Origin: a bacterium ADurb.Bin157
GTDB taxonomy: Bacteria > Muiribacteriota > Ozemobacteria > Ozemobacterales > Ozemobacteraceae
Assembly: GCA_002070375.1 (NCBI GenBank)
Contig: MWDD01000007.1
Span: forward strand, 12,985 to 76,984
Direction of reading: 5' to 3'
DNA length: 64,000 nucleotides
The notes beneath the pieces are model-generated. The model did not search any database and was not told the origin of the DNA. It saw only the letters and a program-made list of their open reading frames with translations. Numbering within the stretch: the stretch's first letter is position 1; the number at the start of each line of letters is the position of its first letter. Positions 1-64,000 of the stretch are shown here, one piece after another. The translations under genes were made by a program, and so were the position numbers.

Positions 1-784
1 TAGTAGAAGGAATCTCAACTTTTATCAAACGAGCGGTCTTTTGAAATATACCTAATCGGTCATATTCTTTTTGATCATCCCACTTCTCTAGGTTGATTAT
101 CATATCGACCGACTTCTCATCTGCTGTGGCTGCAATACCAAAAAGAGACCTGATGTCAATTATACCCAAACCTCGAATCTCCATGTGGTGACGAATCATG
201 TCGTCGGGAGAACCCAATATTTTTGAATCGCTTATCTTCATTAGCTGAACAGCATCGTCCGCAACCAATCGATGACCGCGTTTGACCAATTCCAGCGCGC
301 ACTCACTTTTGCCTATTCCCGACGGCCCCATAATCAAAATTCCGACACCGTATACTTCGACAAAAACTCCGTGAACGCTTTTTCGAGGTGCAAAACGATT
401 GTGCAAATAACTGGAAAGCTGATAAACAAACTCTCCGGCCCTAACGGCAGTGCGAAGCAAAGAAATGTTTTTCTTTTCGCAAAGCTCAACCAGATCGTCA
501 GAAACAAGCAGATCATCTGTGATGATGATGCAGGGAATATTAAAAAACAATAGTTGGCGTAATCGTACTTTACGAGTTTCGCCACTTTGCTCGCCCAAAT
601 AAGCTAACTCGGTTCGACCCAACAGAATTACCCGCTCATAACCAAAATGTTCAAAAAAGCCCGCTAATTCCAGTCCCGGTCTGTGAACCTCTGCCGATAT
701 TATTTTGCGATCGAGACCGTCTCTTCCGGCAAGAATTGTCAAATCTTGGTCTTGAACGATTTCTCTAACCAATACTAAAGTCAT
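1..784 (-). CDS. hprK: HPr kinase/phosphorylase, C-terminus cut by window edge (absent from supplied ORF track)
   Basis: Manual minus-strand translation from the ATG at 784 gives MTLVLVREIVQDQDLTILAGRDGL... It contains Walker A GPSGIGKSE, ALELVKRGHRLVADD and HHMEIRGLGIIDI, all typical of HprK/P. An ATGA overlap joins it to the lgt stop (781-784). Confidence 0.85.
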   Translation of the reverse strand, partial: MTLVLVREIVQDQDLTILAGRDGLDRKIISAEVHRPGLELAGFFEHFGYERVILLGRTELAYLGEQSGETRKVRLRQLLFFNIPCIIITDDLLVSDDLVELCEKKNISLLRTAVRAGEFVYQLSSYLHNRFAPRKSVHGVFVEVYGVGILIMGPSGIGKSECALELVKRGHRLVADDAVQLMKISDSKILGSPDDMIRHHMEIRGLGIIDIRSLFGIAATADEKSVDMIINLEKWDDQKEYDRLGIFQKTARLIKVEIPST

Positions 785-1602
785 TGCAAATGCTCTTTTC
801 TATGTTTTGAGGTTAACAAAATTATTACTCCGGAAATAACAAATAATATTGATACTAACTGACTTGAGCTCATGCCAAAATAATCAAACGGATTAAGCCT
901 TATAAATTCTACGAAAAATCTCGATACGCCAAACCAGGTTAAAAATAGCCCGAATCTGCCGCCCGAACCAATGTTCCATTTACAGAACAAAAGCATCATA
1001 AGTAATACAAAAGTCGATAAAGATTCATAAAGAGGGGTCGGATGAACACTTATATCTGCCGGTAAAAGTTTGCCGGGATTCATCTTCATGTAAAGTTCTG
1101 ACAAAACTTCGTTTGAAGAACTTAATGTCGAAACCACACCGTTCGGAAAAGACATGGCCCATGGCAAATCGCAAGGAATGCCGTAACAACCGTCGCCGGC
1201 CGCAATACAACCCAAACGCCCGATACAATAACCCACGGCCAATCCCGGAGCATATAAATCTGCAAGCTTGAAAAATCCTTCTTCTGACTTGCGTACACGC
1301 CACGCGCATAAACCAAAAGCCATTACATAACCGCCGAGCACGCTAAATCCGGTTGTACTGAAAATCATTGACATAGGATCGCTCATAAAATCTTTGAAGT
1401 TTTCAAGAATAAACATTATTCGTGAGCCGACAAGGCCGCCAAATATAGCCAAAAAATGTAAATCCCATGCCAAATCTATGTCACAGCCGTTTTTTTTGAA
1501 TTGACGATTAACCAGCAAAAAACCGGTCAAAAAAGCCGTGGCTAACAAAATACCGTAACTGCCTATTTTAATTGAACCTATTTGAAATAATATTGGATAC
1601 AT
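781..1602 (-). CDS. lgt: prolipoprotein diacylglyceryl transferase
   Basis: 273-aa polytopic protein. The N-terminus MYPILFQIGSIKIGSYGILLATAFLTGF and the GRLGC motif region are Lgt-like. Confidence 0.9.
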   Translation of the reverse strand: MYPILFQIGSIKIGSYGILLATAFLTGFLLVNRQFKKNGCDIDLAWDLHFLAIFGGLVGSRIMFILENFKDFMSDPMSMIFSTTGFSVLGGYVMAFGLCAWRVRKSEEGFFKLADLYAPGLAVGYCIGRLGCIAAGDGCYGIPCDLPWAMSFPNGVVSTLSSSNEVLSELYMKMNPGKLLPADISVHPTPLYESLSTFVLLMMLLFCKWNIGSGGRFGLFLTWFGVSRFFVEFIRLNPFDYFGMSSSQLVSILFVISGVIILLTSKHRKEHLQ

Positions 1603-1671
1603 GCGCTAAAAGTATCACAACCCCATAAAACTTACAATTATATTTCAACCCTTATTGCCAAAGATTTAATC

Positions 1672-2862
1672 ATGAATTATCATTTCCCTATGAGCGATAT
1701 TAAAGCAAACAAATTTTTCTTAATAAAAACCGCCTTTTTCTCATTTTTAATTATTGTTTTAGCTTTGACTGTTTTAACCCTTTACCCCGAAGGACTAATT
1801 AAAATGATAAGCAATACTGATAAACCATCAGTATTATACGAAGATTATGTCGCTTATTATTACCCTTCCGCAAGGGGTATTTTCACTGATAAACCAATAT
1901 TAGAAGGCTTCTTTTATACTCCGACTTGCGCACTGCTCATAAACACCCTGACAACATCCGATATTCGAGAATCATTGACATACTGGCATGCGTTCCAACT
2001 TCTGACGCTTTTATTACTTATTTTTATTCCGGCTGTTTATTTGGCAAAAAAAACACAAAAAATGTCCGCTTATTATACTTATATTACTCTAATGATGTTC
2101 TCTTTTCCCGTATATCACAATTTAAAATGGGGACAACTAAGCATATTCATAACTTTTTGCGCATTTTATTCAATTTTTCTGTTTGAAAAAAAACATGAAT
2201 GGCTCTCGGCACTATTTTTAACAGTCGCAATTTTATGCAAATACTACGCCGCTATTGCACTAATTTATTATCTTGCTCAAAAAAAATACCTATATCTTTC
2301 AAAAGTAATTGTGATGCTAATTGTTTTAGGTTTGATCTTACCGATATACATACTTGGCATTGATAAAACTTTTTTAATATTTAAAGCTGTATTTGACGAA
2401 ATCACCTACGCCTCTGACTGGGTAACTTACTCAATAAACTCTCACTACCTGCCGAACACAATCATAAGACTGACGGGCATAGAAGCCTCAGGCGCGGCGC
2501 GAGGAATACTTTCAATTTTATCTTTGTCTGTTTGTTTCGCATTCTTTTTCAAGTATTTCAGGCAAAAAAACGACAATAACTTCTGCCCCTTTACAGCGGC
2601 TGCAACATTTTTACTTATACCGCTCTTTTTTAACACTTCATGGCCACACTATTTCGTCTATTTACCCTTCTTGATTGTGGCCGCACTATATAAAACAAAC
2701 TCTAAAACCGCTAAAACAACCCTATTTATCGCTGCAATACTGCAAACACCTTTAATTTTTGCAGCCAAAAACTACGTTTTCTTCGGGTTTTATGCTTTTT
2801 TGCTATGGGCAAATCTTTTAATTCTATTGCTGCACTTCAACCACAAAACTGTGCAAAGTTGA
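1672..2862 (+). CDS. polytopic membrane protein, possible GT-C type (DUF2029/GT87-like) glycosyltransferase
   Basis: 396 aa with more than 10 hydrophobic segments and aromatic-rich loops. The family assignment is a by-eye resemblance only. Confidence 0.55.
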   Translation: MNYHFPMSDIKANKFFLIKTAFFSFLIIVLALTVLTLYPEGLIKMISNTDKPSVLYEDYVAYYYPSARGIFTDKPILEGFFYTPTCALLINTLTTSDIRESLTYWHAFQLLTLLLLIFIPAVYLAKKTQKMSAYYTYITLMMFSFPVYHNLKWGQLSIFITFCAFYSIFLFEKKHEWLSALFLTVAILCKYYAAIALIYYLAQKKYLYLSKVIVMLIVLGLILPIYILGIDKTFLIFKAVFDEITYASDWVTYSINSHYLPNTIIRLTGIEASGAARGILSILSLSVCFAFFFKYFRQKNDNNFCPFTAAATFLLIPLFFNTSWPHYFVYLPFLIVAALYKTNSKTAKTTLFIAAILQTPLIFAAKNYVFFGFYAFLLWANLLILLLHFNHKTVQS

Positions 2863-3828
2863 AATCGCGCTCAAAGCAAAATTCGAATCAACCAAAATCT
2901 CTAATCTTATACCAAAATGATTAACTTGCTTAACCCACTCGCCGGCAGACGCTGCTATCAGTTTTTGAACTAATGCCGAATCTTCTGCAAGCCCGCTGCC
3001 AACAACACTTATCGCAGTTGTATCGTTGTCTCGCTTTTTAAGAGTAATACTTTTTATGGGAATAAGACGATCGCCGTCCGGTCCTATAACGCTGCCTTCT
3101 TCTTTACTGAAGCTTGAGCGAACATGAATTCTTATTTCCGATTCTTTTGCGGTAGAAATAGCACGCGGGTGCAATATACCGTTACCTGACCTTGCAAGCT
3201 CAAGCATTTCTGAATAATTCAAATGCCAAACCTTTGAAGCATCAGGCAATATTCGCGGGTCGGCTGTATAAATTCCGTCTTCGTCTGTATATTTTTCACA
3301 AACCTTCTGACCGAGTGCGCGTGCCATGACAACAGCTGTCAAATCAGAGCCGCCCCTTCCCAGAGTAGTAAAGTCTCCTTCTCGGGTAATACCCTGAAAA
3401 CCGGCAACAACAGCAACATTACCCTTTTCGCCGTTACGTAAAAAATCACACAGCTCTTGTTTGCGCCCTATATCAACAATATTATAATCTTCGCCCTGCA
3501 GTTCGGTGTAAAGCCCCAGATTAAAAGCGTTGTAAGACTTGGCCTTGATACCCAGATCAGAAAGTGCGCATGCCATTAAAGAAGCGCTTACTATTTCGCC
3601 GGTGGCCATTACGGAATCTAACTCGCGCCTCGACGGATTCGAAGTTATACTGCCCATAAGCGAAATCAAATCATCGGTTGTGTCGCCCATAGCAGAAACA
3701 ACAACAACCATGGGATACCCTTTAAAAGCTCTTTTGGCTATTCTTGCGGCAGCTTTTCTTATGCGCTCTGCAGAACCCATAGATGATCCGCCATACTTTT
3801 GGATAAGGACCTCGCCGTTAGCAAACAT
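2824..3828 (-). CDS. lysC: aspartate kinase, short form (apparently a single C-terminal ACT-like region)
   Basis: Contains VLIQKYGGSSMGSAERI, VVVVSAMGDTTDDL and TLGRGGSDLTAV, the amino-acid kinase motifs. At 334 aa it is shorter than typical ~400-aa aspartokinases. Confidence 0.85.
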   Translation of the reverse strand: MFANGEVLIQKYGGSSMGSAERIRKAAARIAKRAFKGYPMVVVVSAMGDTTDDLISLMGSITSNPSRRELDSVMATGEIVSASLMACALSDLGIKAKSYNAFNLGLYTELQGEDYNIVDIGRKQELCDFLRNGEKGNVAVVAGFQGITREGDFTTLGRGGSDLTAVVMARALGQKVCEKYTDEDGIYTADPRILPDASKVWHLNYSEMLELARSGNGILHPRAISTAKESEIRIHVRSSFSKEEGSVIGPDGDRLIPIKSITLKKRDNDTTAISVVGSGLAEDSALVQKLIAASAGEWVKQVNHFGIRLEILVDSNFALSAISTLHSFVVEVQQ

Positions 3829-3848
3829 GGTGATTCTTGCCGTTACTG

Positions 3849-5027
3849 TTAAGCACGATTGATATACCTAAAATATGACTTCACAACCGAACCTTTTATA
3901 TTCGCCGAAACTTCTGAAACCAAACTGCTCAAATGCTTTCGCGTTGTGCTTTGAGCAACCGCAACCACAGTAAAGTTACCGTTATTGTCTATTGGTTCCG
4001 AAATTATATTTACCTGCAAAAGATTGATTTTAAACTCGTCAAAACACCTCAAAACAGAAGACAAAACAGAAGTTATATTCTTTAACTCAAAACGTATGTA
4101 AAAATTATCCGCAAATTCGCCTAATTCACTTTCATCTAACAAACGCAAATCCTTTTTGCACGAAGACTCGGATAAATCATACAAATCGTATAACATACCA
4201 TTAATACAGCTGTCATTAGACGTGCCGGGACAACCATAAACCTGAGATAAACCATCGTCTGTTTTAACATAAATAATTTCTGAACCGCCCCTCGCCTGAG
4301 CCAATAAATAAGCTTTCGGAATAAGACAAGGTTCAACGGAAGCGTTAAATTTTTCGCCGCTCTTTTCTGCTATTCCAAGTAATCTTATGGAAAACCCAAG
4401 CTCATGCGCAATTTTTACGTCTTCGGAATCTATATTGTTGATGCCTGCGGTATAAATACTCTCAAAGGGAAGCAATACCCCAAAAATTTCGGCCGTTTGT
4501 AAAATAAACCTGTTACGAGAAACTATGCCGTGTAAATTTTTAAAAGGCTTTTCGTCAGAAATTTTTTCCCATTGAGATTCGTAAATAGCTTCTTCCAAAC
4601 TTTTTTTGCCATATTCGACACGAGAAAGTATGTAACTTATAACCGCATCGTTTTGCACAAGCATTTTAACAGGCTTAGAAACCAAATGCTTTGCGCATAC
4701 TATTTTGTTGAAGGAAAAAGTACTTCCGATTGCCCCGCTAAAAAACGTATCCTTGTATTTTCCTTCGTAAAGCCTCGAAACGGCAAACTCAGAATCTGTG
4801 GTTATAACCTGACGATCAATTTTCTCAAGCCTTTTACCGTCGGCAAAATGTAATACTTTTTTGGCATAAGAATAGAATTCTTCTTGCTCTAAGGTTCTCC
4901 AGGGAGCGTCGACACTTTCTTTACCCAATACCGGAAAAGTAATCATATCACGCAAATCAAGCTCTATAAGCCTACTTTGCAAATAATCGCGCCAACGCGG
5001 CAAATTTATATAACCAATATTATTCAA
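3849..5027 (-). CDS. homoserine dehydrogenase-like protein with C-terminal ACT-like domain; N-terminal NAD(P)-binding motif not recognisable
   Basis: The central and C-terminal part (DVKIAHELGFSIRLLGIAEKSGEKFNASVEPCLIP...YGCPGTSNDSCINGMLYDL) aligns by eye to the HSD catalytic domain. No GxGxxG is present in the first ~130 aa. Confidence 0.6.
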   Translation of the reverse strand: MNNIGYINLPRWRDYLQSRLIELDLRDMITFPVLGKESVDAPWRTLEQEEFYSYAKKVLHFADGKRLEKIDRQVITTDSEFAVSRLYEGKYKDTFFSGAIGSTFSFNKIVCAKHLVSKPVKMLVQNDAVISYILSRVEYGKKSLEEAIYESQWEKISDEKPFKNLHGIVSRNRFILQTAEIFGVLLPFESIYTAGINNIDSEDVKIAHELGFSIRLLGIAEKSGEKFNASVEPCLIPKAYLLAQARGGSEIIYVKTDDGLSQVYGCPGTSNDSCINGMLYDLYDLSESSCKKDLRLLDESELGEFADNFYIRFELKNITSVLSSVLRCFDEFKINLLQVNIISEPIDNNGNFTVVAVAQSTTRKHLSSLVSEVSANIKGSVVKSYFRYINRA

Positions 5028-6404
5028 TCAATGAACACCTAAACCTCTTGCATTCTCAACCGCTTCCGAAAATGCCTCTGAAAGAGTGGGATGCGGGTGT
5101 ATCAGCATTCCGTATTCTTCGCAGCTAAGCTTGAATCCGGCCAAAATTGTTGCTTCGTTTATTATGTTACCGGCTTCAGGGCCCCAAATAACAGCACCCA
5201 AAAGTTTGTCATCGGCAGAAAGAAGAACTTTAACCTGGCCTTCGCCTTCGCCGGCCGTAAGAGCTTTGCCGTTTGCAGAAAACATGCTTCGGCCTGTTTT
5301 GTATTCAATGTTTAATTCTTTAAGGTTGTCTTCGTTTTTGCCGACCCATGCTATTTCGGGGTGAGTGTAAACGCAAGACGGAACCAAAGAATAATCGGCT
5401 TTTATTTTTTTGCTGTCTTCGCATTCATTCCACTGGTTTGACAAAATCATGGCATCATAACTTGCCTTATGTGCAAGCATAGGACCTTTTATAGCATCGC
5501 CTAATGCATAAACACCGGGTTCGCTTGTCCGGTAAAAATCATCAACCTTTATTAAGCCGCGTTCTAACTCTAATTCAATATCGCTGCCTTGAGCAAAACT
5601 CATATTAACGCGACGGCCGACTGAAATAAGAACCTTTTCAAATGTTCTTTCCTTACCGTCTATTACAGCTTTTGCACGACCGTCAACTTCTGTAAGAGAT
5701 TCAACCTTTTTGCCCGTTAATATTTCAAGCCCGCCCTTTTTGAAAACAGGAGTCAAACGCTTAGCTACAGCACTGTCAAGACCTGTTAATATTTGAGGCA
5801 ACATTTCAACTATACAAACCTTGCTTCCAAATTCGCAAAATACTTGTCCCAGTTCTGTCCCGATTACACCGCCTCCGACTATAAGAAGGCTTTCAGGAAC
5901 CTTATCCGCGATCAAAGCTTCGTTGCTGGTCCAAAAAATATTGCGGTTTACAGGAAAAACAGGAGGAACAAACGGAACAGAACCAACGCATAAACAAACT
6001 TTGTCTGCTGTTACAGGCTCTTCGTAACCGGATATTTTTACAATTTTGTTTTTATTAAGAACAGCTTTACCTTTAAAAATAGTTACACCTTTATTTTCAA
6101 GCAGTTTTAATATGCCCTGACGAAGTTGCAAAGTTATATCGTTTTTACGCTTTAAAATTTTCTGCCAATCAAAAGACGGATTATCACAAGAAAGACCAAA
6201 CTCAGAAGCTTTTTTAAGTGATCTAAAAGTAGCGGCCGAGGCCAATAAAGATTTTGTCGGTATGCAACCCCAATTTAAACAAGTTCCGCCTAATTCGGAT
6301 TCGCTTTCAACAAGAGCAATTTTTTTGCCTTTTGAAGCTTCTCTCAGGGCTAATGGGTAACCGCCGGGACCGCCGCCGATAACTATAAGATCAAACTTTT
6401 CCAT
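5028..6404 (-). CDS. lpdA: dihydrolipoyl dehydrogenase (E3)
   Basis: Has DLIVIGGGPGGY (FAD-binding), the GGTCLNWGCIPTK redox-active disulfide and a C-terminal HPHPTLSE interface motif. Confidence 0.92.
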   Translation of the reverse strand: MEKFDLIVIGGGPGGYPLALREASKGKKIALVESESELGGTCLNWGCIPTKSLLASAATFRSLKKASEFGLSCDNPSFDWQKILKRKNDITLQLRQGILKLLENKGVTIFKGKAVLNKNKIVKISGYEEPVTADKVCLCVGSVPFVPPVFPVNRNIFWTSNEALIADKVPESLLIVGGGVIGTELGQVFCEFGSKVCIVEMLPQILTGLDSAVAKRLTPVFKKGGLEILTGKKVESLTEVDGRAKAVIDGKERTFEKVLISVGRRVNMSFAQGSDIELELERGLIKVDDFYRTSEPGVYALGDAIKGPMLAHKASYDAMILSNQWNECEDSKKIKADYSLVPSCVYTHPEIAWVGKNEDNLKELNIEYKTGRSMFSANGKALTAGEGEGQVKVLLSADDKLLGAVIWGPEAGNIINEATILAGFKLSCEEYGMLIHPHPTLSEAFSEAVENARGLGVH

Positions 6405-6415
6405 GATTGCTTTCC

Positions 6416-6922
6416 TTATTCAACCAAAATCAAAACAGCGCCTTTTTCTATGGGCTGACCATTTTTACCAAGAATCGAAACGATTTTTCCGGCTTTGTCT
6501 GTTTGAATTTCATTCATCATTTTCATGGCTTCTACTATGCAAATAGTTTGCCCAACAGAAATAAAATCCCCTTCTTTAACAAAAGGCGCCGCACTTGGCG
6601 ATGGTGAAGAATAAAAAGTGCCGGCCATCGGAGCAACAACTTTTTTAAGATTGGCATCAACAGAATCACTCGAAGTCGTTACACTTTTTTGAGCATTGTC
6701 AGAGGAAACTGTTTTTGAAACAGGCGCAGAATCAATAAAATTCACGCTCTTAGATGGCACAACAGGCTCAAATGAAGTATGATAAACGATATCGCCATGT
6801 TTTCTCAGCTTCATGCTAAAAGCTTCTGTTTCAAGCTCTAATTCTGCCAGTTTGTTTTGCCCCATAAACTTGATAATTTCAGTTACTTCATCTACAATTT
6901 TGTTGTTTGTTTCTGTTTGCAT
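6416..6922 (-). CDS. accB: biotin carboxyl carrier protein
   Basis: The C-terminus APMAGTFY...CIVEAMKMMNEIQTDKAG carries the EAMKMMNE biotinylation motif. I placed the start at the internal ATG 6922 (MQTETNNK), which has AAGGAAAC upstream. The longer track ORF runs into the AT-rich origin region. Confidence 0.85.
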   Translation of the reverse strand: MQTETNNKIVDEVTEIIKFMGQNKLAELELETEAFSMKLRKHGDIVYHTSFEPVVPSKSVNFIDSAPVSKTVSSDNAQKSVTTSSDSVDANLKKVVAPMAGTFYSSPSPSAAPFVKEGDFISVGQTICIVEAMKMMNEIQTDKAGKIVSILGKNGQPIEKGAVLILVE

Positions 6923-7063
6923 TTTGTTGTTTGTTTCCTTAAAGAGTCCCACTGAGTGTTCGTAATTTTGTTTGCAAAGTATAACACGATTGTTTTGAAA
7001 AATAAAGATTTGTCTGTTTTTGTTTGTTTTGTCTTTTGCACAAAGCTTATTATTAATGTACAT

Positions 7064-7426
7064 TAATTATTAATTAATAAAAGATAGCAGTATTAATAGT
7101 ATGCTCGGTGGATATGTGGAAAACTATGTGTACAACCTTTTATGACTGATTTTTCCTATGTGTAAAACCTTGTGCTTAACTTAATATGTTTTCCACAGTT
7201 TATCCACATTTGTTGTTGTTTGTTCATGTTTATGAGTTATTAACAATTTATCCACACTTTTTCCACTTAGTTTTCCACCGGGTTATCAAAACTTTAGTAT
7301 TAAAAAAACTTGCGATTTAAATTTTTGTCTGATATTATTCGACAATCCAACGGCTCAATAAAAGCTTTTTCAAGGTATTTCTTTTGTTTTGCGGTTGTAC
7401 ACTAATTCTAGCGAGGCAATGTACAT
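7064..7426. other. chromosomal replication origin (oriC): DnaA-box cluster plus AT-rich element
   Basis: DnaA-box-like 9-mers: TGTGGAAAA 7115-7123 (inverted), TTTTCCACA 7189-7197, TTATCCACA 7200-7208, TTATCCACA 7248-7256, TTTTCCACT 7259-7267 and TTTTCCACC 7271-7279. Weaker boxes are GGTGGATAT 7108-7116 and TGTGTAAAA 7159-7167. An AT-rich run lies at 7064-7100. The region is directly upstream of dnaA, and coding strand bias flips here. Confidence 0.8.
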
Positions 7427-8821
7427 ATGATGGCTGTCGAAACTTTGTGGGAAAAAATTACGTCAGAGATAAAAGAAAGCGATAGCGGAACATCAAAATC
7501 AAAATTTGTGACTTTGTTAAATTCAGTCAAGCCTCTCAAAATAGATAACGATGAACTTGTGTTGGAAGCCATGAACTCGTTTTGTATAACTTTGGTTAAG
7601 ACACATTTTGAGGACAAAATAAACAAGGTTTTACAAAAAGAAAAACCGGCATTGAAATTTAAAATGCTTGTTAAAGCAGGAAAATCTGATACGCAAATTC
7701 CCTGTCAACCTGTATTGCCTTCAATGGAAAAACTTGAAAAAGATAAAAAAGAAACCGTAAAACCCGAAACCAAAACACAATCAAAAGCTGACGGAATGTT
7801 TAACAGCAAATATACCTTCGACTCATTCGTTGTCGGTGCAAGTAATAAGTTTGCTCACGCGGTTTGTCAGGCTGTAAGCAAAAATCCCGGAAACTTGCAT
7901 AACCCGGTTTTTATATATGGCGGCGTGGGATTGGGTAAAACTCATTTGATTCAAGCAATTGGGCAAGATTTAATTAAGAACAATTCTAAAGCGAAAATAG
8001 CTTACGTCTCTTCTGAAGTCTTTATAAATGAGTTTATTTATTCTTTAAAAGATAAAAAAACCGAAGCGTTCAGAGAAAAATACAGAAAAATCGACTTGCT
8101 GCTTATAGATGATGTGCAGTTTTTTAAAGGTAAAGAACAAACACAAGAGGAATTTTTTCATACATTTAATGAATTGTTTCAAAAAAAGAAACAAATTGTT
8201 TTAACATCTGATACAGCGCCTGATAAAATTCATGGCATGGAAAACAGATTGTCGTCGAGGTTTGCTATGGGGGTCGTTGTGGATATTCAACCGCCTGACC
8301 TCGAAATGAGAGCGGCAATCTTAAAAAAATACGCAGATCAGGCCATGGTTAACATACCCGACGAGGTTATAATGTATTTAGCTCAAGGGGTTAATTCTCA
8401 TATAAGAGCTCTTGAAGGTGCTTTCAATACCGTTTTGGTTTACGCCGGAGTCGTAAATAAGCCGGTAAGCAAAGATTTGATTGACCAAGTGCTTAAAGAT
8501 CTTGTTAAAGAAAACGCAGACGGTAAAATCAGCATTTCATGGATACAAAAAAGAGTTTGCGAGTTTTATGAAATCTCTGAAGACGAATTAATAGGAAAAA
8601 GACGATCGCAAAATTTAGTTTTACCGAGACAAATTGCAATGAGGCTTTGTCAGCTTTATACGGATTCCTCTCTTAATCAAATCGGAGAAAAATTTGGCGG
8701 CCGTGATCATACAACAGTTATGCATTCTTGCGAAAAAATTAATAAAATGCTTAAAAATGATAAAGCTTTTATAGATGAATTCGAGAGAGTAAAAAGATTT
8801 GTTGATCCTGATAAGCAATAA
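7427..8821 (+). CDS. dnaA: chromosomal replication initiator protein DnaA
   Basis: Contains the AAA+ motif GGVGLGKTHL, LLIDDVQF and the C-terminal DNA-binding helix GGRDHTTVMHSCEKI. Confidence 0.95.
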   Translation: MMAVETLWEKITSEIKESDSGTSKSKFVTLLNSVKPLKIDNDELVLEAMNSFCITLVKTHFEDKINKVLQKEKPALKFKMLVKAGKSDTQIPCQPVLPSMEKLEKDKKETVKPETKTQSKADGMFNSKYTFDSFVVGASNKFAHAVCQAVSKNPGNLHNPVFIYGGVGLGKTHLIQAIGQDLIKNNSKAKIAYVSSEVFINEFIYSLKDKKTEAFREKYRKIDLLLIDDVQFFKGKEQTQEEFFHTFNELFQKKKQIVLTSDTAPDKIHGMENRLSSRFAMGVVVDIQPPDLEMRAAILKKYADQAMVNIPDEVIMYLAQGVNSHIRALEGAFNTVLVYAGVVNKPVSKDLIDQVLKDLVKENADGKISISWIQKRVCEFYEISEDELIGKRRSQNLVLPRQIAMRLCQLYTDSSLNQIGEKFGGRDHTTVMHSCEKINKMLKNDKAFIDEFERVKRFVDPDKQ

Positions 8822-8923
8822 AACAGAAGGTAATCTCACTTTTTAAAGGCAAATAGTTGACCTTGTTTAATAAAGTGGCTATTATGTACTTGCGATTATA
8901 CTTTATAGGGTGGAGATTATTAA

Positions 8924-9781
8924 ATGAAAAAGATTATGCTTTTGTGCTTTTCGATTTTTTTGTGCGTATTGAGTTTTTCTGTAGCCAAGGCAGCAGATAT
9001 TAACAACGGTCTAAACGATCAGGTAGTAGTTAGCGGATTTCCTGAAATTACCGGTGAAGCGGTTGACGGGCACATCAGGATTATTGAATTCATTCTCGGA
9101 ACCAGAATGACCCTAAAACAAAAAGAAGTATTTTTTGAAGCCATTAAAAATGAAACAGCTTCAATGGAGCAAGAGGAACGAGAAAATTTTATTGAAGTTA
9201 TTGAACTGGTAAAATCTCTGAATTTGCTTGATGAAGCAGACCAAGAATCTGTCAGAGCCATGCTTGAAAAAGAATATGTTGCCGGCAGTATAGATCTTAA
9301 AGATGACCCTGCGGCAAGACAGTTTTTGATGTTGCAAAACGATTCACAAAGACCGGTTGTGATTCAGGGCAGTTTTAATGTAACAAGACAAGCAATAGAA
9401 GCTTTTGCCGAATATTTAGCTTTTATATCAAGACCCGATAACCCGATTTGGCCAAATGAAAAAGCAATAGACATGATTGAAACAAGAGTAAAAATTGCTT
9501 TTGCATCACTCGAAGAAGAAGAAAGATTAGCTTTAGAAAGTTTTCATTACAGCTGGTATTTAATGAGAGCCTCTTGGCAACATACAAAAGATGTAAACAC
9601 GAAAAATTCATGGAAATCAGATTTTGCATCAGTAGGCCTCAGACCCGGAAACATTCCCGATGTTAAACAAATTAAGAAAGCCTTGTCTACCGATGTCTAC
9701 GCAGATATGCTGGATATGGCTACAAACAACGGTATAGAGCCAATAGAGTGGTCTTCTGATACCAAAGTAAGAGTATGGTAA
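8924..9781 (+). CDS. secreted hypothetical protein
   Basis: 285 aa with a signal peptide MKKIMLLCFSIFLCVLSFSVAKA. No family recognised. Confidence 0.65.
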   Translation: MKKIMLLCFSIFLCVLSFSVAKAADINNGLNDQVVVSGFPEITGEAVDGHIRIIEFILGTRMTLKQKEVFFEAIKNETASMEQEERENFIEVIELVKSLNLLDEADQESVRAMLEKEYVAGSIDLKDDPAARQFLMLQNDSQRPVVIQGSFNVTRQAIEAFAEYLAFISRPDNPIWPNEKAIDMIETRVKIAFASLEEEERLALESFHYSWYLMRASWQHTKDVNTKNSWKSDFASVGLRPGNIPDVKQIKKALSTDVYADMLDMATNNGIEPIEWSSDTKVRVW

Positions 9782-9791
9782 GGAGAGAATA

Positions 9792-10373
9792 ATGACATCA
9801 TTAGCCTTTAAAAAAAAGATTATGATTCAAGAGGCTGTGGGAGCAACCAGCCTGAATGAATCTTATTTGGTAACAGATGCTGAAACAGGTTGCGGAATGG
9901 CGGTTGTTGAAGAACATGTTACTACTGCCCAAAAAGTTGCCAAAATGTTTATTGATAAATCTTTGTTGCCGACCAGTTTGACATTGAAAAACTGTGACGG
10001 TGATAAAATTCTTGATCTGTATCAACCGGCCTCTTTCTTTAGATCTGCATTCACGGTAAGAGATGCAAACGGGAAAATATTATGTGTGTTTAAACAAGCT
10101 TTTTCGCTTATTAAACCCTTAATTTATGTGGAAGATGAAAAAGGGCAAATTATAGGTCATATTAAAAGCGATTGGCGTTTCAGAAATTTTGTTTTTACAT
10201 CAGGAAGCGGTGAGACAATTTCTGCAATTAAACACAAGTTTATGGGTATCGCAAAGCATTTGCTCACTTCAGCCGATGATTACGAAGTTGAAATGTCGAA
10301 TACAGATGAAAACATGCTTTTAATTTCTATTGCAGCTGCAATATGTATAGATTTTTTCTATCACGAAAACTAA
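9792..10373 (+). CDS. phospholipid scramblase-family / LURP-one-like protein
   Basis: The C-terminal region TSADDYEVEM...LLISIAAAICIDFFYHEN resembles the scramblase-family C-terminus (by-eye comparison with PLSCR ...TDADNFGIQF...FLIDFMFFE). Confidence 0.5.
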   Translation: MTSLAFKKKIMIQEAVGATSLNESYLVTDAETGCGMAVVEEHVTTAQKVAKMFIDKSLLPTSLTLKNCDGDKILDLYQPASFFRSAFTVRDANGKILCVFKQAFSLIKPLIYVEDEKGQIIGHIKSDWRFRNFVFTSGSGETISAIKHKFMGIAKHLLTSADDYEVEMSNTDENMLLISIAAAICIDFFYHEN

Positions 10374-10382
10374 GCTAAATGA

Positions 10383-10410
10383 AAAACGGCGTTTATACGC
10401 CGTTTTTTTT
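10383..10410 (+). terminator. intrinsic terminator
   Basis: aaacggcgt-ttat-acgccgttt followed by a T-run. Confidence 0.8.
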
Positions 10411-10531
10411 TACACAGAAAATTGTGCATAATCAATATTACCTTAATTTCGTTAACAAGCTTTAAAATTATATCCCTAACTTTTTTTTATTAAATTTCAA
10501 ACTTGCTTTTGAATCAGATTATAAGTTAATC

Positions 10532-10672
10532 TTAGTATTCATCGAAATTCGCGAATCTGCCGCGATAAAAGATAACAAACTTGCAATGATTGCAGTTTAA
10601 GGTGAAATATGATGTGTGTTGGCCGGAATGTGACTTACGTACCATTGGAGCACTGCATTGTGGGCAAAGCAT
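10532..10672 (-). CDS. small zinc-ribbon protein (46 aa)
   Basis: MLCPQCSAPM...CNHCKF carries two CxxC pairs. The internal ATG at 10672 lies 8 nt after a strong AGGAGG. The longer 100-aa track ORF would overlap the neighbouring gene start. Confidence 0.4.
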   Translation of the reverse strand: MLCPQCSAPMVRKSHSGQHTSYFTLNCNHCKFVIFYRGRFANFDEY

Positions 10673-10766
10673 ATATAGAACCTCCTGTTCTTCTGGATAA
10701 CCTTGCGATAATCTTCCCTGTCTATTTTCAATATCGACACAATTGACCCAAAACTTTATACCTAAA

Positions 10767-12095
10767 ATGAAAAAAAATAAAAAAAGTTTAAAAATGTTTG
10801 TAAAGCCCATTATAATGAGCTTTTTGGGAATCATTTGTTTGCTTGCCGCTTATAAAATTTACCAAATGCCCGAAATGATTCTCAAAAACAACTTGGCTTC
10901 TTCAACCGAAACAATACTTAATCTTGCTTCTGAATCAGCATCTAATTATTTTGCGGGAATAAGAAACGAAATAACACTGCTGGCAAAAAAAAGCGAGATA
11001 TATAAAATTAGAAAGTCGGGTTTTGTAAAAAAAATACTTGAAGAATACAAAGAAAATACCGATGTTTTCGCTGCATCATTAGAAGTAGAAATTTCTCTTT
11101 TATTTAATTATATATCTGACTGGAACGAAACTTTCGATTATCTGAAAGATTTGCCTAAAGCATCTGAAAGACTTGTTTATAAAATACTTTCTTTTTATGA
11201 CGAAGATTCGTTTTTAGACGGAACACCGGAAGAAGTCGAAAGTTTTTACAGCTCCGGCGCTGCTTTTGATTATAAATCAGTTTTTGGAATAATAGAATCT
11301 ATTAAAGAGACTTCCGGTTTTATTTTTAACCTGTCTGAGGTATTTGCAGAGTTTGTTGACAAATTTGTGTTTTTATCGAAAAGCCTTCCTAATAATCCCG
11401 ATTTAACAAATCGAGTTTTGGCAATGGGGGTTGATAACGGAAGTATAAAGTCCTTAATAATTAAAGATAAAACCGGAGAAGAAGTGGCATCTTATAATAT
11501 AGATTCGGTGATATGCAACTCAGATAAAGATATAAAGCACATCATGAAAGGTTTTTCATTTTTCGGAGGCGAAGTCTGTTACAATAAAAAGGGTGATCCT
11601 TTTTGGTGGACAGCAGTTTCCTTAAGAGACGAAGAAAGAGAGACAGTAGGTTGTTTGACAGCTTTTGCAGATATGAGTTTTTTGTCAGAAACCGCGAATC
11701 GAAACAATGATTTTTTTGAAATAACATACTTAGACAAAAACGGAATAATAGTAGGCAGTGCAGATAAAACAAAAGTAAAAAATCAAGTTAACGGTTTCGA
11801 TTATTATGGCTTAAATAAAAATGAACCCACTGCATTTTGCCAAAAAATAATTAAAAATAAAGAAGGACAAAAAGTTTTTCAAAATTCAACAGCATTAAAG
11901 ACAAATCAAAAAACTTATGCTCCGAATTTGTTTGTTGTTGTTGAAACATATTTGTTTAAGTATTTGAATGATTTTTATTATACGTGTATACTTAGCGTGA
12001 TTATTCTTTCTTCTGTTGGCATATATTTTTTGTCAGTCGCCGGCTTGGGCTGGCTGGGGTTAGTTTGCCGGGAAACTGGAGTTTATGGGCTTTAA
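10767..12095 (+). CDS. membrane-anchored hypothetical protein with a large extracytoplasmic domain flanked by N- and C-terminal TM segments (sensor-like, no output domain)
   Basis: Start moved to MKKNKKSLKMF. It has an N-terminal TM (IIMSFLGIICLLAAY) and a C-terminal TM (CILSVIILSSVGIYFLSVAGLGWLGL). No cytoplasmic signalling domain is present. Confidence 0.65.
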   Translation: MKKNKKSLKMFVKPIIMSFLGIICLLAAYKIYQMPEMILKNNLASSTETILNLASESASNYFAGIRNEITLLAKKSEIYKIRKSGFVKKILEEYKENTDVFAASLEVEISLLFNYISDWNETFDYLKDLPKASERLVYKILSFYDEDSFLDGTPEEVESFYSSGAAFDYKSVFGIIESIKETSGFIFNLSEVFAEFVDKFVFLSKSLPNNPDLTNRVLAMGVDNGSIKSLIIKDKTGEEVASYNIDSVICNSDKDIKHIMKGFSFFGGEVCYNKKGDPFWWTAVSLRDEERETVGCLTAFADMSFLSETANRNNDFFEITYLDKNGIIVGSADKTKVKNQVNGFDYYGLNKNEPTAFCQKIIKNKEGQKVFQNSTALKTNQKTYAPNLFVVVETYLFKYLNDFYYTCILSVIILSSVGIYFLSVAGLGWLGLVCRETGVYGL

Positions 12096-13566
12096 AATAA
12101 ATTCAAAGATTATTATATTACTTATTGCAGTTGCATACAACGGAGTCGTGTTTGCATCAATTGAAGCAACAAATCTCATGTCAGAAGCCCTTAAACAAAG
12201 AAACACAGGAAACCTTAAAAAGGCCGTTACGCTTCTCAGAAAAGCTACATCACTTTCTGACAAAGGTAAACAGCGGAATTTGTCTATGTTTATGCTTGGG
12301 GACTGTTTTTTAGAAAGTGAAGATTATGAAAATGCTGTTAAAACATATGAAAGTATTTTAATAAATAAACTTACAGCAGAAGAAAAATCCGAAGCATTGT
12401 TTTGTCTCATGAAGGCTTACGCTTCGTTAGGCGATGCTGATAAAGTTACCCATACCTACAATAAAATGATGAAAGAGACACCTTCCGGTTCTTATTCTTC
12501 TTTGGCTAAAACTTTTTACTCAAGGTTTAGTGGTGTGTTTAGCGGGGTTGCCGGCGAAAATAAAAATACCCAACAAAAAACAAAAATTGTTGCAAAACCG
12601 ACTGCTGTAAAAATAAACCAAAAACAACAAAAACAAACAAAAACAAACACGCAAGTAAACAAAAATAAACAAATAAAGACTGATACAAACAAACAGACAA
12701 AACTTACGCAAACAAATATAAACACAAACAAACAATTACAAGAAGCTTTGGCTTTTGAGCCTGTTTCAGACACCAGAAAAGAAGAGCTGGTCAGCGAAAT
12801 ACTGGTGTTGCAAGATAAAATCAAAAATATTGGCGAAACAAAACCGGGTGCAGATGCTTTGTTATTTGAACTGGGAAAAAACACCTCCGACTTTGGAGAA
12901 CTTGTGGAAGCTTGCAAAATTTACGACAAACTTCTTTCTTTGCACCCGAATTCATCTTATGCAGAAAGAGCTTACTACGAAGCAATAAGATTAAGAGCCG
13001 TATTGGGCGTTCACGAAGCGGTAGTAGCTTGGGCAAAAGCTTTTAACGAAGCTTTTCCTTCTTCTGTCTATGCCTCAAAAGTTAAAGTTCTCTCCGAATA
13101 TTCAAAATCAGGCGGAAAAATAGCGGTAGAAAACAAAAAAACTATTTTACAAAAAGATAATTTTAGTCAAATTAAAGATAAAAATCTGTTGGTAAAAGAT
13201 GAAAGCTATATTATTGCATCTAAAAAAATGAAAGATGGTGATTACGAAAGTGCTCTTAAAGATTTTATGGGGTTAACTCGTGAATATTCCCAAGTGCCGC
13301 AACTTTGGTGGGACATTGCTCTTGTAAATGTGCAAACTGAAAACTTTAAGAATGCTTCAATTGCAATAAATAAGATGTTAAAATTAGACCCGGGTAATGA
13401 AGATGCCAGTTCTTTGTCGGGATACATACATTACCGATTAGAAGACTACGAAGAGGCTGCAAATGCCTACGAAAACGCCGGAGAACCGGACGGACAGGGT
13501 GTGAACTTTTACGATACAAAAAGTGCCTTGAAAAGAATGAAAAAATCTGTAAATACAACGTACTGA
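12085..13566 (+). CDS. TPR-repeat protein with internal K/Q/T/N low-complexity linker
   Basis: Signal-like N-terminus. TPR-like helices lie on both sides of QQKQTKTNTQVNKNKQIKTDTNKQTKLTQTNINTNKQ. It overlaps the upstream gene by 11 nt. Confidence 0.8.
   Translation: MGFKINSKIIILLIAVAYNGVVFASIEATNLMSEALKQRNTGNLKKAVTLLRKATSLSDKGKQRNLSMFMLGDCFLESEDYENAVKTYESILINKLTAEEKSEALFCLMKAYASLGDADKVTHTYNKMMKETPSGSYSSLAKTFYSRFSGVFSGVAGENKNTQQKTKIVAKPTAVKINQKQQKQTKTNTQVNKNKQIKTDTNKQTKLTQTNINTNKQLQEALAFEPVSDTRKEELVSEILVLQDKIKNIGETKPGADALLFELGKNTSDFGELVEACKIYDKLLSLHPNSSYAERAYYEAIRLRAVLGVHEAVVAWAKAFNEAFPSSVYASKVKVLSEYSKSGGKIAVENKKTILQKDNFSQIKDKNLLVKDESYIIASKKMKDGDYESALKDFMGLTREYSQVPQLWWDIALVNVQTENFKNASIAINKMLKLDPGNEDASSLSGYIHYRLEDYEEAANAYENAGEPDGQGVNFYDTKSALKRMKKSVNTTY
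12608..12740 (+). repeat. A/C-rich low-complexity DNA tract (aaacaaac-type) inside the TPR gene
   Basis: The run aaataaaccaaaaacaacaaaaacaaacaaaaacaaacac... contains almost no G or T. It generates spurious antisense ORFs (12516-12917 and 12520-12735). Confidence 0.8.
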
Positions 13567-13586
13567 CCAATTTAAGGAGCGTTTAT

Positions 13587-14645
13587 ATGAATAAAGATGC
13601 ATTGACAGCTGTACAGAAAATTATTGAAATCGGTGATGAAAAAAACGAAATCGGCGAATATGGCTTGGCCAGAAATGAATATTTAAGCGCGGTTTCTGAA
13701 TTAGAAAATACTAAAGAATCATCAAAAGAAAAAGATCAGCTGATGACTACAGTTAAAGATAAACTTAAAGCAATGGACGAAAAACTTGCCAAAGCTAACT
13801 ACGAAAAGGGCAAAGCCGCTGTTTATACAAAATCCTGGGAACTGGCTATAGAACATTTTGAAGAAGCAATAAGACTTGCTCCTGAAGAAAATATCGAGTT
13901 TTTGGAAAGAGCAAAAAAACAATTGGATAAAGCAAAAGCAAAAAGCGGCGATTACCAAATGTATATAGACATAAATTCTTTGGTCGAACGAGGAAACGAT
14001 TTTAAAGAATCCGGAAATTATGCTGAAGCCATTCTTGAATACGAAGCAGCTTATAAAATTATTGCTAATCTTCCGGAAGATCACAAATATGTCGTTTTTC
14101 TGAAAACTTCTTTGACTGAATGCAGAAGAAACATTATAAGACCTTACTTAGCCAAAATTTACAGAGCTTACAATAAAAAGAAATTCTCGCATGCTGCAAC
14201 ATTATTGCAAAAAGCATCTAATCTTATAGATAAAAAAGACAACGTTTATAAAAGGTTCCTTGATAAAATTAATGAAAAAATCGCGATAAACATAGAAGAA
14301 ACAGATGTGCAATCAGACGAAATAGATAATTCGCCGGTCTGGGAAAAAGCAGTAAAAGATTACGAAGAAGCATTAGACCTATATTCTTCTTTTGTGGCTG
14401 TTGATCCGCTGGCTCCGGCTTATAATAATAAAAATATCTACGAAGATAAATTTGTGGAATCAAGAAAAAAGCTGGGTAAACTATATAAAACTCGTGCCGA
14501 TAACTACCGCGACAGCAATAAAATTGATAAGGCAATTAAGAACTACAAAGAAGCTTTAAGACTTCTGCCAAAAACTGATAAGATGTTCCACGAGGCGTTC
14601 AGTGAAATTAAAAAAATGCGAGCGCAAATAACCGAAAATCAATAA
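13587..14645 (+). CDS. TPR-like / coiled-coil hypothetical protein
   Basis: 352 aa, helical and K/E-rich. Repeated ...YEEA... / ...A...Y..A..L.P... patterns look TPR-like. Confidence 0.65.
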   Translation: MNKDALTAVQKIIEIGDEKNEIGEYGLARNEYLSAVSELENTKESSKEKDQLMTTVKDKLKAMDEKLAKANYEKGKAAVYTKSWELAIEHFEEAIRLAPEENIEFLERAKKQLDKAKAKSGDYQMYIDINSLVERGNDFKESGNYAEAILEYEAAYKIIANLPEDHKYVVFLKTSLTECRRNIIRPYLAKIYRAYNKKKFSHAATLLQKASNLIDKKDNVYKRFLDKINEKIAINIEETDVQSDEIDNSPVWEKAVKDYEEALDLYSSFVAVDPLAPAYNNKNIYEDKFVESRKKLGKLYKTRADNYRDSNKIDKAIKNYKEALRLLPKTDKMFHEAFSEIKKMRAQITENQ

Positions 14646-14653
14646 TACCTTTC

Positions 14654-16945
14654 ATGAATAGATCTGATAACATTCTAAGCTCCGGTGAAATAATTAAGCT
14701 GGCTGAAAAACCTTCCTCACTGATTCCCTTATGGGAATTCTTGATGGCATTGATTTTTGCTCTTACTTTTTCCTTGTTGTTCTATTTCGGGAAGTTTACA
14801 ACCTTTGAAAATGCAACAATAGACTTTAGGTTTAAGCAAAGGGGAGAGCTTCAGCGAAATCAATACATTGTTTTGGTTAACATAACCGACGACTGCATTA
14901 ATGAGTTGGGTGCCTGGCCATGGAAAAGAGAGCAACACGGAAAACTTCTTTCTGTATTAAATAATGCAGGAGCCAAAACAGTCGCTTTTGATATTATGTT
15001 CACCGAAGACTCACTAATAGGATGTGAGGACGATATTGAATTTGCTAAGCAAATCCAATCGTTTAAAAATGTGGTTTTGCCTTTGGTTATAACCAAAAAG
15101 CATATATTGGATCCCGAAACATTCGAAATGATCGAAAAAATAGTTCCCGATCGACCTTGTAGAGCCTTGCAAAAGGCTATGCCCTATGAAGGATTTATAG
15201 ACTTAGAATATAAGACCCTTAATCCCGACGGAGTAATCAGAAAGCTCTTGCTTTACAAACCGGCGGGTGATTTCGGAAGCTATATTTTTGGAATAGCGGC
15301 GGCTTCAGCTTATTTGAATATAACTCCTTCAATAGAAAAATACGGAATGATGGTTGGTGACAGGCTTTTGCCTTTCCATGAATCTTATGAACCCGAAGCC
15401 GGCGAAACAGTTAAATCTTACATGATAAACTACGCCGGAAGTACACATCACTTCGATGAAATAAGCTACGCAGACGCTCTCAAAGGAAGATTTCCCGACA
15501 GATATTTCGAAAACAGACTGGTATTAATAGGAACCAGAGCAAAAGGAATTTCCGAAGATGTTAAATTTTCACCCTTTGGAGCTATTTCAGGAGTAGAGAT
15601 ACATGCAAATTTACTTCATAATATCTTAAGCCGAAGATTTTTAACAAGAAATTCTACAACAACGACGATTCTTGTTATATTTATCTTTGCTCTGGCTATT
15701 GCTTACGCTTTATGGAAATCCAGACGATTCTTTTTTGATATAATAACTTTGCTTTCTGCCGCCTTATGGGCAGTCTCTGCAATTGTTATGTTTTATTTCG
15801 ATATTGTTATAGAAATAACTCCTGTTCTGTTTATGGTACCTATTCAGTGGGCTTTAACAAGACTTATACAGCAGTTTCAGAGTTTGCGCGAAAAGAACTA
15901 TGATTTAGCCAGAAAAGTCAGAGAATTGGCTATAATAAACGAAGTTACCCAGGCAGTCAGTTTCATGGGAGACCTTGGAAAAACCCTCGATGCAATAGTC
16001 AGCCGGGGAGTTCAAGTGCTTAACGCGCAAAGAGGCTCTATTTTTCTGCTGGATGAAAAATATGAAGAATTGGTAGAAAAATCGGTTATTTACGGGGTTA
16101 ATGGTGAAATTAAAATAGATAACGATTTACGAAATCAGTTTAAAAGCGGCAAAGGCATAGCCGGCGAAGTTTTTAACAGCGGAAAACCAAGATTAATACA
16201 AAACATCAGAAAAGATAAATCTTTTGAATTCAGAGATTCTGAAAGAGATAATCTTAAAAGCATGATTTGTGTACCTCTTGTAATAAACGACATTCCGATA
16301 GGTGTAATGAATGTTGTAAATAGGGTCGAGGGGCGCTTTAATAACGATGATCTTCAAACTGCCCTTACTATGGCTAATCAGGCTGCAGTTGTTATTGAAA
16401 AAGCGAGACTTTATAATTTGGCGACAATTGACGGTTTAACCGGACTTGTTGTCAGGAGACATTTTCAGGCAAAAATTGAGGAAGAGTTCAGACGCGCAAG
16501 ACGTTATGACAAACCCTTATCTTATTTAATGACAGACATTGACCATTTTAAAAAGTTTAACGATACTTATGGCCATCAAACCGGTGATATGGTTTTGAGA
16601 GAAGTTGCCAAAATTGTGATTAAAAGCGTGCGAGATACAGACATCGCGGCTAGATACGGCGGAGAGGAATTTGCTGTAATATTGCCTGAAACTGAACCGG
16701 ATGGTGCTATGCTTTTTGCGGAAAGATTAAGACAAAGTGTTCAAGACGCTGTTTTTAGCGGGCCTACCGGTGATTTAAAGGTTACTGTCAGCGTTGGAGT
16801 CAGTTCTTTTCCCTTAAACAACCCAAATTCAGCGACAGAAATGATAAAGTTGGCAGATGATGCTTTGTATGTTTGTAAGAAAAATGGTCGAAACAGAGTT
16901 GAAATTGCTGTAATCGACGATAAAACAAATAGTTTAAATACTTGA
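14654..16945 (+). CDS. CHASE2-GAF-GGDEF diguanylate cyclase
   Basis: The N-terminal CHASE2 signature is ELGAWPWKREQHGKLL..AGAKTVAFDIMF. TM segments, a GAF region and a GGDEF domain follow, with an intact RYGGEEFAVILPE active site. Confidence 0.9.
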   Translation: MNRSDNILSSGEIIKLAEKPSSLIPLWEFLMALIFALTFSLLFYFGKFTTFENATIDFRFKQRGELQRNQYIVLVNITDDCINELGAWPWKREQHGKLLSVLNNAGAKTVAFDIMFTEDSLIGCEDDIEFAKQIQSFKNVVLPLVITKKHILDPETFEMIEKIVPDRPCRALQKAMPYEGFIDLEYKTLNPDGVIRKLLLYKPAGDFGSYIFGIAAASAYLNITPSIEKYGMMVGDRLLPFHESYEPEAGETVKSYMINYAGSTHHFDEISYADALKGRFPDRYFENRLVLIGTRAKGISEDVKFSPFGAISGVEIHANLLHNILSRRFLTRNSTTTTILVIFIFALAIAYALWKSRRFFFDIITLLSAALWAVSAIVMFYFDIVIEITPVLFMVPIQWALTRLIQQFQSLREKNYDLARKVRELAIINEVTQAVSFMGDLGKTLDAIVSRGVQVLNAQRGSIFLLDEKYEELVEKSVIYGVNGEIKIDNDLRNQFKSGKGIAGEVFNSGKPRLIQNIRKDKSFEFRDSERDNLKSMICVPLVINDIPIGVMNVVNRVEGRFNNDDLQTALTMANQAAVVIEKARLYNLATIDGLTGLVVRRHFQAKIEEEFRRARRYDKPLSYLMTDIDHFKKFNDTYGHQTGDMVLREVAKIVIKSVRDTDIAARYGGEEFAVILPETEPDGAMLFAERLRQSVQDAVFSGPTGDLKVTVSVGVSSFPLNNPNSATEMIKLADDALYVCKKNGRNRVEIAVIDDKTNSLNT

Positions 16946-16992
16946 ATTTATCTGATATATTGTTTTAAAAATATCTACCGCGAGGTTTTACT

Positions 16993-17277
16993 TTGGAAAA
17001 CAAAAAAGAACAGGTTGTTATTACGGTCCTGGGAATAAGCAAACCCGGTATCTTGGCCGGCATAACCCGAGCAATAGCAGATTCAAACGTTAACGTAGAA
17101 GATGTGAGCCAAAAAATTATGCAGGGTTATTTTGCTCTTATGATGATGACTGACTTTGCAGGAGCAAATTGCAGCTTCGAAGAGTTTCAAAACAGAATGC
17201 AAGCTGTTTCTGATCGATTGCAGGTGAAGACTTTTATACAGCATGAAGATGTTTTTAGATTCCAGCATAGACTGTGA
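16993..17277 (+). CDS. ACT-domain protein (UPF0237 type)
   Basis: 94 aa with VVITVLGISKPGILAGITRAIADSNVNVEDVSQ. TTG start. It is paired with a UPF0210 gene, as seen in many genomes. Confidence 0.75.
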   Translation: MENKKEQVVITVLGISKPGILAGITRAIADSNVNVEDVSQKIMQGYFALMMMTDFAGANCSFEEFQNRMQAVSDRLQVKTFIQHEDVFRFQHRL

Positions 17278-17291
17278 CGGAGGAATAAAAA

Positions 17292-18653
17292 ATGCTTTTC
17301 TCTTTAGAAGAAGTAATTGACACCATTAGTGCGGTAGGTGTCGAAACATTTGATATTCGTACTATCACATGTGGAATCAATATAATGAGTTGCGCTGATT
17401 CTGATGTTAATAGGTGTGCCGATAAAGTTTACGAAAAAGTCGTGAGAGTGGCCCGTGATATAGTGCCTACTGCGCGAATCCTCGAAAAACGTTATGGTAT
17501 TCCTATTGTAAACAAAAGAATTTCAGTGACTCCCGTGTCTTTTTTGGCATCTGCTTTTACCGAACCTACTGCGGTACCGATTGCAAAAGCACTCGACAGA
17601 GCAGCAAAAGAGCTTGGCATAGATTACGTTGCCGGTTTTTCTGCGCTTATTCAAAAAGGGTTTTCTCGCGGAGACCAAATACTTATTAATTCAATTGCAG
17701 ACGCTTTATGTAACACAGAAAGAGTTTGCTCAAGCGTTAATATTGGCACCTCTCAAGCCGGAATAAACATGGATGGTGTTTATCGAATGGCTGAAGTTGT
17801 TAAAGAAGCTGCCCAAAGATCTGCCGATAAAAACGGCCTAGCTTGCGCTAAGTTGGTAGTTTTCTGTAACGCGGTTGAAGATAACCCCTTTATTGCAGGC
17901 TCGTTTTTAGGGCCGGGTGAAGCCGAAGCTATTTTAAATGTGGGTATCTCAGGCCCCGGAGTAGTAAGAGCAGCACTGGAAAACTCTGAAAACCTTTCTA
18001 TTGGCGAACTTTCCGAATTAATTAAAAAAATCAGCTTTAAAATTACCAGAACAGGCGAACTGGTTGGCCGCGAAGCTTCAAAAATGACAGGAATCCCATT
18101 CGGGATAATTGACTTGTCATTGGCTCCGACTCCTGCTCAGGGCGATTCAATAGCGGATATTCTCGAACTTATGGGCTTAGAGAGAACCGGCTGTCATGGT
18201 ACAACTGCATGTCTGGCCATGCTCAACGACGCTGTTAAAAAAGGCGGTATGATGGGGGCCACTTATGCGGGCGGTTTATCCGGAGCTTTTATTCCTTTAA
18301 CCGAAGACGCGGGAATGTGCAGAGCAGTAAGTGAAGGCGCTTTAAATATCCAAAAACTTGAAGCTATGACTTGTGTTTGTTCTGTTGGCCTCGATATGGT
18401 GGCTATCCCCGGAGACACCTCAGTAGATGTAATCGCCGGTATTATAGCTGATGAAGCGGCAATAGGAATGATAAATCATAAAACTACGGCGTGCCGATTG
18501 ATTCCCGTTCCCGGAATGAAAGCCGGCGACGAAGTTGATTTTGGCGGCTTATTGGGTAAAGGACCAATAATCGCTGTCGGAAAACAATCTCCGAAAAAGT
18601 TTGTGACAAGAGGCGGCAGAATTCCCGCTCCTGTGCACAGTATGAAGAATTGA
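17292..18653 (+). CDS. UPF0210 (DUF711, PFL-like) family protein
   Basis: 453 aa. FDIRTITCGINI...IPIVNKRISVTP...GGLSGAFIPLTED are typical UPF0210 blocks. Confidence 0.85.
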   Translation: MLFSLEEVIDTISAVGVETFDIRTITCGINIMSCADSDVNRCADKVYEKVVRVARDIVPTARILEKRYGIPIVNKRISVTPVSFLASAFTEPTAVPIAKALDRAAKELGIDYVAGFSALIQKGFSRGDQILINSIADALCNTERVCSSVNIGTSQAGINMDGVYRMAEVVKEAAQRSADKNGLACAKLVVFCNAVEDNPFIAGSFLGPGEAEAILNVGISGPGVVRAALENSENLSIGELSELIKKISFKITRTGELVGREASKMTGIPFGIIDLSLAPTPAQGDSIADILELMGLERTGCHGTTACLAMLNDAVKKGGMMGATYAGGLSGAFIPLTEDAGMCRAVSEGALNIQKLEAMTCVCSVGLDMVAIPGDTSVDVIAGIIADEAAIGMINHKTTACRLIPVPGMKAGDEVDFGGLLGKGPIIAVGKQSPKKFVTRGGRIPAPVHSMKN

Positions 18654-18701
18654 CTTGTAACAAATATTCTCTCAATAACGTATTATTAGTGGTGAGCTCA
18701 A

Positions 18702-19256
18702 ATGCTGAAAAGAAATAAGCCCGACTGCGCCGATTTGATTGCCAAAGCAAAATTAGGTAATTCTGACGCTTTCGCCGACATTATTAAACAGTATTATGGG
18801 CTTGTCATGCACTATCTTTTAGGTATGGGCGTAAAGCATTCGGATGCGGAAGATGTGGCTCAGGAAGCTTTTATAACATTGTTTCGTAAGATTGATCAGG
18901 TAACGAATCCGGCTACTTTTACCGCTTGGTTATTGAGGATTTCACGCAATCTGTTCATTGACAAAATTCGAAAAGAAAAAAAGATAGATGTCTCCGGCAA
19001 TCAATTTGAACTTGAATTATTGACCTCTAACTTGACTCCTGAGTCTGAGGTTGTTTCTAATTCTGAGGTAAGCGATATATTTGCGGGTCTTAAGTCCAGA
19101 GAACGCGTTATTCTTGAACTGAGAGTTTTTCAGAATATGTCCTTTGCTGAAATAGGCGAGGTTCAGGGAATGACCGAAGGTAATGTCAGATTGGTTTTTC
19201 ATAGGTTGATTTCTAAGTTGCGAGACAGGTTAGCAAAAGAATTTGGTAGGTTATAA
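18702..19256 (+). CDS. ECF-type RNA polymerase sigma-70 family factor
   Basis: Region 2 reads DAEDVAQEAFITLF...FTAWLLRISRNLFIDKIR. Region 4 reads MSFAEIGEVQGMTEGNVRLVFHR. Confidence 0.85.
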   Translation: MLKRNKPDCADLIAKAKLGNSDAFADIIKQYYGLVMHYLLGMGVKHSDAEDVAQEAFITLFRKIDQVTNPATFTAWLLRISRNLFIDKIRKEKKIDVSGNQFELELLTSNLTPESEVVSNSEVSDIFAGLKSRERVILELRVFQNMSFAEIGEVQGMTEGNVRLVFHRLISKLRDRLAKEFGRL

Positions 19257-19258
19257 GC

Positions 19259-19732
19259 ATGGACGAAAAAGAATGCAAAAACATAACTGAACAGTTAACC
19301 GATCCTCAAAATATAAATGAGGCCGGTAAAAAGCACATTAAAGTTTGTAAAAAATGTGCGTCAACCGTTTCTTTGCTTCTAACCTTAAAAGCAGGCCCTG
19401 CGCCCACTGCCGGGCTTGTACCGTCTCCGGCTTTTATTAATTCTGTATTAGCCAGAATCGGCATTAAAAGCGCCGTAGCGTCTTCTGCCGCCACGGCAGC
19501 GGTTACTTCAAAATCTGTTGTGGCAGCAATAGTTGCTTTGGGTGTGGCGGTGGTATTAGGCCTAGGATTAACTCTCGGCACAGACGATTCTTTCAACAAT
19601 ATTCTCAAAAGTCAAAAAAGCGAGTCTGCTAAAAGAAATATAATAGAAATAGAATTATTAGAACTGGAAGCGCTTAAAAATATAAAGTCTCCTGTTTTGA
19701 AATTTGATTCTCCTGCCAATGAAACAAAATAA
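19259..19732 (+). CDS. anti-sigma factor (zf-HC2 type, single TM)
   Basis: Has the H-x3-C-x2-C motif (KHIKVCKKCAS) and an Ala/Val-rich TM segment. It lies 3 nt after the sigma gene. Confidence 0.7.
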   Translation: MDEKECKNITEQLTDPQNINEAGKKHIKVCKKCASTVSLLLTLKAGPAPTAGLVPSPAFINSVLARIGIKSAVASSAATAAVTSKSVVAAIVALGVAVVLGLGLTLGTDDSFNNILKSQKSESAKRNIIEIELLELEALKNIKSPVLKFDSPANETK

Positions 19733-20915
19733 AAAATTTAAAAAGGGATCCGCACTGCTCATTACGATGCTGGTCGCCGTTAGCGTAGGCACAATCGCCG
19801 TATCTTATTTTAGATACTCAAGAATAACCGCCAAAAATCAAATAAGAACAATAAACAAAGATCTTATTCGAGAAATAGCACAAATGGCTTCAGACGAAAT
19901 ATTTGCGCGTACCTGTAAAGATGCCGTAGATATTAAAAGCAAAATATTTTGGTTTTTAAAAGGCTCGGCCCCCGGTACCGTATACCGCATCGACACTCCT
20001 TTTACAAAAGAAAACAGTAAACACTTTCTTTCGGAAGGTTATTCGTGCGAGGTTGCCGGCAGAATAAGAATAGTCAGGTTCAGAAAAACTGCCCCGAATA
20101 ATTCTAAATACTTCGGAGCGTATGAGGGGCATGGAATAATTGCCATAGAAACCAAAGCATTATTATACAGGCATACCGGCGAAAAACGTTCCGTGGCATT
20201 TTCCCATGAAATAGAATCGCATTTTGATTATTTTCTTGTGTCGACTGTTTGCATGAGCGAAAAGGGCTCGATGATGACAAATCCGCTTGTTATACGCAAA
20301 GATCGCGAGGCGGGAAACACTAATGTGATTAAATCAGATAATGCGGCTGTGTTAACTCTGCACAACGGTATGAATTCGTTTCAGCCGGTTATACCCGACA
20401 GTTATGTTTTATACGATAAATACTCGCTTTGGAGTAAGAGAAACCTGAGCATAGAAGACTTATACAAATATGAAATAATCGACCGAAAAGCTAAGACTAT
20501 TAATTTGAACGGCATTGTTCATTGCAAAGATTCTGTGACCCTCGAAGGTGACTATAAGGTTGCCGGGCAGGGGGTTATAATTGCCGACAGTTTTAATATC
20601 AACGGCGCTATCGAAAAGTCTGACAACACCTCTCTGTGTGTACTTTATGCCAACAAAGGAAAGATTGTGACGAACACAGAAAAAGAGATAAACGCGGCAT
20701 TGATAGCTTCAAATCGTAATTTTACCGGTACAGTAGAGGCTTTAAAGGCTCTGAAAATTAATGGCCTGATGGTTGTTGACACGCTTGATTTAAATGCTTG
20801 GGCAGAAAAAGATCATAAGATTTATTATGATATGGCTTTTAAAGACGGTGAAAAAGCAAACAGAGCGGTAATTTCAAAATGGGTAACTTACAGAAGAACA
20901 AATGAAAAGATTTAA
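19719..20915 (+). CDS. large pseudopilin-like protein (GspK/PilX-like, lacks Glu5)
   Basis: The N-terminus MKQNKKFKKG/SALLITMLVAVSVGTIAV is a basic leader, then Gly, then a hydrophobic helix without E5. Start placed at ATG 19719. The family call is tentative. Confidence 0.5.
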   Translation: MKQNKKFKKGSALLITMLVAVSVGTIAVSYFRYSRITAKNQIRTINKDLIREIAQMASDEIFARTCKDAVDIKSKIFWFLKGSAPGTVYRIDTPFTKENSKHFLSEGYSCEVAGRIRIVRFRKTAPNNSKYFGAYEGHGIIAIETKALLYRHTGEKRSVAFSHEIESHFDYFLVSTVCMSEKGSMMTNPLVIRKDREAGNTNVIKSDNAAVLTLHNGMNSFQPVIPDSYVLYDKYSLWSKRNLSIEDLYKYEIIDRKAKTINLNGIVHCKDSVTLEGDYKVAGQGVIIADSFNINGAIEKSDNTSLCVLYANKGKIVTNTEKEINAALIASNRNFTGTVEALKALKINGLMVVDTLDLNAWAEKDHKIYYDMAFKDGEKANRAVISKWVTYRRTNEKI

Positions 20916-21357
20916 TAATAAACGCTTAAAATCAGGATTCTCGCTAATAGAGGCCCTTATCGGGATATTAATTATCGGTGTTGTAGGTATTTCGGTTTTT
21001 ATGCTTATTTCAACCTCTAACAGAACTAATTTGGCGGATTATTATCGTATGACAGGCGAAAGTATTGCAAAAGAGGCGATAGAAGTTTTTCAATGTTTGG
21101 GTTACGAAGAAATCTCAGGCAGAAAAAACACAACATTGGCCGGTTATGCCCTCGATGTTTGGCAGCCGGTTGAAGTAAGTATAAAAGACGGGATAAAAAG
21201 GTCGGAAAATTCTTCTGCTTTTTTACGAAAAATTGTGTTAGAACCTGTCGAAAATGACGGAATAATGGGCGTTTTAGTTAAGGTTGAGGTTAAGTCTAAG
21301 GGCTTCTTTTCAGGTCTGGGAAAAATCGAAGCTAAAACCATGGTGATAAAAAAGTAA
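20902..21357 (+). CDS. prepilin-type N-terminal cleavage/methylation domain protein (minor pseudopilin)
   Basis: KSG/FSLIEALIGILIIGVVG is a canonical G-F-x-x-x-E class III signal. Confidence 0.75.
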   Translation: MKRFNNKRLKSGFSLIEALIGILIIGVVGISVFMLISTSNRTNLADYYRMTGESIAKEAIEVFQCLGYEEISGRKNTTLAGYALDVWQPVEVSIKDGIKRSENSSAFLRKIVLEPVENDGIMGVLVKVEVKSKGFFSGLGKIEAKTMVIKK

Positions 21358-21358
21358 A

Positions 21359-22075
21359 ATGAAAAAAATAAGCATAAAAACCGGTGTGACTATGATTGAG
21401 CTGATTGTTGCGATTGCAATAACCTCAATAATCGGCACGGGAGCGTTAATGCTTCATCAAAACAGCGTCAAGATTGCATCGGCCGGTATGGCAAACGTCG
21501 AAATGATGCGAGAAGGTAAACTTATACTTGAAACAATAAGAGAAGACCTTAAACATGCTTGTGTTCCTTATAAAGATTCTTTTTCAATCAGTTTTGACAA
21601 TATAGTTCAAGTCGAGTTCTCAAAGAACAAAGGTTTAGAGGGTGCCGAATTTTCTTTCTTGAGATTTAAAAACAAACCTGATTTTGCCGTAATGGGGTAT
21701 TACGAGAAAGATTATATGTTGAGGGCTTTAACAAAAATAACCTATAGATTAGAAAAAATCGAAGATTCGGAGTTGCTAAAGCTTGTCAGAGAAGCTGCGG
21801 AACATAAAGGCGAAACGACTGTGGCAACTTTAACCGAAAGACTTAACTTTTTTAACATAAAACCGGTAGAAATTAAAACAGAAACAGCTGATAGATGGCT
21901 TTGGAACATCAGTTTGCAGCTGTCGCATAAATCCGACAAGAGCTCGGTCGTTTTGCGCGGAGAGAACTGTTTAAGTTTTTATGATTTGGTTTTTTCCGAG
22001 TTTTATCAATCTGTTTCGCTGTTCCCTGACTCACCCAGAAATTGGAACACGGGCATGACATTTTCACCCAAATAG
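21359..22075 (+). CDS. prepilin-type N-terminal cleavage/methylation domain protein (minor pseudopilin)
   Basis: KTG/VTMIELIVAIAITSIIG with Glu at +5. Confidence 0.75.
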   Translation: MKKISIKTGVTMIELIVAIAITSIIGTGALMLHQNSVKIASAGMANVEMMREGKLILETIREDLKHACVPYKDSFSISFDNIVQVEFSKNKGLEGAEFSFLRFKNKPDFAVMGYYEKDYMLRALTKITYRLEKIEDSELLKLVREAAEHKGETTVATLTERLNFFNIKPVEIKTETADRWLWNISLQLSHKSDKSSVVLRGENCLSFYDLVFSEFYQSVSLFPDSPRNWNTGMTFSPK

Positions 22076-22101
22076 TTTTTTGCAAAAATAAAACAAAAAC
22101 A

Positions 22102-22131
22102 TTGAATAATTTATCTCCTTTATGGTATAAT
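22102..22131 (+). promoter_or_regulatory. sigma70-like promoter for tRNA-Leu
   Basis: TTGAAT (22102-22107), an 18-nt spacer, then TGgTATAAT (-10 at 22126-22131), about 11 nt before the tRNA 5' end. Confidence 0.6.
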
Positions 22132-22142
22132 ACACTTCGCTA

Positions 22143-22227
22143 GCCGGAATGGCGGAATTGGCAGACGCACGGGACTCAAAATCCCGCGCCCCTTAAAGGC
22201 GTGTCGGTTCGACCCCGACTTCCGGCA
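22143..22227 (+). tRNA. tRNA-Leu (anticodon CAA), type II with long variable arm
   Basis: The acceptor GCCGGAA pairs with TTCCGGC plus discriminator A. The anticodon stem-loop is CGGGA-CUCAAAA-UCCCG and the T-arm is GTCGG-TTCGACC-CCGAC. CCA is not encoded. Confidence 0.9.
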
Positions 22228-22230
22228 CCG

Positions 22231-22258
22231 AAAGCCCCGTTTTCATACGGGGCTTTTT
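22231..22258 (+). terminator. intrinsic terminator after tRNA-Leu
   Basis: agccccgt-tttcat-acggggct followed by TTTTT. Confidence 0.85.
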
Positions 22259-22316
22259 GTTTTAGCCCCATTGACTTTAATGATTAAATTAAGTTAAACT
22301 TTGTTTTGAATAAAAC

Positions 22317-22344
22317 TAAACGAACTGAGTTTTTTGGTCGATAC
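22317..22344 (+). promoter_or_regulatory. candidate sigma28 (FliA)-type promoter upstream of flgM
   Basis: TAAA (22317-22320), a 15/16-nt spacer, then GGTCGATAC, compared with the consensus TAAA-N15-GCCGATAA. Confidence 0.35.
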
Positions 22345-22417
22345 GAATTTTGGAGGCGTCCTCCGCTTATTAAAATAGATATATGGGGGAAGACGTTTTA
22401 GGGAGTCAGGAGGAACC

Positions 22418-22810
22418 ATGAAGGTTTCCAGTAACATTAATGTAACTACTATTTATCAGAATCAGCTCAAAAAGCTTCAAGAAGCCAAATCCGGCGACTT
22501 TGACAAGATGCTGCACGGTGCTTCATCTGACGAAAGCGTTGCGGGAGCAGATTCAAAAGGGCTGTCCGGTTTGAAAAGTAACAAAACGGACAAGGTTGAC
22601 TTGGTCAGTCTCGAAAGAGTCGAAATACCCGAGAAAACCCAGGAAGAAAAGCTTGTGTTCGCAGCAAAAGCCGTTGCGATGGAAGCTGAAATCAGATATG
22701 AGAAGGTTAATCATATCAAAGCTCTTGTTGATGCGGGGCAATACAACGTTTCACCTGAAGCGGTCGCTGAAAAACTTTGGTCTTCGGGCGTTGTAAGACA
22801 CGTTTGGTAA
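22418..22810 (+). CDS. flgM: anti-sigma-28 factor FlgM
   Basis: 130 aa. The C-terminal EIRYEKVNHIKALVDAGQYNVSPEAVAEKL matches the FlgM C-terminal sigma28-binding region. Confidence 0.75.
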   Translation: MKVSSNINVTTIYQNQLKKLQEAKSGDFDKMLHGASSDESVAGADSKGLSGLKSNKTDKVDLVSLERVEIPEKTQEEKLVFAAKAVAMEAEIRYEKVNHIKALVDAGQYNVSPEAVAEKLWSSGVVRHVW

Positions 22811-22822
22811 GGAATTCTTATT

Positions 22823-23311
22823 TTGCGGCAAGTTGTCGAGGAACTTAAAAATATTTTAAATGAAGAACTGGCGATTTATCGCAGGATTCTTGAATTAGGA
22901 AAATCTAAGGGTAAGTTGCTGGTCGAAAAGTTTTCTTCTGAACTACAGAATATAGTTTCTTTGGAAGAGCAGCTTGTTCAACAGTTAGTTGACTTAGAAC
23001 CTCGAAGAAAAGATTGTGTCGGAATACTGACCGGAGACCCCGAAGCAAAGCTTGATTCGGTAACTGATCAAGTTGCAGAATCAGACGGGAAGTCAGATCT
23101 ATGGATCATATCAGATAACCTGTTGTCTGTAATCGAAGAAATAAAGAAGGTTAATGATACAAACCAACGATTAGTCGAACAGGCATTAGAGTTAACTCAA
23201 TATTCTATAAAACTGATAACCCGCGCTCCGAAGCCGGTTACTTATGGGCCGGGCGGAAAGTCTTCTTCGCAATTGCCTCAATCTCGTTCTCTTATCAATC
23301 GTAAGGCTTAA
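22823..23311 (+). CDS. flgN: FlgN-like flagellar export chaperone
   Basis: 162 aa and helical (LKNILNEELAIYRRILELGKSKGKLL), directly after flgM. TTG start. Confidence 0.55.
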   Translation: MRQVVEELKNILNEELAIYRRILELGKSKGKLLVEKFSSELQNIVSLEEQLVQQLVDLEPRRKDCVGILTGDPEAKLDSVTDQVAESDGKSDLWIISDNLLSVIEEIKKVNDTNQRLVEQALELTQYSIKLITRAPKPVTYGPGGKSSSQLPQSRSLINRKA

Positions 23312-23324
23312 AAAACACGATAAA

Positions 23325-23359
23325 AAGACCGTTTCGAATAGTTTCGAGACGGTCTTTTT
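23325..23359 (+). terminator. intrinsic terminator
   Basis: aagaccgtttcgaa-tag-tttcgagacggtctt followed by a T-run. Confidence 0.8.
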
Positions 23360-23395
23360 ATATTTCGGATAAATCATTAAATACTCTAAATTTAC

Positions 23396-23424
23396 TTGAA
23401 AAACAAAGAATCTTGTGATACGCT
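23396..23424 (+). promoter_or_regulatory. sigma70-like promoter of the rpsF-ssb-rpsR operon
   Basis: TTGAAA (23396-23401), a 17-nt spacer, then TGaTACGCT (-10 at 23419-23424). Confidence 0.5.
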
Positions 23425-23495
23425 GAAGGGTACATCCCTGCTTCTGCTTGTGAAATAGCAGAGGCTTGAAATTATCCGAAGGGAGGTTTTCTATA

Positions 23496-23783
23496 GTGAA
23501 ACCTTACGAAACTTTGTTCTTCACCGAACCGGGCATTGAAACCGATGCTCTTGACACGCTTATCGGTAAAGTCGAAACTGCTATCACCAAAAATGGTGGT
23601 CAGATCGAAAAAATCGATAAATGGGGCCGCCGCCCCTTGGCTTATCCCGTAGACAAAAACATTGAAGGAAATTATGTTCTTGTTAATTTTCAGGCAACCG
23701 GAGAAGCTTTGAAGGAACTCGAAAGAACTTATCTGATCAATCAGACTATTCTTCGCTTCATGACTACTGCGCGCGGTCAATAA
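23496..23783 (+). CDS. rpsF: 30S ribosomal protein S6
   Basis: GTG start at 23496 after GAAGGGAGG. VKPYETLFFTEP...WGRRPLAYPV is the S6 signature. Confidence 0.9.
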   Translation: MKPYETLFFTEPGIETDALDTLIGKVETAITKNGGQIEKIDKWGRRPLAYPVDKNIEGNYVLVNFQATGEALKELERTYLINQTILRFMTTARGQ

Positions 23784-23786
23784 GTT

Positions 23787-24215
23787 ATGGCCGGAAATTT
23801 AAACAAGGTTTTTTTGCTCGGCAATCTCACAAGAGATCCCGAATTAAGACACACAGCCCAGGGCACTTCTATTGCCAATTTTGCTGTTGCGGTTAATCGT
23901 AATTTCAAAGGCAATGACGGAGAATGGAAAAAAGAAACAAACTTTTTTAATATTGTGGTCTGGGGTAAAGCCGGCGAAAATTGTGCAAAATACCTGACAA
24001 AGGGACGCCCCGTTTTGGTTGAAGGTCGTTTACAAAACAGATCTTATGAGACTCAAGACGGCCAGAAACGCACTGTAACCGAAATAATCGGAGATAATAT
24101 TCAATTCTTGTCCGGCGCGAATGAACGCGGCGGAATGCAAGATGAATCCTCTGATACCGGCTTTAGTGCAGATTTTAGTCCCGTTGGCAGTGATGATGAT
24201 TCTGTTCCGTTCTAA
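23787..24215 (+). CDS. ssb: single-stranded DNA-binding protein
   Basis: [16 protein letters not shown]... is an OB fold. The acidic tail ends DDDSVPF. Confidence 0.95.
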
Positions 24216-24253
24216 ATCGGAAATATTGTTTACAAGTTATTCGGAGGAATAAA

Positions 24254-24481
24254 ATGGCTGAATTTAAAAGACATAGACACAGAAAAGTGTGTCATTTCTG
24301 CAAAGATAAAGTATCTTTCATCGACTATAAAGACGTATCTCGCTTAAGAAGATATATCAATGATCGCGGCAAAATCACCAGCCGCAGATCTACCGGCACC
24401 TGCACAGCTCACCAGAAACATTTGACCACTGCGATTAAACGCGCAAGAAATATGGCTCTGCTTCCCTTTGCAAACGTATAA
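24254..24481 (+). CDS. rpsR: 30S ribosomal protein S18
   Basis: [29 protein letters not shown]...[13 protein letters not shown]. Confidence 0.95.
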
Positions 24482-24484
24482 CAA

Positions 24485-25495
24485 ATGAATAAGTTTGCCA
24501 TAAGATGGCTTGAATTGGCTTTTATGGTTTTAATAACCGTTACCGGCCACTATCTAACAGTAAAGTTTCCTCTTATCGGCATGTTTACTCTTTCGTTAGG
24601 CGGTGTTCCCGCATTTGTTCTTTTGGTTTCCCGAGGTAAACTGTTTTTGCCTTATGCGGCTTTAACTTTTATAACCTCTTGGAACTTGGTGTCTTTACCG
24701 GCAGCTTTGATGCTGATACCTCTTGTTTTTATGCCCGCGGTATTTATGTCCTCGGCGTTGAAATTGGGGTTAAAGCCATTACAGGCTGTTTGTGTGGCAT
24801 TGCTGTCGGCAACGCTGTTTTCGACGGGAATGTGGACAATAGTTAACGGCTCTTTTGCCGGTGACAAAGGTCCGATACCCATAAAAGAACATTTGGCTCA
24901 GCAAGTTCAGCTTGTTGAAAAACAACTGGATGAAATAGAAGCGAAGAATCCGGATAGCTATGAGGCTGTTCATGCGGCGAGAAAAAATGTTCTTGATTTG
25001 TATGAATTTTCACAGCTTTTGGTTCCTGCAACGTTTTTATTCGTCTGGCACGTATTGACTCTTTCTGTCTTTTACATGGGAGCTTATAAACTCTCGGCAA
25101 AACTGGATTACAAACTTTCTGAATTTCCGGCCTTTACAGAATGGCAATTTGATTGGCGAATAATCTGGTTTTATATGACAGGTTTGCTTTTGTATCACTT
25201 TTTATCAGGTTTGGAACAAATATCGGTTCCTTGGTTGATAAGAGTATTGGGGGCAAATTTGTTGGCCATAAGCAGTATGATTTATTACATCGCCGGGTTA
25301 TCTGTGTTGTTCTTTATGTTTGATAAATATAAAGCGGGAATGTTTACAAGGCTCTTAATGTCACTTCTTGCACTGATTTTTACACAAGCTATTGTTTGGT
25401 TCGGCATAATAGATGTTTGGGCCGACTTCAGAAAGCCAAGATCAGTGTCTTTACAATCGGATTCCGATGATTCTGATTCCGATATATTTAATTGA
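24485..25495 (+). CDS. polytopic membrane protein, YybS/DUF2232-like
   Basis: 336 aa with multiple TM segments. It sits between rpsR and rplI, where Firmicutes carry yybS. The family call rests mainly on synteny. Confidence 0.55.
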   Translation: MNKFAIRWLELAFMVLITVTGHYLTVKFPLIGMFTLSLGGVPAFVLLVSRGKLFLPYAALTFITSWNLVSLPAALMLIPLVFMPAVFMSSALKLGLKPLQAVCVALLSATLFSTGMWTIVNGSFAGDKGPIPIKEHLAQQVQLVEKQLDEIEAKNPDSYEAVHAARKNVLDLYEFSQLLVPATFLFVWHVLTLSVFYMGAYKLSAKLDYKLSEFPAFTEWQFDWRIIWFYMTGLLLYHFLSGLEQISVPWLIRVLGANLLAISSMIYYIAGLSVLFFMFDKYKAGMFTRLLMSLLALIFTQAIVWFGIIDVWADFRKPRSVSLQSDSDDSDSDIFN

Positions 25496-25514
25496 AACAC
25501 CTAGGAGAAATATA

Positions 25515-25970
25515 ATGGAAGTTCTGATGATCAATACTGTTCCCCGGGTTGGCAGAAAAGGTGAATTCAAAACTGTTGCAGAAGGTTTTGCTCGCAATTA
25601 CCTGTTCCCGAGAAATTTTGCTATTCCCGCTACAGAAGGTGCTAAAAAGCATTTCAATCTTATGAAAGATTCATGGGAAAAACAAATTTTGCGCGAAAAA
25701 CAAATGTTTGCCGAATTGGCTCAAAAAATTGAAGGTACTACTGTTACCATCACAAGAAGAGCCGGAGATAAAGGCAGACTGTTTGGTTCTGTAACAAGCG
25801 CCGAATTAGCCGAAGAAATCAAAAAAGCCAGCGGCGTTGAAATTGACAAGAAACTCGTTGTTGCCGACCATATCAAAGAAGTTGGCGAACACGATGTTAC
25901 TATAAGATTCACCGGCGAAGTTAAAGCTGCTTTGAAAATAGTTGTTGTTGCAGAAGTAAAAAAAGACTAA
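25515..25970 (+). CDS. rplI: 50S ribosomal protein L9
   Basis: ATG at 25515 after AGGAGA. GRKGEFKTVAEGFARNYLFPRNFA is the L9 N-terminal signature. Confidence 0.9.
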   Translation: MEVLMINTVPRVGRKGEFKTVAEGFARNYLFPRNFAIPATEGAKKHFNLMKDSWEKQILREKQMFAELAQKIEGTTVTITRRAGDKGRLFGSVTSAELAEEIKKASGVEIDKKLVVADHIKEVGEHDVTIRFTGEVKAALKIVVVAEVKKD

Positions 25971-25995
25971 TATTTTTAGCAGTTATTGATAATTT

Positions 25996-26031
25996 AATTC
26001 GGGGGTTGATTAAAACCCCCGAATTTATTTT
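25996..26031 (+). terminator. intrinsic terminator
   Basis: aattcggggg-ttgattaaaa-cccccgaatt followed by a T-rich tail. Confidence 0.75.
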
Positions 26032-26070
26032 AATTATATGTTTTTGAATTATAAATAAGGAGCCTTCAAA

Positions 26071-27423
26071 ATGTCAGATATTTTTCAGAAAGTCCCTCCG
26101 CACAGTATTGAAGCAGAACAGAGTTTAATCGGTTCTATGATGTTAAGTGAAGATGCAATAGTTGCGGCAATGGAATTGGTTTCTTCTTCTGACTTTTATC
26201 AAAGCGCCCACAGAACTATTTATGAAGGTATTTTTTCTTTGTATTCAGAGCATAAACCGTGCGATTTGGTAACTTTGCAGGAACAATTAAGGTCTCAGGG
26301 TAAACTGGCCGAAGTCGGCGGAGTAAGCTATATTTCTCAGATGTTGAATGTGGTTCCGACATCAAAGAATGCCGAGCATTATGCTAAAATTGTGAAGGAT
26401 AAGGCAATGCTCAGACAGCTTATAAGCCTTACGGGAGAGATTTCCGACAAAGCCTACGACCCGTCAACAAAAACCGAATTGATTTTAGATGAGACAGAGC
26501 AAAAGGTTTTAAAATTAAGCCAATTTAAATCCACAAAATCATTTCACGAATTAAAAGATTTAGTAAAAGAAACTTTTGCTCATCTTGAACAGCTTTATGA
26601 AAATAAACAACCGGTAACAGGTATTCCCAGTGGTTTTATCGACTTAGACGCTTACACCGCAGGCTTTCAAAAATCGGACTTAGTAATTTTGGCGGCCAGA
26701 CCTTCTATGGGCAAAACTGCATTTTGTTTGAATTTAGCGCAAAATGCCGCTTATAAAACTAAGACCCCTATTATGTTTTTTTCTCTCGAAATGTCCCACA
26801 CTCAGCTTGTAACAAGGCTTTTGTGTTCTGAAGCGCGTGTTAACGGGAACAAGCTCAGAACAGGTATGGTAGACGAAGAAGATTGGGGTAAAATTATTTA
26901 CGCTGCCGGGATACTTGAAGATACTCCCTTGCTGATTGACGATACGGCAAACGCTTCTTTGCTTGAAATTAGAAGTAAGGCAAGAAAAGCCTACGCTCAG
27001 CATAAAATCGGGATGATTATAATAGATTATTTGCAGCTTATCACTTATTCCGGCACCGACAAAGCGGAAAGCCGGCAGCAGGAGGTTAGCGCCATTTCAA
27101 GAAGCTTAAAGGGGCTTGCGAGAGAATTGGATATTCCTGTAATATGCCTGTCTCAGCTTTCCCGTGAAGTCGAGAAAAGAACCGACAAAAGACCTCAGCT
27201 TTCTGATTTGCGTGAATCAGGGGCAATCGAACAAGACGCCGACGTGGTTATGTTTTTATACAGAGATTATTATTATAATAAACAACGTGAAGAAAATAGG
27301 GGTAAAGGCGAAGTTATTATTGCAAAACAAAGAAATGGCGGCTTAGGCTCTGTAGAACTTGCTTTTAACGAAAATTTCGCAAAATTTGAAAATCTGGACA
27401 GAATACACAGAGAAGATTATTGA
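26071..27423 (+). CDS. dnaB: replicative DNA helicase
   Basis: PPHSIEAEQSLIGSMM, Walker A ARPSMGKTAF, IIDYLQL and ELDIPVICLSQLSREVE. Confidence 0.95.
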   Translation: MSDIFQKVPPHSIEAEQSLIGSMMLSEDAIVAAMELVSSSDFYQSAHRTIYEGIFSLYSEHKPCDLVTLQEQLRSQGKLAEVGGVSYISQMLNVVPTSKNAEHYAKIVKDKAMLRQLISLTGEISDKAYDPSTKTELILDETEQKVLKLSQFKSTKSFHELKDLVKETFAHLEQLYENKQPVTGIPSGFIDLDAYTAGFQKSDLVILAARPSMGKTAFCLNLAQNAAYKTKTPIMFFSLEMSHTQLVTRLLCSEARVNGNKLRTGMVDEEDWGKIIYAAGILEDTPLLIDDTANASLLEIRSKARKAYAQHKIGMIIIDYLQLITYSGTDKAESRQQEVSAISRSLKGLARELDIPVICLSQLSREVEKRTDKRPQLSDLRESGAIEQDADVVMFLYRDYYYNKQREENRGKGEVIIAKQRNGGLGSVELAFNENFAKFENLDRIHREDY

Positions 27424-27432
27424 GTAAAATTT

Positions 27433-29520
27433 ATGAAAATACTCTTTGTTATCAATGCTCTCACTGTCGGTGGCGCACAGTCTGTATTGGGCGATTTGGT
27501 CAAAAAGGCTGTGGCAGATGACTGCTCGGTAGAGGTTGCCTGCTTTAAAGGGGGCTACCTCGAAGATTCGTTTGCGCAATTGGGCGTAAAGGTGCATTTG
27601 TTAAATGAGTCATTTTTTGATATTTTCGGTTTTATTAAACTCATAAAAATCATGCGGTCTTTTAAACCCGATGTTGTTCATTCACATCTTTTTAGAGCCA
27701 CTTTTTGGGCCCGTGCCGCTCATTTGTTTTTTCTGAATTCTGTTTTGATATCAACGATTCATGGCACTGAAACAGATTATTACAGCGTGCTGGAACGGGT
27801 TATGAGCGGTTGCTCGGACAAGATTATATTCAGCAGCCGATTCTTGAGCAATTGGTATGACAAAAATATCGTTAAACTTGATAAAAACAGCGTTTGCATT
27901 TATCCGGGGGTTTCTGTTCAAGCTGAAAAAAGCGATGCAAAAAAAAACAGCGATGCAATACTGACCATCGGAACCCTTTCCCGCTTACATAGAATTAAGG
28001 GAATTGATTGCCTTTTAAAAGCGTGCGCGCTGTTAGATAAACAGGGCGTTAACTTTAAATTGTATATTGGCGGTGGAGGCAAGCAAAAGGTCGAATTGAC
28101 ACAATTGGCAAATGCTTTGAATATTGCCGATAAATGTGAGTTTGTGGGAACAATAGTTGAGAAAAACGCGTTTTTAGAGAGGCTTGATGTGTTTGTGGCG
28201 CCTTCAAGGTCTGAAGCTTTCGGAATACATATTTGCGAGGCAATGGAACGCTCGTTGCCGGTTATTGCTGCGAAAGTGGGTGGAATTCCCGAAATTGTGA
28301 TACAAAATGAAACCGGATTATTTTTTGAACCCGACGATCACAAAATGCTTGCAGAGCAAATAAAGCAAATTGCCGGCGGCAGAATTGAAGCCGAGTCCAT
28401 GGGGAAAAGAGGCCGCAGAAGAGTTGAAGAGCTTTTTGTCAGAGAAAATTTGCTCAAAGCACATTTTGATGTTTATAAAAAGCAGGTTTTCGAAAAAAGG
28501 CGGAAAATACATTTTGTAATCTCGTCAGGCGAGATGGGCGGGGGAGAGCGGTTGGCATTAGGTTTAATAAAACGGCTTGAGCAAAGAGGTTACAGCGTTT
28601 CTGTAACCTGTGCAGGGCAGCCGTTGGCCGGGGTTTTAAAAGACTTAAAAATAAATTCAGGTTTTGTTTCGATGGCTTTTGAAGGTTTGATTTTTGCTTT
28701 TAAAACAGTTTTTGATCTATTAAAAATCAGACCTGCTTATATCAGCTCTCATCTTAATAAGGCGGGGTTAATTTCGGGAAAAGCGGGCAAATTATTTGGT
28801 ATTTACACTTTATCTCATATTCATGGGCTTAACAGGCTAAGTTATTACAAGGGAAGCGATTGTCTTATAGCCGTTTCAAAAGCCGTTGAAAAGCATTTGC
28901 TCGATCAGGGGGCAAACCCCGACACATTGTGTGTTATACCAAACTGCGTAGACAAGCCTGTCTTAAATGAGTCAAGAGAAATCAAAGATAAAATCAGAAT
29001 AGGCATCACGGCAAAATTGCACGCGAATAAAGGCCATGAATGGGCTTTAAAGTCTATAGCCAAAAACATTGATATATTGCCGGTAAGTAAGATACATATA
29101 TTGGGAGACGGGCCGGAAAAAGAACGATTGCACAAGCTTTGCGAGGATTCACCCTTAAATGAGCTTGTTGTTTTTCACGGTTACGTTGAAGATACCGATA
29201 AATACGCTTCTGAAATAGATTTGGCGCTGCTTCCGTCTGCCGGTGAGGGTATTCCTTTGAGTTTGCTTGAAACAATGAGGTTCGGAATCCCTTGTGTGGC
29301 CACCGACAGAGGGGGTATTCCCGAAATAGTCACAAGCGGCGAAAACGGAATTCTGATACCATATAAAGATGAAAACAAACTTGTTGAGGCAATTATAAAA
29401 ATTTCCGAACCTAGCGTTTATAAAAAGTATTCTGAGTCGTGTATCGAGTCTTTTAAAAGATTGAATGATTACGAAAAAATGGTAGATAATTTTGAAAACC
29501 TGCTTAAAAAGTTCAAATAA
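27433..29520 (+). CDS. tandem glycosyltransferase (two GT4/GT1-type GT-B modules fused)
   Basis: Two E-x7-E-like C-terminal GT4 blocks are present: EAFGIHICEAMERSLPVIAAKVGGIPEIV and EGIPLSLLETMRFGIPCVATDRGGIPEIV. Confidence 0.8.
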   Translation: MKILFVINALTVGGAQSVLGDLVKKAVADDCSVEVACFKGGYLEDSFAQLGVKVHLLNESFFDIFGFIKLIKIMRSFKPDVVHSHLFRATFWARAAHLFFLNSVLISTIHGTETDYYSVLERVMSGCSDKIIFSSRFLSNWYDKNIVKLDKNSVCIYPGVSVQAEKSDAKKNSDAILTIGTLSRLHRIKGIDCLLKACALLDKQGVNFKLYIGGGGKQKVELTQLANALNIADKCEFVGTIVEKNAFLERLDVFVAPSRSEAFGIHICEAMERSLPVIAAKVGGIPEIVIQNETGLFFEPDDHKMLAEQIKQIAGGRIEAESMGKRGRRRVEELFVRENLLKAHFDVYKKQVFEKRRKIHFVISSGEMGGGERLALGLIKRLEQRGYSVSVTCAGQPLAGVLKDLKINSGFVSMAFEGLIFAFKTVFDLLKIRPAYISSHLNKAGLISGKAGKLFGIYTLSHIHGLNRLSYYKGSDCLIAVSKAVEKHLLDQGANPDTLCVIPNCVDKPVLNESREIKDKIRIGITAKLHANKGHEWALKSIAKNIDILPVSKIHILGDGPEKERLHKLCEDSPLNELVVFHGYVEDTDKYASEIDLALLPSAGEGIPLSLLETMRFGIPCVATDRGGIPEIVTSGENGILIPYKDENKLVEAIIKISEPSVYKKYSESCIESFKRLNDYEKMVDNFENLLKKFK

Positions 29521-29533
29521 AACGAATGTTTTT

Positions 29534-30586
29534 ATGCTTTCGCCCGTTCGTTTTAACGGGCTTTGGCAGCGTCATCAGGCGTTTGCGGCAGAGTTGGCAA
29601 AGCGTGGTTATCTTGTGTTCTTTATAGAGCCCTTTTTGACCGGGGGGCTTGGACTAAATATTGCAGAGCCAAAAGAGTTTTTGGGCAATTTAAAGGTTAT
29701 AACGGTGAAAGTGCCTTTTAAAGCTTCTTCTTTTCCGGCGTTGCAGAAAATTGCAGTAAAATTTGCAATGATGCAGGTTTTAAAAAATGTTAAAACCGAT
29801 GAGTGTTTGTTGTGGGTGGCCGAGCCATCTATGGCCGAATTTACCGCAACACGCTGGAAACAAATACTTTACGATAGATGCGATCGGCACGGGTTTTTTC
29901 CGGGACAAAGAACGTCTGCGTGGCGCAATTACGAGGCCGAATTATATGAAAAGGCTGATTTTGTGAGTGTTTCGCACCCTTATTTGTTAAAAGATGTTCC
30001 GCCTATTTTGGGTAAAACCCTTATTGTAAAAAATGCTGTTTCCGATAAATATCTAAAGCGCGTAAAGCAAAATTGTAAGCCTGTCAGCGTGCAAGATAAC
30101 GTTTTAAGGCCGCTTGAACTGGTTTCTGCAGGCGCTCATTTTGAATGGACTGATTTTAGCTGGCTTGAATGGCTTATAAATAACGAAAGTTCTTGCCGGC
30201 CGATTCGCCTGCATATCGCGGGGGCAGGTAGGGGCAGAGACTTTGAACGTTTGATAAATGCTCCGAATGTAATTTTCCATAAAAAACTTTCTCATGATAA
30301 ATTATTTGAATTATTGAGAACTTGCGATGTGGGATTGGTGCCGTTTGCCGATACAGAGCTAATAAGAGGAGTTGACCCGATAAAAGTCTATGAATACGTC
30401 GCTTGCGGTTTGCAGGTTTGGGCGCCCGATGTGTCGTCATTGCGTGAAAACCCCTATATAACCCATTTTGTGGGCAAAGGAGATGGATTGCAGGATTTAA
30501 ACAGGTCTTGTTTTGAGCAGCCTCTCGATTTGCCTACTTGGGCAGACCGGATTGAGGTGTTACTTGATGAAGTGAGGTTGTTATGA
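29534..30586 (+). CDS. glycosyltransferase-like protein (GT-B fold, family uncertain)
   Basis: Start moved to MLSPVRFNG. The C-terminal VGLVPF...DPIKVYEYVACGLQVWAP resembles the GT1/GT4 nucleotide-sugar binding region. Confidence 0.55.
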   Translation: MLSPVRFNGLWQRHQAFAAELAKRGYLVFFIEPFLTGGLGLNIAEPKEFLGNLKVITVKVPFKASSFPALQKIAVKFAMMQVLKNVKTDECLLWVAEPSMAEFTATRWKQILYDRCDRHGFFPGQRTSAWRNYEAELYEKADFVSVSHPYLLKDVPPILGKTLIVKNAVSDKYLKRVKQNCKPVSVQDNVLRPLELVSAGAHFEWTDFSWLEWLINNESSCRPIRLHIAGAGRGRDFERLINAPNVIFHKKLSHDKLFELLRTCDVGLVPFADTELIRGVDPIKVYEYVACGLQVWAPDVSSLRENPYITHFVGKGDGLQDLNRSCFEQPLDLPTWADRIEVLLDEVRLL

Positions 30587-32214
30587 GTAATGATGTTGTT
30601 GCCGGGAAGGCATCTTTTTTTAAATTCATTGTGATTCCGTTTTTTGTTATATCTATTTTTGCGCAGTCTTATTCTAATGCCTTTTTGAATGCCTTTTTAG
30701 TCGATAACTCAAAAGCAGTGGAACTTGCGAGAACTAACAAAATAAGCGACTCACGAGAAGTGTCGTTGATTCTGCAAAATGTGGAAAAGTATAATGAAAA
30801 AGTGCAAGGCAATATTTCTGTCACTCAAACGAACGGTAAAGCCGATATAACCGTGACCGGAGAGTTTTGGTCTGCCGGCTTGAGGCTTTTTTCAATTATT
30901 GTGCTTTATTTTTGGCTGCGTCCTTTTTTTGCATATTTAAAAAAGCGAAATGAAAAACACAAAATTCAGGCTTTAAACAGATATAATAATTTTTACAGAG
31001 GAATTTTTTCATATTTATTGGCTGTGCATGTTATTTGGTTTTTTACAGCTACCTTAAAAACTTATTTGCCCGGTGATTTTTGGCGTGCAATCGTTTATCA
31101 CTCAGTTTGGTGGTTGTGTGAATGCTATTTATTCTATTCGTTTTTAGAGCCTTCTTTGTTTATGTTCGTGAGCGGAGCGTTTTTGCAGCCCGGGGTAATT
31201 GCTCCAAACCGCTCAAGTTTAAGCATATATGGCAGACTTTTAACTATGCTGATTTTTTTGGTGTTGGTTCCTATGGGTATTTTGGCCGCTTATATTTATA
31301 AGGATTATTTTTTGCTTTACGATTTTAAATATAACGCACTGCTTTTGCTGACTACCTCTATTGTTTTTTTGGTGGGAAACATGCAATTGTTGTATAAGTC
31401 GGTTCAAGAGCCTATTGATGTTCTGGCCGAAAAAATGCAAAAACTGGCCGAAGGGGACTACAGTGTCAGCACTTCAGTTCTTTTTAACGACGAAATCGGG
31501 CGTTTGAAGGCAAACTTCAACAGTATGGTCGAACAGCTTAAAGAGCGAGAAGAAATGAAAGATATTTTCGGCAAATATGTTTCTATCGAAATAGCAAAGC
31601 ATCTGATCAAAAATCATAAGGTTGATTTGGGCGGCGAAAATATTATCGCAACGGTATTATTTTCTGATATCAGAAATTTCACTTCTATGAGCGAAAAAAT
31701 GTCACCCGAAGAAGTTGTAACTATGTTAAATACATATTTTGCTTATATTACCGAACCGATAATGGCTAATAACGGCGTAATTAACAAGTTTATCGGTGAC
31801 GCGGTAATGGCTGTTTTCACCCCGCACTTAGGCTCAGAAAACCATGTCGAAGACGCCATAAAAGCAGCAAAAGAAATGCGCGAAAGACTCGCTAATCTAA
31901 ACAATTCAAAAGAGCTCAAATCAGAGATAAAGTTCGGCATAGGTCTCAATACAGGCCCTCTTATTGCCGGCAACATCGGAACACAAAAGCGATTCGAATA
32001 CACGGTCATCGGAGACACGGTTAATGTCGCTTCCCGCATGGAATCTCTTTCAAAAGCTCTTGAGCACGATATCATATTGAGCGAATCAACGGCAGAAAAA
32101 ATCGACAAAGAGTTCGCAAAAACTCTCATATTAGAAAAATCTGACCCCGTGCAGATTAAAGGCAAAAGCCTGCCTATGCCGGTTTACAAGCTGATAGGTT
32201 TTAAAACTGATTAA
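30583..32214 (+). CDS. membrane-bound HAMP-domain class III adenylate/guanylate cyclase
   Basis: TM region, then HAMP (AEGDYSVSTSVLFNDEIGRLKANFNSMVEQL), then a cyclase domain (ATVLFSDIRNFTSMSE...KFIGDAVMAVF...GDTVNVASRMES). Confidence 0.88.
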   Translation: MSNDVVAGKASFFKFIVIPFFVISIFAQSYSNAFLNAFLVDNSKAVELARTNKISDSREVSLILQNVEKYNEKVQGNISVTQTNGKADITVTGEFWSAGLRLFSIIVLYFWLRPFFAYLKKRNEKHKIQALNRYNNFYRGIFSYLLAVHVIWFFTATLKTYLPGDFWRAIVYHSVWWLCECYLFYSFLEPSLFMFVSGAFLQPGVIAPNRSSLSIYGRLLTMLIFLVLVPMGILAAYIYKDYFLLYDFKYNALLLLTTSIVFLVGNMQLLYKSVQEPIDVLAEKMQKLAEGDYSVSTSVLFNDEIGRLKANFNSMVEQLKEREEMKDIFGKYVSIEIAKHLIKNHKVDLGGENIIATVLFSDIRNFTSMSEKMSPEEVVTMLNTYFAYITEPIMANNGVINKFIGDAVMAVFTPHLGSENHVEDAIKAAKEMRERLANLNNSKELKSEIKFGIGLNTGPLIAGNIGTQKRFEYTVIGDTVNVASRMESLSKALEHDIILSESTAEKIDKEFAKTLILEKSDPVQIKGKSLPMPVYKLIGFKTD

Positions 32215-32229
32215 TCGGTTAAGAGATTC

Positions 32230-33198
32230 TTATTTAGAGCAAAGCCCGTTTTCACACACGTTTTCGGTCGGGCAATTTTCGCAGGTGCGCTCTAATTGTA
32301 TTGTTGAATGGGAAATGCCTAACCCTTTTAAGCCTTCGTTCGCTGCCTTTATCACTTCGTCGTCGTTTTCTGAAGAGGGTTTAACCAAATGAACGGTTAA
32401 AGCTATCTCTGTGGTGCTCATGCCCCATATGTGCAGGTCATGAGTTTCTTCAACGCCGGGCAATGATTTTAAAAAATCGTTAACTTTGTCCGGGTCGACG
32501 CTCTCGGGAACAGCATGAAGAGCCAGATTTAATGATTCCTTCAACAGATTCCAAGTGCCCATAAATATTACAATGGCTATGATAATACTCACTATAGGGT
32601 CAATTATGCTGATGCCGCTATATTTTATAATGAAGCCCGAAACCACAACACCGGCTGATACAGCCGCATCTGCAACCATATGCAGATAAGCGCCGCGAAT
32701 GTTTAAATCTTTCTTTTGGTCTTTCATAAACAACATAGCTGTAAAGGCATTGATAATGATGCCGACCGTGGCAACGAAAATTATTGTGTTACCTTCCAGT
32801 GCTACCGGAGCGCTAAATCGCTTGATAGCTTCAATGATAATGCCGCCAACCGCGAGCATAAGAATCAAAGAGTTAAAAAGTGCCGCGAGAATAGAAGAGC
32901 TCTTAAGACCATAGGTGCGGCGCTTTGAAGTGTTCTTTTGTGCCAGGTAATGTGCGCCCCAAGCCAAAAGCAAACCTAGTATGTCGCTTAAATTGTGCCC
33001 GGCGTCGGCTAATAATGAAAGCGAGTTTGTTAAAAAGCCGTAGCCGCCCTCAACTATAACGTAAATAATGTTTAAAGAAATACCTATGGCAAAAATTTTA
33101 TTGTAGTTAGCGGGCCCATGGCTGTGCCCGTGACTGTGACTGTGACTGTGTCCATGGCCATGTGAGCACTCACTGTGGCTATGATTGGTCTCTGGCAT
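32230..33198 (-). CDS. cation diffusion facilitator family metal efflux transporter (CzcD/ZitB-like)
   Basis: Start at MPETNHSH (GGAG upstream). It has a His-rich N-terminus HSHSECSHGHGHSHSHSHGHSHG, CDF TM motifs (LLADAGHNLSD, HMVADAAVS) and a Cys-rich tail CENCPTENVCENGLCSK. Confidence 0.9.
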   Translation of the reverse strand: MPETNHSHSECSHGHGHSHSHSHGHSHGPANYNKIFAIGISLNIIYVIVEGGYGFLTNSLSLLADAGHNLSDILGLLLAWGAHYLAQKNTSKRRTYGLKSSSILAALFNSLILMLAVGGIIIEAIKRFSAPVALEGNTIIFVATVGIIINAFTAMLFMKDQKKDLNIRGAYLHMVADAAVSAGVVVSGFIIKYSGISIIDPIVSIIIAIVIFMGTWNLLKESLNLALHAVPESVDPDKVNDFLKSLPGVEETHDLHIWGMSTTEIALTVHLVKPSSENDDEVIKAANEGLKGLGISHSTIQLERTCENCPTENVCENGLCSK

Positions 33199-33374
33199 GA
33201 TGATAATCTCCGAAATTTGTGAGTTAAGAACAACAAAAGATACTACCATAAAAGACTCTTAAACAAAATACTCAAACTATGAACATAGAAAAATAAAATA
33301 ACTTGCAAATTTAAGTAAAAATCTGTACACTGTTTGCTCTGAAATTACGCCGGATAATCGGCTGGAGCTATTTA

Positions 33375-35198
33375 GTGAAAAGACACATTATTGAACCGGA
33401 AAAGATAAGAAACGTAGCAATTATTGCACACGTTGACCATGGCAAGACGACTTTGGTAGATGCCATGATTAAACAATCAGGTCTATTTAGAGACAATCAG
33501 CGCATAGAAGAGCGCTTTATGGACAGCAACGACATCGAAAGAGAAAGAGGAATTACCATTTTATCCAAAAATCTTTCTCTTGAATACAACGGTTATCGCA
33601 TTAACCTTGTAGACACTCCGGGTCACGTTGATTTCGGCGGTGAAGTAGAGCGAGTTTTACATATGGCAAACGGTTGTTTGCTTCTTGTTGATTCCTTTGA
33701 AGGCCCCATGCCTCAAACACGTTTTGTTTTGAAAAAAGCTTTGGCGGCAGGATTAAGACCTGTTGTGGTTATAAACAAAATTGACAGGCCCGATGCTCGT
33801 GTTGAGGCCGTACAAGATGAAATTCTTGACTTATTCATAGATGTAGGTGTTTCTGAAGATATTCTTGACTGCCCTATCCTTTATGCCTCGGGAAGAGGCG
33901 GATACGCCATCAGAAATATGAGCGACGAAAGGCAAGACATAAGACCTTTGTTAGAAGAAATAATCAAACAAGTTCCTCCGCCCAAAGGAGAGCTTGAAGG
34001 CCCCGCTAAAATGCAAATTACAAGCCTTGACTATAATGACTACGTCGGAAGAATAGGCGTAGGCAGAATATTGCAGGGAGTATTGAAGGGCAAAGCCGAT
34101 GTTTTCAGGCTACATCCGGATCAGGTTCCCGAAAAAAATAAAATTTTGCGATTATACTCATTTAGAGGTATTCAAAGAATAGAAGTTGAAGAAGCGGGTG
34201 CCGGAGACATTGTAGCTATCTGCGGTATAGATGATCTTTCTATCGGAGATACTGTCTGCACAGAATTATGTGACGCAGAACCGGTTATAGCTGTAGACCA
34301 GCCTGTTATTTCAATGACATTTACTGCAAATACGAGCCCGTTCTCCGGAAAAAGCAAGGCAAGTAAATTTCTTACTTCCAGACAAATTTTGTCACGCTTA
34401 CAAAGAGAATTAGAAACCAACGTTTCTATGCGTGTAGAAATAGCCTCTGCCGAAAATGATATGTTTTTGGTTTCGGGGCGCGGCGAATTACATCTGGGTA
34501 TTTTAATAGAAAATATGCGACGTGAAGGTTACGAACTTCAGGTGAGCAAGCCTAGTGCAATCATGAAGCGAGACGAAAACGGAAACTTGGTTGAGCCGAT
34601 AGAAGAACTCGCAATAGATATACCCGATTCGTATATGGGCACAATAATGGAAGTGTTAGGGCCTCGCAGAGCCATCTTAGAAGACACTAAACGTCTTTTG
34701 GACAACTACTTGAGATTGATTTTTTCTGTTCCGGCAAGAGGACTGTTGGGCTTTCGTTCAATGTTTTTAACCTTAACAAACGGAACCGGCATAATGAATC
34801 AATGTTTCAGAGGCTATGAACCCCATAGAGGCGATATTCCCGAAAGCAGAAACGGGGTTATGGTCGCAACTGAAGGCGGAATTGCGACAGGATACGCAAT
34901 TAAGAACCTCTCTGAACGAGGAACGCTTTTTTACGGCCCGGGCGAAGAAATATATGAAGGTCTTGTTGTCGGAGAACGACCCCTCGCAACAGATTTAAAA
35001 GTAAATATAGTAAAAAAGAGACATGTTACCAATCACCGTTCCGCAACTTCTGAAGAACTTGAAAAGCTTCAAGCCCCAAGAAGAATGACTCTTGATCAGG
35101 CGTTGGAATATGTTGGCGATGACGAGTGGGTAGAAATTACTCCGGAAGCAGTAAGATTGAGAAAAAAAGGTGATACGGTAGTCGGACAAAAAAGATGA
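33375..35198 (+). CDS. typA: translational GTPase TypA/BipA
   Basis: IRNVAIIAHVDHGKTTLVD, DTPGHVDFGGEVER and NKIDRPDAR. 607 aa. GTG start. Confidence 0.95.
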   Translation: MKRHIIEPEKIRNVAIIAHVDHGKTTLVDAMIKQSGLFRDNQRIEERFMDSNDIERERGITILSKNLSLEYNGYRINLVDTPGHVDFGGEVERVLHMANGCLLLVDSFEGPMPQTRFVLKKALAAGLRPVVVINKIDRPDARVEAVQDEILDLFIDVGVSEDILDCPILYASGRGGYAIRNMSDERQDIRPLLEEIIKQVPPPKGELEGPAKMQITSLDYNDYVGRIGVGRILQGVLKGKADVFRLHPDQVPEKNKILRLYSFRGIQRIEVEEAGAGDIVAICGIDDLSIGDTVCTELCDAEPVIAVDQPVISMTFTANTSPFSGKSKASKFLTSRQILSRLQRELETNVSMRVEIASAENDMFLVSGRGELHLGILIENMRREGYELQVSKPSAIMKRDENGNLVEPIEELAIDIPDSYMGTIMEVLGPRRAILEDTKRLLDNYLRLIFSVPARGLLGFRSMFLTLTNGTGIMNQCFRGYEPHRGDIPESRNGVMVATEGGIATGYAIKNLSERGTLFYGPGEEIYEGLVVGERPLATDLKVNIVKKRHVTNHRSATSEELEKLQAPRRMTLDQALEYVGDDEWVEITPEAVRLRKKGDTVVGQKR

Positions 35199-35743
35199 TG
35201 AAGACTGTTTGTGTTTTTTGTTCTTCTTCAAATGAAGTATGCGATTTAATTAAAGACGACGGAGCACGGTTGGGTCGGCTATTAGCCGAGCAAGGCCGTG
35301 CTTTGCTTTATGGCGGAACTTCTTGCGGCCTTATGAAGATTGTTGCAGATGCCCATAAAAGCTCAAACGGGTATTTAATAGGTGTGATACCGGGCTATAT
35401 GAAAGATTGCGGCAAGCTTTATGATGGCTTAGACGAGATAATTGAGGTGGAAGATCTAAGGCCCAGAAAACAGGTTATGCTTGATCGATCTGATTTTATT
35501 GTAGCTTTGCCCGGCGGAATAGGGACTTATGATGAATTTTTTGACTTATTGTCACTAAAAATGATAAACAGACATAACAAGCCCATGTATTTATTAAATA
35601 CAGATGAATTTTACGAACCTTTTTTGCAGTTAATAAAGCATGGAATAAAAAACAGAACCATTAAACCGGATTGTATAGAATTGTTTAAGGTTTTTAAGAC
35701 ACCGGAAGAACTGGTGAGAGAAATAAAGGATTACTTGAGTTAA
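35195..35743 (+). CDS. LOG family (TIGR00730) nucleotide phosphoribohydrolase-like protein
   Basis: VCVFCSSS...LYGGTSCGLM...PGGIGTYDEFFD is the LOG PGGxGTxxE motif. Confidence 0.85.
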   Translation: MMKTVCVFCSSSNEVCDLIKDDGARLGRLLAEQGRALLYGGTSCGLMKIVADAHKSSNGYLIGVIPGYMKDCGKLYDGLDEIIEVEDLRPRKQVMLDRSDFIVALPGGIGTYDEFFDLLSLKMINRHNKPMYLLNTDEFYEPFLQLIKHGIKNRTIKPDCIELFKVFKTPEELVREIKDYLS

Positions 35744-35753
35744 GGAGATTTTT

Positions 35754-36806
35754 ATGGAACTATCTGCTATTCTTGCTCTTTCTATGCAAAGAAACGCTTC
35801 TGACATTATATTAACAGTCGGAAGACCCCCAATGTTCAGAATTAACGGTTCTCTTGTGCCCGATACAAGTGCTGTATTATCCTCAGAGGATACAGAAAAA
35901 TTGATTTTTTCTGTATTAAACGATTCTCAGGTTAAAGAATTTAATGAAAAAAACGAATTAGATTTAGCTGTTTTTTTCCCTGATTCGGGGCGCTTCAGAG
36001 TTAATGTTTTCAGACAACAAAATTTTGTTGGAGCTGCTTTTAGACCTATTTTAAGCAAAATTCCCACATTTGAATCTCTCGCACTTTCGCAAACTATTTC
36101 CAATTTTTGTAATATGCCAAGCGGTTTAATCTGCGTTACAGGGCCGACCGGAAGCGGTAAATCAACAACCTTGGCGGCCATGATAAACCACATAAATATG
36201 CATAGGCAGTCACATATAATAACCATAGAAGACCCGATAGAGTTTGTTCATTCCCATATTAGGTCTGTTATCGAACAGCGTGAGGTAGGTAAAGACACAG
36301 AAACCTATACAACAGCTCTTAAATATGTATTAAGACAATGCCCGGATGTTATTTTAATTGGCGAAATGCGTGACTTAGAAACTATAGCAGCAGCAATAAC
36401 AATAGCAGAAACGGGGCACTTGGTGTTTGCAACTTTGCATACACAATCAGCGGCAAAAACTATTGACCGTATAATCGACGTTTTTCCCCCTTATCAGCAG
36501 CAACAAATAAGAGCTCAATTGGCAAGCACCTTGAAAGGTGTTGTTTCGCAAATTCTGTTGCCGAGAAAAGACGGAATGGGAAGAGTTGCAGCGAGAGAAA
36601 TAATGGTTGTAACGCCGGGGATATCAAATCTTATCAGAGAAGGCAAAGTATTCCAGATTCCAACTGCGCTTCAAACGGGAGCTTCAGTAGGAATGATTTC
36701 AATGGATCAGTCTTTGTTGCAACTGAAAAATGCAGGCGTTATATCTGAAGAAGTCTATCAAACAAGGGTTACTCCCAAGCTAGGCGCCGCGCCTTATGGA
36801 AATTAA
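35754..36806 (+). CDS. pilT: type IV pilus retraction ATPase PilT
   Basis: ASDIILTVGRPPMFRING, Walker A GPTGSGKSTT, GEMRDLETI and ATLHT, with the PilT-type C-terminus. Confidence 0.9.
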   Translation: MELSAILALSMQRNASDIILTVGRPPMFRINGSLVPDTSAVLSSEDTEKLIFSVLNDSQVKEFNEKNELDLAVFFPDSGRFRVNVFRQQNFVGAAFRPILSKIPTFESLALSQTISNFCNMPSGLICVTGPTGSGKSTTLAAMINHINMHRQSHIITIEDPIEFVHSHIRSVIEQREVGKDTETYTTALKYVLRQCPDVILIGEMRDLETIAAAITIAETGHLVFATLHTQSAAKTIDRIIDVFPPYQQQQIRAQLASTLKGVVSQILLPRKDGMGRVAAREIMVVTPGISNLIREGKVFQIPTALQTGASVGMISMDQSLLQLKNAGVISEEVYQTRVTPKLGAAPYGN

Positions 36807-36820
36807 GGGAGGAAGATAAA

Positions 36821-37810
36821 ATGAAAGTAACATTAGAACAAATCGAATCGTTTCAGTTGTTTAGTAAACTTTCTAAAACAGAACTGGAAGAATTGATGCC
36901 CATGTTTGAAACAGTAACTTTTAAAGCAGGCGACAGGGTTTTCAAAGAGTGCGAAGAAGGCGATTCTATGTATCTTATACTTAGCGGGAGCGTAGATATA
37001 AGAAAATGTATCGATTTTGAATGTGGCACAGAAAAATCATTGGCAACTTTGCCAAAAGGGGACTTTTTTGGCGAAATGTCTTTGTTGACAGGCGAAAGCA
37101 GGTCTGCATCTGTTTTGGTTTTAGAAGACGCTTTGTTGCTTAAAATTTTGAGAGACAAATATATTGACCTGATGACTAAGAATCCTAGCATGACTTCGCT
37201 TCTTCTAGGCGGTTTGGTTAGCTCTATCTCAAAGCGATTAAGAGCAACAAGCCTCGAATCGGTGACCCTTTATGAAACCGGCAGAATTATCAGTAATACA
37301 AAAAATGTAAAAGATTTGTCCGCTAAAATTTTAGACAGACTTATTAAGTCAACCGGTGCAGAAGCCGGCGTTATTCTTTTTTGGAATGAAATTGTAGAAT
37401 GTTTCGAGATAGAAACCATACTAGGGAATAAAAATGAAACATTGGCTACGGCTTTTAATGGACACAGTAAGTTTTCAGAGTTTTTGCTTGGACTTAAAGA
37501 CCCCTTTGTTACCGATGAAAATCACAAGTTTGTCGAAATTAAAGAAACCGGATTAGACTGCAAAGGAATGGTTTATGTACCGTTACTTACCGATTTGCTA
37601 GACTTAAATGACCCGTATAAATATGTTAAAAAAGTAACCGGAGTTATAATTTTGGGCCACTCAAACCTAAATCATTTTACCCTTTCGAACTTAACTTTGA
37701 TGAAAGGTGTGGCAGAGCAGGTTGCTCAAGCTTTGCTTAATGCGAAGTTATTGCAGGAGAATGAGTCTAGACGAGCCTATGAACAGGTGTATGTAACTCC
37801 CGGGTTTTAA
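36821..37810 (+). CDS. cyclic-nucleotide-binding (CAP_ED) domain protein with GAF-like C-terminal domain
   Basis: FKAGDRVFKECEEGDSMYLILSGSV...FFGEMSLLTGESRSASV is a cNMP phosphate-binding cassette. It lies 14 nt downstream of pilT. Confidence 0.8.
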   Translation: MKVTLEQIESFQLFSKLSKTELEELMPMFETVTFKAGDRVFKECEEGDSMYLILSGSVDIRKCIDFECGTEKSLATLPKGDFFGEMSLLTGESRSASVLVLEDALLLKILRDKYIDLMTKNPSMTSLLLGGLVSSISKRLRATSLESVTLYETGRIISNTKNVKDLSAKILDRLIKSTGAEAGVILFWNEIVECFEIETILGNKNETLATAFNGHSKFSEFLLGLKDPFVTDENHKFVEIKETGLDCKGMVYVPLLTDLLDLNDPYKYVKKVTGVIILGHSNLNHFTLSNLTLMKGVAEQVAQALLNAKLLQENESRRAYEQVYVTPGF

Positions 37811-37828
37811 AATAGTTCGTTCGAAAAA

Positions 37829-37854
37829 AGCTATAATTGTAATAAATTATAGCT
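37829..37854. terminator. bidirectional intrinsic terminator between convergent genes
   Basis: Perfect 10-bp palindrome agctataatt-gtaata-aattatagct, flanked by A6 and T6. Confidence 0.75.
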
Positions 37855-37857
37855 TTT

Positions 37858-38700
37858 TTAGTTGTTATAATTAGTTTTATACTTGCCTTCAAGCCAATAA
37901 GCTTCTTTTTCAAGGGGTATTTCAAAAGATTTGTCCTTGTGTCTGATGTCGGCCCAAGCACATTGCAGACCCCAATTGGCAGTCCAGCCGGTGTCATCAA
38001 ACCACAAATCACCGATTCTTTCTCTGAATCTTGGTATGACGTTGCTGAGTTTTAACGGAGACATCATGTCTCTGCGATATTGAAATGTATGAGTTAATTC
38101 GTGTCCTGCGTGTTCACCGTCGGAATTGGTGGTAATTATATTCGCGTTACTGTATGCAAGAGCACTTGAGCCCAATAAAGTCCCGTCTTTGTTGCATTTC
38201 TTTTCGAAAGCAAAGGTGCCGTATTTGAAACTTCGTTTAAAGTCTATTCTGGAGCCTTCAATAAAATGTGATAAAACAACTACCGTAGAGTTCAATCCCA
38301 ATTGATATTTGACTTTGTTATCTTTAAAGGTTAACCAAACCGGCCCCATATCCATTCTGAAGACCGTGTCTTTGCTTCCTGCGCACTCTGCCAGAGAAGA
38401 GCCTATATTAAAAATTATTTTATTGCGCCAAGCGTATCCGCTAGATTTGTTTTCGGCATTCGCAATTCCTTTAAGACCTTCTTGCATCATGAATCCCCCG
38501 AATGCGCCCTGAAAAAAAGCTCTTGGAATTGGGGTTCCCTCATAATAAGCTTTTATTGCACCTAATACTGCGGGAATAGCCATGTTGGTAATGTAAAAAT
38601 TCTTCTCGCTGTAAGCATAAGTACACTTTGCAAATCTTAGAAAAAGAAAAGCAATAATTATCAAACAAGAGAAAAACATTGTTGATTTTTTGGCGACCAT
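37858..38700 (-). CDS. membrane-anchored/secreted hypothetical protein with HExxH motif (putative zinc metallopeptidase)
   Basis: N-terminal hydrophobic anchor MFFSCLIIIAFLFL. The GHELTHTFQY motif is the only catalytic hint. Confidence 0.5.
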   Translation of the reverse strand: MVAKKSTMFFSCLIIIAFLFLRFAKCTYAYSEKNFYITNMAIPAVLGAIKAYYEGTPIPRAFFQGAFGGFMMQEGLKGIANAENKSSGYAWRNKIIFNIGSSLAECAGSKDTVFRMDMGPVWLTFKDNKVKYQLGLNSTVVVLSHFIEGSRIDFKRSFKYGTFAFEKKCNKDGTLLGSSALAYSNANIITTNSDGEHAGHELTHTFQYRRDMMSPLKLSNVIPRFRERIGDLWFDDTGWTANWGLQCAWADIRHKDKSFEIPLEKEAYWLEGKYKTNYNN

Positions 38701-38817
38701 AGGATTAAGCTACTCAAAAATACCATTTAATCAAGTTGTTTTTGGTTGTGTTTTTAGGGGAAAAAGCATACACTTGTCTGAAAGCAATTTAGCAAAATAA
38801 TAGGTTTAGAAGAAAAA

Positions 38818-39516
38818 ATGACACAACAATTAAAAGCAATCAAAGAAATATTCAGCAATTTATTCGGCGCATTAATGGCCTTTGCATTAGAACAAGAATT
38901 TTTGCAAGATTTAGGCGAATCTTTAGAAGTGTTTTATAATCTCAAAGAAGGCGAAGAATACGAGTTTAGGCCGACTGAAGAGTTTTTATTCCTAACTTGG
39001 TTTTTGGTTGACGACACCACACCCGATGGTTTTTGCCTAATGGATGAGTTTCTAAAACGCCATTCTGACAATCTTTCATTGACAGAAACGCAAGTTTGTA
39101 AAGCTTTGAAAGAAACTCATTTAAGTCTTTTTCAGGTTAAAAAAGTTGTAAACAACGTTTCGATGAGCCTGAGAGATGTTTTCACCGGTGAATCATTTGA
39201 TGTTGCTGAGTCAACAGGGGCGGAAGATGTTGCAGAAGATACTCTTTTGTTTTCCAGAATCTTAAGATTGGGCGAAGAGAGGTTTTTGGTCGGTGCCGGC
39301 ATATTTATGGACCCCTCTGTTACAGAGCCTATTACTGCTTTTATCACAGAACAATATCGCGAATGCTGTGAAGAAGGTTATACAAAAAGCTTTAAAGATT
39401 TTCTCAAAGAAAACGGAGAGCTTATTAATTGGTGGATTCGCTCATTTGACAAGGGTGAATTAACTGAAGACGAAAACGAAGACGAGGACGAAGATAAGCC
39501 GGATAACAAATCATAA
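38818..39516 (+). CDS. hypothetical cytoplasmic protein with acidic tail
   Basis: 232 aa, C-terminal TEDENEDEDEDKPDNKS. No family recognised. Confidence 0.6.
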   Translation: MTQQLKAIKEIFSNLFGALMAFALEQEFLQDLGESLEVFYNLKEGEEYEFRPTEEFLFLTWFLVDDTTPDGFCLMDEFLKRHSDNLSLTETQVCKALKETHLSLFQVKKVVNNVSMSLRDVFTGESFDVAESTGAEDVAEDTLLFSRILRLGEERFLVGAGIFMDPSVTEPITAFITEQYRECCEEGYTKSFKDFLKENGELINWWIRSFDKGELTEDENEDEDEDKPDNKS

Positions 39517-39527
39517 GAGGATAGCCG

Positions 39528-42389
39528 ATGCCTAAGAATACCGACTCTAATGTTCATAAAGAGATTGAAGATTTAGTTACGGATTTACGTTCTACTCTTG
39601 TTACAAAGCGACTTAAAGCAGTTAAAGAATTAGGAAAACTTAAAACCGACTTGGCGGTTGAGCCGTTGGTTTATACATTGAACGATCGTTCAAAAGAGGT
39701 TCGGTGTGCGGCTGTTGAGGCCATTGGTTTAATAAACCCCGCCAATTTGGCAGATTTAATTGTTTATTTAGCCAAAGATAAATCTGCCGATGTTCGTTTG
39801 CGGGTGGCTCACGCTTTAGGTTCAAATACAACAGATTTGTCGGTTGATACTCTGATGATTTTGGTCAGAGATCAAAAAGACGAAGTTGCTAATATGGCTG
39901 CAAAAAGCTTGTCAAAGAACCCGACAGGCAGCTTGGCTTTATTGATAAGGCTTTTTGCCGATAATTCTTGGAAGTTGCGTTCAAGGGCTGCTGCCGCTGT
40001 TACGAGAATGGGCAAAGTCGCTACAGAAGCTTTGAAAGTTGCACTTGAAGACAGCGATTCAAATATTCGTTTTTGGGCGATAACCTGCCTGGGTCATCTT
40101 CGTGACAGATCTAACAGCAAGCTTTTGGTAACAGGATTAAACGATAAAGACCCCGGAGTAAGAATAGCTGCTCTCAGGGCTTTACGAGAACTTGGCGACC
40201 CAAATATCGCATCTATGTTGTTTGAAGCTCTTTCTCAACCGTCAGATCGCGTCAGAGACCTTGTTTATGAGATTTTAAAAGATTTTGGCACACATTCGAT
40301 CCCCTATTTAATGGATTCGCTGTCTAATGAGTTTTGGATGGGGCGTTCGTTAGCGGCCCAAGCCTTAACCGACATGGGTGCTGATGCGGTTGCCCCTTTA
40401 GTAAGCGCCTTAGAAAGCCAAGACAAAGAAAGACGATATTGGGCAATAAAAATACTCGGAAAAATGCGGGAAAAAACGGCTTATGCCGCGATAAAAAAGT
40501 TTCTCAGCGACCCTGACCCCGAAATAAGAATGGCGGCCCTCGAATCTATGGGCTATTATCTTGATACCGAGTCTATACCAAACCTTATAGAGCGGTTTAT
40601 GGACCCCGCTTGGGTTGTTAGAAAGCACGCGGCAAGGGCTGTTACCGCATTTGCTCATAAGGCGGTTCCGTTTTTGATAAAGTCGCTCAAATCAGAAGAA
40701 GAAGATGTCAGATATTGGGCTTTGCGTTCTCTTGGGGATCTTAAGCCAATAGGAATTTTTCCGGTATTGGTTAAGCTTTTTACAGACCGTTCATGGACAA
40801 TAAGAAAAACTACTTCTGATGTTTTATCTGAATACGGGGAAGACGCTTTGATGGAGTTAACGGCTTTGGCGGCAGATTCAATTGAGTCGGAAACCAAATA
40901 TTGGGTTTTGCGTTCACTCGGAAAAATTAAATCAAAGATATCTTTGCCGTTGCTGTTCAGGGCACTTGACGATGAATCAGAATCTATTATGGATGCTGCT
41001 CAGAAAGCTTTGTCAAATTATGGTGAAGAAATAATAGACGATCTGTTTGCTTTGTTTAAAAGTGAAAAACGCAGATTATTAGAGAGTGTGTGCAATACTT
41101 TTCAGCGTATGGACGCAAAGATCGTTGTTCCGAAGTTGTGCCGTAATCTCGGAAAATTTGATGAGCAAATAAGCTATTGGATACGCAGAACTCTTTGCGG
41201 GTTTAAAAAAGACTCGCGCGAAGAGATTTTAAAGCTATTGCAAAGCAAATCTGAAGAAATTAGGCGCCAGGCTGTTATATGCTTAGGACAATTTGGCTTT
41301 GAAGAAGACGCTAAACACGTTTTGCCTTTGTTAAAAGATGAATCATGGCCGACGAGAATCGCGGCAGCAGAGGCTTTGGGTGAATTGGGCGACCCCATTT
41401 CTGTTTCCCATTTAACAGAATCATTAGAAGACGAAGACGAAGATTTGGCCATGGCTTCCATGATTTCGCTTGGTAAAATAGGCGATGAACGGGCTGTTCC
41501 CGGTCTTATATCAACTCTTCACCACGAATCTTGGGCATTAAAGTTTCAGGCAATCAGAATATTAGGTGAAATGCGAGTAAACAGGGCCTTTATAGATCTT
41601 TTAAGATTACTGGACGAAGACACATTAGATCTTAAAACCCATATTATAGGAGCTTTATCGCGTATTTCTCACGCAAAATGCTATGATGAATTAAAGAAAA
41701 GGTTTGAAAAAGAGAAAGATTCAGAAGTCAAAATGGCTTACATTGAAGCTTTTGCAGAAATCGGAAACAAAGACATTCTTTCTTTGATTGTTAAACTGGC
41801 GAGAGAAGGCAACGAAAACCGCGAAGAGCGGCGCGCAGCAATTAGAGCATTAGGTAAAATGCACGCTATTGAAGGAAAAAATGTTTTGTTGGCGGCCTTG
41901 CGCGAAAAAGACGCGGTAATAAACAGAGAGGCGCTTTCTGCGTTAGAGCTTATTCTTGATCGCGACGAGTTTAACAGAACAGAAAAAGCGATTACTGAGG
42001 CAAGAAAAAAGCAAGAGGCTTTTACTGTGGCGTTTAATACGGGAATGAGCAATATGCGCACAAACAATTACACAGAAGCGGAAAAGCATTTAAAAGAGGC
42101 TGTTAAAATTAATCCTAGAGCGTCTTATGTGTATTCGGCTCTGGGAAATCTTTATTACAAAACAGGACGCTTGATAGATTCGACAAAAGCTTATGTTATG
42201 GCAACCGGCTTATCCCCGCAAGATGTGACTTTGAAATTGAATCTGGGAATGGTGTATTATCGAAGAAGAGCTTATAAAGAAGCTGTCGGCATGTTTGAGT
42301 CTGTTTTGTCGGTAGCAGGGCCGAAGTCGCAGCAGGGCGATTATTCTGCAAAAATGATAAATAAAATCAAAAGTGAAATTAAAAAATAA
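39528..42389 (+). CDS. giant HEAT-repeat (PBS-lyase HEAT-like) protein with C-terminal TPR repeats
   Basis: 953 aa. It has about 20 iterations of the pattern ...VR..A..ALG..GD..A...L...L.D....VR. The final ~120 aa are TPR-like (YTEAEKHLKEAVKINP...). Confidence 0.85.
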   Translation: MPKNTDSNVHKEIEDLVTDLRSTLVTKRLKAVKELGKLKTDLAVEPLVYTLNDRSKEVRCAAVEAIGLINPANLADLIVYLAKDKSADVRLRVAHALGSNTTDLSVDTLMILVRDQKDEVANMAAKSLSKNPTGSLALLIRLFADNSWKLRSRAAAAVTRMGKVATEALKVALEDSDSNIRFWAITCLGHLRDRSNSKLLVTGLNDKDPGVRIAALRALRELGDPNIASMLFEALSQPSDRVRDLVYEILKDFGTHSIPYLMDSLSNEFWMGRSLAAQALTDMGADAVAPLVSALESQDKERRYWAIKILGKMREKTAYAAIKKFLSDPDPEIRMAALESMGYYLDTESIPNLIERFMDPAWVVRKHAARAVTAFAHKAVPFLIKSLKSEEEDVRYWALRSLGDLKPIGIFPVLVKLFTDRSWTIRKTTSDVLSEYGEDALMELTALAADSIESETKYWVLRSLGKIKSKISLPLLFRALDDESESIMDAAQKALSNYGEEIIDDLFALFKSEKRRLLESVCNTFQRMDAKIVVPKLCRNLGKFDEQISYWIRRTLCGFKKDSREEILKLLQSKSEEIRRQAVICLGQFGFEEDAKHVLPLLKDESWPTRIAAAEALGELGDPISVSHLTESLEDEDEDLAMASMISLGKIGDERAVPGLISTLHHESWALKFQAIRILGEMRVNRAFIDLLRLLDEDTLDLKTHIIGALSRISHAKCYDELKKRFEKEKDSEVKMAYIEAFAEIGNKDILSLIVKLAREGNENREERRAAIRALGKMHAIEGKNVLLAALREKDAVINREALSALELILDRDEFNRTEKAITEARKKQEAFTVAFNTGMSNMRTNNYTEAEKHLKEAVKINPRASYVYSALGNLYYKTGRLIDSTKAYVMATGLSPQDVTLKLNLGMVYYRRRAYKEAVGMFESVLSVAGPKSQQGDYSAKMINKIKSEIKK

Positions 42390-42406
42390 AATAATTTTAA
42401 AATAGC

Positions 42407-42436
42407 TTGACTTTTTAAATGCTATTGTGATAGGAT
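42407..42436 (+). promoter_or_regulatory. sigma70-like extended -10 promoter driving the large noncoding locus
   Basis: TTGACT (42407-42412), an 18-nt spacer, then TGaTAGGAT (-10 at 42431-42436). The architecture matches the tRNA-Leu promoter in this window (TTGAAT-18-TGgTATAAT). Confidence 0.5.
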
Positions 42437-42442
42437 GAATCT

Positions 42443-43543
42443 GTTAAGCGAGATCATTGAAAATTAAATCGACAGCCAAAAGTGTCTACTTCTGAACTCA
42501 GGTAGAAACCGGACGGTTATCCAAAGATGAGTGGTGTTACCCGGTGACGGGCAAACAACTCTGAGGAGAAAAAAATAATCCAGGGTAGCGCGGGATCGAA
42601 GAAGAAGTGACAACCAAGGCACAAATTCCATAGGGGGAGGCTCTCCGAGTAATCGGAAACGCCAACTTTTGTAGCAGTAAGACTCTAAGAGGGTAGAAAC
42701 CCTGAAAGAGGAAGTGCGTAAGCACAGGGCGACAGAAGCCTGATACCCCAAAGGACAGAAGGTCAAGAGAGTTATGTTTCGTTTTTGAAGGAGTGAAATC
42801 TGACAAAATACGATCTGCTCTGCACCATGGGATAAAAGCTCCATGGCTGGCCAAATCTCAAAACGGGAACCGGCTGCTTGCAGCGAGGGGCTTGGGTAAG
42901 TTATAGTCGCAACAGATGTAAGTCTGGCGGTTGAGCGGAGGGATCCGCAAATGAGTCCAAGAAGAAATCCGTATAGAGATGGTAACAGCGAAGAAGCAAG
43001 GCAATCAGAAACGATTCGCCGATCATTGCAGTGTTAAACTCTGAAGACCCTGACCCCGCGAGTGCTTGCAGGATGGAATAAGCCTGCGAATCATCTGGGA
43101 TGTAAGTTCTGCTGAAAGGTTGAGAAAACCTATGAGCGGAGTGCGACAGGGCCGGAATCCTGTTTGTCGCAGCCCTTTGATTATAGCGCTGAAGGGGAAA
43201 AAACCTAGAGAGGCGTTGGTGTATCGCAACCAATGAAGATGTGTGAAAGAGCCTTGAAGTCGAACATAAGTTTGAAAGAGGACAGAAAAACTTGATTAAC
43301 CTCAGTTCGGTGATTGTATGAGGGCCTTAAGGACGACGAACGTTTAAAGGCTTTACGTAACCAAATGCGCGTAATAGTGCAATCATGTTAAAACTCTATG
43401 AAAAGTGTAACGACAAGAAGGTGTAGGCGATACCGGTGACGGTATTGACGAACCGCATATCGAAAGTCTCTGAGAAGGCACGTCGATTTCAATGAAACCT
43501 AGCTTAATAAAAAGACCTCTGAGTAATCAGGGGTCTTTTTTTT
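42443..43543 (+). ncRNA. candidate large (~1.1 kb) structured noncoding RNA, family unrecognised
   Basis: No plus-strand ORF of 60 aa or more across 1.3 kb, and the minus-strand ORFs are overlapping and non-protein-like. It is bounded by a promoter and a strong terminator. Hand-counted lines give about 50-55% GC against about 37% for a flanking coding line. At least six internal GNRA-capped hairpins lie on the plus strand (coordinates in findings). A possible 5'/3' closing helix pairs 42466-42473 with 43482-43489. Confidence 0.6.
43514..43543 (+). terminator. intrinsic terminator ending the noncoding locus
   Basis: gacctctga-GTAA-tcaggggtc (9 bp including one G-U, GNRA loop) followed by T8. 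Confidence 0.85.
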
Positions 43544-43726
43544 GCTAAATTTTTGTACATTGCTGCTCAATTTTTAGCAAATACAATTTTTTTGCATTGC
43601 GATGATTGTGGTGAAACCCTCTTTATTTCGGGTTTTCGTGAAATTTTTAAAGTTGGCACAAAAAATGCTTTGACTTAGACATCCGATATGTCGATAAGAT
43701 TATAAGTTTTATTAGGAGTAATTAAA

Positions 43727-44107
43727 ATGCGTAAAGTAATTCTTGTTTCTGCCCTTTCTCTTGTTTTGAGCGCTGCCCCTTTGTTTGCCGGTCCTTCTAA
43801 CAGCCAATCTTCACAGACTTCACAGCAGTCTTCTCAATGTTCACAGCAATCTGGTAATTGTTGCCAAAAACCCGGAGCTTTCTCTAAAATAAAAGATTCT
43901 TTCAAAAAGGGTTTTCAGGCAGGCAAAAAAGTTGGAACAAAAGCTCATGACAGCATTCAGAACAAAGTTATGGACGGCGGAGTTTGTGTAAAAGAAAAAC
44001 TTACCGGGAATAAAGACAAAACTTTTGTTAAAGGTTACTATACAAAAGATGGTAAGCATGTAAAAGGCCATTGGAGAAACTTAGAAACCAAAAAAGGCAA
44101 AAGATAA
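43727..44107 (+). CDS. small secreted basic protein
   Basis: Signal peptide MRKVILVSALSLVLSAAPLFAG, a Q/S-rich segment with a Cys cluster (QCSQQSGNCCQKPG), and a basic C-terminus GYYTKDGKHVKGHWRN. Confidence 0.6.
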   Translation: MRKVILVSALSLVLSAAPLFAGPSNSQSSQTSQQSSQCSQQSGNCCQKPGAFSKIKDSFKKGFQAGKKVGTKAHDSIQNKVMDGGVCVKEKLTGNKDKTFVKGYYTKDGKHVKGHWRNLETKKGKR

Positions 44108-44131
44108 TTTCTTAAAACAAGAATAATTATA

Positions 44132-44169
44132 AAAGAACGGTGCAGAAATAGATACTGCACCGTTCTTTT
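44132..44169 (+). terminator. intrinsic terminator
   Basis: Perfect 12-bp stem agaacggtgcag / ctgcaccgttct followed by a T-run. Confidence 0.85.
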
Positions 44170-44230
44170 ATGTCAAAACATAAACTTTTGGTTAAACTTT
44201 TAAAGCTTATTTCCGATAGCGGGTACTGCT

Positions 44231-45217
44231 ATGAATATACTAAAATTACGCTTGTTTTTTATATTGTTCGCAGTCTGTTTTATTTTACCCGCGTATGGAA
44301 TGGCAGATACGCTTGTTTCAGACGCTATTTCTTTATTTCCGAATGAGGAACCTTATACCGCAGAAAAAACAGAGCCGGAATATACCGAGACTTTTTTAAA
44401 TTATAACGGGGAGCATTTTGTACCCGCCCACTTGAAAGCCTTGCTAAGCAAAACAAACAGAATAGTATTAACATTTGACGATGGCCCTCACCCTAATGCA
44501 ACGCCGCATATTTTAAAAGTTTTGAAACAGTATAATGTGCGTGCTGTGTTTTTTGTTTTGGGGTTGCAAGTCGAAAAATATCCCGAGTTGGTAAAAATGA
44601 TTTATGACGACGGTCATATAATAGGAAATCATACCTACAGTCATAAGCGTTTACCGGATTTGTCAGAAGAAGAAATAAGAACCGAAATAAGAAGAACCGG
44701 TAACTTAGTAGCTTCTATAACCGGCAAAAAACCCACACTACTGAGACCTCCATACGGTATCGGGGTAAAAAACAGAACGCTGCAAAAAATAGCTGCGGAA
44801 GAAGGGCTAAAATTCTTTTTATGGACAGTTGATTCAAGAGATTGGAAAAATAAGAATTCAAAAGCCATATTGACTTCTGTGGAAAAACAGCTTGGAATAG
44901 GCAAGAAAAACAAAGTTGGCGGGGCTGTGCTTTTGCATGATATATATTCAACTACCGCAAACGCTATTGAATATATAATCAAAAGCGCATCTTCTTCGGA
45001 TTATGTTTTTATTGATCCTTATGAAATGAATCTTACAAACCAAGAACTTATGGCTTCTCGAATGAAAAATGAATACAGATCTTTCGATCCCGCTTTAAGT
45101 GGCAATGATCTTCTCGTTACAGTGCTGACAAAAGAAAAAAAGGAAATTAAAACCATCGATATAATAAGAGCTCATCGCCAAGGTAATTTAATGCTTTTTC
45201 TTGCTCTAAATAAATAA
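44231..45217 (+). CDS. polysaccharide deacetylase (NodB domain; peptidoglycan/chitooligosaccharide deacetylase-like)
   Basis: Signal peptide, then NodB motifs VLTFDDGPHPNATP, GNHTYSH and LLRPPYG. Confidence 0.85.
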   Translation: MNILKLRLFFILFAVCFILPAYGMADTLVSDAISLFPNEEPYTAEKTEPEYTETFLNYNGEHFVPAHLKALLSKTNRIVLTFDDGPHPNATPHILKVLKQYNVRAVFFVLGLQVEKYPELVKMIYDDGHIIGNHTYSHKRLPDLSEEEIRTEIRRTGNLVASITGKKPTLLRPPYGIGVKNRTLQKIAAEEGLKFFLWTVDSRDWKNKNSKAILTSVEKQLGIGKKNKVGGAVLLHDIYSTTANAIEYIIKSASSSDYVFIDPYEMNLTNQELMASRMKNEYRSFDPALSGNDLLVTVLTKEKKEIKTIDIIRAHRQGNLMLFLALNK

Positions 45218-45296
45218 CTCAGTCAGGGTATTTTCTTCTCTTGACAATGAGCAGATTCCGTTTTAATCTGTACAAAGAAACGTAACGGGAGGGCTT

Positions 45297-46226
45297 ATGA
45301 AGCATAAATCTACTTTGGCTTTGGTTTTTTTGTTTGCTTTTGTTTGCGCATCGTCTTTTGCGGCAGAACTACTGTCTCTTGTGCCGCATGATGCAAACTT
45401 AGTCGTTAACCTTGGTTTAAATAAAGTTGTTAACAGACCCGAATTACGATCAGTTCTGGATGCTCTTTTGCCTGCTTACGAGGCATCATTTGATAGTGTT
45501 TTTACTAAAGCCGGAATAAATCCGGTTTATGACATTCACAACGTACTTTTCTTCATAGATAAAGACGATAAATTTGCAGTTTTGGCAGACGGCAGCTTTG
45601 ATGCTATTAAAACTTGCGAACTTGCTCAAACAGACCCCGATATTTCTCGTGCTTTTACTCTGACTGCAATTGGCGGGCTTCCTGCTCTTAAAAGTGAGCT
45701 TGATTCAAATGCAAATGTTGTGTTTGTAGATCAACAAACTTTAGCCTTTGGTGATATGTCGGTTCTTGAAAAAATTGGCGAAATGTCTGCCAACAAAAAT
45801 ATTAAAAGTATACAATCGAACAGAATGTTTACATATATGTTACGAAAGCTTGATACAGATACTCCTCAACTTTGGGGTGCTGCCATGAGCGGCAAAAAAT
45901 GGTTTACAGCCATTAATACTCCAAAAAGCGGGATTGATAACGTGAGAATCACATTTTTTGGTTTAACTTACGATGAAGATTTTATACTTGACTTTACTTC
46001 TCTTGTCGCTCGAAACAGTCAACTCCAAGAGCTCGTAGACAGCCTTAGCGAACTGCTTGGCGGTTTCAAAGCATATGTCGCTTCTGTTGAAGGAATGAGC
46101 AAAATATTAGATAACGCCGTAATTCAAGATAACAGAGAAAACTTAGCCCGAGTTGTAATAAAAATGCCCATAGAAAAATTTACAGCTTCTTTGCTGAGCA
46201 TTGGAGCTTACTTAGATAAGAAATAA
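45297..46226 (+). CDS. secreted hypothetical protein
   Basis: 309 aa with a signal peptide MKHKSTLALVFLFAFVCASSFA. No family recognised. Confidence 0.6.
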   Translation: MKHKSTLALVFLFAFVCASSFAAELLSLVPHDANLVVNLGLNKVVNRPELRSVLDALLPAYEASFDSVFTKAGINPVYDIHNVLFFIDKDDKFAVLADGSFDAIKTCELAQTDPDISRAFTLTAIGGLPALKSELDSNANVVFVDQQTLAFGDMSVLEKIGEMSANKNIKSIQSNRMFTYMLRKLDTDTPQLWGAAMSGKKWFTAINTPKSGIDNVRITFFGLTYDEDFILDFTSLVARNSQLQELVDSLSELLGGFKAYVASVEGMSKILDNAVIQDNRENLARVVIKMPIEKFTASLLSIGAYLDKK

Positions 46227-46447
46227 TGCTCTACTATTACGCTATTCCCTTCGCCCTCACTCTTTTGTTTGCTTTTGCGTATTTGCTCGTGCAGATTATG
46301 CTTGTGCTCTTTGACCTCTTAAACCCCTTCTGGGATTATTGGGACACCATACGCAAAAAGTATTCAATCCTGATAGGCTTTGAGTTTATTTATTTTGCCG
46401 CGATATTGTATTATATCGTCTATTACGAATTGTCCGGCAGTTTCTAA
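46226..46447 (+). CDS. small hydrophobic membrane protein (2 TM)
   Basis: 73 aa, packed tightly between neighbouring genes (start overlaps the upstream stop; its stop abuts the next ATG). Confidence 0.45.
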   Translation: MLYYYAIPFALTLLFAFAYLLVQIMLVLFDLLNPFWDYWDTIRKKYSILIGFEFIYFAAILYYIVYYELSGSF

Positions 46448-48181
46448 ATGGAATCTTTGCAACAAGCATTTGTTTTGTCTGCGGCTTTTGCCTTTGTAAT
46501 GTGTCTTGCGGGTATGTATCTTACCCGCCGCATACTTTTTAAGCTTGGTCGGGGAAGTTACTGCGGTGCCTTCCCCTTTTTCGGCGGATTGTTAGGCAGT
46601 GCTATTGCCTTGAATATATTGCCTCACCCCGATTTTTTACCTGTGTTTTTGGGCTTTTTATCTCTGGCTGTAATTGGCTTTTTGAGAGACTTTGATTCTT
46701 TGTCTTATTCCTCGCTGATCCCATATTCTCTTTTAATCGTATCTTTTACGCTAATAGGCATTCTTCCCCCCGGTTTTGCTTTCGTAGAATTTCTTACCGC
46801 ATTTTTGTGGGTTGCGATGATTATGTTTTGTTTAAAATTATCGGCGCTCGTATACGAAATGCCATTTTTGTTAATAAGTCTCACTTCTTTAAGCTCGTTT
46901 TTGTTTTTTTTGCATAATCCGCCCGCTTCAAGTTTGAGCATGCCAATAATCTCCTCGCTTTGCGTGTGCGGTTTCGGGCTTCTTTTTGCCGGTAAGCTAA
47001 AAGAAAAATCTGCCGATTCCCTAAAACTCCCGAATAAGCGTTTTTTACTCGGTTCTTCCGGTATTTTTTCAGGCGGCTTTTTATTGGGAATCGTCACCGT
47101 ATCGGAACAATCTCCCGGTTTGGTGCTTTTAGGGCTTTGCATACCCTCTGTGGTGATATTCCTTCCCTTTATTATGATAACAGGAATGATTGTGTTCTCA
47201 TATATCGGAAATAAGCTGCATATGCCCGAAAATAACATCGAAAGCCGCGCTTATTCTTGGTCATTAAAGCGCGAAAAAACAGTTTTATTTGCGGGCTTAG
47301 TGTTTTTGTGCCTAAATTTTGCCTGGCTAATTTTATCTCTTAAGACACCTTTAATTGCTTTAGTTATGTTGTTACTTCTTTTGAGTATGACCATTGGCGG
47401 TTTTTTAAATACTTTTATTCGCAAAAAAAAGTCTTGCGAAGTTTTACCGAACCGAATTAATATTATGGGAATAAGCATAGATGCTTTGAGCCCCTCTTTG
47501 GTCGTTGATAAAATCGCTGCCTTTGTTGCCGCCCAAAAATTTGCTCACGTCATTACCGCCGATTCCTTAGCCCTTGTAAGAGCTGATGAAGACAACGCGT
47601 TTAAAGCGGTATTCGAAAAAGCGGAACTTGTGGTTCCCGACGGCGCCGGAATAGTTTGGGCCTCTGACTTTTTGGGGCTTCCCTTGCCGGGAAGAGTTCC
47701 CGGAGTTGCTCTTGTTTCTCAAATATGTGAAAGAGCCGCAAAAGAGAAATACCGAATATTTTTTGTGGGCGGAAAACCCGGTGTTGCAGATAAGGCTGTG
47801 GATGTTTTGAAAGAAAACAATAATATTGATGTCTGCGGCGTGTCTCATGGCTTTTTTAAAAAGAATTCGGCCGATGAAGAAAAAATCATAAGAAAAATTA
47901 TCGAAACTAAGGCTCAAATAGTCTTTGTGGCGCTTGGGGTTCCTCGCCAGGAATGGTTTATAACAAAATTGCGCGAATACAACGCTAATTTAGTTGCAAT
48001 CGGCGTCGGAGGCAGTTTTGACGTTATTTCGAAAGAGTTGCCAAGAGCCCCGATATTTATGCAAAGATTTGCACTTGAATGGTTATTCAGACTCTGCTTA
48101 GAACCTTCAAGATTTTCGCGAATGATTAAAATTCCGCTATTTGTTCTCAAGGTTTTGAGGCAAAAATGGAATAGTGATTAA
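46448..48181 (+). CDS. fusion protein: N-terminal polytopic membrane domain + C-terminal WecB/TagA/CpsF (GT26) glycosyltransferase
   Basis: The C-terminal ~240 aa carry LVVPDGAGIVWAS, FFVGGKPGVADKA, IVFVALGVPRQEWFI, GVGGSFDV and LEWLFRLCLEPSR, the GT26 signature. The N-terminal ~330 aa are very hydrophobic. Confidence 0.8.
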   Translation: MESLQQAFVLSAAFAFVMCLAGMYLTRRILFKLGRGSYCGAFPFFGGLLGSAIALNILPHPDFLPVFLGFLSLAVIGFLRDFDSLSYSSLIPYSLLIVSFTLIGILPPGFAFVEFLTAFLWVAMIMFCLKLSALVYEMPFLLISLTSLSSFLFFLHNPPASSLSMPIISSLCVCGFGLLFAGKLKEKSADSLKLPNKRFLLGSSGIFSGGFLLGIVTVSEQSPGLVLLGLCIPSVVIFLPFIMITGMIVFSYIGNKLHMPENNIESRAYSWSLKREKTVLFAGLVFLCLNFAWLILSLKTPLIALVMLLLLLSMTIGGFLNTFIRKKKSCEVLPNRINIMGISIDALSPSLVVDKIAAFVAAQKFAHVITADSLALVRADEDNAFKAVFEKAELVVPDGAGIVWASDFLGLPLPGRVPGVALVSQICERAAKEKYRIFFVGGKPGVADKAVDVLKENNNIDVCGVSHGFFKKNSADEEKIIRKIIETKAQIVFVALGVPRQEWFITKLREYNANLVAIGVGGSFDVISKELPRAPIFMQRFALEWLFRLCLEPSRFSRMIKIPLFVLKVLRQKWNSD

Positions 48182-48190
48182 GGGTTTTTA

Positions 48191-48970
48191 ATGAAAAATA
48201 TAGTAATATTAGGCCAAATTCAGCACGAATTGCAGCAGCAGCACCTTAAAAATCTTATTAGTGCCGTAAAAGAAGATGTTAAAAGGGATTGCTTGATTTT
48301 TTGCAATTCCGGAGGGTTGTTTTCTTCAGCTCCCGAATTGGAAAACCAAGTGGATAAACTCTTTAATTCGGGAATAGATGTGCTATTTTTGGGTGAACAA
48401 GCTATAACACGCTGCGCAGGAAGAAATATTTTAGAAAAAAATAACTTTAATATAGTTAGGCCCGCTAATTTATCGCCGTTAGCTCCTGGAGCAGGAATAA
48501 AGCGCTTTAAATTAGACGGTTATGAGTTTTGGGCCATAAGCTTAGTTGATCACAGCGGTAAGATTCCGGCAAATCCCGCATACATAGAATTAGATAATTT
48601 TTTTACCAACAAAACCGACGACTTACCCGTATATATTAACGTGAACGGAACCGATATGCGTTATAAAGAAGCCATGACCTGGAAAATAAGCGCTTATAAC
48701 TTTAAAACCCTCGTTTTCGGAAGCGGATTAGGTTATTTGATTGCTTCAGAACCATACTCGAATTCTTGCTCATTTATACCCGACGCGGGAGCTGTAGTAA
48801 CTCAAAAAACAATCGGAGGCATAAAACCCGAATCTTGGTGGCGTAAAAATATTGATAAAATTCCTATTACCGTTTTCCCCGAATGGGGAACTCTAAAATG
48901 TGATTACAGCGTTATTTCTTACGATAATGAAAAATCGCAAAAAATTTTACACAAAACGATAAAAATCTGA
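48191..48970 (+). CDS. YmdB-like (TIGR00282-type metallophosphoesterase fold) protein with metal-ligand motifs apparently lost
   Basis: NIVRPANLSPLAPGAGIKRFKLDGYEFWAISLVDHSG aligns by eye to B. subtilis YmdB NLVRPANFPEGTPGKGITYVKANGKELAVINLQG. The expected D/GNH/GTHTH positions read differently here (see finding). Confidence 0.6.
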   Translation: MKNIVILGQIQHELQQQHLKNLISAVKEDVKRDCLIFCNSGGLFSSAPELENQVDKLFNSGIDVLFLGEQAITRCAGRNILEKNNFNIVRPANLSPLAPGAGIKRFKLDGYEFWAISLVDHSGKIPANPAYIELDNFFTNKTDDLPVYINVNGTDMRYKEAMTWKISAYNFKTLVFGSGLGYLIASEPYSNSCSFIPDAGAVVTQKTIGGIKPESWWRKNIDKIPITVFPEWGTLKCDYSVISYDNEKSQKILHKTIKI

Positions 48971-49020
48971 TAGAATGTGACTGTTTATTATATTGTTTTA
49001 AACATAAGGAGACCACGAAA

Positions 49021-50733
49021 GTGGCAGAAAATCCTATAACAGGCTTTCAGAGCATATTATTTGAGGCTCAGAGGCAAATATTGGCCAATGGTAAAAACAT
49101 TGATGCCATTTTGAGAATATTAGCCCAAACTTCATGTGACCTTTTTGACGTCAAAGGTTTGGCGGTAATTTTCTATGACCAATCTTCGCAAACCACTCGA
49201 ATTCGTTTTAATGACGGTTTTGAAGAACATATATTAAACGAGTATTGCATCTACTTCACCAAAAACAAAGCAGATAAAGCTGTTTTTGAAAGATCTATGC
49301 TCGAACAATGCGGTTCGAACAACTATTTTGTCCCCCTTGGAAAAAAAGAAGAGCCTTTTGGGGCAATACTTTTGAAGCCTATTGATGAGTCTCTTTATCC
49401 AATAGGTGATAGTTTTATAGAATTAGCTGCTACCGCACTCGGAACCTTTTTAGAATTAGAACTTGTTCATCTTAGAATGGAAGAAATGAACGCTTTGCTT
49501 GAAGTTGGCAGAGTTGTCAGTTCAACACTTGACTTAAAAGAGCTGTTGACTAAAATTATGAGCACAGCGACAAAGGTTATGCGTTGCGAAACTTCTACTG
49601 TTTACTTAGTTGACCAAAATTCAAATGAACTTTATTTTCATATTGTAAGCGGTGATTCCAATATCAGCGCTAAACTCCAAGAAATACGACTCCCCATGGG
49701 AACCGGCTTGGCAGGGTGGTGCGCACAGAATAATGCTCCCGTAATTGTGCCTGATACATCTAAAGACCCAAGGTTCTTTAAAGGTGCCGACAAAAAATCA
49801 GGCTTTGTTACGAGGTCGATGCTTTGTGTGCCTATGTGTCACAAAGATACTGTTGTTGGGGTTTTGCAGGTTTTAAACAGAACCGGAGACATTCCTTTTA
49901 ACGATCATGATCTCGAAACTCTTGTGAATGTGGCTAATCAAGCTGTCTCAGCTATTGAAAATGCTAGATTATACGAAAATATACAAAAAATATATCTTTC
50001 AACAATTGAAGTCTTGGCAACGGCAATAGATGCTAAAGACCCCTATACTCAGGGTCATTCTCGCAGAGTTACACAATATTCGGTAGCTATAGCAGAACAA
50101 ATGGGGCTCGCACAAACAGAAGTCGAAAATATCAGATACGCCGGTCTTTTGCACGATGTCGGTAAAATCGGTATAAAAGACAGTATTATACGTAAGCCCG
50201 GACGTTTAACCGATGAAGAATATGCCATAATCAAAATGCACCCGTCAATTGGCGCGAGAATTTTAAGACCTGTTGATTTCTTGGCAGACAAGATTCCGGG
50301 AGTTCTTCACCATCACGAATATTATGACGGGCGCGGATATCCTGACCACCTTATCGGAACAGATATACCGCTTGCCGGTCGTATAATTTGTGTGGCAGAC
50401 GCTTTCGATGCAATGACTACCAATCGCCCATACCGAAAAGGACTTTCTGTAAACACAGTTATTGCCGAACTTAAAAAATTCTCAGGCAAACAATTTGATC
50501 CTGAATGTGTTCAAGCCTTTTTAAATGCTTTCGATGAAAAAATTTCTCAGTATTTTGAACCGACAGATGACGGGGCAGATATGGTTCTTATTGATGATGA
50601 AACCGGTAAAGAAGCCCCTGAAGACGAAATGATAACAGAAGGAACCCCTTCTTCCCAGCCTTACCCTCCTATGGCTCACCCCGACGAAGAGAAAAAAACA
50701 GATTCACAGCCATTTCCTCCTATAAAGTGTTGA
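49021..50733 (+). CDS. GAF-domain HD-GYP c-di-GMP phosphodiesterase
   Basis: GAF regions, then HSRRVTQYS...LLHDVGKIGI...HHHEYYDGRGYP. GTG start. Confidence 0.9.
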   Translation: MAENPITGFQSILFEAQRQILANGKNIDAILRILAQTSCDLFDVKGLAVIFYDQSSQTTRIRFNDGFEEHILNEYCIYFTKNKADKAVFERSMLEQCGSNNYFVPLGKKEEPFGAILLKPIDESLYPIGDSFIELAATALGTFLELELVHLRMEEMNALLEVGRVVSSTLDLKELLTKIMSTATKVMRCETSTVYLVDQNSNELYFHIVSGDSNISAKLQEIRLPMGTGLAGWCAQNNAPVIVPDTSKDPRFFKGADKKSGFVTRSMLCVPMCHKDTVVGVLQVLNRTGDIPFNDHDLETLVNVANQAVSAIENARLYENIQKIYLSTIEVLATAIDAKDPYTQGHSRRVTQYSVAIAEQMGLAQTEVENIRYAGLLHDVGKIGIKDSIIRKPGRLTDEEYAIIKMHPSIGARILRPVDFLADKIPGVLHHHEYYDGRGYPDHLIGTDIPLAGRIICVADAFDAMTTNRPYRKGLSVNTVIAELKKFSGKQFDPECVQAFLNAFDEKISQYFEPTDDGADMVLIDDETGKEAPEDEMITEGTPSSQPYPPMAHPDEEKKTDSQPFPPIKC

Positions 50734-50806
50734 GTTGTTAGGAGTATACTTATAGTATTAAAAGTGTTATGCAGTACATCATATCAAGGAAGCCAACACA
50801 CCATTC

Positions 50807-53131
50807 ATGGAACTTAATGTAAAATATCGTGACTACATATTAGATGATTTTCAAATTCAAGCTATCACCGAAATTGAGAACGGTCATTCACTTGTTTTAT
50901 CAGCGCCTACCGGCTCAGGTAAAACTCTTGTGGCCGAATACCTTATTGAAAAAGTCTTAAAATCGGACAAAAGAATTATTTATACTTCTCCGATTAAAGC
51001 TTTGTCGAATCAAAAATACCGCGATTTTTCGCGCCTTTACGGTGATAAAGTTGGTATTTTGACAGGCGACGTCGTTATAAATCGAGACGCGCAGGCATTG
51101 ATTGTTACGACTGAAGTATACAGAAACATGGCCATGGAAGACCCCGAGGCAATAGCTGATGTTTCTTATGTGATATTCGATGAAATTCACTATTTAGGTG
51201 ATATTGAACGCGGAACCGTCTGGGAAGAATCTATAATTTTTTCTCCAAAAACAGTTCGTTTCCTTGCGTTATCGGCGACCATACCGAACTGTGACGAATT
51301 GGCCGGTTGGATAGAATCTGTGATTGACCACCAAGTTAAGGTTATCAGTCATAACAATCGTGCTGTGCCGCTCTCGTTCTTGTTTCATTATAAAAAACAG
51401 CTCATAACTTTTAAAGAGTTGAAAAAGAAGGTTACAGGTAAGGGCGCTCTTGATGAGGCTTTTGAAGATCACAAAAGAGGAAGAAGGGGCAAAAAAGAAA
51501 CAGAGTTTAGACATTTAGATATAATAAAAAATTTGCGCAACCTTGATCGACTTCCTTTGTTGTATTTTGTCTTTTCTCGTGCATTAGCCGACAAATTCTC
51601 GTATGAAACGTCCCGAAAAATGGACTTTACCACGCCAAAAGATAAGGCAGAAATAGAAGAAATTGTCGATTCCTGCTTAGAAAAATATCAATTACAAAAC
51701 CTCGAAACAGCTCAAAGACTGCGTGAGGAACTTTTAAAAGGCGTGGGCCGCCATCATGCGGGTTTGATGCCTCAACTCAAGGAATTAGTTGAAATTTTAT
51801 TTGCTAAAAAGTTTTTAAAAGTTTTGTTTGTTACCGAGACTTTTGCGGTTGGAATTAATATGCCCGCAAGAAGCGTCGGGTATGATGCTTTAAAAAAATA
51901 TGACGGGCGCAGTTTTCGGCCGATGCAATCGTTAGAGTTTACACAAATATCCGGCAGAGCCGGCAGGCGTGGTATCGATACCACCGGTTGGGTCGTTGTT
52001 CCTCACATTCCGAGCGACTTATCAATTATAGAATTGCAAAACTTAGTCTATGGTGATATCGAACATCTCGAGAGCCGCTTTGACTTATCATTTAACAGTG
52101 TTCTAAACCTATATTCCGGGCATAAAACCGAAGAAGTGCGAACAATTTTGAAACGTAATTTCGCTCAGTTTCAGGCAAATAAAAAATTGCCCGAGTTGAC
52201 TTCCAAAGTTAATAAAATTCGCGCTGAAATAGAAGCTATAATGCCTAGATGCCCCGAAAAAAAGAATGATTTCGAAGACTATATGGTGTTTTATAAAAGA
52301 AAACAACAACAAGAAGACACCATGAACAGGCAGCTGAACAACATCAGATTCGGTATGCGCGGCCGAAATAAAAATAACCACTTTGAAATGGAAGACTTGA
52401 TGAAAAAGTTTTCTAAAAACAGAGAACAGCTTACCGAAAAAGAAAATACTTTTATTTGCGGGAAATGCAAAACAAAGAATAAGTGTATCTCTAAATATCA
52501 GCAAACTGTCAAACTGCAGAAAAAACTCGATTATTGGCGCGAATTGCTTGAAGAACAGGGTGAATTGCAGCTGCCCCTATATGAGCGAAAACTTGAAATA
52601 TTACGTTCGTTAGGCTACATAGATGCGAACGGATTATTGCCAAGAGGCGAGTTTGCAAGCAGAATACACACAGAAGAAATAACAGTGACAGAACTAATGT
52701 TTCACGGATATTTTCACGAGTGCACAGAACACGAGATAAACGCGATCGCCCTTTCCCTTGTTTATGAATACAGAAGACGGGGTGGAGCAGCAAATAACGA
52801 TCAGAGCAGAGTGTTAAGCAAATTGCCCGAAAAGCTTAAAAGCGCAAAAGGGTTCGTGAATAGTTTGGCAAGACAACATTCTTTTGTAAAACCTCTTGAA
52901 AACAAAATTTGCCACTTAATGCTTGCCTGGAGCGCCGGAGCGACTTTTGAAGAGATAATGGATATGACAGATATTCCGGAAGGCGACATTATAAGAGCTT
53001 TCAGACAGGTAATAGACCTGCTTAGACAAATAAGAGACGCAGTAAAAGATATGAGCTTGCGAGATAAGCTTCTGACTTGTTTGGCTTGTATAAACAGAGA
53101 TATTGTATTGGCAACGGAGCTAAGAGATTAA
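50807..53131 (+). CDS. Ski2-like (HelY/Mtr4-type) DExH RNA helicase with C-terminal DSHCT-like domain
   Basis: APTGSGKTLVAEY, FDEIHYLGD, SATIPN and ISGRAGRRG. The C-terminal block IPEGDIIRAFRQVIDLLRQI is DSHCT-like. An internal Cys cluster reads FICGKCKTKNKC. Confidence 0.85.
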   Translation: MELNVKYRDYILDDFQIQAITEIENGHSLVLSAPTGSGKTLVAEYLIEKVLKSDKRIIYTSPIKALSNQKYRDFSRLYGDKVGILTGDVVINRDAQALIVTTEVYRNMAMEDPEAIADVSYVIFDEIHYLGDIERGTVWEESIIFSPKTVRFLALSATIPNCDELAGWIESVIDHQVKVISHNNRAVPLSFLFHYKKQLITFKELKKKVTGKGALDEAFEDHKRGRRGKKETEFRHLDIIKNLRNLDRLPLLYFVFSRALADKFSYETSRKMDFTTPKDKAEIEEIVDSCLEKYQLQNLETAQRLREELLKGVGRHHAGLMPQLKELVEILFAKKFLKVLFVTETFAVGINMPARSVGYDALKKYDGRSFRPMQSLEFTQISGRAGRRGIDTTGWVVVPHIPSDLSIIELQNLVYGDIEHLESRFDLSFNSVLNLYSGHKTEEVRTILKRNFAQFQANKKLPELTSKVNKIRAEIEAIMPRCPEKKNDFEDYMVFYKRKQQQEDTMNRQLNNIRFGMRGRNKNNHFEMEDLMKKFSKNREQLTEKENTFICGKCKTKNKCISKYQQTVKLQKKLDYWRELLEEQGELQLPLYERKLEILRSLGYIDANGLLPRGEFASRIHTEEITVTELMFHGYFHECTEHEINAIALSLVYEYRRRGGAANNDQSRVLSKLPEKLKSAKGFVNSLARQHSFVKPLENKICHLMLAWSAGATFEEIMDMTDIPEGDIIRAFRQVIDLLRQIRDAVKDMSLRDKLLTCLACINRDIVLATELRD

Positions 53132-53132
53132 A

Positions 53133-53591
53133 ATGGGTGGGAAAAAGGTTTTTCGCAGTATTTCACCCGAAGCTACTGTTGAATTTGCTAAGAAGCTTGC
53201 AGCTGAGTATCCTAATGCTTTGGTTTTGTTGCACGGTGATCTTGGTGCCGGCAAAACTTTATTTGCAAAAGGGTTTACCTTTGGATTGGGCATTGATGCA
53301 AATGTTTCGAGTCCAAGTTATACTTTGATGAATGAATACAGGGGCAATTCAACTTCTGTGTATCATTTGGACCTTTATCGTTTAAATTGTTTTGAAGAGG
53401 TCGTTGATATCGGTTTATTCGACATTCTTGAGTCCGGTCACCCCTGTTTAATAGAATGGGCCGAGAGAGTAGAAGAACTTGAAAAACTTGCTCACCTCGC
53501 TGTAAATATTTCGCATTCGGAATACGATCTAACCGAAGAAAGCTTTGAAAGTCGCGAAATAACCTGGGAATGGAAAGAAGCAAAAAAATGA
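53133..53591 (+). CDS. tsaE: tRNA t6A37 biosynthesis ATPase TsaE
   Basis: LHGDLGAGKTLFAKGF (P-loop), SPSYTLMNEY and HLDLYRL. Confidence 0.85.
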   Translation: MGGKKVFRSISPEATVEFAKKLAAEYPNALVLLHGDLGAGKTLFAKGFTFGLGIDANVSSPSYTLMNEYRGNSTSVYHLDLYRLNCFEEVVDIGLFDILESGHPCLIEWAERVEELEKLAHLAVNISHSEYDLTEESFESREITWEWKEAKK

Positions 53592-54241
53592 AATATTTAT
53601 TTATCGATGCCTCTGAAAGCAAAATGACTTATGCGCAAATAGGCGACGATAGTTCTTTTCAGACACAAATATTTGAGACAGACCGTGATTTTGCTTCAAA
53701 AATTACAGCGATATGTGATGAAATGTTCGAATTAGCGGGTTTTACCCCTGAACAAGCAGATGTCATGGCTTTTGGCACAGGGCCCGGAAGTCTCACAGGA
53801 ATACGTGTTGCCGGATCATTTTTCCGAACGTTGGCAATGATAAAATCATGTGAGTTGGTTGGAGTAAATTCTTTCGTCTGGGCTTTAAAAAGCCTTTCAG
53901 AAGCAGGTATAAACGGAAAAGTCAAAGTAGTTGCGCCCACATTGATTGATAAAGCTTTTGAAGTCGAGGCCACGCTGCCCGCGCTGAGTTTTGAGCCGCC
54001 TAAGCTTATAGAGCGAACCGATATCGGTAAAGACGGTCTAAAAACCTACGGTATTAACTTCTCTTATGATGCTATCGAAAAAGTTGAGCTTTCCGGACAA
54101 GCGTTGCATGATCTGATCTTGAACGATAAAAATAATGTCGAGCGTGCAAATGATATGGCCGGAATTCTTAAAATTTTGCCGTTTTATGTTATTCCGTCTC
54201 AGGCTGAACGCAATTTTAAGCAAAATAACAAGGACCGATAA
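53588..54241 (+). CDS. tsaB: tRNA t6A37 biosynthesis protein TsaB
   Basis: MKYLFIDAS...GTGPGSLTGIRVAGSF. An ATGA overlap joins it to the tsaE stop. Confidence 0.8.
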   Translation: MKYLFIDASESKMTYAQIGDDSSFQTQIFETDRDFASKITAICDEMFELAGFTPEQADVMAFGTGPGSLTGIRVAGSFFRTLAMIKSCELVGVNSFVWALKSLSEAGINGKVKVVAPTLIDKAFEVEATLPALSFEPPKLIERTDIGKDGLKTYGINFSYDAIEKVELSGQALHDLILNDKNNVERANDMAGILKILPFYVIPSQAERNFKQNNKDR

Positions 54242-55242
54242 TGATTACTTTAGGTATTGAATCCTCTTGTGACGATACTTCGATTGCTATTATTAAAGAT
54301 GGCATCACAATTCTTACGAGTATGGTTTCATCGCAAATAGAAATTCATAAGCGATTTGGCGGTGTTGTTCCTGAAGTTGCCTCAAGAAAGCATCTTGAAG
54401 CTATTTTGCCTCTGTTGAATGAAGCTTTAAATGCGGCAAGCATCACATTAAACGACATAGATCAAATTGCTGTTACATCAGGCCCCGGGCTGTTAGGACC
54501 ATTGCTTATAGGTCTTACAACAGCAAAAGCTTTAGCTTGGTATTTAAAAAAACCGCTGATTCCCGTTAATCATATAGAGGCACATTTAACAGCGTCATTT
54601 TTGGCAGCATCAAAAAAACCTGAATATCCATTTATAGGTTTAATAGTTTCGGGCGGGCACTCAAATTTAGTTTATGCCACAGGGCCCCGAAAATTTGAAT
54701 GTTTGGCCAGAACATTAGATGACGCACCCGGAGAACTCTTCGATAAAATTGCAAGGCATCTGGGATTAGGTTATCCCGGCGGCCCGGTTATTCAAAAAGA
54801 GGGCGAAAACGGAGACCCGCATAGGTATACTCTGCCTATGCCCATGCGAAAAAAAGGTTATGTTTTTAGCTTTTCAGGTTTAAAAACAGCTGTAATAAGA
54901 ATAACCCAACAAGAGGGCAAAAACTTGAATTGTGCTGATTTATGCGCCGCTTTGCAATATGTTGTGGCAGAAATATTTGCCGAAAAAATTGAAATGGCTC
55001 TAAAAGACAGACCTGCAAAAACTATTGCTATGGCAGGGGGGGTTGCTGCTAACAAGGTTTTGCGCGAACGAATTAAAAAACTTGCGGATAAGCATAGGGT
55101 TGATTTGTTGCTTCCTACAATACATCTTTGCACGGATAATGCGGCAATGATTGCGGCGCACGGCTATTTTTCGGCAAATACAGTTAGCGGAAACCCGCTT
55201 GAGGTTAATGCCGTTGCTAACTGGGAAATGGGCGAAGGTTGA
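54241..55242 (+). CDS. tsaD: tRNA N6-adenosine threonylcarbamoyltransferase TsaD
   Basis: LGIESSCDDTS, VNHIEAHL, SGGHS and LCTDNAAMIA. Confidence 0.95.
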   Translation: MITLGIESSCDDTSIAIIKDGITILTSMVSSQIEIHKRFGGVVPEVASRKHLEAILPLLNEALNAASITLNDIDQIAVTSGPGLLGPLLIGLTTAKALAWYLKKPLIPVNHIEAHLTASFLAASKKPEYPFIGLIVSGGHSNLVYATGPRKFECLARTLDDAPGELFDKIARHLGLGYPGGPVIQKEGENGDPHRYTLPMPMRKKGYVFSFSGLKTAVIRITQQEGKNLNCADLCAALQYVVAEIFAEKIEMALKDRPAKTIAMAGGVAANKVLRERIKKLADKHRVDLLLPTIHLCTDNAAMIAAHGYFSANTVSGNPLEVNAVANWEMGEG

Positions 55243-55247
55243 AAATT

Positions 55248-57083
55248 ATGCAGAATACTAAAATTAGAGTATTGGACGATGATGTTATTTGCAGAATTGC
55301 CGCGGGTGAAGTTGTAGAAAGGCCATCGTCAGTTGTTAAAGAACTTATAGAAAACTCAATTGATGCAAAGGCAAGCAGAATCGAAGTCGAAATTAAAGAC
55401 GGTGGGCAAAAACTGATAGAAGTTACCGACAACGGTGAAGGAATGACAAGAGCAGATGCGGTGCTTGCCTTTACGCCACATGCCACAAGCAAAATTTATA
55501 GCGACGAACAGCTCGAAAACATTATAACACTGGGGTTCAGAGGCGAGGCTTTGCCAACAATTGCGGCCGTTTCAAGAGTTTCACTCTTTACTAAGCATAA
55601 CTCTGAAGAAACCGGAACAAGAGTTAATATAGATGGCGGTGTTATGAGTAGTGTAGAGTCAGACGCTTTCCCGGGCGGAACTCGTATTCAAATAAAAAAC
55701 CTCTTTTATAACACGCCGGCGAGGCGAAAATTTTTAAAAAGCGTGCAAAGCGAAATGGCACAAATATCAGATATAGTTTGCCATTACATGATGGGTTACC
55801 CTGAAATAGCATTTAAGTTTACAAAATCTAATGTGGCAATAGCAAGCACAAACGGTTCGGGTAATTTAAGCGATTCGGTGCTCGCCATTTATGGGCCCGA
55901 AGTGACAAAAGGTCTGATTCCATTAAAAGAACCTTCTTCAATTGCGGGAACTGGTATGTCTTTGCGTGGTTATATATCGCCGCCTAATCAGGCGCGACCG
56001 TCTTCGAGATATATGACAACACTTATAAACAGAAGAGTTGTTAAAACAAAACTGCTTGTTCAGGCTATAAATAAAGCTTGTTCTGCTTTCTTTCCCAAAG
56101 GAAAATACCCTGTTTTAATTTTAGACCTTAGAATTCCTCCCGATATGATAGATGTGAACGTGCATCCTCAAAAAACCGAAATACGATTCAAGGATGAACA
56201 TTGGATTTTCGGGCTAATATGGGAGACAGTGAAAACAAGTTTGTCGGGTTTAAAGATGATAGCAGATATAGAACCCACAATAGAAAAAAAAGAGTCGCAA
56301 GGCGATTTTTCACAAATTCAATCTTCCGGTATTTTTTCTGCAATGACCCCAAAGTTAGTCAATATACCATCTTTAACCGGAACTATTCCATCCAATAATT
56401 TCGATGCAGATCGAGCATATGTTGTTGGCGAAGAAAAACTGGTCAGTGATATTGCCCCCGAAACTGTTAAAAACAACGCAAAAAACCCTCTTTCGCCTGT
56501 TATGCAGCTGAGTAAGCCGAAAATCTTGGCACAGCTTAAAAATACATATTTACTGGGTGAAGATGATGAAGGATTGTTCATCATTGATCAGCACGTTGCG
56601 CACGAACGAGTTTTATTCGACCAATACCTGCAAACATATAAAGATACGCCGATAACAACACAAACTTTGCTGTTTCCGGTTCCTTTAAAGTTATTGCCAT
56701 CTGAGCGTCTTATAATAAGAGATCACTTAGATGACATGAAAAGTTTGGGTTTTTCAATTTATCAGGAAGAAGATGGGCAATTTTATATAACAGCAATTCC
56801 TGTTTCTGATAAAAAATCTGATCAGAAAAACATTCAAGATATGTTGTCGCAAGTTTTAAACGGTTGGGAAAGCCGAACTCTTGATGAAATTAAAGTTGAA
56901 CTTCTTAAATCTATGGCTTGTAAAGCAGCAGTAAAAGCCGGAGACCCTTTATCTTCATCAGAGTGGAACAGTTTGCTTGCTCAGCTTTTAAAAACCGAAA
57001 ACCCATTTACTTGTCCACACGGAAGACCTATTGTTGTAAGACTTTCTGTTCGGCAAATTGAAACCGGATTTTTAAGAACATAG
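55248..57083 (+). CDS. mutL: DNA mismatch repair protein MutL (endonuclease-type C-terminus)
   Basis: RIAAGEVVERPSSVVKELIENSIDA (GHKL ATPase). The C-terminal motifs are DQHVAHERVLF, ACKAAVKAGD and CPHGRP. Confidence 0.9.
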   Translation: MQNTKIRVLDDDVICRIAAGEVVERPSSVVKELIENSIDAKASRIEVEIKDGGQKLIEVTDNGEGMTRADAVLAFTPHATSKIYSDEQLENIITLGFRGEALPTIAAVSRVSLFTKHNSEETGTRVNIDGGVMSSVESDAFPGGTRIQIKNLFYNTPARRKFLKSVQSEMAQISDIVCHYMMGYPEIAFKFTKSNVAIASTNGSGNLSDSVLAIYGPEVTKGLIPLKEPSSIAGTGMSLRGYISPPNQARPSSRYMTTLINRRVVKTKLLVQAINKACSAFFPKGKYPVLILDLRIPPDMIDVNVHPQKTEIRFKDEHWIFGLIWETVKTSLSGLKMIADIEPTIEKKESQGDFSQIQSSGIFSAMTPKLVNIPSLTGTIPSNNFDADRAYVVGEEKLVSDIAPETVKNNAKNPLSPVMQLSKPKILAQLKNTYLLGEDDEGLFIIDQHVAHERVLFDQYLQTYKDTPITTQTLLFPVPLKLLPSERLIIRDHLDDMKSLGFSIYQEEDGQFYITAIPVSDKKSDQKNIQDMLSQVLNGWESRTLDEIKVELLKSMACKAAVKAGDPLSSSEWNSLLAQLLKTENPFTCPHGRPIVVRLSVRQIETGFLRT

Positions 57084-57085
57084 TT

Positions 57086-57673
57086 ATGTTTATAAAAAAG
57101 CATTCACAAATAGAGTTTGAGTTTGAAAAAAATCAAGATGTTTTCAGAACAAAAAAAATAACATTTACCATTGCATTTGTTTTCTATTTTTTTATTTGTG
57201 CTTACTTTGGCTTTCAGCCTTTTTTAACAAGTCTCCTCGCATTGGTGATTTTGATTCAACTGATTTGGCTATGCCTGCTTTGCGCATACACAAAAGGAGG
57301 CGTGGTTTTTGATAATGAAACTCAAAAAGTTTATTCAAAAGCTTCTTTTTTTATGATTTCAAATTCTGATATTATAGCAGGCTTTGATGATATTGCAGCC
57401 GTTTTTGTTTCTTCAGATCATCTAACAAAAGATGACTTAGCAGAATTCGGTGCCGAGCAAAAATATAAATACGCTGCGCATATTCTTTTAAAAAATAGCG
57501 AAATTATAAGAATAAGTCGTTGGAATCCCGCTTTTGACAAACTAAGAAAAATGGCTTTTGCATGTCATGAAATGTCGGGGTGTAGATTTTTTGAAACCGA
57601 AGAAGGTGAATCTGTTTATATTGAAAAAGGAAATGATGATTTATTAAAGGTTTTGAAAAAGAAAATGGATTGA
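57086..57673 (+). CDS. hypothetical membrane protein (2 TM)
   Basis: 195 aa. No family recognised. Confidence 0.55.
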   Translation: MFIKKHSQIEFEFEKNQDVFRTKKITFTIAFVFYFFICAYFGFQPFLTSLLALVILIQLIWLCLLCAYTKGGVVFDNETQKVYSKASFFMISNSDIIAGFDDIAAVFVSSDHLTKDDLAEFGAEQKYKYAAHILLKNSEIIRISRWNPAFDKLRKMAFACHEMSGCRFFETEEGESVYIEKGNDDLLKVLKKKMD

Positions 57674-57678
57674 ATAAG

Positions 57679-57715
57679 AAAAAGCCTTCGAATGTAATTT
57701 CGAAGGCTTTTTGTC
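57679..57715. terminator. bidirectional intrinsic terminator between convergent genes
   Basis: Perfect 12-bp stem aaagccttcgaa / ttcgaaggcttt with A-rich and T-rich flanks. Confidence 0.85.
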
Positions 57716-57730
57716 TTTTTTAAGAGAGTT

Positions 57731-59185
57731 TTACTCTCGTTCGGTGGTCGGATCTTCAGAAGATTTTTTTTCTTTAACAGCAACAACCGCGTTGTTTTTT
57801 TGTTCTGCTTTGTTTTCTTCTTCGTTTATTTCTATTTTTCCCACTACTTTAAAGTTGGCACAGAATTCTTTGTCGTCGTCTTTTCCAAGTTCGGCAGATA
57901 TGTCGTCGCCTTTTTCGAAAGAGCCTTTGAGTATTTGTTCCGCAAGAGGGTTTTCGATATATCTTTGAATGGTTCTGCGCAACGGTCGAGCACCATACTT
58001 AAGGTCAGTTCCTTTGTCTACCAAGAAAGTTTTAAGTTCATCGGTAAAAGTAATTCTCATGTTGAGCGCTGAAACTCTTTCGGCAACTTCTTCAACAAGA
58101 ATATTCAGAATTTGGAGGTTATCGTTTTTGTCTAATGCTCTGAAAACAATTACATCGTCAATTCTGTTTAGAAATTCGGGCGGGAACTTCTTTTCGAGGC
58201 TTTTTCTGGTGATTTTAACTTTTTTCTCATGAGAAAGGTCGTCGAGCTTTTCGGTTGTTTTGGTCGAAGAATCTTCGATTCTGAAACCGGGTTTGGTTTC
58301 TTCGGTTGTTATATCCGCAACACCGATATTTGTTGTAAGAATGATTACGCATTCTCTGAAGCTTACTGTTTCGCCCTTGCTGTCGGTTAGAATTCCTTCG
58401 TCAAGAAGCTGAAGAAGTAGGTTATGCACTTTTTCGTGCGCTTTTTCTATTTCGTCGAAAACAACAACTCCGTTTGGTTTGTTCTTAACAGATTCGGTAA
58501 GATAACCACCTTCGTTGTGCCCGATGTAGCCGGGAGGGGCTCCGATCAGTTTGGCGTATTCGTGGCTCATGGCAAATTCAGAGCAGTCGATTCTGACTAA
58601 GTCAATTTCGCTTCCGGTCATAAATTCACAAAGAGCTTTTGCCAACTCTGTTTTGCCTACACCTGTTTGACCTACGAAAATAAAGCTTCCGACCGGTCTG
58701 CGCGGATTTTTCAGCCCGACTCTGGCTTTTCTGATTGCTTGAGCTACAGCGGTAACAGGTTCATCTTGCCCAATTATTCTTTTGCGCAAGTGATTCTCTA
58801 TTTCCATGTATTTTTGCTGAGCTGCTTTGGCTTCGTCAGATTCAGAGGTAGGAACAGCGTTTCCGGTTGCGGTTGCTTCGTCTACTTGAATTGTAACTTC
58901 TTTTATATCAAGAGACGGGTTAACCTTCACGCATAGGTTGTAAAGCTCCTGTTCGATGATTTCGCCAAGGAGCGGGTATTCGTTGTTCCCGAAAACTAAA
59001 GGTGCAATTTCTTCAGAATAATTAACTACGGCCGATTTGATGATAAGCTTTTTGTATGACTTTTTATCGGTGATTTTAATATTCTTGAAGAGTTGTTGCT
59101 TTTGTTCGGGAGTGTATGATCTTATTGCAACAAAACGATCAAGAGATTCACAAAATTTCATCTTGATTCCTAGTGTGGAATCCAT
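57731..59185 (-). CDS. single-ring Clp/Hsp100-type AAA+ ATPase (D2 module only) with unique N- and C-terminal extensions
   Basis: RIIGQDEPVTAVAQAIRKARVGLKNPRRPVGSFIFVGQTGVGKTELAKAL, DCSEFAMSHEYAKLIGAPPGYIGH and GARPLRRTIQ are ClpA/B/C D2 and D2-small signatures. No D1 or Clp_N is present. Confidence 0.85.
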   Translation of the reverse strand: MDSTLGIKMKFCESLDRFVAIRSYTPEQKQQLFKNIKITDKKSYKKLIIKSAVVNYSEEIAPLVFGNNEYPLLGEIIEQELYNLCVKVNPSLDIKEVTIQVDEATATGNAVPTSESDEAKAAQQKYMEIENHLRKRIIGQDEPVTAVAQAIRKARVGLKNPRRPVGSFIFVGQTGVGKTELAKALCEFMTGSEIDLVRIDCSEFAMSHEYAKLIGAPPGYIGHNEGGYLTESVKNKPNGVVVFDEIEKAHEKVHNLLLQLLDEGILTDSKGETVSFRECVIILTTNIGVADITTEETKPGFRIEDSSTKTTEKLDDLSHEKKVKITRKSLEKKFPPEFLNRIDDVIVFRALDKNDNLQILNILVEEVAERVSALNMRITFTDELKTFLVDKGTDLKYGARPLRRTIQRYIENPLAEQILKGSFEKGDDISAELGKDDDKEFCANFKVVGKIEINEEENKAEQKNNAVVAVKEKKSSEDPTTERE

Positions 59186-59285
59186 GGGAAACCCTCCTGT
59201 TAGGGTGCTTTTTTACCATTGACAGTGATTATGCCGTTGGTGTATAGATATTGTAACACTAATTATATCGGCAAGGCAACACTTA

Positions 59286-60698
59286 ATGATTATACAAACA
59301 AAAGCTTTTGAGGATTTATTTGACAGAGGGATAAATTATTTTCGGGCAGGCTTTTATTCATCGGCGTTGGCTGAGTTTAATCAATTAAAAAAACTTTGCC
59401 CTGATTATCCAAACATTGACCATACAATCGAAGCTACCAAAAAGAAAAACGAAGAAATTAATGGTCAGCTTTCTAATTTTATAGAAGAGAACTTTGATGA
59501 CGAAGTTGTGAGTCTCTCTGAAGAATTGTCAGTAGAGAACTCTTCAAATCTGGCTCCTGTAGTTAAATCTTTTTTAACCAAAGGAAAATATTCTCAGGCT
59601 CTTGAAAAGCTGAAACAAGCAGAGGCGATAGTTCCCGAATCAAGATCTTTGTTACTTTTGATGGGTAATACACAAAGACGTTTAGGGCACCTTAAAGAGG
59701 CTGAAAAAACTTTATTGCGAGCTTCACACCTTTTTCCGAATGATCCGGATATTTTGAATAATTTAGGAAATATTTATCTGTTGCTCGGTATGTACCACGA
59801 AGCGGAAGACGTTTTACGTGCAGCTATGCGCCTTTCACCCGATAATGCCCGTCTTTTTAATAATTTGGGCTCTCTTCGCATGCAGACGCATAATTTAGAT
59901 GATGCCGAGAGGCTTTTTAGAAAAGCTCTAAAACTTGAGCCCGGACGCTACATTCTCGCAAAGAATTTAAAAAACCTGCAAACAAGAATGGTTGCATTAG
60001 ACGAAGAAATAGAAAGACTTCGCGAAGAATACTCTTTGCACCCAACATATCTCGATATAGGATTAAGCTTGGCTAAAACTTTGTTTTTCAGAGGTTACCA
60101 TGCGGAGTCTAAAAATGTTTTGAGGGGTCTTTTGAAGAAAAATTCAGGTCTCTCTAATGCTTGGTTTTATCTGGCTATTATTTATGAGATTGTTGACGAT
60201 AAAGATAACGCCTGTGAGTGCTATGAAAATTTGGTAATACACAGCGGAAAAGACAACGCGCCTGAATTTTTGAATTATAAGCGATTATTTAATCAAGGTT
60301 TTATAGAAGAAGCATTGGTCGAAATTAAGAAAATTGCTGTATTAGAACTTGATATTGCCTCGAGCAGAATAAATTTAGGCATTAAATATTTTGAAGATTG
60401 CCTATGGGAAGAAGCCTTAAGACATTTTGAAGAAGCGACCGAAATAAATGATTCTTACCCGGATGCTTATTATTGGAAAGCACTTGCCCTGATTCAATTG
60501 AAGAAAACTGCATTAGCGAAAAAAAACTTAGTAAAAGCTTTGGAGTTAAATCCAAAATATGCCGATGCACATTTTCAGATGGGTCTTTTGATTCGTTCAA
60601 AATCGGCAAAAAAAGCAAAAGAACATTTCAGCGAGGCTTTATCGCTAAATCTGAGGCCTTCTTTCGCGAGAATTGCAGAACGCTTATTAAACGAGTAA
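59286..60698 (+). CDS. TPR-repeat protein
   Basis: 470 aa with many canonical TPR units (e.g. LNNLGNIYLLLGMYHEAEDVLRAAMRLSPDN). It ends 8 nt before the next gene. Confidence 0.8.
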   Translation: MIIQTKAFEDLFDRGINYFRAGFYSSALAEFNQLKKLCPDYPNIDHTIEATKKKNEEINGQLSNFIEENFDDEVVSLSEELSVENSSNLAPVVKSFLTKGKYSQALEKLKQAEAIVPESRSLLLLMGNTQRRLGHLKEAEKTLLRASHLFPNDPDILNNLGNIYLLLGMYHEAEDVLRAAMRLSPDNARLFNNLGSLRMQTHNLDDAERLFRKALKLEPGRYILAKNLKNLQTRMVALDEEIERLREEYSLHPTYLDIGLSLAKTLFFRGYHAESKNVLRGLLKKNSGLSNAWFYLAIIYEIVDDKDNACECYENLVIHSGKDNAPEFLNYKRLFNQGFIEEALVEIKKIAVLELDIASSRINLGIKYFEDCLWEEALRHFEEATEINDSYPDAYYWKALALIQLKKTALAKKNLVKALELNPKYADAHFQMGLLIRSKSAKKAKEHFSEALSLNLRPSFARIAERLLNE

Positions 60699-60706
60699 AA
60701 TAATAG

Positions 60707-63700
60707 ATGGATAAAAAAGTTTTTAAAAAATTTTTCCCGGCTTTTCCGATTGACAATGAATCTCTCGAAAAGTTGCATAAAATTTTGGTTGTGGGCGGGT
60801 GTGTTGATGCAAAAGTCTGGGAAGGCTTTGAAAACACTTGTACAAGCCCCCTTGCTTTTATTGAAAAAGTTGCGGAATTGAAAGAAGTCACTACAGAAGT
60901 GCTTGCATCAGCCGAAGCTGATATTCTTAATGTTCCCTTTATTAAAGTTGACCAAATTGAGATTTCTCAAGATGCTTTTAAGCTTATTGACAGTAAAATT
61001 ATTGTTGAGAAGCAAATTATTCCAATTAAAATAAATGGGCCTGAATTGGTTGTGGGTACAATTCAACCCGGTGATCCGGCAGTGTTTGACGGAATAAAGC
61101 TTACCATGGCAATAAAACCGGCAAAAGTTTTGGCTGATGCACTCGAAGAAAAAATAGCCCAAATGACCGGGGTTAAACAGGTTAAAAAAGGCCCTCAGCA
61201 ACGTAAACGCCTCGGAGACATACTTGTTGATTTAAAATATTGTAAGCCCGAACAACTTGACGAGGCTTTTAAAGGTGCTCGTGATCAAAAACTTCGTTTG
61301 GGTGCGTACCTTGTAAAACAAGGAATAATTACCAATAAACAGCTTTCGGTGGCCTTGTCGAAACAGTTCAATATTCCTTATATAGATCTGGATGAAAGTT
61401 TAGTAGACCCGGTTTTGGCAACCTTGTTGCCCCAAAAGCTATGTTATGAACATTTGCTTTGCCCGGTTAAACGCGAAAACAACAAGCTGGTTGTGGCGAT
61501 GCATGACCCTACAGATATTATTACGATAGACCACATCGAAATGATGACGGGGATGCGTATTTCGCCGGTAGTCAGCTCTGAACTTACAATTATGGCTTCA
61601 CTTGATAATCTTTACGGAGACAGCATAGATTCTTTGTCTGACTCTATAGGTGGTGAAGACAAGCAAGAAGATGTGCTTGACGGCATGGAAATGGGTGAAA
61701 ACGACGCGCCTATTATTAAGTTAGTCAATCTTATACTGACTCAAGCAGTCGTTTTGAATGTTTCGGATATTCACGTCGAAGTCTACGAAAGTGAGTTCAG
61801 AATAAGATTTAGACAAGACGGAACGATGAAGCTTTTTATGACACCCGCCAAAGCGGCTCATACTGCCTTGGTCAGCAGAATAAAGGTTATGGCGAACCTA
61901 GATATAGCTGAAACAAGAAGACCCCAAGACGGCAGAATAAAAATGAACATGCAAAACAGAAAAATTGACTTGCGTGTTTCTTGTATACCCTGTGTTTGGG
62001 GTGAAAAAATTGTTATGAGAATTTGCGACCAAGGTAACTTAAAGGTTGACTTAAAAGACCTTGGTTTTGAGCCTTTTGTGCTTGAAAAATTTATGGGCGG
62101 CGTTGAATCGGCAAACGGAATAGTTCTGGTTACCGGTCCTACCGGTTCCGGTAAAACAACGACTCTTTATTCATCATTGTTTTTGTTGAATAATCCGGCT
62201 GTAAATATTATGACAGCGGAAGACCCGGTCGAATACAATTTGATGGGTATAAATCAGGTACAGTGTCATGCAGATATCGGTTTAGATTTCTCGGCGGCAT
62301 TGAGATCATTTTTGAGACAAGACCCCGATGTTATAATGTTAGGTGAAATTCGTGATTTTGAAACAGCCAGTATAGCCATTAAAGCGGCTATGACGGGACA
62401 CCTTGTTATCTCGACTTTGCATACAAACGATGCGCCGGCAACGGTCGCCCGTTTGCTAAACATGGGTATAGAGCCGTTCAGTCTATCGACCTCATTGAGA
62501 GTTGTGCAGGCACAAAGACTTGTTAAAAAAATATGCAAAACTTGCGCAGAAGAATATAAACCCGACAAAGATCTTTTGCAGTCTCTCGATATAAATGAAA
62601 AAACCTTAAAAAGATTGCATCTTGATGATCAATTTTCAATGGATACATTGGTTTTTAAAAAGGGCGGCGGCTGTCCCGATTGTGACAATAGCGGCTTAAA
62701 AGGCAGACAGGGAATATACGAAGTCCTTGAAATGACACCCGGTTTCAGAGAATTGGTCGAAAGGCGTGCAACAACAGAAGAAATGAGACGACATGCCATA
62801 CAAGACGGTATGTTGAGCTTAAGAGAGTCTGCATTGTATAAACTAATTACAGGCAGAACAACTGTTTCAGAGGTCGTAGGAACAACTGTCGACTCAGGCG
62901 GACACGAGGAAGAAGAGGAAGAAAAGAAGCCAAAAATGGCTGAAGAGTCTTCAGATGCAGAAGTTGAAAGATTAAAACAAGAAGAAGCAAAGCAAAAAGC
63001 AATAGAAGAAGCGGCAAGGCAAAGAGAAGTTGTTACCATAGGCTCTTCTGTAGGCTTAAAAGACTTAACAGCGGAGCTTCACGAGTTTAACTGCTTGCTT
63101 AACAAAATGGCAAAAACCTCTTCTGCCGTTTCCGGAAGTGCTTCGAATGTTTTGAATTCCGAAATTTTGAAAGCTAACATAGTTGTGCCTCTTCAGACAA
63201 TAAAAGCATACGCATCAAAATCGGAGGACGCTTCAAAAATGCTTCCTGCAATTAAGGCGCAGGGGCAAAAGATGGAACACAATATTAAAAACCTTGTGAG
63301 CCACTTCTCTGAGTTTTCACCGAAATTTGCAAAAGCACAACTTAATCAATTAGTGGAAAAAGAAATTTTTGCCGCCCTTAAAGACCATGTTGTTACTGCA
63401 AGATTAGTTTCCGGTATAAAAGACATCGGTAAAAACCTTAAGCTTTCGAAAAACCTTTCTGTAGATCTGCCTCTTGTTAAAATAGACAACACAGCCTTTT
63501 CTACCATTGCTTCTAACGTTTTTATTAATGCGTTAATAGGTCTGGGCGAAAAAGGCGGCGAAGTCAAAGTCGTAACGAGAATTAAGCCAAAATCCGACAA
63601 AATAGTTGAATTGATAATATTTGACAGCGGTTCAGGTATTCCTGCAAATGTGCAAACGAAATTATTTGAACCTTTTAACGGTAAAAAGACTTTGGGACTC

Positions 63701-63811
63701 GGTCTTTCGGTTGTAAAAAAGCTTTTAAAAGAACTTGGGGGAGAGATTTCAATCAAAAGTGTTCCCGGTAAGAGTACAATGGTTACAATGGAGTTTCCGA
63801 TAATTAAATAA
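60707..63811 (+). CDS. PilB/GspE/MshE-family secretion ATPase (T2SSE_N + MshEN + T2SSE_N + ATPase core with tetracysteine Zn site) fused to a histidine kinase transmitter (H-box + HATPase_c)
   Basis: The MshEN tandem motif is RLGDILVDLKYCKPEQLDEAFKGA-RDQKL-RLGAYLVKQGIITNKQLSVALSKQ (61208-61366). ATPase motifs are Walker A GPTGSGKTTT, DPDVIMLGEIRD, STLHTNDA and CKTC...CPDC. An acidic linker follows, then H-box ELHEFNCLL (His at 63080-63082), N-box SNVFINAL, G1 FDSGSGIP, FEPF and G2 GLGLSVV. Confidence 0.85.
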   Translation: MDKKVFKKFFPAFPIDNESLEKLHKILVVGGCVDAKVWEGFENTCTSPLAFIEKVAELKEVTTEVLASAEADILNVPFIKVDQIEISQDAFKLIDSKIIVEKQIIPIKINGPELVVGTIQPGDPAVFDGIKLTMAIKPAKVLADALEEKIAQMTGVKQVKKGPQQRKRLGDILVDLKYCKPEQLDEAFKGARDQKLRLGAYLVKQGIITNKQLSVALSKQFNIPYIDLDESLVDPVLATLLPQKLCYEHLLCPVKRENNKLVVAMHDPTDIITIDHIEMMTGMRISPVVSSELTIMASLDNLYGDSIDSLSDSIGGEDKQEDVLDGMEMGENDAPIIKLVNLILTQAVVLNVSDIHVEVYESEFRIRFRQDGTMKLFMTPAKAAHTALVSRIKVMANLDIAETRRPQDGRIKMNMQNRKIDLRVSCIPCVWGEKIVMRICDQGNLKVDLKDLGFEPFVLEKFMGGVESANGIVLVTGPTGSGKTTTLYSSLFLLNNPAVNIMTAEDPVEYNLMGINQVQCHADIGLDFSAALRSFLRQDPDVIMLGEIRDFETASIAIKAAMTGHLVISTLHTNDAPATVARLLNMGIEPFSLSTSLRVVQAQRLVKKICKTCAEEYKPDKDLLQSLDINEKTLKRLHLDDQFSMDTLVFKKGGGCPDCDNSGLKGRQGIYEVLEMTPGFRELVERRATTEEMRRHAIQDGMLSLRESALYKLITGRTTVSEVVGTTVDSGGHEEEEEEKKPKMAEESSDAEVERLKQEEAKQKAIEEAARQREVVTIGSSVGLKDLTAELHEFNCLLNKMAKTSSAVSGSASNVLNSEILKANIVVPLQTIKAYASKSEDASKMLPAIKAQGQKMEHNIKNLVSHFSEFSPKFAKAQLNQLVEKEIFAALKDHVVTARLVSGIKDIGKNLKLSKNLSVDLPLVKIDNTAFSTIASNVFINALIGLGEKGGEVKVVTRIKPKSDKIVELIIFDSGSGIPANVQTKLFEPFNGKKTLGLGLSVVKKLLKELGGEISIKSVPGKSTMVTMEFPIIK

Positions 63812-63821
63812 GTTTTATTAA

Positions 63822-63862
63822 AGTGCCGGAGGTTTATTAAAAAAGCCTTCGGCACTTTTTTT
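63822..63862 (+). terminator. intrinsic terminator
   Basis: agtgccggagg / ccttcggcact (11 bp, one G-U) followed by a T-run. Confidence 0.8.
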
Positions 63863-63893
63863 ATATTTTTTTTGGTTTTTTTATTAAAAGTAC

Positions 63894-63921
63894 TAAGGTC
63901 AACAATTCAGCTCGCCGATAG
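63894..63921 (+). promoter_or_regulatory. candidate sigma28-type promoter pointing out of the window
   Basis: TAAG (63894-63897), a 16-nt spacer, then GCCGATAG (63914-63921), compared with the consensus TAAA-N15-GCCGATAA. Confidence 0.3.
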
Positions 63922-64000
63922 TGAATATAGGGGAAAATAGATATTCCTCTTGAGACGGAAATAAAACAAACAAACTCAAATCCAACCGTCTCGTTACAAG

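Follow-up and report, generated by a model that had tools for sequence, protein, structure and literature searches.

The window analysed here, a 64,000-nt stretch of contig MWDD01000007.1 (bacterium ADurb.Bin157, Ozemobacteraceae), contains a gap between a gene for a HEAT/TPR-repeat protein, whose stop codon lies at 42389, and the next coding sequence, which starts at 43727. Plus-strand ORFs within this gap reach at most 56 aa, in agreement with the first-pass annotation, which had noted the lack of any plus-strand ORF of 60 amino acids or more, and the four mutually overlapping minus-strand ORFs that it listed are all present, as are its hairpin, repeat, promoter and terminator strings, each located where it had been reported. 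The proposed GC enrichment is likewise seen, the locus having 46.1% GC against 39.0% for the window. The neighbouring genes encode BipA, LOG, a PilT-like ATPase, a cNMP-binding protein and the HEAT/TPR protein, and a Pfam scan of the flanking genes detected only cNMP-binding, HEAT/TPR, polysaccharide deacetylase and WecG domains. The locus is single copy within the window, whose sole tRNA gene is 20 kb away.

A promoter scan predicted a sigma-70-type promoter that begins about 17-18 nt past the HEAT stop codon (Table 1) and corresponds to the one recognized earlier by eye. Its TTGAC, TG and TAnGAT elements are invariant in 4/4 species that carry the locus, while the spacer and flanks vary. The hairpin and U tract suggested as an intrinsic terminator are evident in the sequence and conserved in relatives, where the hairpin (helix 52) is 100% paired with 3 compensatory pairs and the U tract is found in all species. 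A terminator scan made no call, probably because the A/U tracts are partly taken up by the stem, so that not enough unpaired T residues remain for the rule applied. L059 and L060, two short public contigs from sister samples, are confined to 42452-43514 and 42452-43503, respectively, and with these transcript-like extents may represent the transcript itself.

Table 1. Predicted features of the RNA locus, numbered from the first nucleotide of the window
Feature	Position	Strand	Details
Sigma-70-type promoter with extended -10 (TTGACT, 18 nt, TG-a-TAGGAT)	42407..42436	+	promoter scan
Predicted transcript	42443..43543	+	~1101 nt, predicted start to end of U tract; body between terminal stems ~1.05 kb
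Outermost terminal helix	42444..42448 (UUAAG) / 43503..43507 (CUUAA)	+	5 bp in all species, 2 compensatory changes
Closing helix P1	42467..42473 (AAUCGAC) / 43482..43488 (GUCGAUU)	+	RNAalifold helix 1, 7 bp, invariant; encloses all domains
Domain 1, helices 2-9	42475..42620	+	helices 3, 5, 6 and 8 have 12 compensatory pairs; includes conserved GNRA hairpin 42540-42551
Domain 2, helices 10-17	42627..42755	+	helices 10, 12, 14 and 16 covary
Domain 3 (largest), helices 18-30	42761..43049	+	helices 22-30 have 20 compensatory pairs
Domain 4, helices 31-38	43054..43197	+	helices 31-34, 36 and 38 covary; includes bulged hairpin 43142-43171
Two short junction hairpins, CCU-NNNN-AGG and CGUUGGU/ACCAAUG	43204..43235	+	helices 39-40, near-invariant, one one-sided change
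Domain 5, helices 41-50	43238..43461	+	helix 50 has 6 compensatory pairs; 41, 43, 44 and 46-48 covary
Small hairpin GUCU-loop-AGGC beside P1	43466..43479	+	helix 51, stem invariant
Intrinsic terminator, 13-bp hairpin with GNRA loop (GUAA/GCAA), then U tract	43510..43543	+	helix 52

The homolog search proposed in the first-pass annotation recovered full-length matches in three further Candidatus Riflebacteria species (L018, L021 and L023; nhmmer E-values 5e-168 to 3e-196), which show many compensatory changes in the helices listed at that stage and in about 40 more. The RNA is about 72-77.5% identical across species from end to end, the adjacent coding DNA being 67% identical, and it always lies immediately 3' of the same HEAT/TPR gene; the genes downstream vary by lineage while the link to the HEAT gene is retained. 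It is absent next to the HEAT orthologs of most Riflebacteria, and in other members of the phylum the slot after the HEAT gene is filled by a gene for a ~300-aa secreted protein. Presence among close lineages is patchy, with RNA-positive lineages, P0001 and P0004-6, alongside the RNA-negative sisters P0002/P0003 and Rifleibacterium. A diverged copy was considered in the lineage represented by P0002/P0003 and rejected, as the slot there holds a real-looking membrane-protein gene of 29% GC. Following the downstream adenylate/guanylate cyclase gene by synteny was also unproductive, since the next-closest ortholog (72% identity) is preceded by an ABC ATPase gene and lacks the RNA. Searches of phage, viral and plasmid collections gave no match to the RNA, and a scan of metagenome contigs for an invariant 18-mer gave 18 loci, 17 of them chance matches and one from the same species, in a collection that evidently does not include the JGI sample holding three of the homologs. 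The known carriers are Ozemobacteraceae-like MAGs from anaerobic digesters that belong to one Candidatus Riflebacteria subclade, and from these sequence searches the distribution of the RNA appears narrow.

A consensus fold derived from a sequence-only alignment of the four species-level sequences, which represent two lineages, has 310 pairs in 52 helices and pairs 56% of the nucleotides. Compensatory double changes occur at 67 of the 310 pairs, against 3-10 when the partners are slid, though with four sequences from two lineages they rest on few independent events; 99.1% of the paired cells can pair, compared with about 40% in the slid controls. The consensus energy is -334 kcal/mol, whereas column shuffles reach -178 +/- 9 kcal/mol (z = -17.9), and in the same test the real alignment has 75 compensatory pairs against 18 +/- 5 in the shuffled ones. 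Alignments of the HEAT coding sequence, used as a control, have energies of -103 to -134 kcal/mol with 22-31 compensatory pairs, and the reverse strand of the RNA alignment gives -248 kcal/mol. For the single sequence, the minimum free energy of -349.6 kcal/mol lies below that of 40 dinucleotide shuffles (-300.8 +/- 7.1 kcal/mol, z = -6.9); the z-score of the minus strand is -3.1. Within species, SNPs that fall inside helices preserve pairing in 4/4 cases. The plus-strand orientation, read at first from the GNRA loops, is conserved; covariation favours this strand, and strict GNRA hairpins are not found on the minus strand.

In this model, five large domains and three small hairpins are arranged around a central junction, and the ends of the RNA are clamped by the terminal stem and P1 (Table 1). 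The end-to-end pairing recognized in the first reading holds: P1 is invariant, which is consistent with pairing, and the outermost terminal helix covaries, being UUAAG/CUUAA in the window and UGAAC/GUUCA in other species. Domain 2 contains the 42644-42657 hairpin, a GGGU-AGAA-ACCC hairpin and an AAG/GAA internal loop beside a CUCU/AGAG helix. Domain 3 is closed by the long-range helices 42768-42773/43037-43042 and 42817-42830/43023-43034 and harbors an invariant CUUG hairpin (42873-42884) and a GUAA hairpin (42913-42926); among the helices closing it, 18, 19 and 21 show no changes or only one-sided ones. P1 and helices 19 and 21, the latter two of which help close this domain, are invariant and so provide no covariation. 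A CCATGG/CCATGG hairpin proposed in this region is not part of the consensus fold, in which its first arm pairs instead with 43023-43034. Helix 38 of domain 4 has three compensatory pairs in succession. Conservation along the RNA peaks in domain 5 at 43346-43422, where a 31-mer is invariant, and the same domain has a conserved GNRA hairpin at 43427-43449. Invariant blocks of 23-31 nt are present within the RNA.

The plus strand of the locus has six GNRA hairpins with at least four Watson-Crick pairs, counting the terminator as the sixth, and the minus strand has none; CAGAT-GTAA-GTCTG is closed by a U.G pair and hence falls outside this strict count. Dinucleotide shuffling, repeated 2000 times, gives 0.24 +/- 0.49 strict GNRA hairpins with a maximum of 3, so the suggested shuffling control does not reproduce it, and other 1.1-kb segments of the 64 kb have at most one strict GNRA hairpin each. 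The description of the locus as packed with GNRA hairpins is accurate for the species of the window but is in part specific to it, as the homologs have only two strict GNRA hairpins each. The GNRA loops at 42540-42551 (GUGA/GCGA/GUAA/GUGA across species) and 43430-43445 are kept in 4/4 species and that at 42913-42926 in 3/4, in addition to that of the terminator. The stems at 42644-42657, where pairing is kept through G-C to A-U changes, and 42935-42948 are maintained by compensatory changes with non-GNRA loops in other species; the GUG/CAC stem at 42714-42725 is invariant, without covariation, and its loop is likewise non-GNRA elsewhere. The recurring short motifs reported earlier are present, and most of the ACUCU motifs form the 3' strand of an AGAG/CUCU helix. 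CsrB/RsmZ-type protein-sponge RNAs expose many GGA motifs in hairpin loops; of the 11 GGA motifs kept in four species here only 2 lie wholly in hairpin loops, and a role as a CsrA sponge was rejected. Quaternary kissing loops formed by covarying palindromes, of the kind known from OLE and GOLLD, were also rejected, the single varying palindrome (CCGG/CUAG, 42870-42873) being inside a stem region and partly explained by intramolecular pairing.

Searches with cmscan against the 4227 families of Rfam 15 gave no match at gathering thresholds and, at E <= 10 on the locus and two homologs, only terminator-like noise in the three species. The models of GOLLD, ROOL, OLE, RNase P, tmRNA, SRP, 6S, HEARO and raiA did not match at either setting, and ARAGORN found no tmRNA. 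These results agree with the initial impression that hallmarks of RNase P, tmRNA, SRP RNA, 6S RNA and group II intron domain V are missing. In the literature, we found no paper that links Riflebacteria to a non-coding RNA and no title or abstract on large or ornate bacterial RNAs that describes such an RNA, and two 2026 preprints on discovery of non-coding elements gave no relevant match on Riflebacteria, HEAT or giant/ornate RNA.

GenBank implies that the locus is protein-coding, as one MAG record annotates the minus-strand 126-aa ATG ORF as BWY02_00671, and the same ORF is called on four short contigs. A coding gene or a decayed pseudogene is nevertheless the least credible of the readings considered and has hardly any probability. 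The reading frame lacks conservation, with stop-free runs of at most 77-87 codons at that place in L018, and a comparison of its product with 5.8 billion proteins and with Pfam yielded no relative. In the four-species comparison, substitutions at the RNA locus show no three-nucleotide periodicity (120/119/116 variable sites by position modulo 3, against 355/171/802 in the adjacent gene), every frame has 8-29 stop codons in all species, no small ORF is common to the four and the segment 42443-43543 (+) has no protein family match. Coding in any frame, or through a small ORF, was rejected on these observations, and the covariation favours the opposite strand to that of BWY02_00671. Decay of the ancestral ~300-aa neighbour was also discounted, as tblastn with eight of its orthologs found no trace in the RNA locus; thus, the search for a protein or decayed-gene signal advised in the first-pass annotation found none.

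Two further explanations accept that the locus encodes a structured RNA. As no terminator separates the HEAT gene from the RNA, transcription of the HEAT/TPR operon could read through into some or all of the locus, and the RNA might then be a structured 3' UTR, which either acts in cis on the stability or regulation of the operon mRNA or yields a free 3'-UTR-derived RNA. The distance from the HEAT stop codon to the -35 box is only 17 nt, the first terminator past the HEAT gene is that of the RNA, and the RNA stays directly 3' of this gene despite the differing downstream genes. We nevertheless consider this origin unlikely, though clearly the most plausible of the rival readings, given that the -35, TG and -10 elements are invariant amid a variable spacer, the 5' end predicted from the promoter joins the covarying terminal helix and most Riflebacteria have HEAT orthologs without the RNA. 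Besides, 52 helices over 1.1 kb far exceed the needs of known cis-acting 3' UTR elements, and L059 and L060 begin 63 nt past the HEAT stop. A remnant or ORF-less mobile self-splicing RNA or retroelement RNA, group II intron-like or other, inserted after the HEAT gene would fit the patchy distribution and the replacement of another gene at that position in an ancestor, and the domains around a central junction loosely recall the group II intron wheel. Such an element is very improbable, as group I and II intron models do not match even at E <= 10, the locus is single copy in the window with its own promoter and terminator, and no reverse transcriptase, transposase or nuclease gene lies nearby. 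Nor is there a defence context common to both lineages, where the only matches are to generic HEAT and cyclase proteins. The evolution of the RNA looks vertical, with divergence tracking that of the host gene.

The preferred reading is that of a stand-alone gene for a highly structured, multi-domain non-coding RNA of about 1.05-1.10 kb, which on the sequence evidence very probably represents a previously undescribed class found in one Riflebacteria subclade. The first-pass annotation had proposed an independently transcribed, highly structured RNA outside known classes, and the family searches, homologs, covariation, promoter and terminator support it. Large ornate non-coding RNAs are a descriptive category and not a homology family; the locus shares with them a length above 500 nt (~1.1 kb here), lack of coding capacity, predicted independent transcription, covariation-backed structure and invariant blocks. 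OLE and ROOL are each about 600 nt long; OLE is found in Bacillota, and the genes of its partners, oapA, oapB and oapC, are present in the genome and usually adjacent. The RNA described here exceeds the reported lengths of OLE, ROOL and GOLLD, as noticed earlier, and of other large bacterial RNAs of unknown function. GOLLD is the largest of three ornate classes studied, with many members above 800 nt, and a ROOL example has 659 nt (PMC12286853). Both occur in phage or prophage contexts, often near tRNA islands (PMC12286853), and form RNA-only nanocages, OLE forming a dimer, these being unexpected homo-oligomeric complexes (PMC12286853); OLE functions as an RNP (PMC9723947, PMC12054373), a mode of action that we also favour for the present RNA.

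Like GOLLD (RF01998), the Riflebacteria RNA is very large and ornate, with many helices and multi-stem junctions, but it is longer, has no covariance-model match or identified quaternary kissing loops, and is chromosomal, in synteny with a housekeeping-looking HEAT/TPR gene and without a phage, prophage or tRNA island. With ROOL (RF03087) it shares size, complexity and a stand-alone nature without known protein partner or function; it differs in the lack of a model match and in another domain layout, closed by a terminal stem. Similarly, OLE (RF01071) is a large conserved structured RNA of anaerobes with long invariant stretches, but its model does not match and its hosts are Bacillota. The RNA recalls group II introns and RNase P RNA in having several independently folding domains that meet at a central junction, GNRA loops that probably serve in tertiary docking and a GC content above that of the genome; unlike these, it has no model match, domain V-like element, intron-encoded protein or flanking exons, and it has its own predicted promoter-to-terminator transcription. 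The long terminal stem of paired 5' and 3' ends that encloses the whole body recalls rRNA precursors, as does the breaking of metagenome assemblies inside the RNA, which also happens at rRNA genes, but similarity to SSU or LSU models is not found and the RNA is a single small locus of restricted taxonomic range.

We hypothesize that the RNA would accumulate as a discrete, stable molecule, which may also be excised from read-through transcripts of the HEAT operon by cleavage at the terminal stem. Compaction would rely on the conserved GNRA loops and on A-rich junctions, and the folded RNA would act in trans as the core of an RNP or RNA-only machine, either as a scaffold or as a ribozyme, and not as a cis regulator of the neighbouring gene. 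To our knowledge, large intricately folded bacterial RNAs are rare, and those of known function are ribozymes or RNP cores (rRNA, RNase P, introns, tmRNA). It is conceivable, if rather speculative, that the Riflebacteria RNA is the largest non-ribosomal structured bacterial RNA class, being a new natural ribozyme or the core of an unknown particle (RNP or RNA-only) specific to this lineage, and that it arose by displacing a protein-coding gene from the 3' end of a conserved HEAT/TPR operon.

A class of about 1.1 kb and 52 helices would offer a new subject for RNA structural biology, and its length and conservation suit direct cryo-EM. The locus also indicates that gene-free, GC-enriched gaps in MAGs still conceal major RNAs that annotation mislabels, here as a GenBank hypothetical protein on the opposite strand. 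We know of no cultured model for the Riflebacteria phylum. The narrow distribution of the RNA is both a limit and an opportunity, as comparative genomics of RNA-positive and RNA-negative sister lineages could reveal its partners.

The 1.1-kb locus (window positions 42443-43543, plus strand) most likely encodes, as a gene in its own right, an RNA that is stable, compact and built of several domains, a reading that fits the sequence comparisons described here. On re-checking, all strings and coordinates quoted in the first-pass annotation were correct, and its account of the coding potential and composition held: the plus strand has no ORF longer than 56 aa, four minus-strand ORFs overlap one another, and GC content is 46.1% vs 39.0% for the whole window. 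The window sequence is identical to a contig in the MAG GCA_022704895.1, and GenBank carries its HEAT-repeat protein under 'bacterium ADurb.Bin157'.

Relatives located via the HEAT-repeat/TPR protein encoded directly upstream (HEAT protein) all belong to Candidatus Riflebacteria / Ozemobacteraceae MAGs. A first set of eleven Riflebacteria loci with HEAT orthologs (53-96% identity) did not contain the RNA, including L005 and L009, whose contigs end at or within the HEAT gene. In eight of the eleven, the HEAT gene is directly followed by the gene for a conserved 270-320-aa secreted protein, which carries a CxxC...CPKC motif and is without Pfam or NCBIfam match, and in L012 by a minus-strand ORF. 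The homolog search that had been proposed did, however, recover full-length copies from three other species (L018, L021 and L023; nhmmer E-values 5e-168 to 3e-196), in which the RNA again lies directly after the HEAT gene (HEAT protein identity 71-72%), so that in RNA-bearing species it takes the slot of the 270-320-aa secreted protein gene. Another nine contigs, with 0-9 base differences, come from the window's own species. Identity of the RNA is 72-77% when the window is compared with the other species and 84-93% among the other three, whereas adjacent coding DNA is less conserved (67% and 72-80%, respectively). Downstream, the window's lineage encodes a small, lineage-specific secreted protein (Ser/Gln-rich and Cys-containing in its N-terminal part, Lys-rich in its C-terminal part, without family match) and a polysaccharide deacetylase, whereas the other lineage encodes a dCache adenylate/guanylate cyclase, a DUF2971 protein and a radical SAM protein; the RNA is thus linked only to the HEAT gene.

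By HEAT sequence, the window's nearest relative is a third lineage (P0002/P0003). There (L015-L017) the slot holds a minus-strand gene for a 164-aa membrane protein, followed by flgM and flgN, which indicates that the RNA was lost or replaced in this lineage. These flagellar genes, together with weak matches of the HEAT protein's TPR portion to pilus and flagellar TPR proteins, hint at a possible motility-related neighbourhood. The distribution of the RNA appears narrow in the searchable collections, which are incomplete. Independent Logan assemblies break inside the RNA at recurring positions, with L050-L052 and L054 ending 322 nt, L020 and L022 82 nt, and L003 91 nt past the HEAT stop; two distinct species with the RNA, both from a single sample, are among the cases, and the pattern resembles that at conserved rRNA genes in metagenome assemblies.

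Folded as a single sequence, the plus strand reaches -349.6 kcal/mol, where shuffled sequences average -300.8 +/- 7.1 (z = -6.9); the minus strand has z = -3.1. A sequence-only MAFFT alignment of six sequences, equivalent to four effective species from two lineages, yielded an RNAalifold consensus of 310 pairs in 52 helices (620 of 1101 nucleotides paired), with standard pairs in 99.1% of cells. The compensatory changes expected of a structured RNA are present, 67 of the 310 pairs being changed on both sides with pairing kept, although several key long-range helices are invariant across the four species. When every 3' partner was moved by 1-3 columns, only 3-10 compensatory pairs and 37-42% pairing were left. 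Column shuffles that keep the conservation pattern (n=40) gave -178 +/- 9 kcal/mol vs the real -334 (z = -17.9), and 18 +/- 5 compensatory pairs (maximum 33) vs 75 in the real alignment. Four 1.1-kb blocks of the more divergent HEAT coding alignment reached -103 to -134 kcal/mol with 22-31 compensatory pairs, and the reverse complement of the RNA alignment -248 kcal/mol. All four within-species SNPs in helices exchange an A-U pair for G.U or the reverse, which preserves pairing. Invariant stretches of 23-31 nt are concentrated in the closing helices of domain 3 and in domain 5.

Features of the RNA locus, its neighbours and the corresponding slot in other Riflebacteria
Feature	Position	Strand	Remark
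tRNA-Leu(CAA), long variable arm	22143-22229	+	sole Rfam/ARAGORN match in the 64-kb window; 20 kb from the RNA
HEAT+TPR protein gene, 953 aa	39528-42389		upstream neighbour of the RNA
Outer terminal helix	42444-42448/43503-43507	+	two compensatory changes
ORF, 126 aa	42464-42844	-	GenBank hypothetical protein BWY02_00671, bacterium ADurb.Bin157
Closing helix P1	42467-42473/43482-43488	+	invariant
Domain 1	42475-42620	+	inside P1
Domain 2	42627-42755	+	inside P1
Domain 3	42761-43049	+	inside P1
Domain 4	43054-43197	+	inside P1
Two small hairpins	43204-43235	+	inside P1
Domain 5	43238-43461	+	inside P1
Small hairpin	43466-43479	+	inside P1
Linker, then terminator	43510-43543 (terminator)	+	outside P1
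Ser/Gln-rich secreted protein gene, 126-130 aa	43727-44107	+	next gene after the RNA
270-320-aa secreted protein gene directly after HEAT gene	L004, L006-L008, L010, L011, L013, L014, L024		RNA-negative Riflebacteria

The excess of GNRA-capped hairpins claimed at first pass is real: the plus strand has six with at least four Watson-Crick pairs and the minus strand none, vs 0.24 +/- 0.49 in 2000 dinucleotide shuffles (maximum 3), and every 1.1-kb stretch elsewhere in the 64 kb has at most one. Their conservation is partial, as strict GNRA hairpins number only two in each homolog. The loop is kept as GNRA at 42540-42551 and 43430-43445 (4/4 species), at 42913-42926 (3/4) and in the terminator, while the others change type; the stems at 42644-42657 and 42935-42948 persist with compensatory changes, and the GUG/CAC stem at 42714-42725 is invariant and hence without covariation support. 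The CUUG hairpin and those at 43142-43171 and 43214-43235 recur in the consensus fold, but the proposed CCATGG/CCATGG hairpin does not, its first arm pairing instead with 43023-43034 in an invariant long-range helix. Most of the recurrent ACUCU motifs form the 3' strand of an AGAG/CUCU helix. Two palindromes, the 8-nt UUACGUAA (43353-43360) and CCAUGG (42825-42830), are invariant in 4/4 species; since the intramolecular helices in which they sit do not vary, either may also pair between molecules.

The predicted promoter, TTGACT-18-TAGGAT with an upstream TG, was detected by a scan, and in 4/4 species TTGAC, TG and TAnGAT are invariant and their spacing is conserved, in contrast to the variable sequence of the spacer and of the intergenic DNA around the promoter. 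Its -10 box predicts a start at about 42443, one base ahead of the covarying terminal helix. At the other end, three terminator pairs covary and the U tract is kept; a terminator scan reported none at the locus, though the hairpin is plain in the sequence, probably because its stem extends into the A and U tracts. As the stretch from the HEAT stop codon to the promoter contains no terminator, read-through transcripts processed at the terminal stem are also possible. Using the spurious 126-aa ORF as a handle, we found four short public contigs (L057-L060; 1052-1315 nt, within window positions 42366-43680) that comprise essentially only this locus. Two of them, from sister samples, begin 9 nt downstream of the predicted start and reach the terminator foot (L059, 42452-43514; L060, 42452-43503); they look like an assembled transcript, which we treat as a lead only; their ends fit either transcript ends or assembly-graph boundaries.

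The locus shows no coding signal. Variable sites are spread evenly by position mod 3 (120/119/116, where the adjacent gene has 355/171/802), 8-29 stop codons interrupt each frame in each species, and no small ORF is common to the four species. For the annotated minus-strand ORF, BWY02_00671, a search of 5.8 billion proteins gave no relative and Pfam no match, and the ORF overlaps the structured RNA; it is thus almost certainly a mis-annotation. In L044 (6010-6859, minus strand), the JGI gene table has an odd record across the RNA on the opposite strand, a feature of 850 nt listed with a '19-residue product'. A decayed copy of the 270-320-aa secreted protein gene was also considered, and tblastn found no trace of it in the window.

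The suspicion that the RNA belongs to no known family was borne out by cmscan of the window against 4227 Rfam 15 families at gathering thresholds, which returned only the distant tRNA-Leu. At E <= 10, the locus and two homologs gave weak terminator-like matches only; ARAGORN found no tmRNA, and the intron, RNase P, tmRNA, SRP and 6S covariance models did not match. The likeness to GOLLD, ROOL and OLE is in kind, that of a large, ornate orphan RNA, and neither covariance models nor genomic context place it among them. As first proposed, it exceeds their reported lengths (OLE ~600 nt, a ROOL example 659 nt, many GOLLD >800 nt; PMC9723947, PMC12286853), and these orphan classes form homo-oligomers (PMC12286853). 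Our literature searches turned up no mention of an RNA of this kind, in Riflebacteria or otherwise, and on these grounds we rate it a new class of predicted RNA, represented by four species-level sequences in two lineages.

We found no covarying palindromic loops indicative of symmetric kissing contacts, no CsrA-sponge pattern, and no defence, retroelement or phage context common to both lineages. To our knowledge, where bacterial RNAs this large and complex have a known role, they act as ribozymes or as RNP cores. From its size, number of covarying helices, clamped ends, conserved GNRA loops, invariant blocks and lack of a downstream-gene link, we infer an RNA with a structural or catalytic role in trans, not one that regulates in cis; it would serve these Riflebacteria as an RNP scaffold, a ribozyme or an RNA-only assembly.

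Follow-up and report, generated by a model that had tools for sequence, protein, structure and literature searches.

The 64-kb stretch of DNA analyzed here, hereafter the window, encodes a 259-residue YmdB-like protein from an ORF that begins with ATG. Upstream lie co-directional envelope genes, the last of which fuses a polytopic membrane domain to a WecG/TagA/CpsF glycosyltransferase, and downstream lies a gene for a GAF-HD-GYP protein. The coordinates of these genes and of the sequence features discussed below are collected in Table 1. A horizontal-transfer island was rejected on the basis of the flat GC content (36-42%) and uniform base composition, and a role as an anti-phage defence component was likewise rejected because the YmdB-like protein matched no defence-system profile in PADLOC.

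Table 1. Features of the YmdB-like gene and its neighborhood (window coordinates)
Feature	Position	Strand	Basis
Envelope genes in the same orientation, kept together with WecG in the subclade	44231..46447	+	PF01522; gene order
Polysaccharide deacetylase	44231-45217	+	Pfam PF01522
309-aa protein, hydrophobic signal-peptide-like N terminus	45297-46226	+	
73-aa membrane protein	46226-46447	+	
Polytopic membrane domain fused to WecG/TagA/CpsF glycosyltransferase, 577 aa	46448..48181	+	PF03808, residues 392-559
YmdB-fold protein without metal ligands, probable pseudo-phosphodiesterase	48191..48970	+	ORF, Pfam, AF2, Foldseek
Motif I remnant ILGQIQH, residues 6-12	48206..48226	+	Profile alignment
Motif II remnant FCNSGGLF, residues 37-44	48299..48322	+	Profile alignment
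Motif III remnant LGEQAIT, residues 67-73	48389..48409	+	phmmer, profile alignment
Clade-specific R74-x-x-x-R78, directly after motif III	48410..48424	+	Alignment
R90-P91-A-N93, YmdB-family signature common to active members	48458..48469	+	Alignment
Motif IV remnant NVNGT, residues 150-154	48638..48652	+	phmmer, profile alignment
Motif V remnant GSGLGYLI, residues 177-184	48719..48742	+	phmmer, profile alignment
Clade-specific W216-W217 on helix 213-220	48836..48841	+	Alignment; helix from AF2 model
50-nt spacer with Shine-Dalgarno block TAAGGAGACCAC (49005-49016), before GTG start 49021	48971..49020	+	
PmGH-type GAF-HD-GYP c-di-GMP phosphodiesterase, 570 aa	49021..50733	+	Pfam GAF + HD_5; PDB match

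Family membership and predicted fold

The protein scored 50.6 bits against the Pfam YmdB profile PF13277 (E = 2.1e-13, profile positions 3-246 of 253), above the gathering threshold of 27 bits. Against TIGR00282, the NCBIfam model for functional YmdB, the score was 36.1 bits, below the cut-off of 254.15 bits. A phmmer search of the PDB returned Bacillus subtilis YmdB (4b2o_A, E = 0.0017), and the alignment of the central RPAN segment matches the resemblance that the initial annotation had described for this part of the sequence. When canonical YmdB proteins were used as tblastn queries against the 64-kb window, they matched this ORF only (1e-10 to 2e-13), with neither a second copy nor a canonical YmdB found there; the identity of the ORF protein to canonical members is ∼20%.

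An AF2 model computed from 34 family sequences had a mean pLDDT of 92.8 and a pTM of 0.90. The top four PDB matches of this model in Foldseek were the four solved YmdB-family structures, 4b2o_A (TM 0.83), 1t70 (0.81), 2cv9 (0.81), and 1t71 (0.80), with E values of 1e-16 to 1e-18, and the next match was Vps29, with a TM of only 0.34. These four represent the YmdB/TIGR00282 metallophosphoesterases, namely B. subtilis YmdB (4B2O), D. radiodurans DR1281 (1T70), T. thermophilus TTHA0625 (2CV9), and M. pneumoniae MPN349 (1T71). The retained fold that had been proposed from the sequence is thus also what the model predicts. We conclude that the ORF protein is a YmdB-like member of the Pfam family by score and fold but fails the defining features of TIGR00282, and that the YmdB-type calcineurin-like fold is retained in the predicted structure.

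Metal ligands, replacement residues, and selection

The metal ligands of YmdB are Asp8, Glu39, Asn40, Asn67, His150, His175, and His177, and its catalytic pair is His68/Asp71 (PMC10406935). A canonical profile, for which B. subtilis YmdB was combined with 27 other proteins possessing all seven ligands, aligned the query end to end with a score of 58 bits. On the basis of this alignment, the query possesses 0/7 dimetal ligands, the equivalent residues being Q9, G41, G42, E69, N152, G179, and G181, and the catalytic His68 and Asp71 correspond to Q70 and T73. Motif I is altered from FIGD to ILGQ, such that Asp8 becomes Q9, a position that is variable in the clade (Q, V, E, S, N), while G8 is kept. 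NGEN of motif II reads NSGG, with Glu39 and Asn40 replaced by G41 and G42 and with N39 kept. In motif III, the change from GNHxxD to GEQxxT places E69 at the Asn67 position, where most clade members carry an acidic residue, in addition to removing the catalytic pair. For motif IV (DFH to NVN), Asp148 and His150 are replaced by N150 and N152, and for motif V (GTHTH to GSGLG), His175 and His177 are replaced by G179 and G181, which results in a conserved GxGxG loop. All five ligand motifs are therefore replaced in the way that the initial annotation had listed them. The alignment register was identical by three independent methods (MAFFT, phmmer, and the canonical-YmdB profile), none of which regained an Asp, His, or Asn ligand, and rescue of the ligands by a shifted register was rejected. 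The substitutions extend to the orthologues, with no clade member keeping more than two of the seven ligands. Because none of the ligands and neither catalytic residue remain, dimetal catalysis has very probably been lost.

The residues that replaced the ligands were compared between 34 clade members, aligned with MAFFT, and canonical YmdB. Glycine is conserved at positions 179 (97%) and 181 (82%), where canonical YmdB has His at both, and at position 177 (94%). In motif II, G42 (Asn in canonical YmdB) and N39 are each conserved at 82%, and the clade-specific G153 (97%) occupies a position at which 96% of the canonical proteins have Ala. Two further pairs are specific to the clade. Arg is found at position 78 in 100% and at position 74 in 88% of the members, whereas these positions are not conserved in canonical YmdB (the most frequent residues being Gln at 36% and Glu at 29%); the two arginines lie one and two helical turns past Q70, the position of the old catalytic His. 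The tryptophan pair (W216, 100%; W217, 88%) replaces Val/Ile of canonical YmdB. Judging from their placement, R74, R78, and W216-W217 may face the former active site. The RPxN signature is conserved to the same degree in the clade (R 94%, P 100%, N 100%) as in canonical YmdB (R 96%, P 100%, N 100%), and the non-ligand signatures conserved as in active YmdB also include N39, D63, P99-G100, K159, A161, D198-x-G200, and G210. Since the replacement residues are themselves conserved, the metal site appears to have been remodelled and not to be drifting.

Five orthologue pairs with unsaturated dS (0.17-0.63) gave dN/dS values of 0.05-0.10, including 0.10 for the comparison with L001, and the ORF is intact in 33/33 loci. 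The gene is kept under strong purifying selection and is not decaying. The loss of all catalytic residues is what a functionless remnant would display, but the intact ORFs, the low dN/dS values, the high-confidence predicted fold, and the invariant clade-specific residues refute this explanation, the only one of the alternatives considered here to be refuted. By homology, loss of catalytic residues, and purifying selection, the protein would be classified as a pseudoenzyme, the inactivity of which we infer from its residues.

A single weak metal site is possible, because D63, N39, D198, and E69 (a position that is acidic in most members) remain. The protein might still be an enzyme that operates without the canonical dimetal center, using either one metal (at E69, D63, and D198) or a metal-free Gly/Arg pocket to act on a nucleotide or sugar-phosphate substrate. 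Such an enzyme would fit the strong purifying selection and the conservation of polar residues at or near the old site (the acidic residue 69, N39, D63, D198, K159, R90, N93, R74, and R78). It would also have a precedent in the lasso-peptide epimerase MslH, whose YmdB-like calcineurin fold, its metal site rearranged to hold one Ca(II), has been repurposed for work other than phosphoesterase activity (PMC10406935). MslH, however, retains Asp, Glu, Asn, and His ligands around its Ca(II), has extra domains, and belongs to a RiPP gene cluster, whereas here every His is gone, including the general-acid His. Three ligand positions are Gly, which offers no side-chain coordination, and position 9 is variable. 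We consider residual enzymatic activity of this kind to be improbable.

Distribution of the clade and conservation of its gene neighbors

An exhaustive search of 1.84 billion representative proteins returned 50 matches. One branch, separate from canonical YmdB, unites approximately 35 of the 50%-identity clusters (P0002-P0037), the members of which share 22-67% identity with the query. All members with an organism name are assigned to Candidatus Riflebacteria, Ozemobacteraceae, or Rifleibacterium, and this restriction to Riflebacteria holds for named members down to 24-30% identity to the query. The YmdB-like protein lacking the metal site is thus no single case but represents a phylum-wide clade of Riflebacteria. 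In public databases, the proteins are annotated as "YmdB family metallophosphoesterase" or as "calcineurin-like phosphoesterase"; judged from the missing dimetal ligands, the metallophosphoesterase names would constitute a systematic annotation error that is corrected here. Our full-text literature searches on YmdB pseudoenzymes, on YmdB together with HD-GYP, and on PF13277 returned no description of the Riflebacteria clade and none that connects YmdB with HD-GYP. Also among the matches were PEGA-repeat proteins of up to 2255 residues (P0025, P0034, P0038, P0040, P0041, P0044, and P0046), which matched query residues 74-153 with values of up to 1.5e-21; they were rejected as relatives because these values add up the contributions of many short repeats of the type TPxxLxxLxPGxHxVxVxxxGYExW.

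Gene neighborhoods were compared in 33 loci, which fall into 23 lineages when grouped at 90% identity and into 16 when grouped at 70%. The downstream region was readable in 29 of the 33 (19 of the 23 lineages at 90%), the other four contigs ending too early, and the next gene after the YmdB-like gene encoded a GAF-HD-GYP protein in 27 of the 29. In L016, a gene for a CHASE2-class III nucleotide cyclase sits between the two, and the L008 contig ends inside a CHASE2 gene that follows the YmdB-like gene; in both, the cyclase gene overlaps the YmdB-like stop codon by 4 nt. The HD-GYP adjacency persists even where the YmdB-like proteins are only 22-30% identical. In the window, the ORF ends at 48970 and the GTG start codon of the GAF-HD-GYP gene is at 49021, which agrees with the 50-nt distance given in the initial annotation, and the adjacency across the readable loci makes the link that it had suspected much stronger than could be known from the one sequence. 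Spacers of 49-70 nt separate the YmdB-like and HD-GYP genes in 25 of the 26 loci that were measured directly, the exception being the 114-nt spacer of L009. All 18 spacers that were aligned contain a Shine-Dalgarno block of the AGGAG type and lead to a GTG start codon (TTG in L009), and AAGGAGACCAC was present in 8 of these. No terminator-like site was found within the spacer at 48971-49020, and scans for promoters and terminators gave counts that were not above those for shuffled sequence.

The GAF-HD-GYP protein encoded in the window aligned with PmGH of Persephonella marina (4mcw_A) over residues 156-511 with an E value of 6e-66. The two proteins share the GAF and HD-GYP domains with all HD-GYP motifs, whereas the Riflebacteria protein adds an N-terminal domain of ∼155 residues and has a dedicated YmdB-like gene upstream. 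Both the HD and the HHExxDGxGYP motifs are intact, and on this basis the HD-GYP domain appears to be catalytically competent. The GAF domain also matches those of CyaB2, PDE5, and PDE2 in the PDB. Mean column identity was 93% for the GAF and HD-GYP domains and 65% for the N-terminal domain, and a comparison of the N-terminal 150 residues with the GAF domain by hhalign, made to see whether they might form a second GAF domain, gave a probability of 0.3%. Across the loci, the HD-GYP proteins are 62-73% identical and the YmdB-like proteins are 22-58% identical.

The conserved partner bears on a further alternative. YmdB-family proteins are oligomeric, and many pseudoenzymes modulate their active relatives. 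With its fold and non-ligand signatures preserved, the protein could be an inactive paralogue that modulates an active canonical YmdB, the product of a gene at another site in the genome, by entering into hetero-oligomers with it. The 64-kb window holds no such YmdB, however, the identity to canonical members is low, and the conserved genomic partner is an HD-GYP protein and no YmdB; we regard hetero-oligomer formation as very improbable.

The upstream side of the locus is more variable. The WecG fusion is the neighbor only in the window's subclade, where it provides the tightest coupling (-4 to +9 nt): its stop codon is 9 nt before the YmdB-like start codon here, and the two genes overlap by 4 nt in L002-L005 and L031. 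The same upstream gene order is found in L002-L005, L007, L017, and L031. In 20 of the 33 loci, covering most lineages, the upstream gene instead encodes a protein of ∼500 residues that occurs in Riflebacteria only and has no Pfam domain. The model of this protein (pLDDT 86.9) has a helix at the N terminus and, after it, more than 20 β-strands, and its structural matches were outer-membrane barrels only (among them Cir, BtuB, and FadL). The gaps between this predicted barrel gene and the YmdB-like gene (56-265 nt) are larger than those to the HD-GYP gene. A convergent Polysacc_synt_2 gene is present downstream in 13 of the 33 loci. Because the upstream gene varies and the HD-GYP gene does not, the stable unit consists of the YmdB-like and HD-GYP genes, set amid envelope and polysaccharide genes.

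These neighbors also allow for the possibility that the real partners of the YmdB-like protein are the envelope proteins encoded upstream, either the WecG fusion or the outer-membrane barrel, with the HD-GYP gene merely co-regulated; the protein would then belong to a polysaccharide export machine, acting in the cytoplasm as its scaffold or receptor. The 4-nt overlap or 2-9 nt gap with the WecG gene, the polysaccharide deacetylase and WecG genes upstream here, and the barrel and Polysacc_synt_2 genes of the other loci are consistent with such a role. It is nevertheless unlikely, given that members of the clade differ in their upstream gene but share HD-GYP, that the barrel genes lie farther away than the HD-GYP gene does, and that direct contact with an outer-membrane barrel is out of reach for a cytoplasmic protein lacking a signal peptide. 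A partnership with the envelope proteins does not conflict with the explanation that we favor and may represent its output.

Proposed function and comparison with known systems

In vitro, cyclic mononucleotides are degraded by canonical YmdB, which requires this activity to act in the switch between biofilm formation and motility (PMC6123443). A cyclic mononucleotide phosphodiesterase fold that is dead, a GAF domain like those that bind cyclic mononucleotides, an occasional translationally coupled cyclase, and an intact HD-GYP domain together suggest that the YmdB-like protein binds a ligand or partner without hydrolyzing it and thereby modulates the HD-GYP protein. The YmdB-like protein is most likely a pseudo-phosphodiesterase that is functionally tied to the c-di-GMP-degrading HD-GYP protein as its non-enzymatic partner. 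We assign a probability of about 0.6 to the explanation that this catalytically dead YmdB derivative is a non-enzymatic accessory of the GAF-HD-GYP protein, most probably nucleotide-binding, that tunes c-di-GMP turnover. According to this proposal, the former dimetal site would now be a pocket that is free of metal and lined by glycines, with the RxxxR and WW pairs on its flanks, and the protein would be co-expressed with the PmGH-type GAF-HD-GYP protein. Its ligand would most probably be a nucleotide, either a cyclic mononucleotide or c-di-GMP or the pGpG formed from the latter, with the arginines and glycine backbone amides speculatively holding the phosphate in place of metal ions. The HD-GYP protein may be a further binding partner. 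The tuned turnover of c-di-GMP would in turn control the envelope or polysaccharide functions encoded nearby. We infer the absence of catalysis as well as the ligand binding, the physical interaction, and the output in this scheme.

A bolder version of this proposal, which we view as possible but doubtful, is that the metal-free YmdB fold constitutes a new type of second-messenger receptor that binds a cyclic nucleotide and allosterically switches HD-GYP, and with it polysaccharide export. The ligand in the pocket would be cAMP or cGMP from the CHASE2 cyclase, or else c-di-GMP or pGpG.

Three observations point against the accessory role: the YmdB-like protein diverges far faster than the HD-GYP protein, none of the 50 representative matches is a fusion of the two, and within the window's subclade the tightest coupling is to the WecG gene.

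HD-GYP proteins are, to our knowledge, a less well understood branch of c-di-GMP turnover for which few dedicated protein partners are known. The gene described here would be a phylum-wide candidate accessory gene for PmGH-type HD-GYP proteins, derived from a cyclic-nucleotide phosphodiesterase that lacks its metal site. The hosts are uncultured, and thus the impact of this assignment depends on heterologous biochemistry. Compared with YmdB and the TIGR00282 proteins, the YmdB-like protein is alike in fold, length, PF13277 score, and the RPxN, PG, K159/A161, DxG, and G210 signatures; it is unlike them in having 0/7 ligands, no catalytic pair, and ∼20% identity, in its HD-GYP genomic partner, and in being found in Riflebacteria wherever the organism is named.

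LapD, FimX, and PelD are degenerate EAL/GGDEF c-di-GMP receptors encoded beside envelope and polysaccharide genes. By analogy, the YmdB-like protein would be another nucleotide-metabolizing fold that is retained without catalysis in a c-di-GMP module, and as a candidate regulator or receptor it would apply the degenerate-enzyme logic of LapD and PelD to a metallophosphoesterase fold. The folds are unrelated, however, and the parent enzymes of the three receptors act on c-di-GMP whereas YmdB acts on cyclic mononucleotides. PilZ-type c-di-GMP receptors are defined by RxxxR and (D/N)xSxxG motifs on a PilZ β-barrel; assignment of the YmdB-like protein to this type was rejected since it has a conserved RxxxR but no (D/N)xSxxG motif by eye, and its fold is that of YmdB. 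Vps29, a retromer scaffold, uses the calcineurin-like fold for protein binding instead of catalysis. It shares the metallophosphoesterase fold with the YmdB-like protein and was the first structural match of the model outside the YmdB family, but it is a remote, eukaryotic member of another metallophosphoesterase subfamily with no nucleotide-signaling context.

Translation start and N-terminal domain of the HD-GYP protein
The spacer between the YmdB-like gene and the downstream HD-GYP gene was aligned for 18 loci, and all 18 place an AGGAG-type Shine-Dalgarno block ahead of a GTG start codon (TTG in locus L009). This pattern holds across lineages with only about 40% identity between their YmdB-like proteins, and the spacer shows no conservation outside the Shine-Dalgarno block and the start codon; AAGGAGACCAC is present in eight of the aligned sequences. 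The encoded protein carries an extra N-terminal domain that is absent from the Persephonella marina GAF-HD-GYP protein (PmGH, structure 4MCW) and has no match in Pfam. Column identity is 65% in this domain versus 93% in the GAF and HD-GYP domains. Candidate identities for the N-terminal region are a docking domain and a degenerate GAF domain.

Coordinates of the features described (L numbers, loci on other contigs; P numbers, cluster representatives from the protein search with the YmdB-like query)
Feature	Location	Strand	Remarks
329-aa protein, cyclic-nucleotide-binding domain (PF00027, E 6e-20)	window 36821-37810	+	
953-aa protein, nearly all HEAT repeats (10 HEAT_2 stretches, E 1e-106)	window 39528-42389	+	C-terminal TPR repeats
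126-aa ORF	window 43727-44107	+	
Polytopic membrane domain, ~330 aa, fused to WecG/TagA glycosyltransferase	window 46448-47440		residues 1-330 of 577-aa protein
Shine-Dalgarno block and start codon, HD-GYP gene	window 49005-49023		equivalent spacers in 17 loci
Extra N-terminal domain, HD-GYP protein, ~155 aa	window 49021-49485		residues 1-155
Ski2/HelY-like DEAD-box helicase with DSHCT domain	window 50807-53131	+	directly after HD-GYP gene
~500-aa hypothetical protein	L013:5419-6933		directly upstream of YmdB-like gene; equivalents in L006, L008, L009, L012, L014, L015, L018, L020-L027, L029, L030, L032
CHASE2-class III nucleotide cyclase, complete	L016:2310-4286		followed by GAF-HD-GYP gene
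CHASE2 gene, CHASE2 part alone readable before contig end	L008:4145-4792		
P0045 gene	L033:6001-6798		also L034, L035
PEGA-type repeat proteins among query matches			P0025, P0034, P0038, P0040, P0041, P0044, P0046

Genes flanking the YmdB-like/HD-GYP pair
In most lineages the YmdB-like gene is directly preceded by a member of the ~500-aa hypothetical family, which is restricted to Riflebacteria, lacks any Pfam domain, and is missing from the window. A model of this protein (AF2, pLDDT 86.9) begins with a helix at the N-terminus and continues with more than 20 beta-strands, its structural matches are exclusively outer-membrane barrels (Cir, BtuB, and FadL), and the sequence ends in ...SW.SHF. 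The upstream neighbor in the window is the WecG/TagA fusion, which L002-L005, L007, and L031 share with about 47% identity; its membrane domain matched nothing in Pfam or NCBIfam. The helicase on the downstream side is a feature of the window subclade, where L001-L003, L017, and L031 have it at 78-97% identity. Its place is taken by a convergent Polysacc_synt_2 gene in the majority of the remaining lineages (13 of 33 loci). PADLOC matches of the helicase to HamB reflect generic helicase similarity.

Cyclic-mononucleotide signaling genes
In two distant lineages, L016 and L008, the start of a CHASE2 gene overlaps the end of the YmdB-like gene by 4 nt, which points to a cNMP input into the YmdB-like/HD-GYP module. 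The window also encodes the PF00027 protein, the C-terminal part of which gave a weak GAF-like match, so the genome has genes for cyclic-mononucleotide signaling proteins close by.

Other matches to the YmdB-like query and a further window ORF
The 126-aa ORF had no family match; its product has a hydrophobic N-terminus, a Ser/Gln-rich low-complexity stretch (SNSQSSQTSQQSSQCSQQSGNCCQ), and then a Lys-rich tail. PEGA-type repeat proteins of up to 2255 aa matched residues 74-153 of the YmdB-like query with E values reaching 1.5e-21, but these scores are summed over 5-11 short repeats resembling PGxHxVxVxxxGYExW, and we judged the apparent relationship to be a repeat-summing artifact rather than homology. 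Degenerate YmdB-like proteins also form a second branch of their own, with P0045, P0042, P0049, P0050, P0055, and P0058, which keep only 0-3 of the seven dimetal ligands of canonical YmdB. Their motifs read GE, NxDG, GD, DFH, and GTHxK, with DxGRxGS replacing DVGMTG, and the P0045 gene lies 9 nt downstream of a gene for a methyl-accepting chemotaxis protein (849 aa).

Follow-up and report, generated by a model that had tools for sequence, protein, structure and literature searches.

A PilB-like ATPase of Candidatus Riflebacteria with an in-frame histidine-kinase-type tail that is probably a regulatory pseudokinase

What is the use of a protein that carries, in a single reading frame, a PilB-type ATPase and a module with the looks of a histidine kinase? 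Such a protein is encoded in the 64,000-nucleotide stretch of contig MWDD01000007.1 (GenBank assembly GCA_002070375.1) that we analyzed and call the window, and we regard it as most likely a PilB-like motor that responds to c-di-GMP and carries a pseudokinase tail for regulation. The ORF list bore out the one uninterrupted frame described in a first-pass annotation of this DNA:

60707..63811, + strand: whole fusion gene, 1034-aa PilB-like ATPase with C-terminal His-less DHp-CA module (ORF list, orthologs)

The in-frame fusion of a PilB/MshE-type ATPase with a histidine-kinase-type module (DHp-CA fold, HATPase_c) is genuine. An ortholog search retrieved proteins of the same length with 54–99% identity and a common Pfam architecture, and the frame is unbroken, with MshEN, T2SSE and HATPase_c in one protein, in approximately 95 ortholog clusters as well as in 37 species-representative genomes, the carriers being mostly named Candidatus Riflebacteria or Ozemobacteraceae. 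A distant branch with 38–42% identity has the identical architecture. This continuity over independent clusters and many assemblies rules out an assembly, frameshift or gene-calling artefact joining two separate genes, for which nothing was found and whose probability we consider negligible. Residue counts given below are from the alignment columns of 94 family members.

The motor half of the protein comprises the following parts:

60707..61171, + strand: N-terminal extension, an extra MshEN/T2SSE_N-like domain, aa 1–155 (Pfam MshEN, PDB 7lko)
61208..61366, + strand: 53-residue MshEN_N c-di-GMP-type site, aa 168–220 (NF053729, regex, register to MshE 5htl)
61367..61621, + strand: MshEN_C subdomain, aa 221–305 (best Pfam MshEN stretch)
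61697..62890, + strand: T2SSE hexameric ATPase core, aa 331–728 (Pfam T2SSE, TIGR02538, invariant motifs)
62135-62164, + strand: Walker A, inside the T2SSE core
62534-62683, + strand: tetracysteine zinc site, inside the T2SSE core

The T2SSE ATPase that had been recognized from its motifs was confirmed by a Pfam T2SSE (PF00437) match of 435 bits at aa 331–724. Its Walker A GPTGSGKTTT (aa 477–486), H565/H572 and the zinc cysteines C610, C613, C656 and C659 (CKTC...CPDC) are invariant among the orthologs, K483 and the catalytic glutamic acid E547 are found in 94/94 members, and the core is the most conserved part of the fusion protein (mean identity 83%). The PilB model TIGR02538 spans aa 169–728, corresponding to model positions 2–563 of 564, with 656.2 bits and thus below its equivalog cutoff of 675.65. 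Judged by its sequence, aa 169–728 is a complete and catalytically intact PilB-type ATPase. Two Pfam MshEN modules are located at aa 74–155 (36 bits) and aa 221–305; the first lies in the N-terminal extension, which is also matched by PDB 7lko (aa 28–149), shows a pLDDT of 81–89 in the AF2 model and did not contain RLG c-di-GMP motifs in a regex scan of aa 1–155. The only other T2SSE ORF of the window is 24 kb away from the fusion gene.

The published MshEN criterion asks for two 24-residue RLGxx(L/V/I)(L/V/I)xxG(L/V/I/F)(L/V/I)xxxxLxxxLxxQ motifs that are 5 residues apart, and the first-pass annotation had described this site as intact with a slightly degenerate first copy. Its layout (degenerate motif 1, 5-residue spacer, canonical motif 2) is recognized by the NCBIfam c-di-GMP_motif NF053729 with 48 bits at a cutoff of 38. 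Motif 2 (aa 197–220) fits the strict published pattern perfectly in the regex search, but the degeneracy of motif 1 (aa 168–191) is more than slight, as it fails the strict as well as the relaxed pattern at K177, which replaces the turn glycine, and at A191, which replaces the glutamine. R168-L169-G170-D171, L184 and F188 are kept, and the column counts show the degeneracy of motif 1 throughout the whole family. Changes of Gln32 are reported to have altered the affinity at most fivefold (PMC5013675), and these mutation data suggest that the motif-1 changes are tolerable. Although half degenerate, the predicted c-di-GMP site is probably functional.

Behind the motor follows a tail of linker, helices and CA domain:

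62891..63046, + strand: acidic variable linker, aa 729–780 (column counts, low pLDDT)
63047..63118, + strand: upstream amphipathic helix, aa 781–804, previously taken as the H-box (column counts, AF2)
63080-63082, + strand: codon of His792, on the upstream amphipathic helix
63158..63307, + strand: DHp-like helical hairpin, aa 818–867 (profile alignment, AF2)
63173-63175, + strand: Ala823, the canonical phospho-His position (HK853/FixL register)
63329..63808, + strand: CA (HATPase_c) domain, aa 875–1034 (Pfam HATPase_c, ZraS profile match, pLDDT)
63515-63535, + strand: N-box NVFINAL
63623-63643, + strand: G1 box DSGSGIP
63695-63715, + strand: G2 box GLGLSVV

The CA domain is of the kinase type. 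Pfam HATPase_c (PF02518) was detected at aa 927–1031 with 58–59 bits (cutoff 26.4), the profile match to ZraS reaches 1e-19, and the pLDDT exceeds 90 in the AF2 model. The N-box, G1, FEPF and G2 boxes are all present as had been claimed, with the ATP-binding residues N941, D973, G975, G977, G997 and G999 conserved in 94/94 members; the distant branch keeps the N-box and G2, and also G1 in all but P0138. With 33% of the CA columns conserved at 90% or more, the alignment indicates clear purifying selection on the tail. Its AF2 model has a mean pLDDT of 81, and Foldseek ranked the entire cytoplasmic HK853 first (E 7.5e-16, TMt 0.75, rmsd 3.3 Å), with DivL and RetS among the further matches. The tail as modelled has the true DHp-CA fold of histidine kinases. 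The full-length AF2 model has a pTM of 0.37 and says nothing on the placement of the tail relative to the hexamer.

The DHp-like part, in contrast to the CA domain, does not fit a complete histidine kinase as which the tail had been annotated. Of the two profiles expected for such a kinase only HATPase_c was found: none of the HisKA-type Pfam families matched at E≤10, and the isolated 306-aa tail gave HATPase_c alone. In the AF2 model the hairpin consists of helices aa 818–837 and 842–867, and HK853 ISHELRTPL and FixL LAHELNQPL align with the family sequence LKxN[IL]xDPL. His260 of HK853 and the FixL histidine both fall on profile position 85, which is Ala823, and the catalytic glutamic acid next to it (H+1; Glu261 in HK853) falls on Asn824, so that the H-box position reads Ala-Asn and not His-Glu. 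Position 823 is hypervariable across the family, with histidine in 7/94 members. What remains of the H-box (E819, L821, N824 and P828-L829) has the canonical spacing to the N-box: N941 lies 118 aa from position 823, as against 149 aa from His792. The class I (HisKA-type) kinases Thermotoga HK853, ZraS, NtrB and FixL share with the tail the fold, the intact N, G1, F and G2 boxes and remnants of the H-box, but the tail differs from them in the loss of phospho-His (to Ala) and of the H+1 Glu/Asp (to Asn), in the missing HisKA match, and in having neither a sensor or transmembrane input nor a nearby response regulator.

The first-pass annotation had placed the H-box at ELHEFNCLL with His792 as phospho-acceptor. 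The string does exist, but it is located on the helix upstream of the DHp hairpin, separated from it by a loop of 6–25 variable residues, and this helix has a pLDDT of about 60. E790 and F794 are invariant in 93/94 members, whereas position 792 has kept His in 68/94; the other 26 (28%) carry Gln, Arg, Lys, Glu, Ser or Leu instead, among them P0002, which is 78% identical in the alignment and has Gln. We therefore reject His792 as H-box on the grounds of conservation, register and structure. Other candidates fared no better. A coupled change from HE to QA at 792/793, as expected for a functional dyad, was not supported as HA, QE, SE and RE also occur and the two positions vary independently; H858, H866 and H894 are Phe or Tyr in many orthologs and look like structural aromatics; and complementary histidines at 792 or 823 were not seen, since 25/94 members have neither, as is also the case for the distant branch. 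The linker in front of this helix is 31–70 aa long in the orthologs and has no column conserved at 90% or more, with a mini-motif KPKM[AS]E in 44/94 members.

The surroundings of the gene include the following features:

57731..59185, − strand: divergent stand-alone ClpB-D2-like AAA+ gene, 484 aa (Pfam AAA_2 and ClpB_D2-small)
59286..60698, + strand: upstream partner gene for a cytoplasmic 470-aa TPR protein (Pfam TPR families)
63820..63868, + strand: intrinsic-terminator-like hairpin and T-run directly 3' of the stop codon (16-pair stem)

Between the end of the TPR gene and the fusion gene lie 8 nt, which supports the operon that had been proposed, and among the 37 loci the TPR gene stands directly upstream in each one whose sequence reaches that far. 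The terminator-like element consists of the 16-pair stem followed by TTTTATATTT. The ClpB-D2-like protein covers ClpB model positions 550–847, and its gene keeps this position in each complete locus, with 76–89% identity, and is syntenic throughout the phylum. PADLOC gave only generic AAA+ and TPR similarities, and an anti-phage defence system was rejected. As stated before by the first-pass annotation, the window does not encode a response regulator (no REC domain in any ORF of at least 60 aa); no CheY-like match was found within the available 10 kb flanks of the 37 Riflebacteria loci and no Response_reg in the annotated neighbourhoods. Only in the distant-branch loci is a stand-alone Response_reg gene found, 1 or 2 genes beyond the adjacent TPR gene.

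Because the ATP pocket is kept while the phospho-accepting histidine is missing, the tail is probably a regulatory pseudokinase rather than a complete histidine kinase. Phosphotransfer to a response regulator seems unlikely as conserved function, as the H-box reads Ala-Asn and His792 is both off the acceptor position and dispensable. We favor, with moderate confidence, an accessory PilB paralog conserved across Candidatus Riflebacteria/Ozemobacteraceae whose tail is an ATP/ADP-binding regulatory pseudokinase coupled to the motor. Such a module would work without a His-to-Asp phosphorelay, comparable to the pseudokinases DivL and RetS. Its DHp-like hairpin might bring together adjacent subunits in the ATPase ring, or it might dock a partner; candidates are the TPR protein from the same operon, a single-domain response regulator and the DHp of another kinase. 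The tail would couple both the c-di-GMP level and the nucleotide state to the PilB-like motor, to its activity or its output, with no regulator being phosphorylated. One aspect speaks against this assignment: the classical pseudokinase DivL needs neither nucleotide binding nor phosphotransfer, whereas the invariant ATP-binding residues imply that one of the two is under selection here. This leaves room for some catalytic role, with a non-His acceptor or with His792 in one clade. It is possible, if rather doubtful, that a phosphorylated single-domain response regulator is what the His-less tail senses, or that the tail phosphorylates a non-His target via its conserved ATP pocket, and that together with the TPR partner it converts c-di-GMP level and motor state directly into a signalling output.

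A working non-canonical histidine kinase, with His792-Glu793 as acceptor in the clade that includes the protein of the window, appears unlikely to us. This would require the upstream helix to fold back against the DHp bundle, so as to be presented to the CA domain, and an orphan response regulator from elsewhere in the genome to receive the phosphoryl group. The protein of the window has the pair, as do 63/94 members, ELHEFN resembles H-boxes of the HEFN/HDFNNLL type, which also counts against a pseudokinase, E790 and F794 of the same helix are nearly invariant, the ATP pocket is fully conserved, and the distant-branch loci do have a stand-alone Response_reg near the TPR gene. These points have to be weighed against the replacement of His792 even in a close relative, its variation independent of residue 793, the variable loop and low pLDDT that separate the helix from the hairpin, the homology that puts the phospho-His at A823, the unmatched HisKA profile, and the lack of REC or CheY-like partners in the window and in the Riflebacteria flanks.

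The CA domain could also be an active Ser, Thr or Tyr kinase that acts on the PilB core, on the TPR partner or on some further protein. Kinases for residues other than His are known for this fold, with the GHKL Ser kinases SpoIIAB and RsbW and the HK-fold PDK/BCKDK as examples, and the invariance of the N, G1, F and G2 residues despite the loss of His as well as the strictly co-operonic TPR gene would fit. Yet on the DHp-like helices close to the expected ATP site no Ser, Thr or Tyr was found to be invariant, only E, N, K, Q and P, the similarity to SpoIIAB/RsbW never exceeds that to classical histidine kinases, and the idea is a purely inferential one; we consider it improbable.

Even less can be said for the protein being the organism's genuine extension motor for pili or secretion, with the tail as a neutral or structural appendage, which we judge highly improbable. 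The end-to-end match to the PilB model and the invariant motifs in a strongly conserved core do speak for a motor. However, the score stays below the equivalog cutoff, the tail is under purifying selection, and in the loci examined the gene never adjoins pilC, pilT or pilin genes. Moreover, the canonical PilB-PilT-pilin-peptidase cluster of a related genome contains a plain PilB of its own, and the function as pilus or secretion motor that had been proposed is therefore not supported. The fusion gene is an accessory PilB paralog outside the pilus cluster.

Returning to the paralog with its probable pseudokinase tail, its nearest motor relatives are the extension ATPases PilB from Myxococcus xanthus, MshE from Vibrio cholerae and PilF from Thermus thermophilus. 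In common with them it has an N-terminal MshEN with the 53-residue c-di-GMP-type site, and N2 followed by the C-terminal ATPase core with Walker A/B, Asp/His boxes and tetracysteine zinc site; it matches the PilB model over its full length and, like PilF, has more than one MshEN-type N-terminal module. It differs from these relatives in the C-terminal linker and DHp-CA module of about 300 aa, in the PilB score just under the equivalog cutoff, in the location away from pilus genes and beside TPR and ClpB-D2-like genes, and in the Lys and Ala that replace turn Gly and Gln in the first c-di-GMP half-motif. In DivL from Caulobacter a Tyr replaces the phospho-His (PMC4211667). As in DivL and Pseudomonas RetS, the DHp-CA fold of the tail lacks a usable or needed phospho-His, and by analogy protein–protein docking on the DHp would be expected instead of phosphotransfer; unlike in these two, the ATP-binding residues are strictly conserved and the module is joined to a secretion-type AAA+ motor in place of PAS or periplasmic sensor domains. 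With phospho-His and catalytic partner lost but the ATP pocket perfectly kept, the tail would be a bacterial pseudokinase of an unusual type, which raises the question what the nucleotide is used for.

PilB ATPases are regulated by c-di-GMP, and in M. xanthus PilB also takes part in signalling to the production of exopolysaccharide (PMC5544727; review PMC11656802). Both there and, as predicted, here a PilB-type ATPase is tied to signalling beyond pilus assembly and to c-di-GMP through MshEN, but the kinase-type link is between separate proteins in M. xanthus, while in the fusion a kinase-derived module is attached covalently. In agreement with the first-pass annotation, our literature search gave no description of a PilB–HK fusion. 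Should the rather doubtful reading hold in which the tail senses a response regulator or phosphorylates a non-His target, a PilB-type motor would carry a kinase-derived receiver/transmitter of its own; this regulatory design would be a previously undescribed one, and as a covalent 'Rosetta stone' it would bear out the signalling role that has long been suspected for PilB. The conservation of the fusion across a candidate phylum makes it a natural and testable case of motor–signalling coupling.

Most of the long matches from an exhaustive search turned out to be tandem T2SSE-T2SSE proteins and were rejected as further HK fusions; only P0124, P0133, P0135 and P0144 among them have the fusion architecture. 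The fusion proteins currently carry the automatic names 'PilB', 'TadA' or 'histidine kinase', none of which is adequate.

The fusion gene encodes a PilB-like ATPase followed by a histidine-kinase-shaped tail, and a TPR gene precedes it directly. Its parts, taken from profile scans and from an AlphaFold2 model of aa 725-1034 (mean pLDDT 81, pTM 0.69), and its neighbours are as follows.

Features of the fusion gene and its surroundings in the window
57731-59185, minus strand: stand-alone ClpB-D2-like AAA+ protein, 484 aa (AAA_2 and ClpB_D2-small), always divergent to the TPR-fusion operon
59286-60698, plus strand: TPR gene, stops 8 nt 5' of the fusion ATG
60707-63811, plus strand: fusion gene, 1034 aa
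63820-63868: strong terminator-like hairpin, 16-pair stem and T-run, 3' of the fusion stop codon
aa 221-305, with a second module at aa 74-155: MshEN (Pfam)
aa 168-220: MshE-type c-di-GMP motif (NCBIfam model, 48 bits; cutoff 38)
aa 331-724: T2SSE (Pfam, 435 bits)
aa 750-775: linker helix (AlphaFold2 model)
aa 781-804 (window 63047-63118): helix of low confidence, then a disordered loop (AlphaFold2 model)
aa 818-837 and 842-867: helical hairpin (AlphaFold2 model, pLDDT 71-92)
aa 875-1034: alpha/beta domain (AlphaFold2 model, pLDDT >90)
aa 927-1031: HATPase_c (Pfam, 58 bits; cutoff 26.4)

The domain layout proposed in the first-pass annotation is real by these Pfam and NCBIfam scans apart from its HisKA part, as Pfam reported no HisKA-type family even when the last 306 residues were scanned alone at E ≤ 10. 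Judged from the model, the tail nevertheless is a genuine DHp-CA fold. The top PDB match in Foldseek was the entire cytoplasmic part of HK853 (E 7.5e-16, target TM 0.75, rmsd 3.3 A over about 250 columns), followed by ZraS, LvrB, DivL, YycG, KinB and RetS. The ATP pocket is conserved: N941 of the N-box, D973, G975 and G977 of G1 and G997 and G999 of G2 are each present in 94 of 94 aligned family members, and F990 is invariant in a set of 30 sequences. That this conserved CA domain acts as a Ser/Thr/Tyr kinase is an alternative we consider unlikely.

Aligning the family profile with PDB sequences placed FixL 'LAHELNQPLAAI' and HK853 'ISHELRTPLTAI' on the family pattern 'LKxN[IL]xDPLxxI', and in this register the phospho-His falls on Ala823 and the catalytic Glu on Asn824, so that the His-Glu dyad is lost. 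Position 823 is separated from N941 by 118 residues, close to the spacing of about 120 that we estimate for HK853, and His792 by 149. Position 823 itself is hypervariable (S35, K16, Q15, A9, N7, H7 and others), in contrast to the conserved L821, N824, P828 and L829 that are left of the H-box. At the level of sequence, the phospho-acceptor is missing from the tail. The stretch ELHEFNCLL (790-798), earlier read as the H-box, is unlikely to take its place: it lies on a helix upstream of the hairpin, behind a loop of 6-25 residues that varies in length and sequence, and its residue 792 is His in only 68/94 members, the rest having Gln (14), Arg, Lys, Glu, Ser or Leu. A relative with 78% identity to the fusion (P0002) already has Gln here, 25/94 members have a His at neither 792 nor 823, as is also true for the distant branch introduced below, and residues 792 and 793 change independently of each other. 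That His792 serves a non-canonical kinase within the window's own clade is improbable in our view. E790 and F794 on the same helix are invariant in 93/94 members, and the helix at 781-804 would thus seem to matter, though not via its His. A KPKM[AS]E mini-motif occurs in 44/94 members within the otherwise unconserved linker; this motif and the E790/F794 helix resemble sites for docking, perhaps of the TPR partner.

Our preferred reading, which we regard as an even call, is that the tail would bind ATP or ADP as a regulatory module of the pseudokinase type, similar to DivL (PMC4211667) and RetS. The DHp-like hairpin might pair subunits or dock a partner, be it the TPR protein, a single-domain response regulator or another DHp, and the state of nucleotide and second messenger would thereby be coupled to the activity or output of the motor. 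The fusion is not the three-way integrator of c-di-GMP, motor and phosphorelay that had been suggested. PilB/MshE ATPases, the MshEN site, histidine kinase catalytic domains and histidine pseudokinases are all well known, but full-text literature searches gave no description of a T2SSE motor in covalent linkage with a DHp-CA module that lacks the His and is ATP-competent. The fusions listed in the MshEN paper are to ATPases, glycosyltransferases and 'other', with no mention of kinases, and a 2024 review of PilB cofactors describes no such T2SSE-kinase fusion. The sequences have been public for years under the automatic names 'PilB', 'TadA' and 'histidine kinase'. This natural motor-kinase fusion should be of interest to specialists of both pili and two-component systems.

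The motor of the fusion is an intact PilB-type ATPase. The type IV-A PilB model of NCBIfam is matched end to end (aa 169-728 to model positions 2-563 of 564) with 656 bits, slightly below the equivalog cutoff of 675.65. Walker A GPTGSGKTTT, E505/D506, E547, H565/H572 and C610/C613/C656/C659 are invariant in the family, and the ATPase core is its most conserved region (mean identity to the query 83%; 63% of columns conserved at ≥90%). From these residues the motor is almost certainly active. The first 155 residues are a further MshEN-like domain, modelled with confidence and lacking RLG motifs; PilF from T. thermophilus likewise has several MshEN-like modules.

The 53-residue c-di-GMP site maps onto MshE from V. 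cholerae with an offset of 159, R168-L169-G170-D171 corresponding to R9-L10-G11-D12, R197 to R38 and Q220 to Q61. Motif 2 follows the published pattern in its strict form. Motif 1 agrees with neither the strict nor the relaxed form, having K177 for the turn Gly18 and A191 for Gln32, and the site can no longer be called intact as in the first-pass annotation. This degeneracy is a family trait (K in 83/94, A in 83/94 members). Substitutions at Arg9, Asp12 or Gln32 are reported to alter the affinity at most about fivefold, and affinity fell more than tenfold whenever a conserved hydrophobic residue was lost (PMC5013675). Since the fusion retains the hydrophobic positions and its motif-1 changes would seem tolerable on these data, the predicted site likely binds c-di-GMP, making the protein a plausible receptor.

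Every locus reaching far enough upstream shows the same order of AAA+ gene (-), TPR gene of about 470 aa (+) and fusion gene (+), and the pairing with the TPR gene is obligatory. Between loci throughout the phylum the AAA+ protein is the most similar of the three (76-89% identity; TPR 45-66%, fusion 54-70%), and its N-terminal approximately 120 aa match no family. As no signal peptide is apparent in the TPR protein, it is taken as cytoplasmic. In related loci, beyond the end of the window, the fusion is followed by a variable secreted protein and an RluB-like pseudouridine synthase. The former measures 364-656 aa, is conserved over roughly 80-140 aa at its C-terminal end and gave no confident match in Pfam (13129-14223 in locus L001, 13105-15075 in L002 and equivalents). 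No response regulator adjoins the fusion: a search of the window for REC domains found none, as had been stated before, and the examined flanks of all Riflebacteria loci gave no CheY-like match.

One Ozemobacteraceae chromosome of 5.2 Mb encodes a plain PilB of 628 aa within a PilB/PilT/pilin/prepilin-peptidase cluster; the fusion lies some 300 kb away and is therefore an accessory paralog. That the fusion is, despite this, the real motor of the pilus and its tail incidental is quite improbable, even with its full-length PilB match. The sole other T2SSE ORF in the window is PilT-like (35754-36806, 350 aa), 24 kb off. With a HAMP-adenylate/guanylate cyclase (30583-32214) and the adjoining cNMP-binding protein (36821-37810), about 24-30 kb upstream of the fusion, it is a possible cyclic-nucleotide/PilT regulatory pairing. 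HEAT repeats make up nearly the whole of a 953-aa protein in the window (39528-42389), which has TPRs at its C-terminal end.

A search of 5.8 billion proteins gave about 95-100 clusters with 54-99% identity to the fusion, all of 1012-1056 aa with the MshEN, T2SSE and HATPase_c architecture and, where named, only from Candidatus Riflebacteria, Rifleibacterium or Ozemobacteraceae. When genomes were scanned, one for each GTDB species, 37 species genomes had the tail, most of them assigned by name to the Riflebacteria/Ozemobacteraceae lineage. On these sequences the fusion is a phylum-wide family, and an artefact is practically excluded. Three bins labelled 'Candidatus Avigastranaerophilus sp.' or 'Erysipelotrichia bacterium' (loci L006, L011 and L020) carry a Riflebacteria-type fusion with 65-70% identity, L006 and L011 also the AAA+ and TPR genes beside it; they probably bear a wrong label or are contaminated.

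Going exhaustively through 1.84 billion cluster representatives with HMMER brought in a distant branch (P0124, P0133, P0135 and P0144) with 38-42% identity, 1003-1028 aa and the same three Pfam domains. Assemblies GCA_053940405.1 and GCA_964403795.1 belong to this branch. Its genomic context differs from that in Riflebacteria and is shared by the two loci inspected, L042 and L043. An HTH_17 gene lies upstream; in the downstream region (L042 13149-16376; L043 13112-14855) a small convergent TPR gene comes first (P0135, P0144) and a stand-alone Response_reg gene (139-147 aa) one to two genes past it, adjoined in L042 by a pilin-like N_methyl gene. The arrangement is a hint of a partner in the form of a response regulator, which the neighbourhood of the Riflebacteria genes lacks. 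Other long HMMER matches were rejected as further kinase fusions, most being tandem T2SSE-T2SSE proteins. These double ATPases of about 1000 aa (P0121, P0122, P0126, P0127, P0130, P0132, P0134, P0137, P0140, P0146 and P0159) are other unusual secretion-ATPase fusions, and one more tandem protein, P0123, additionally carries a T2SSF platform-protein domain.
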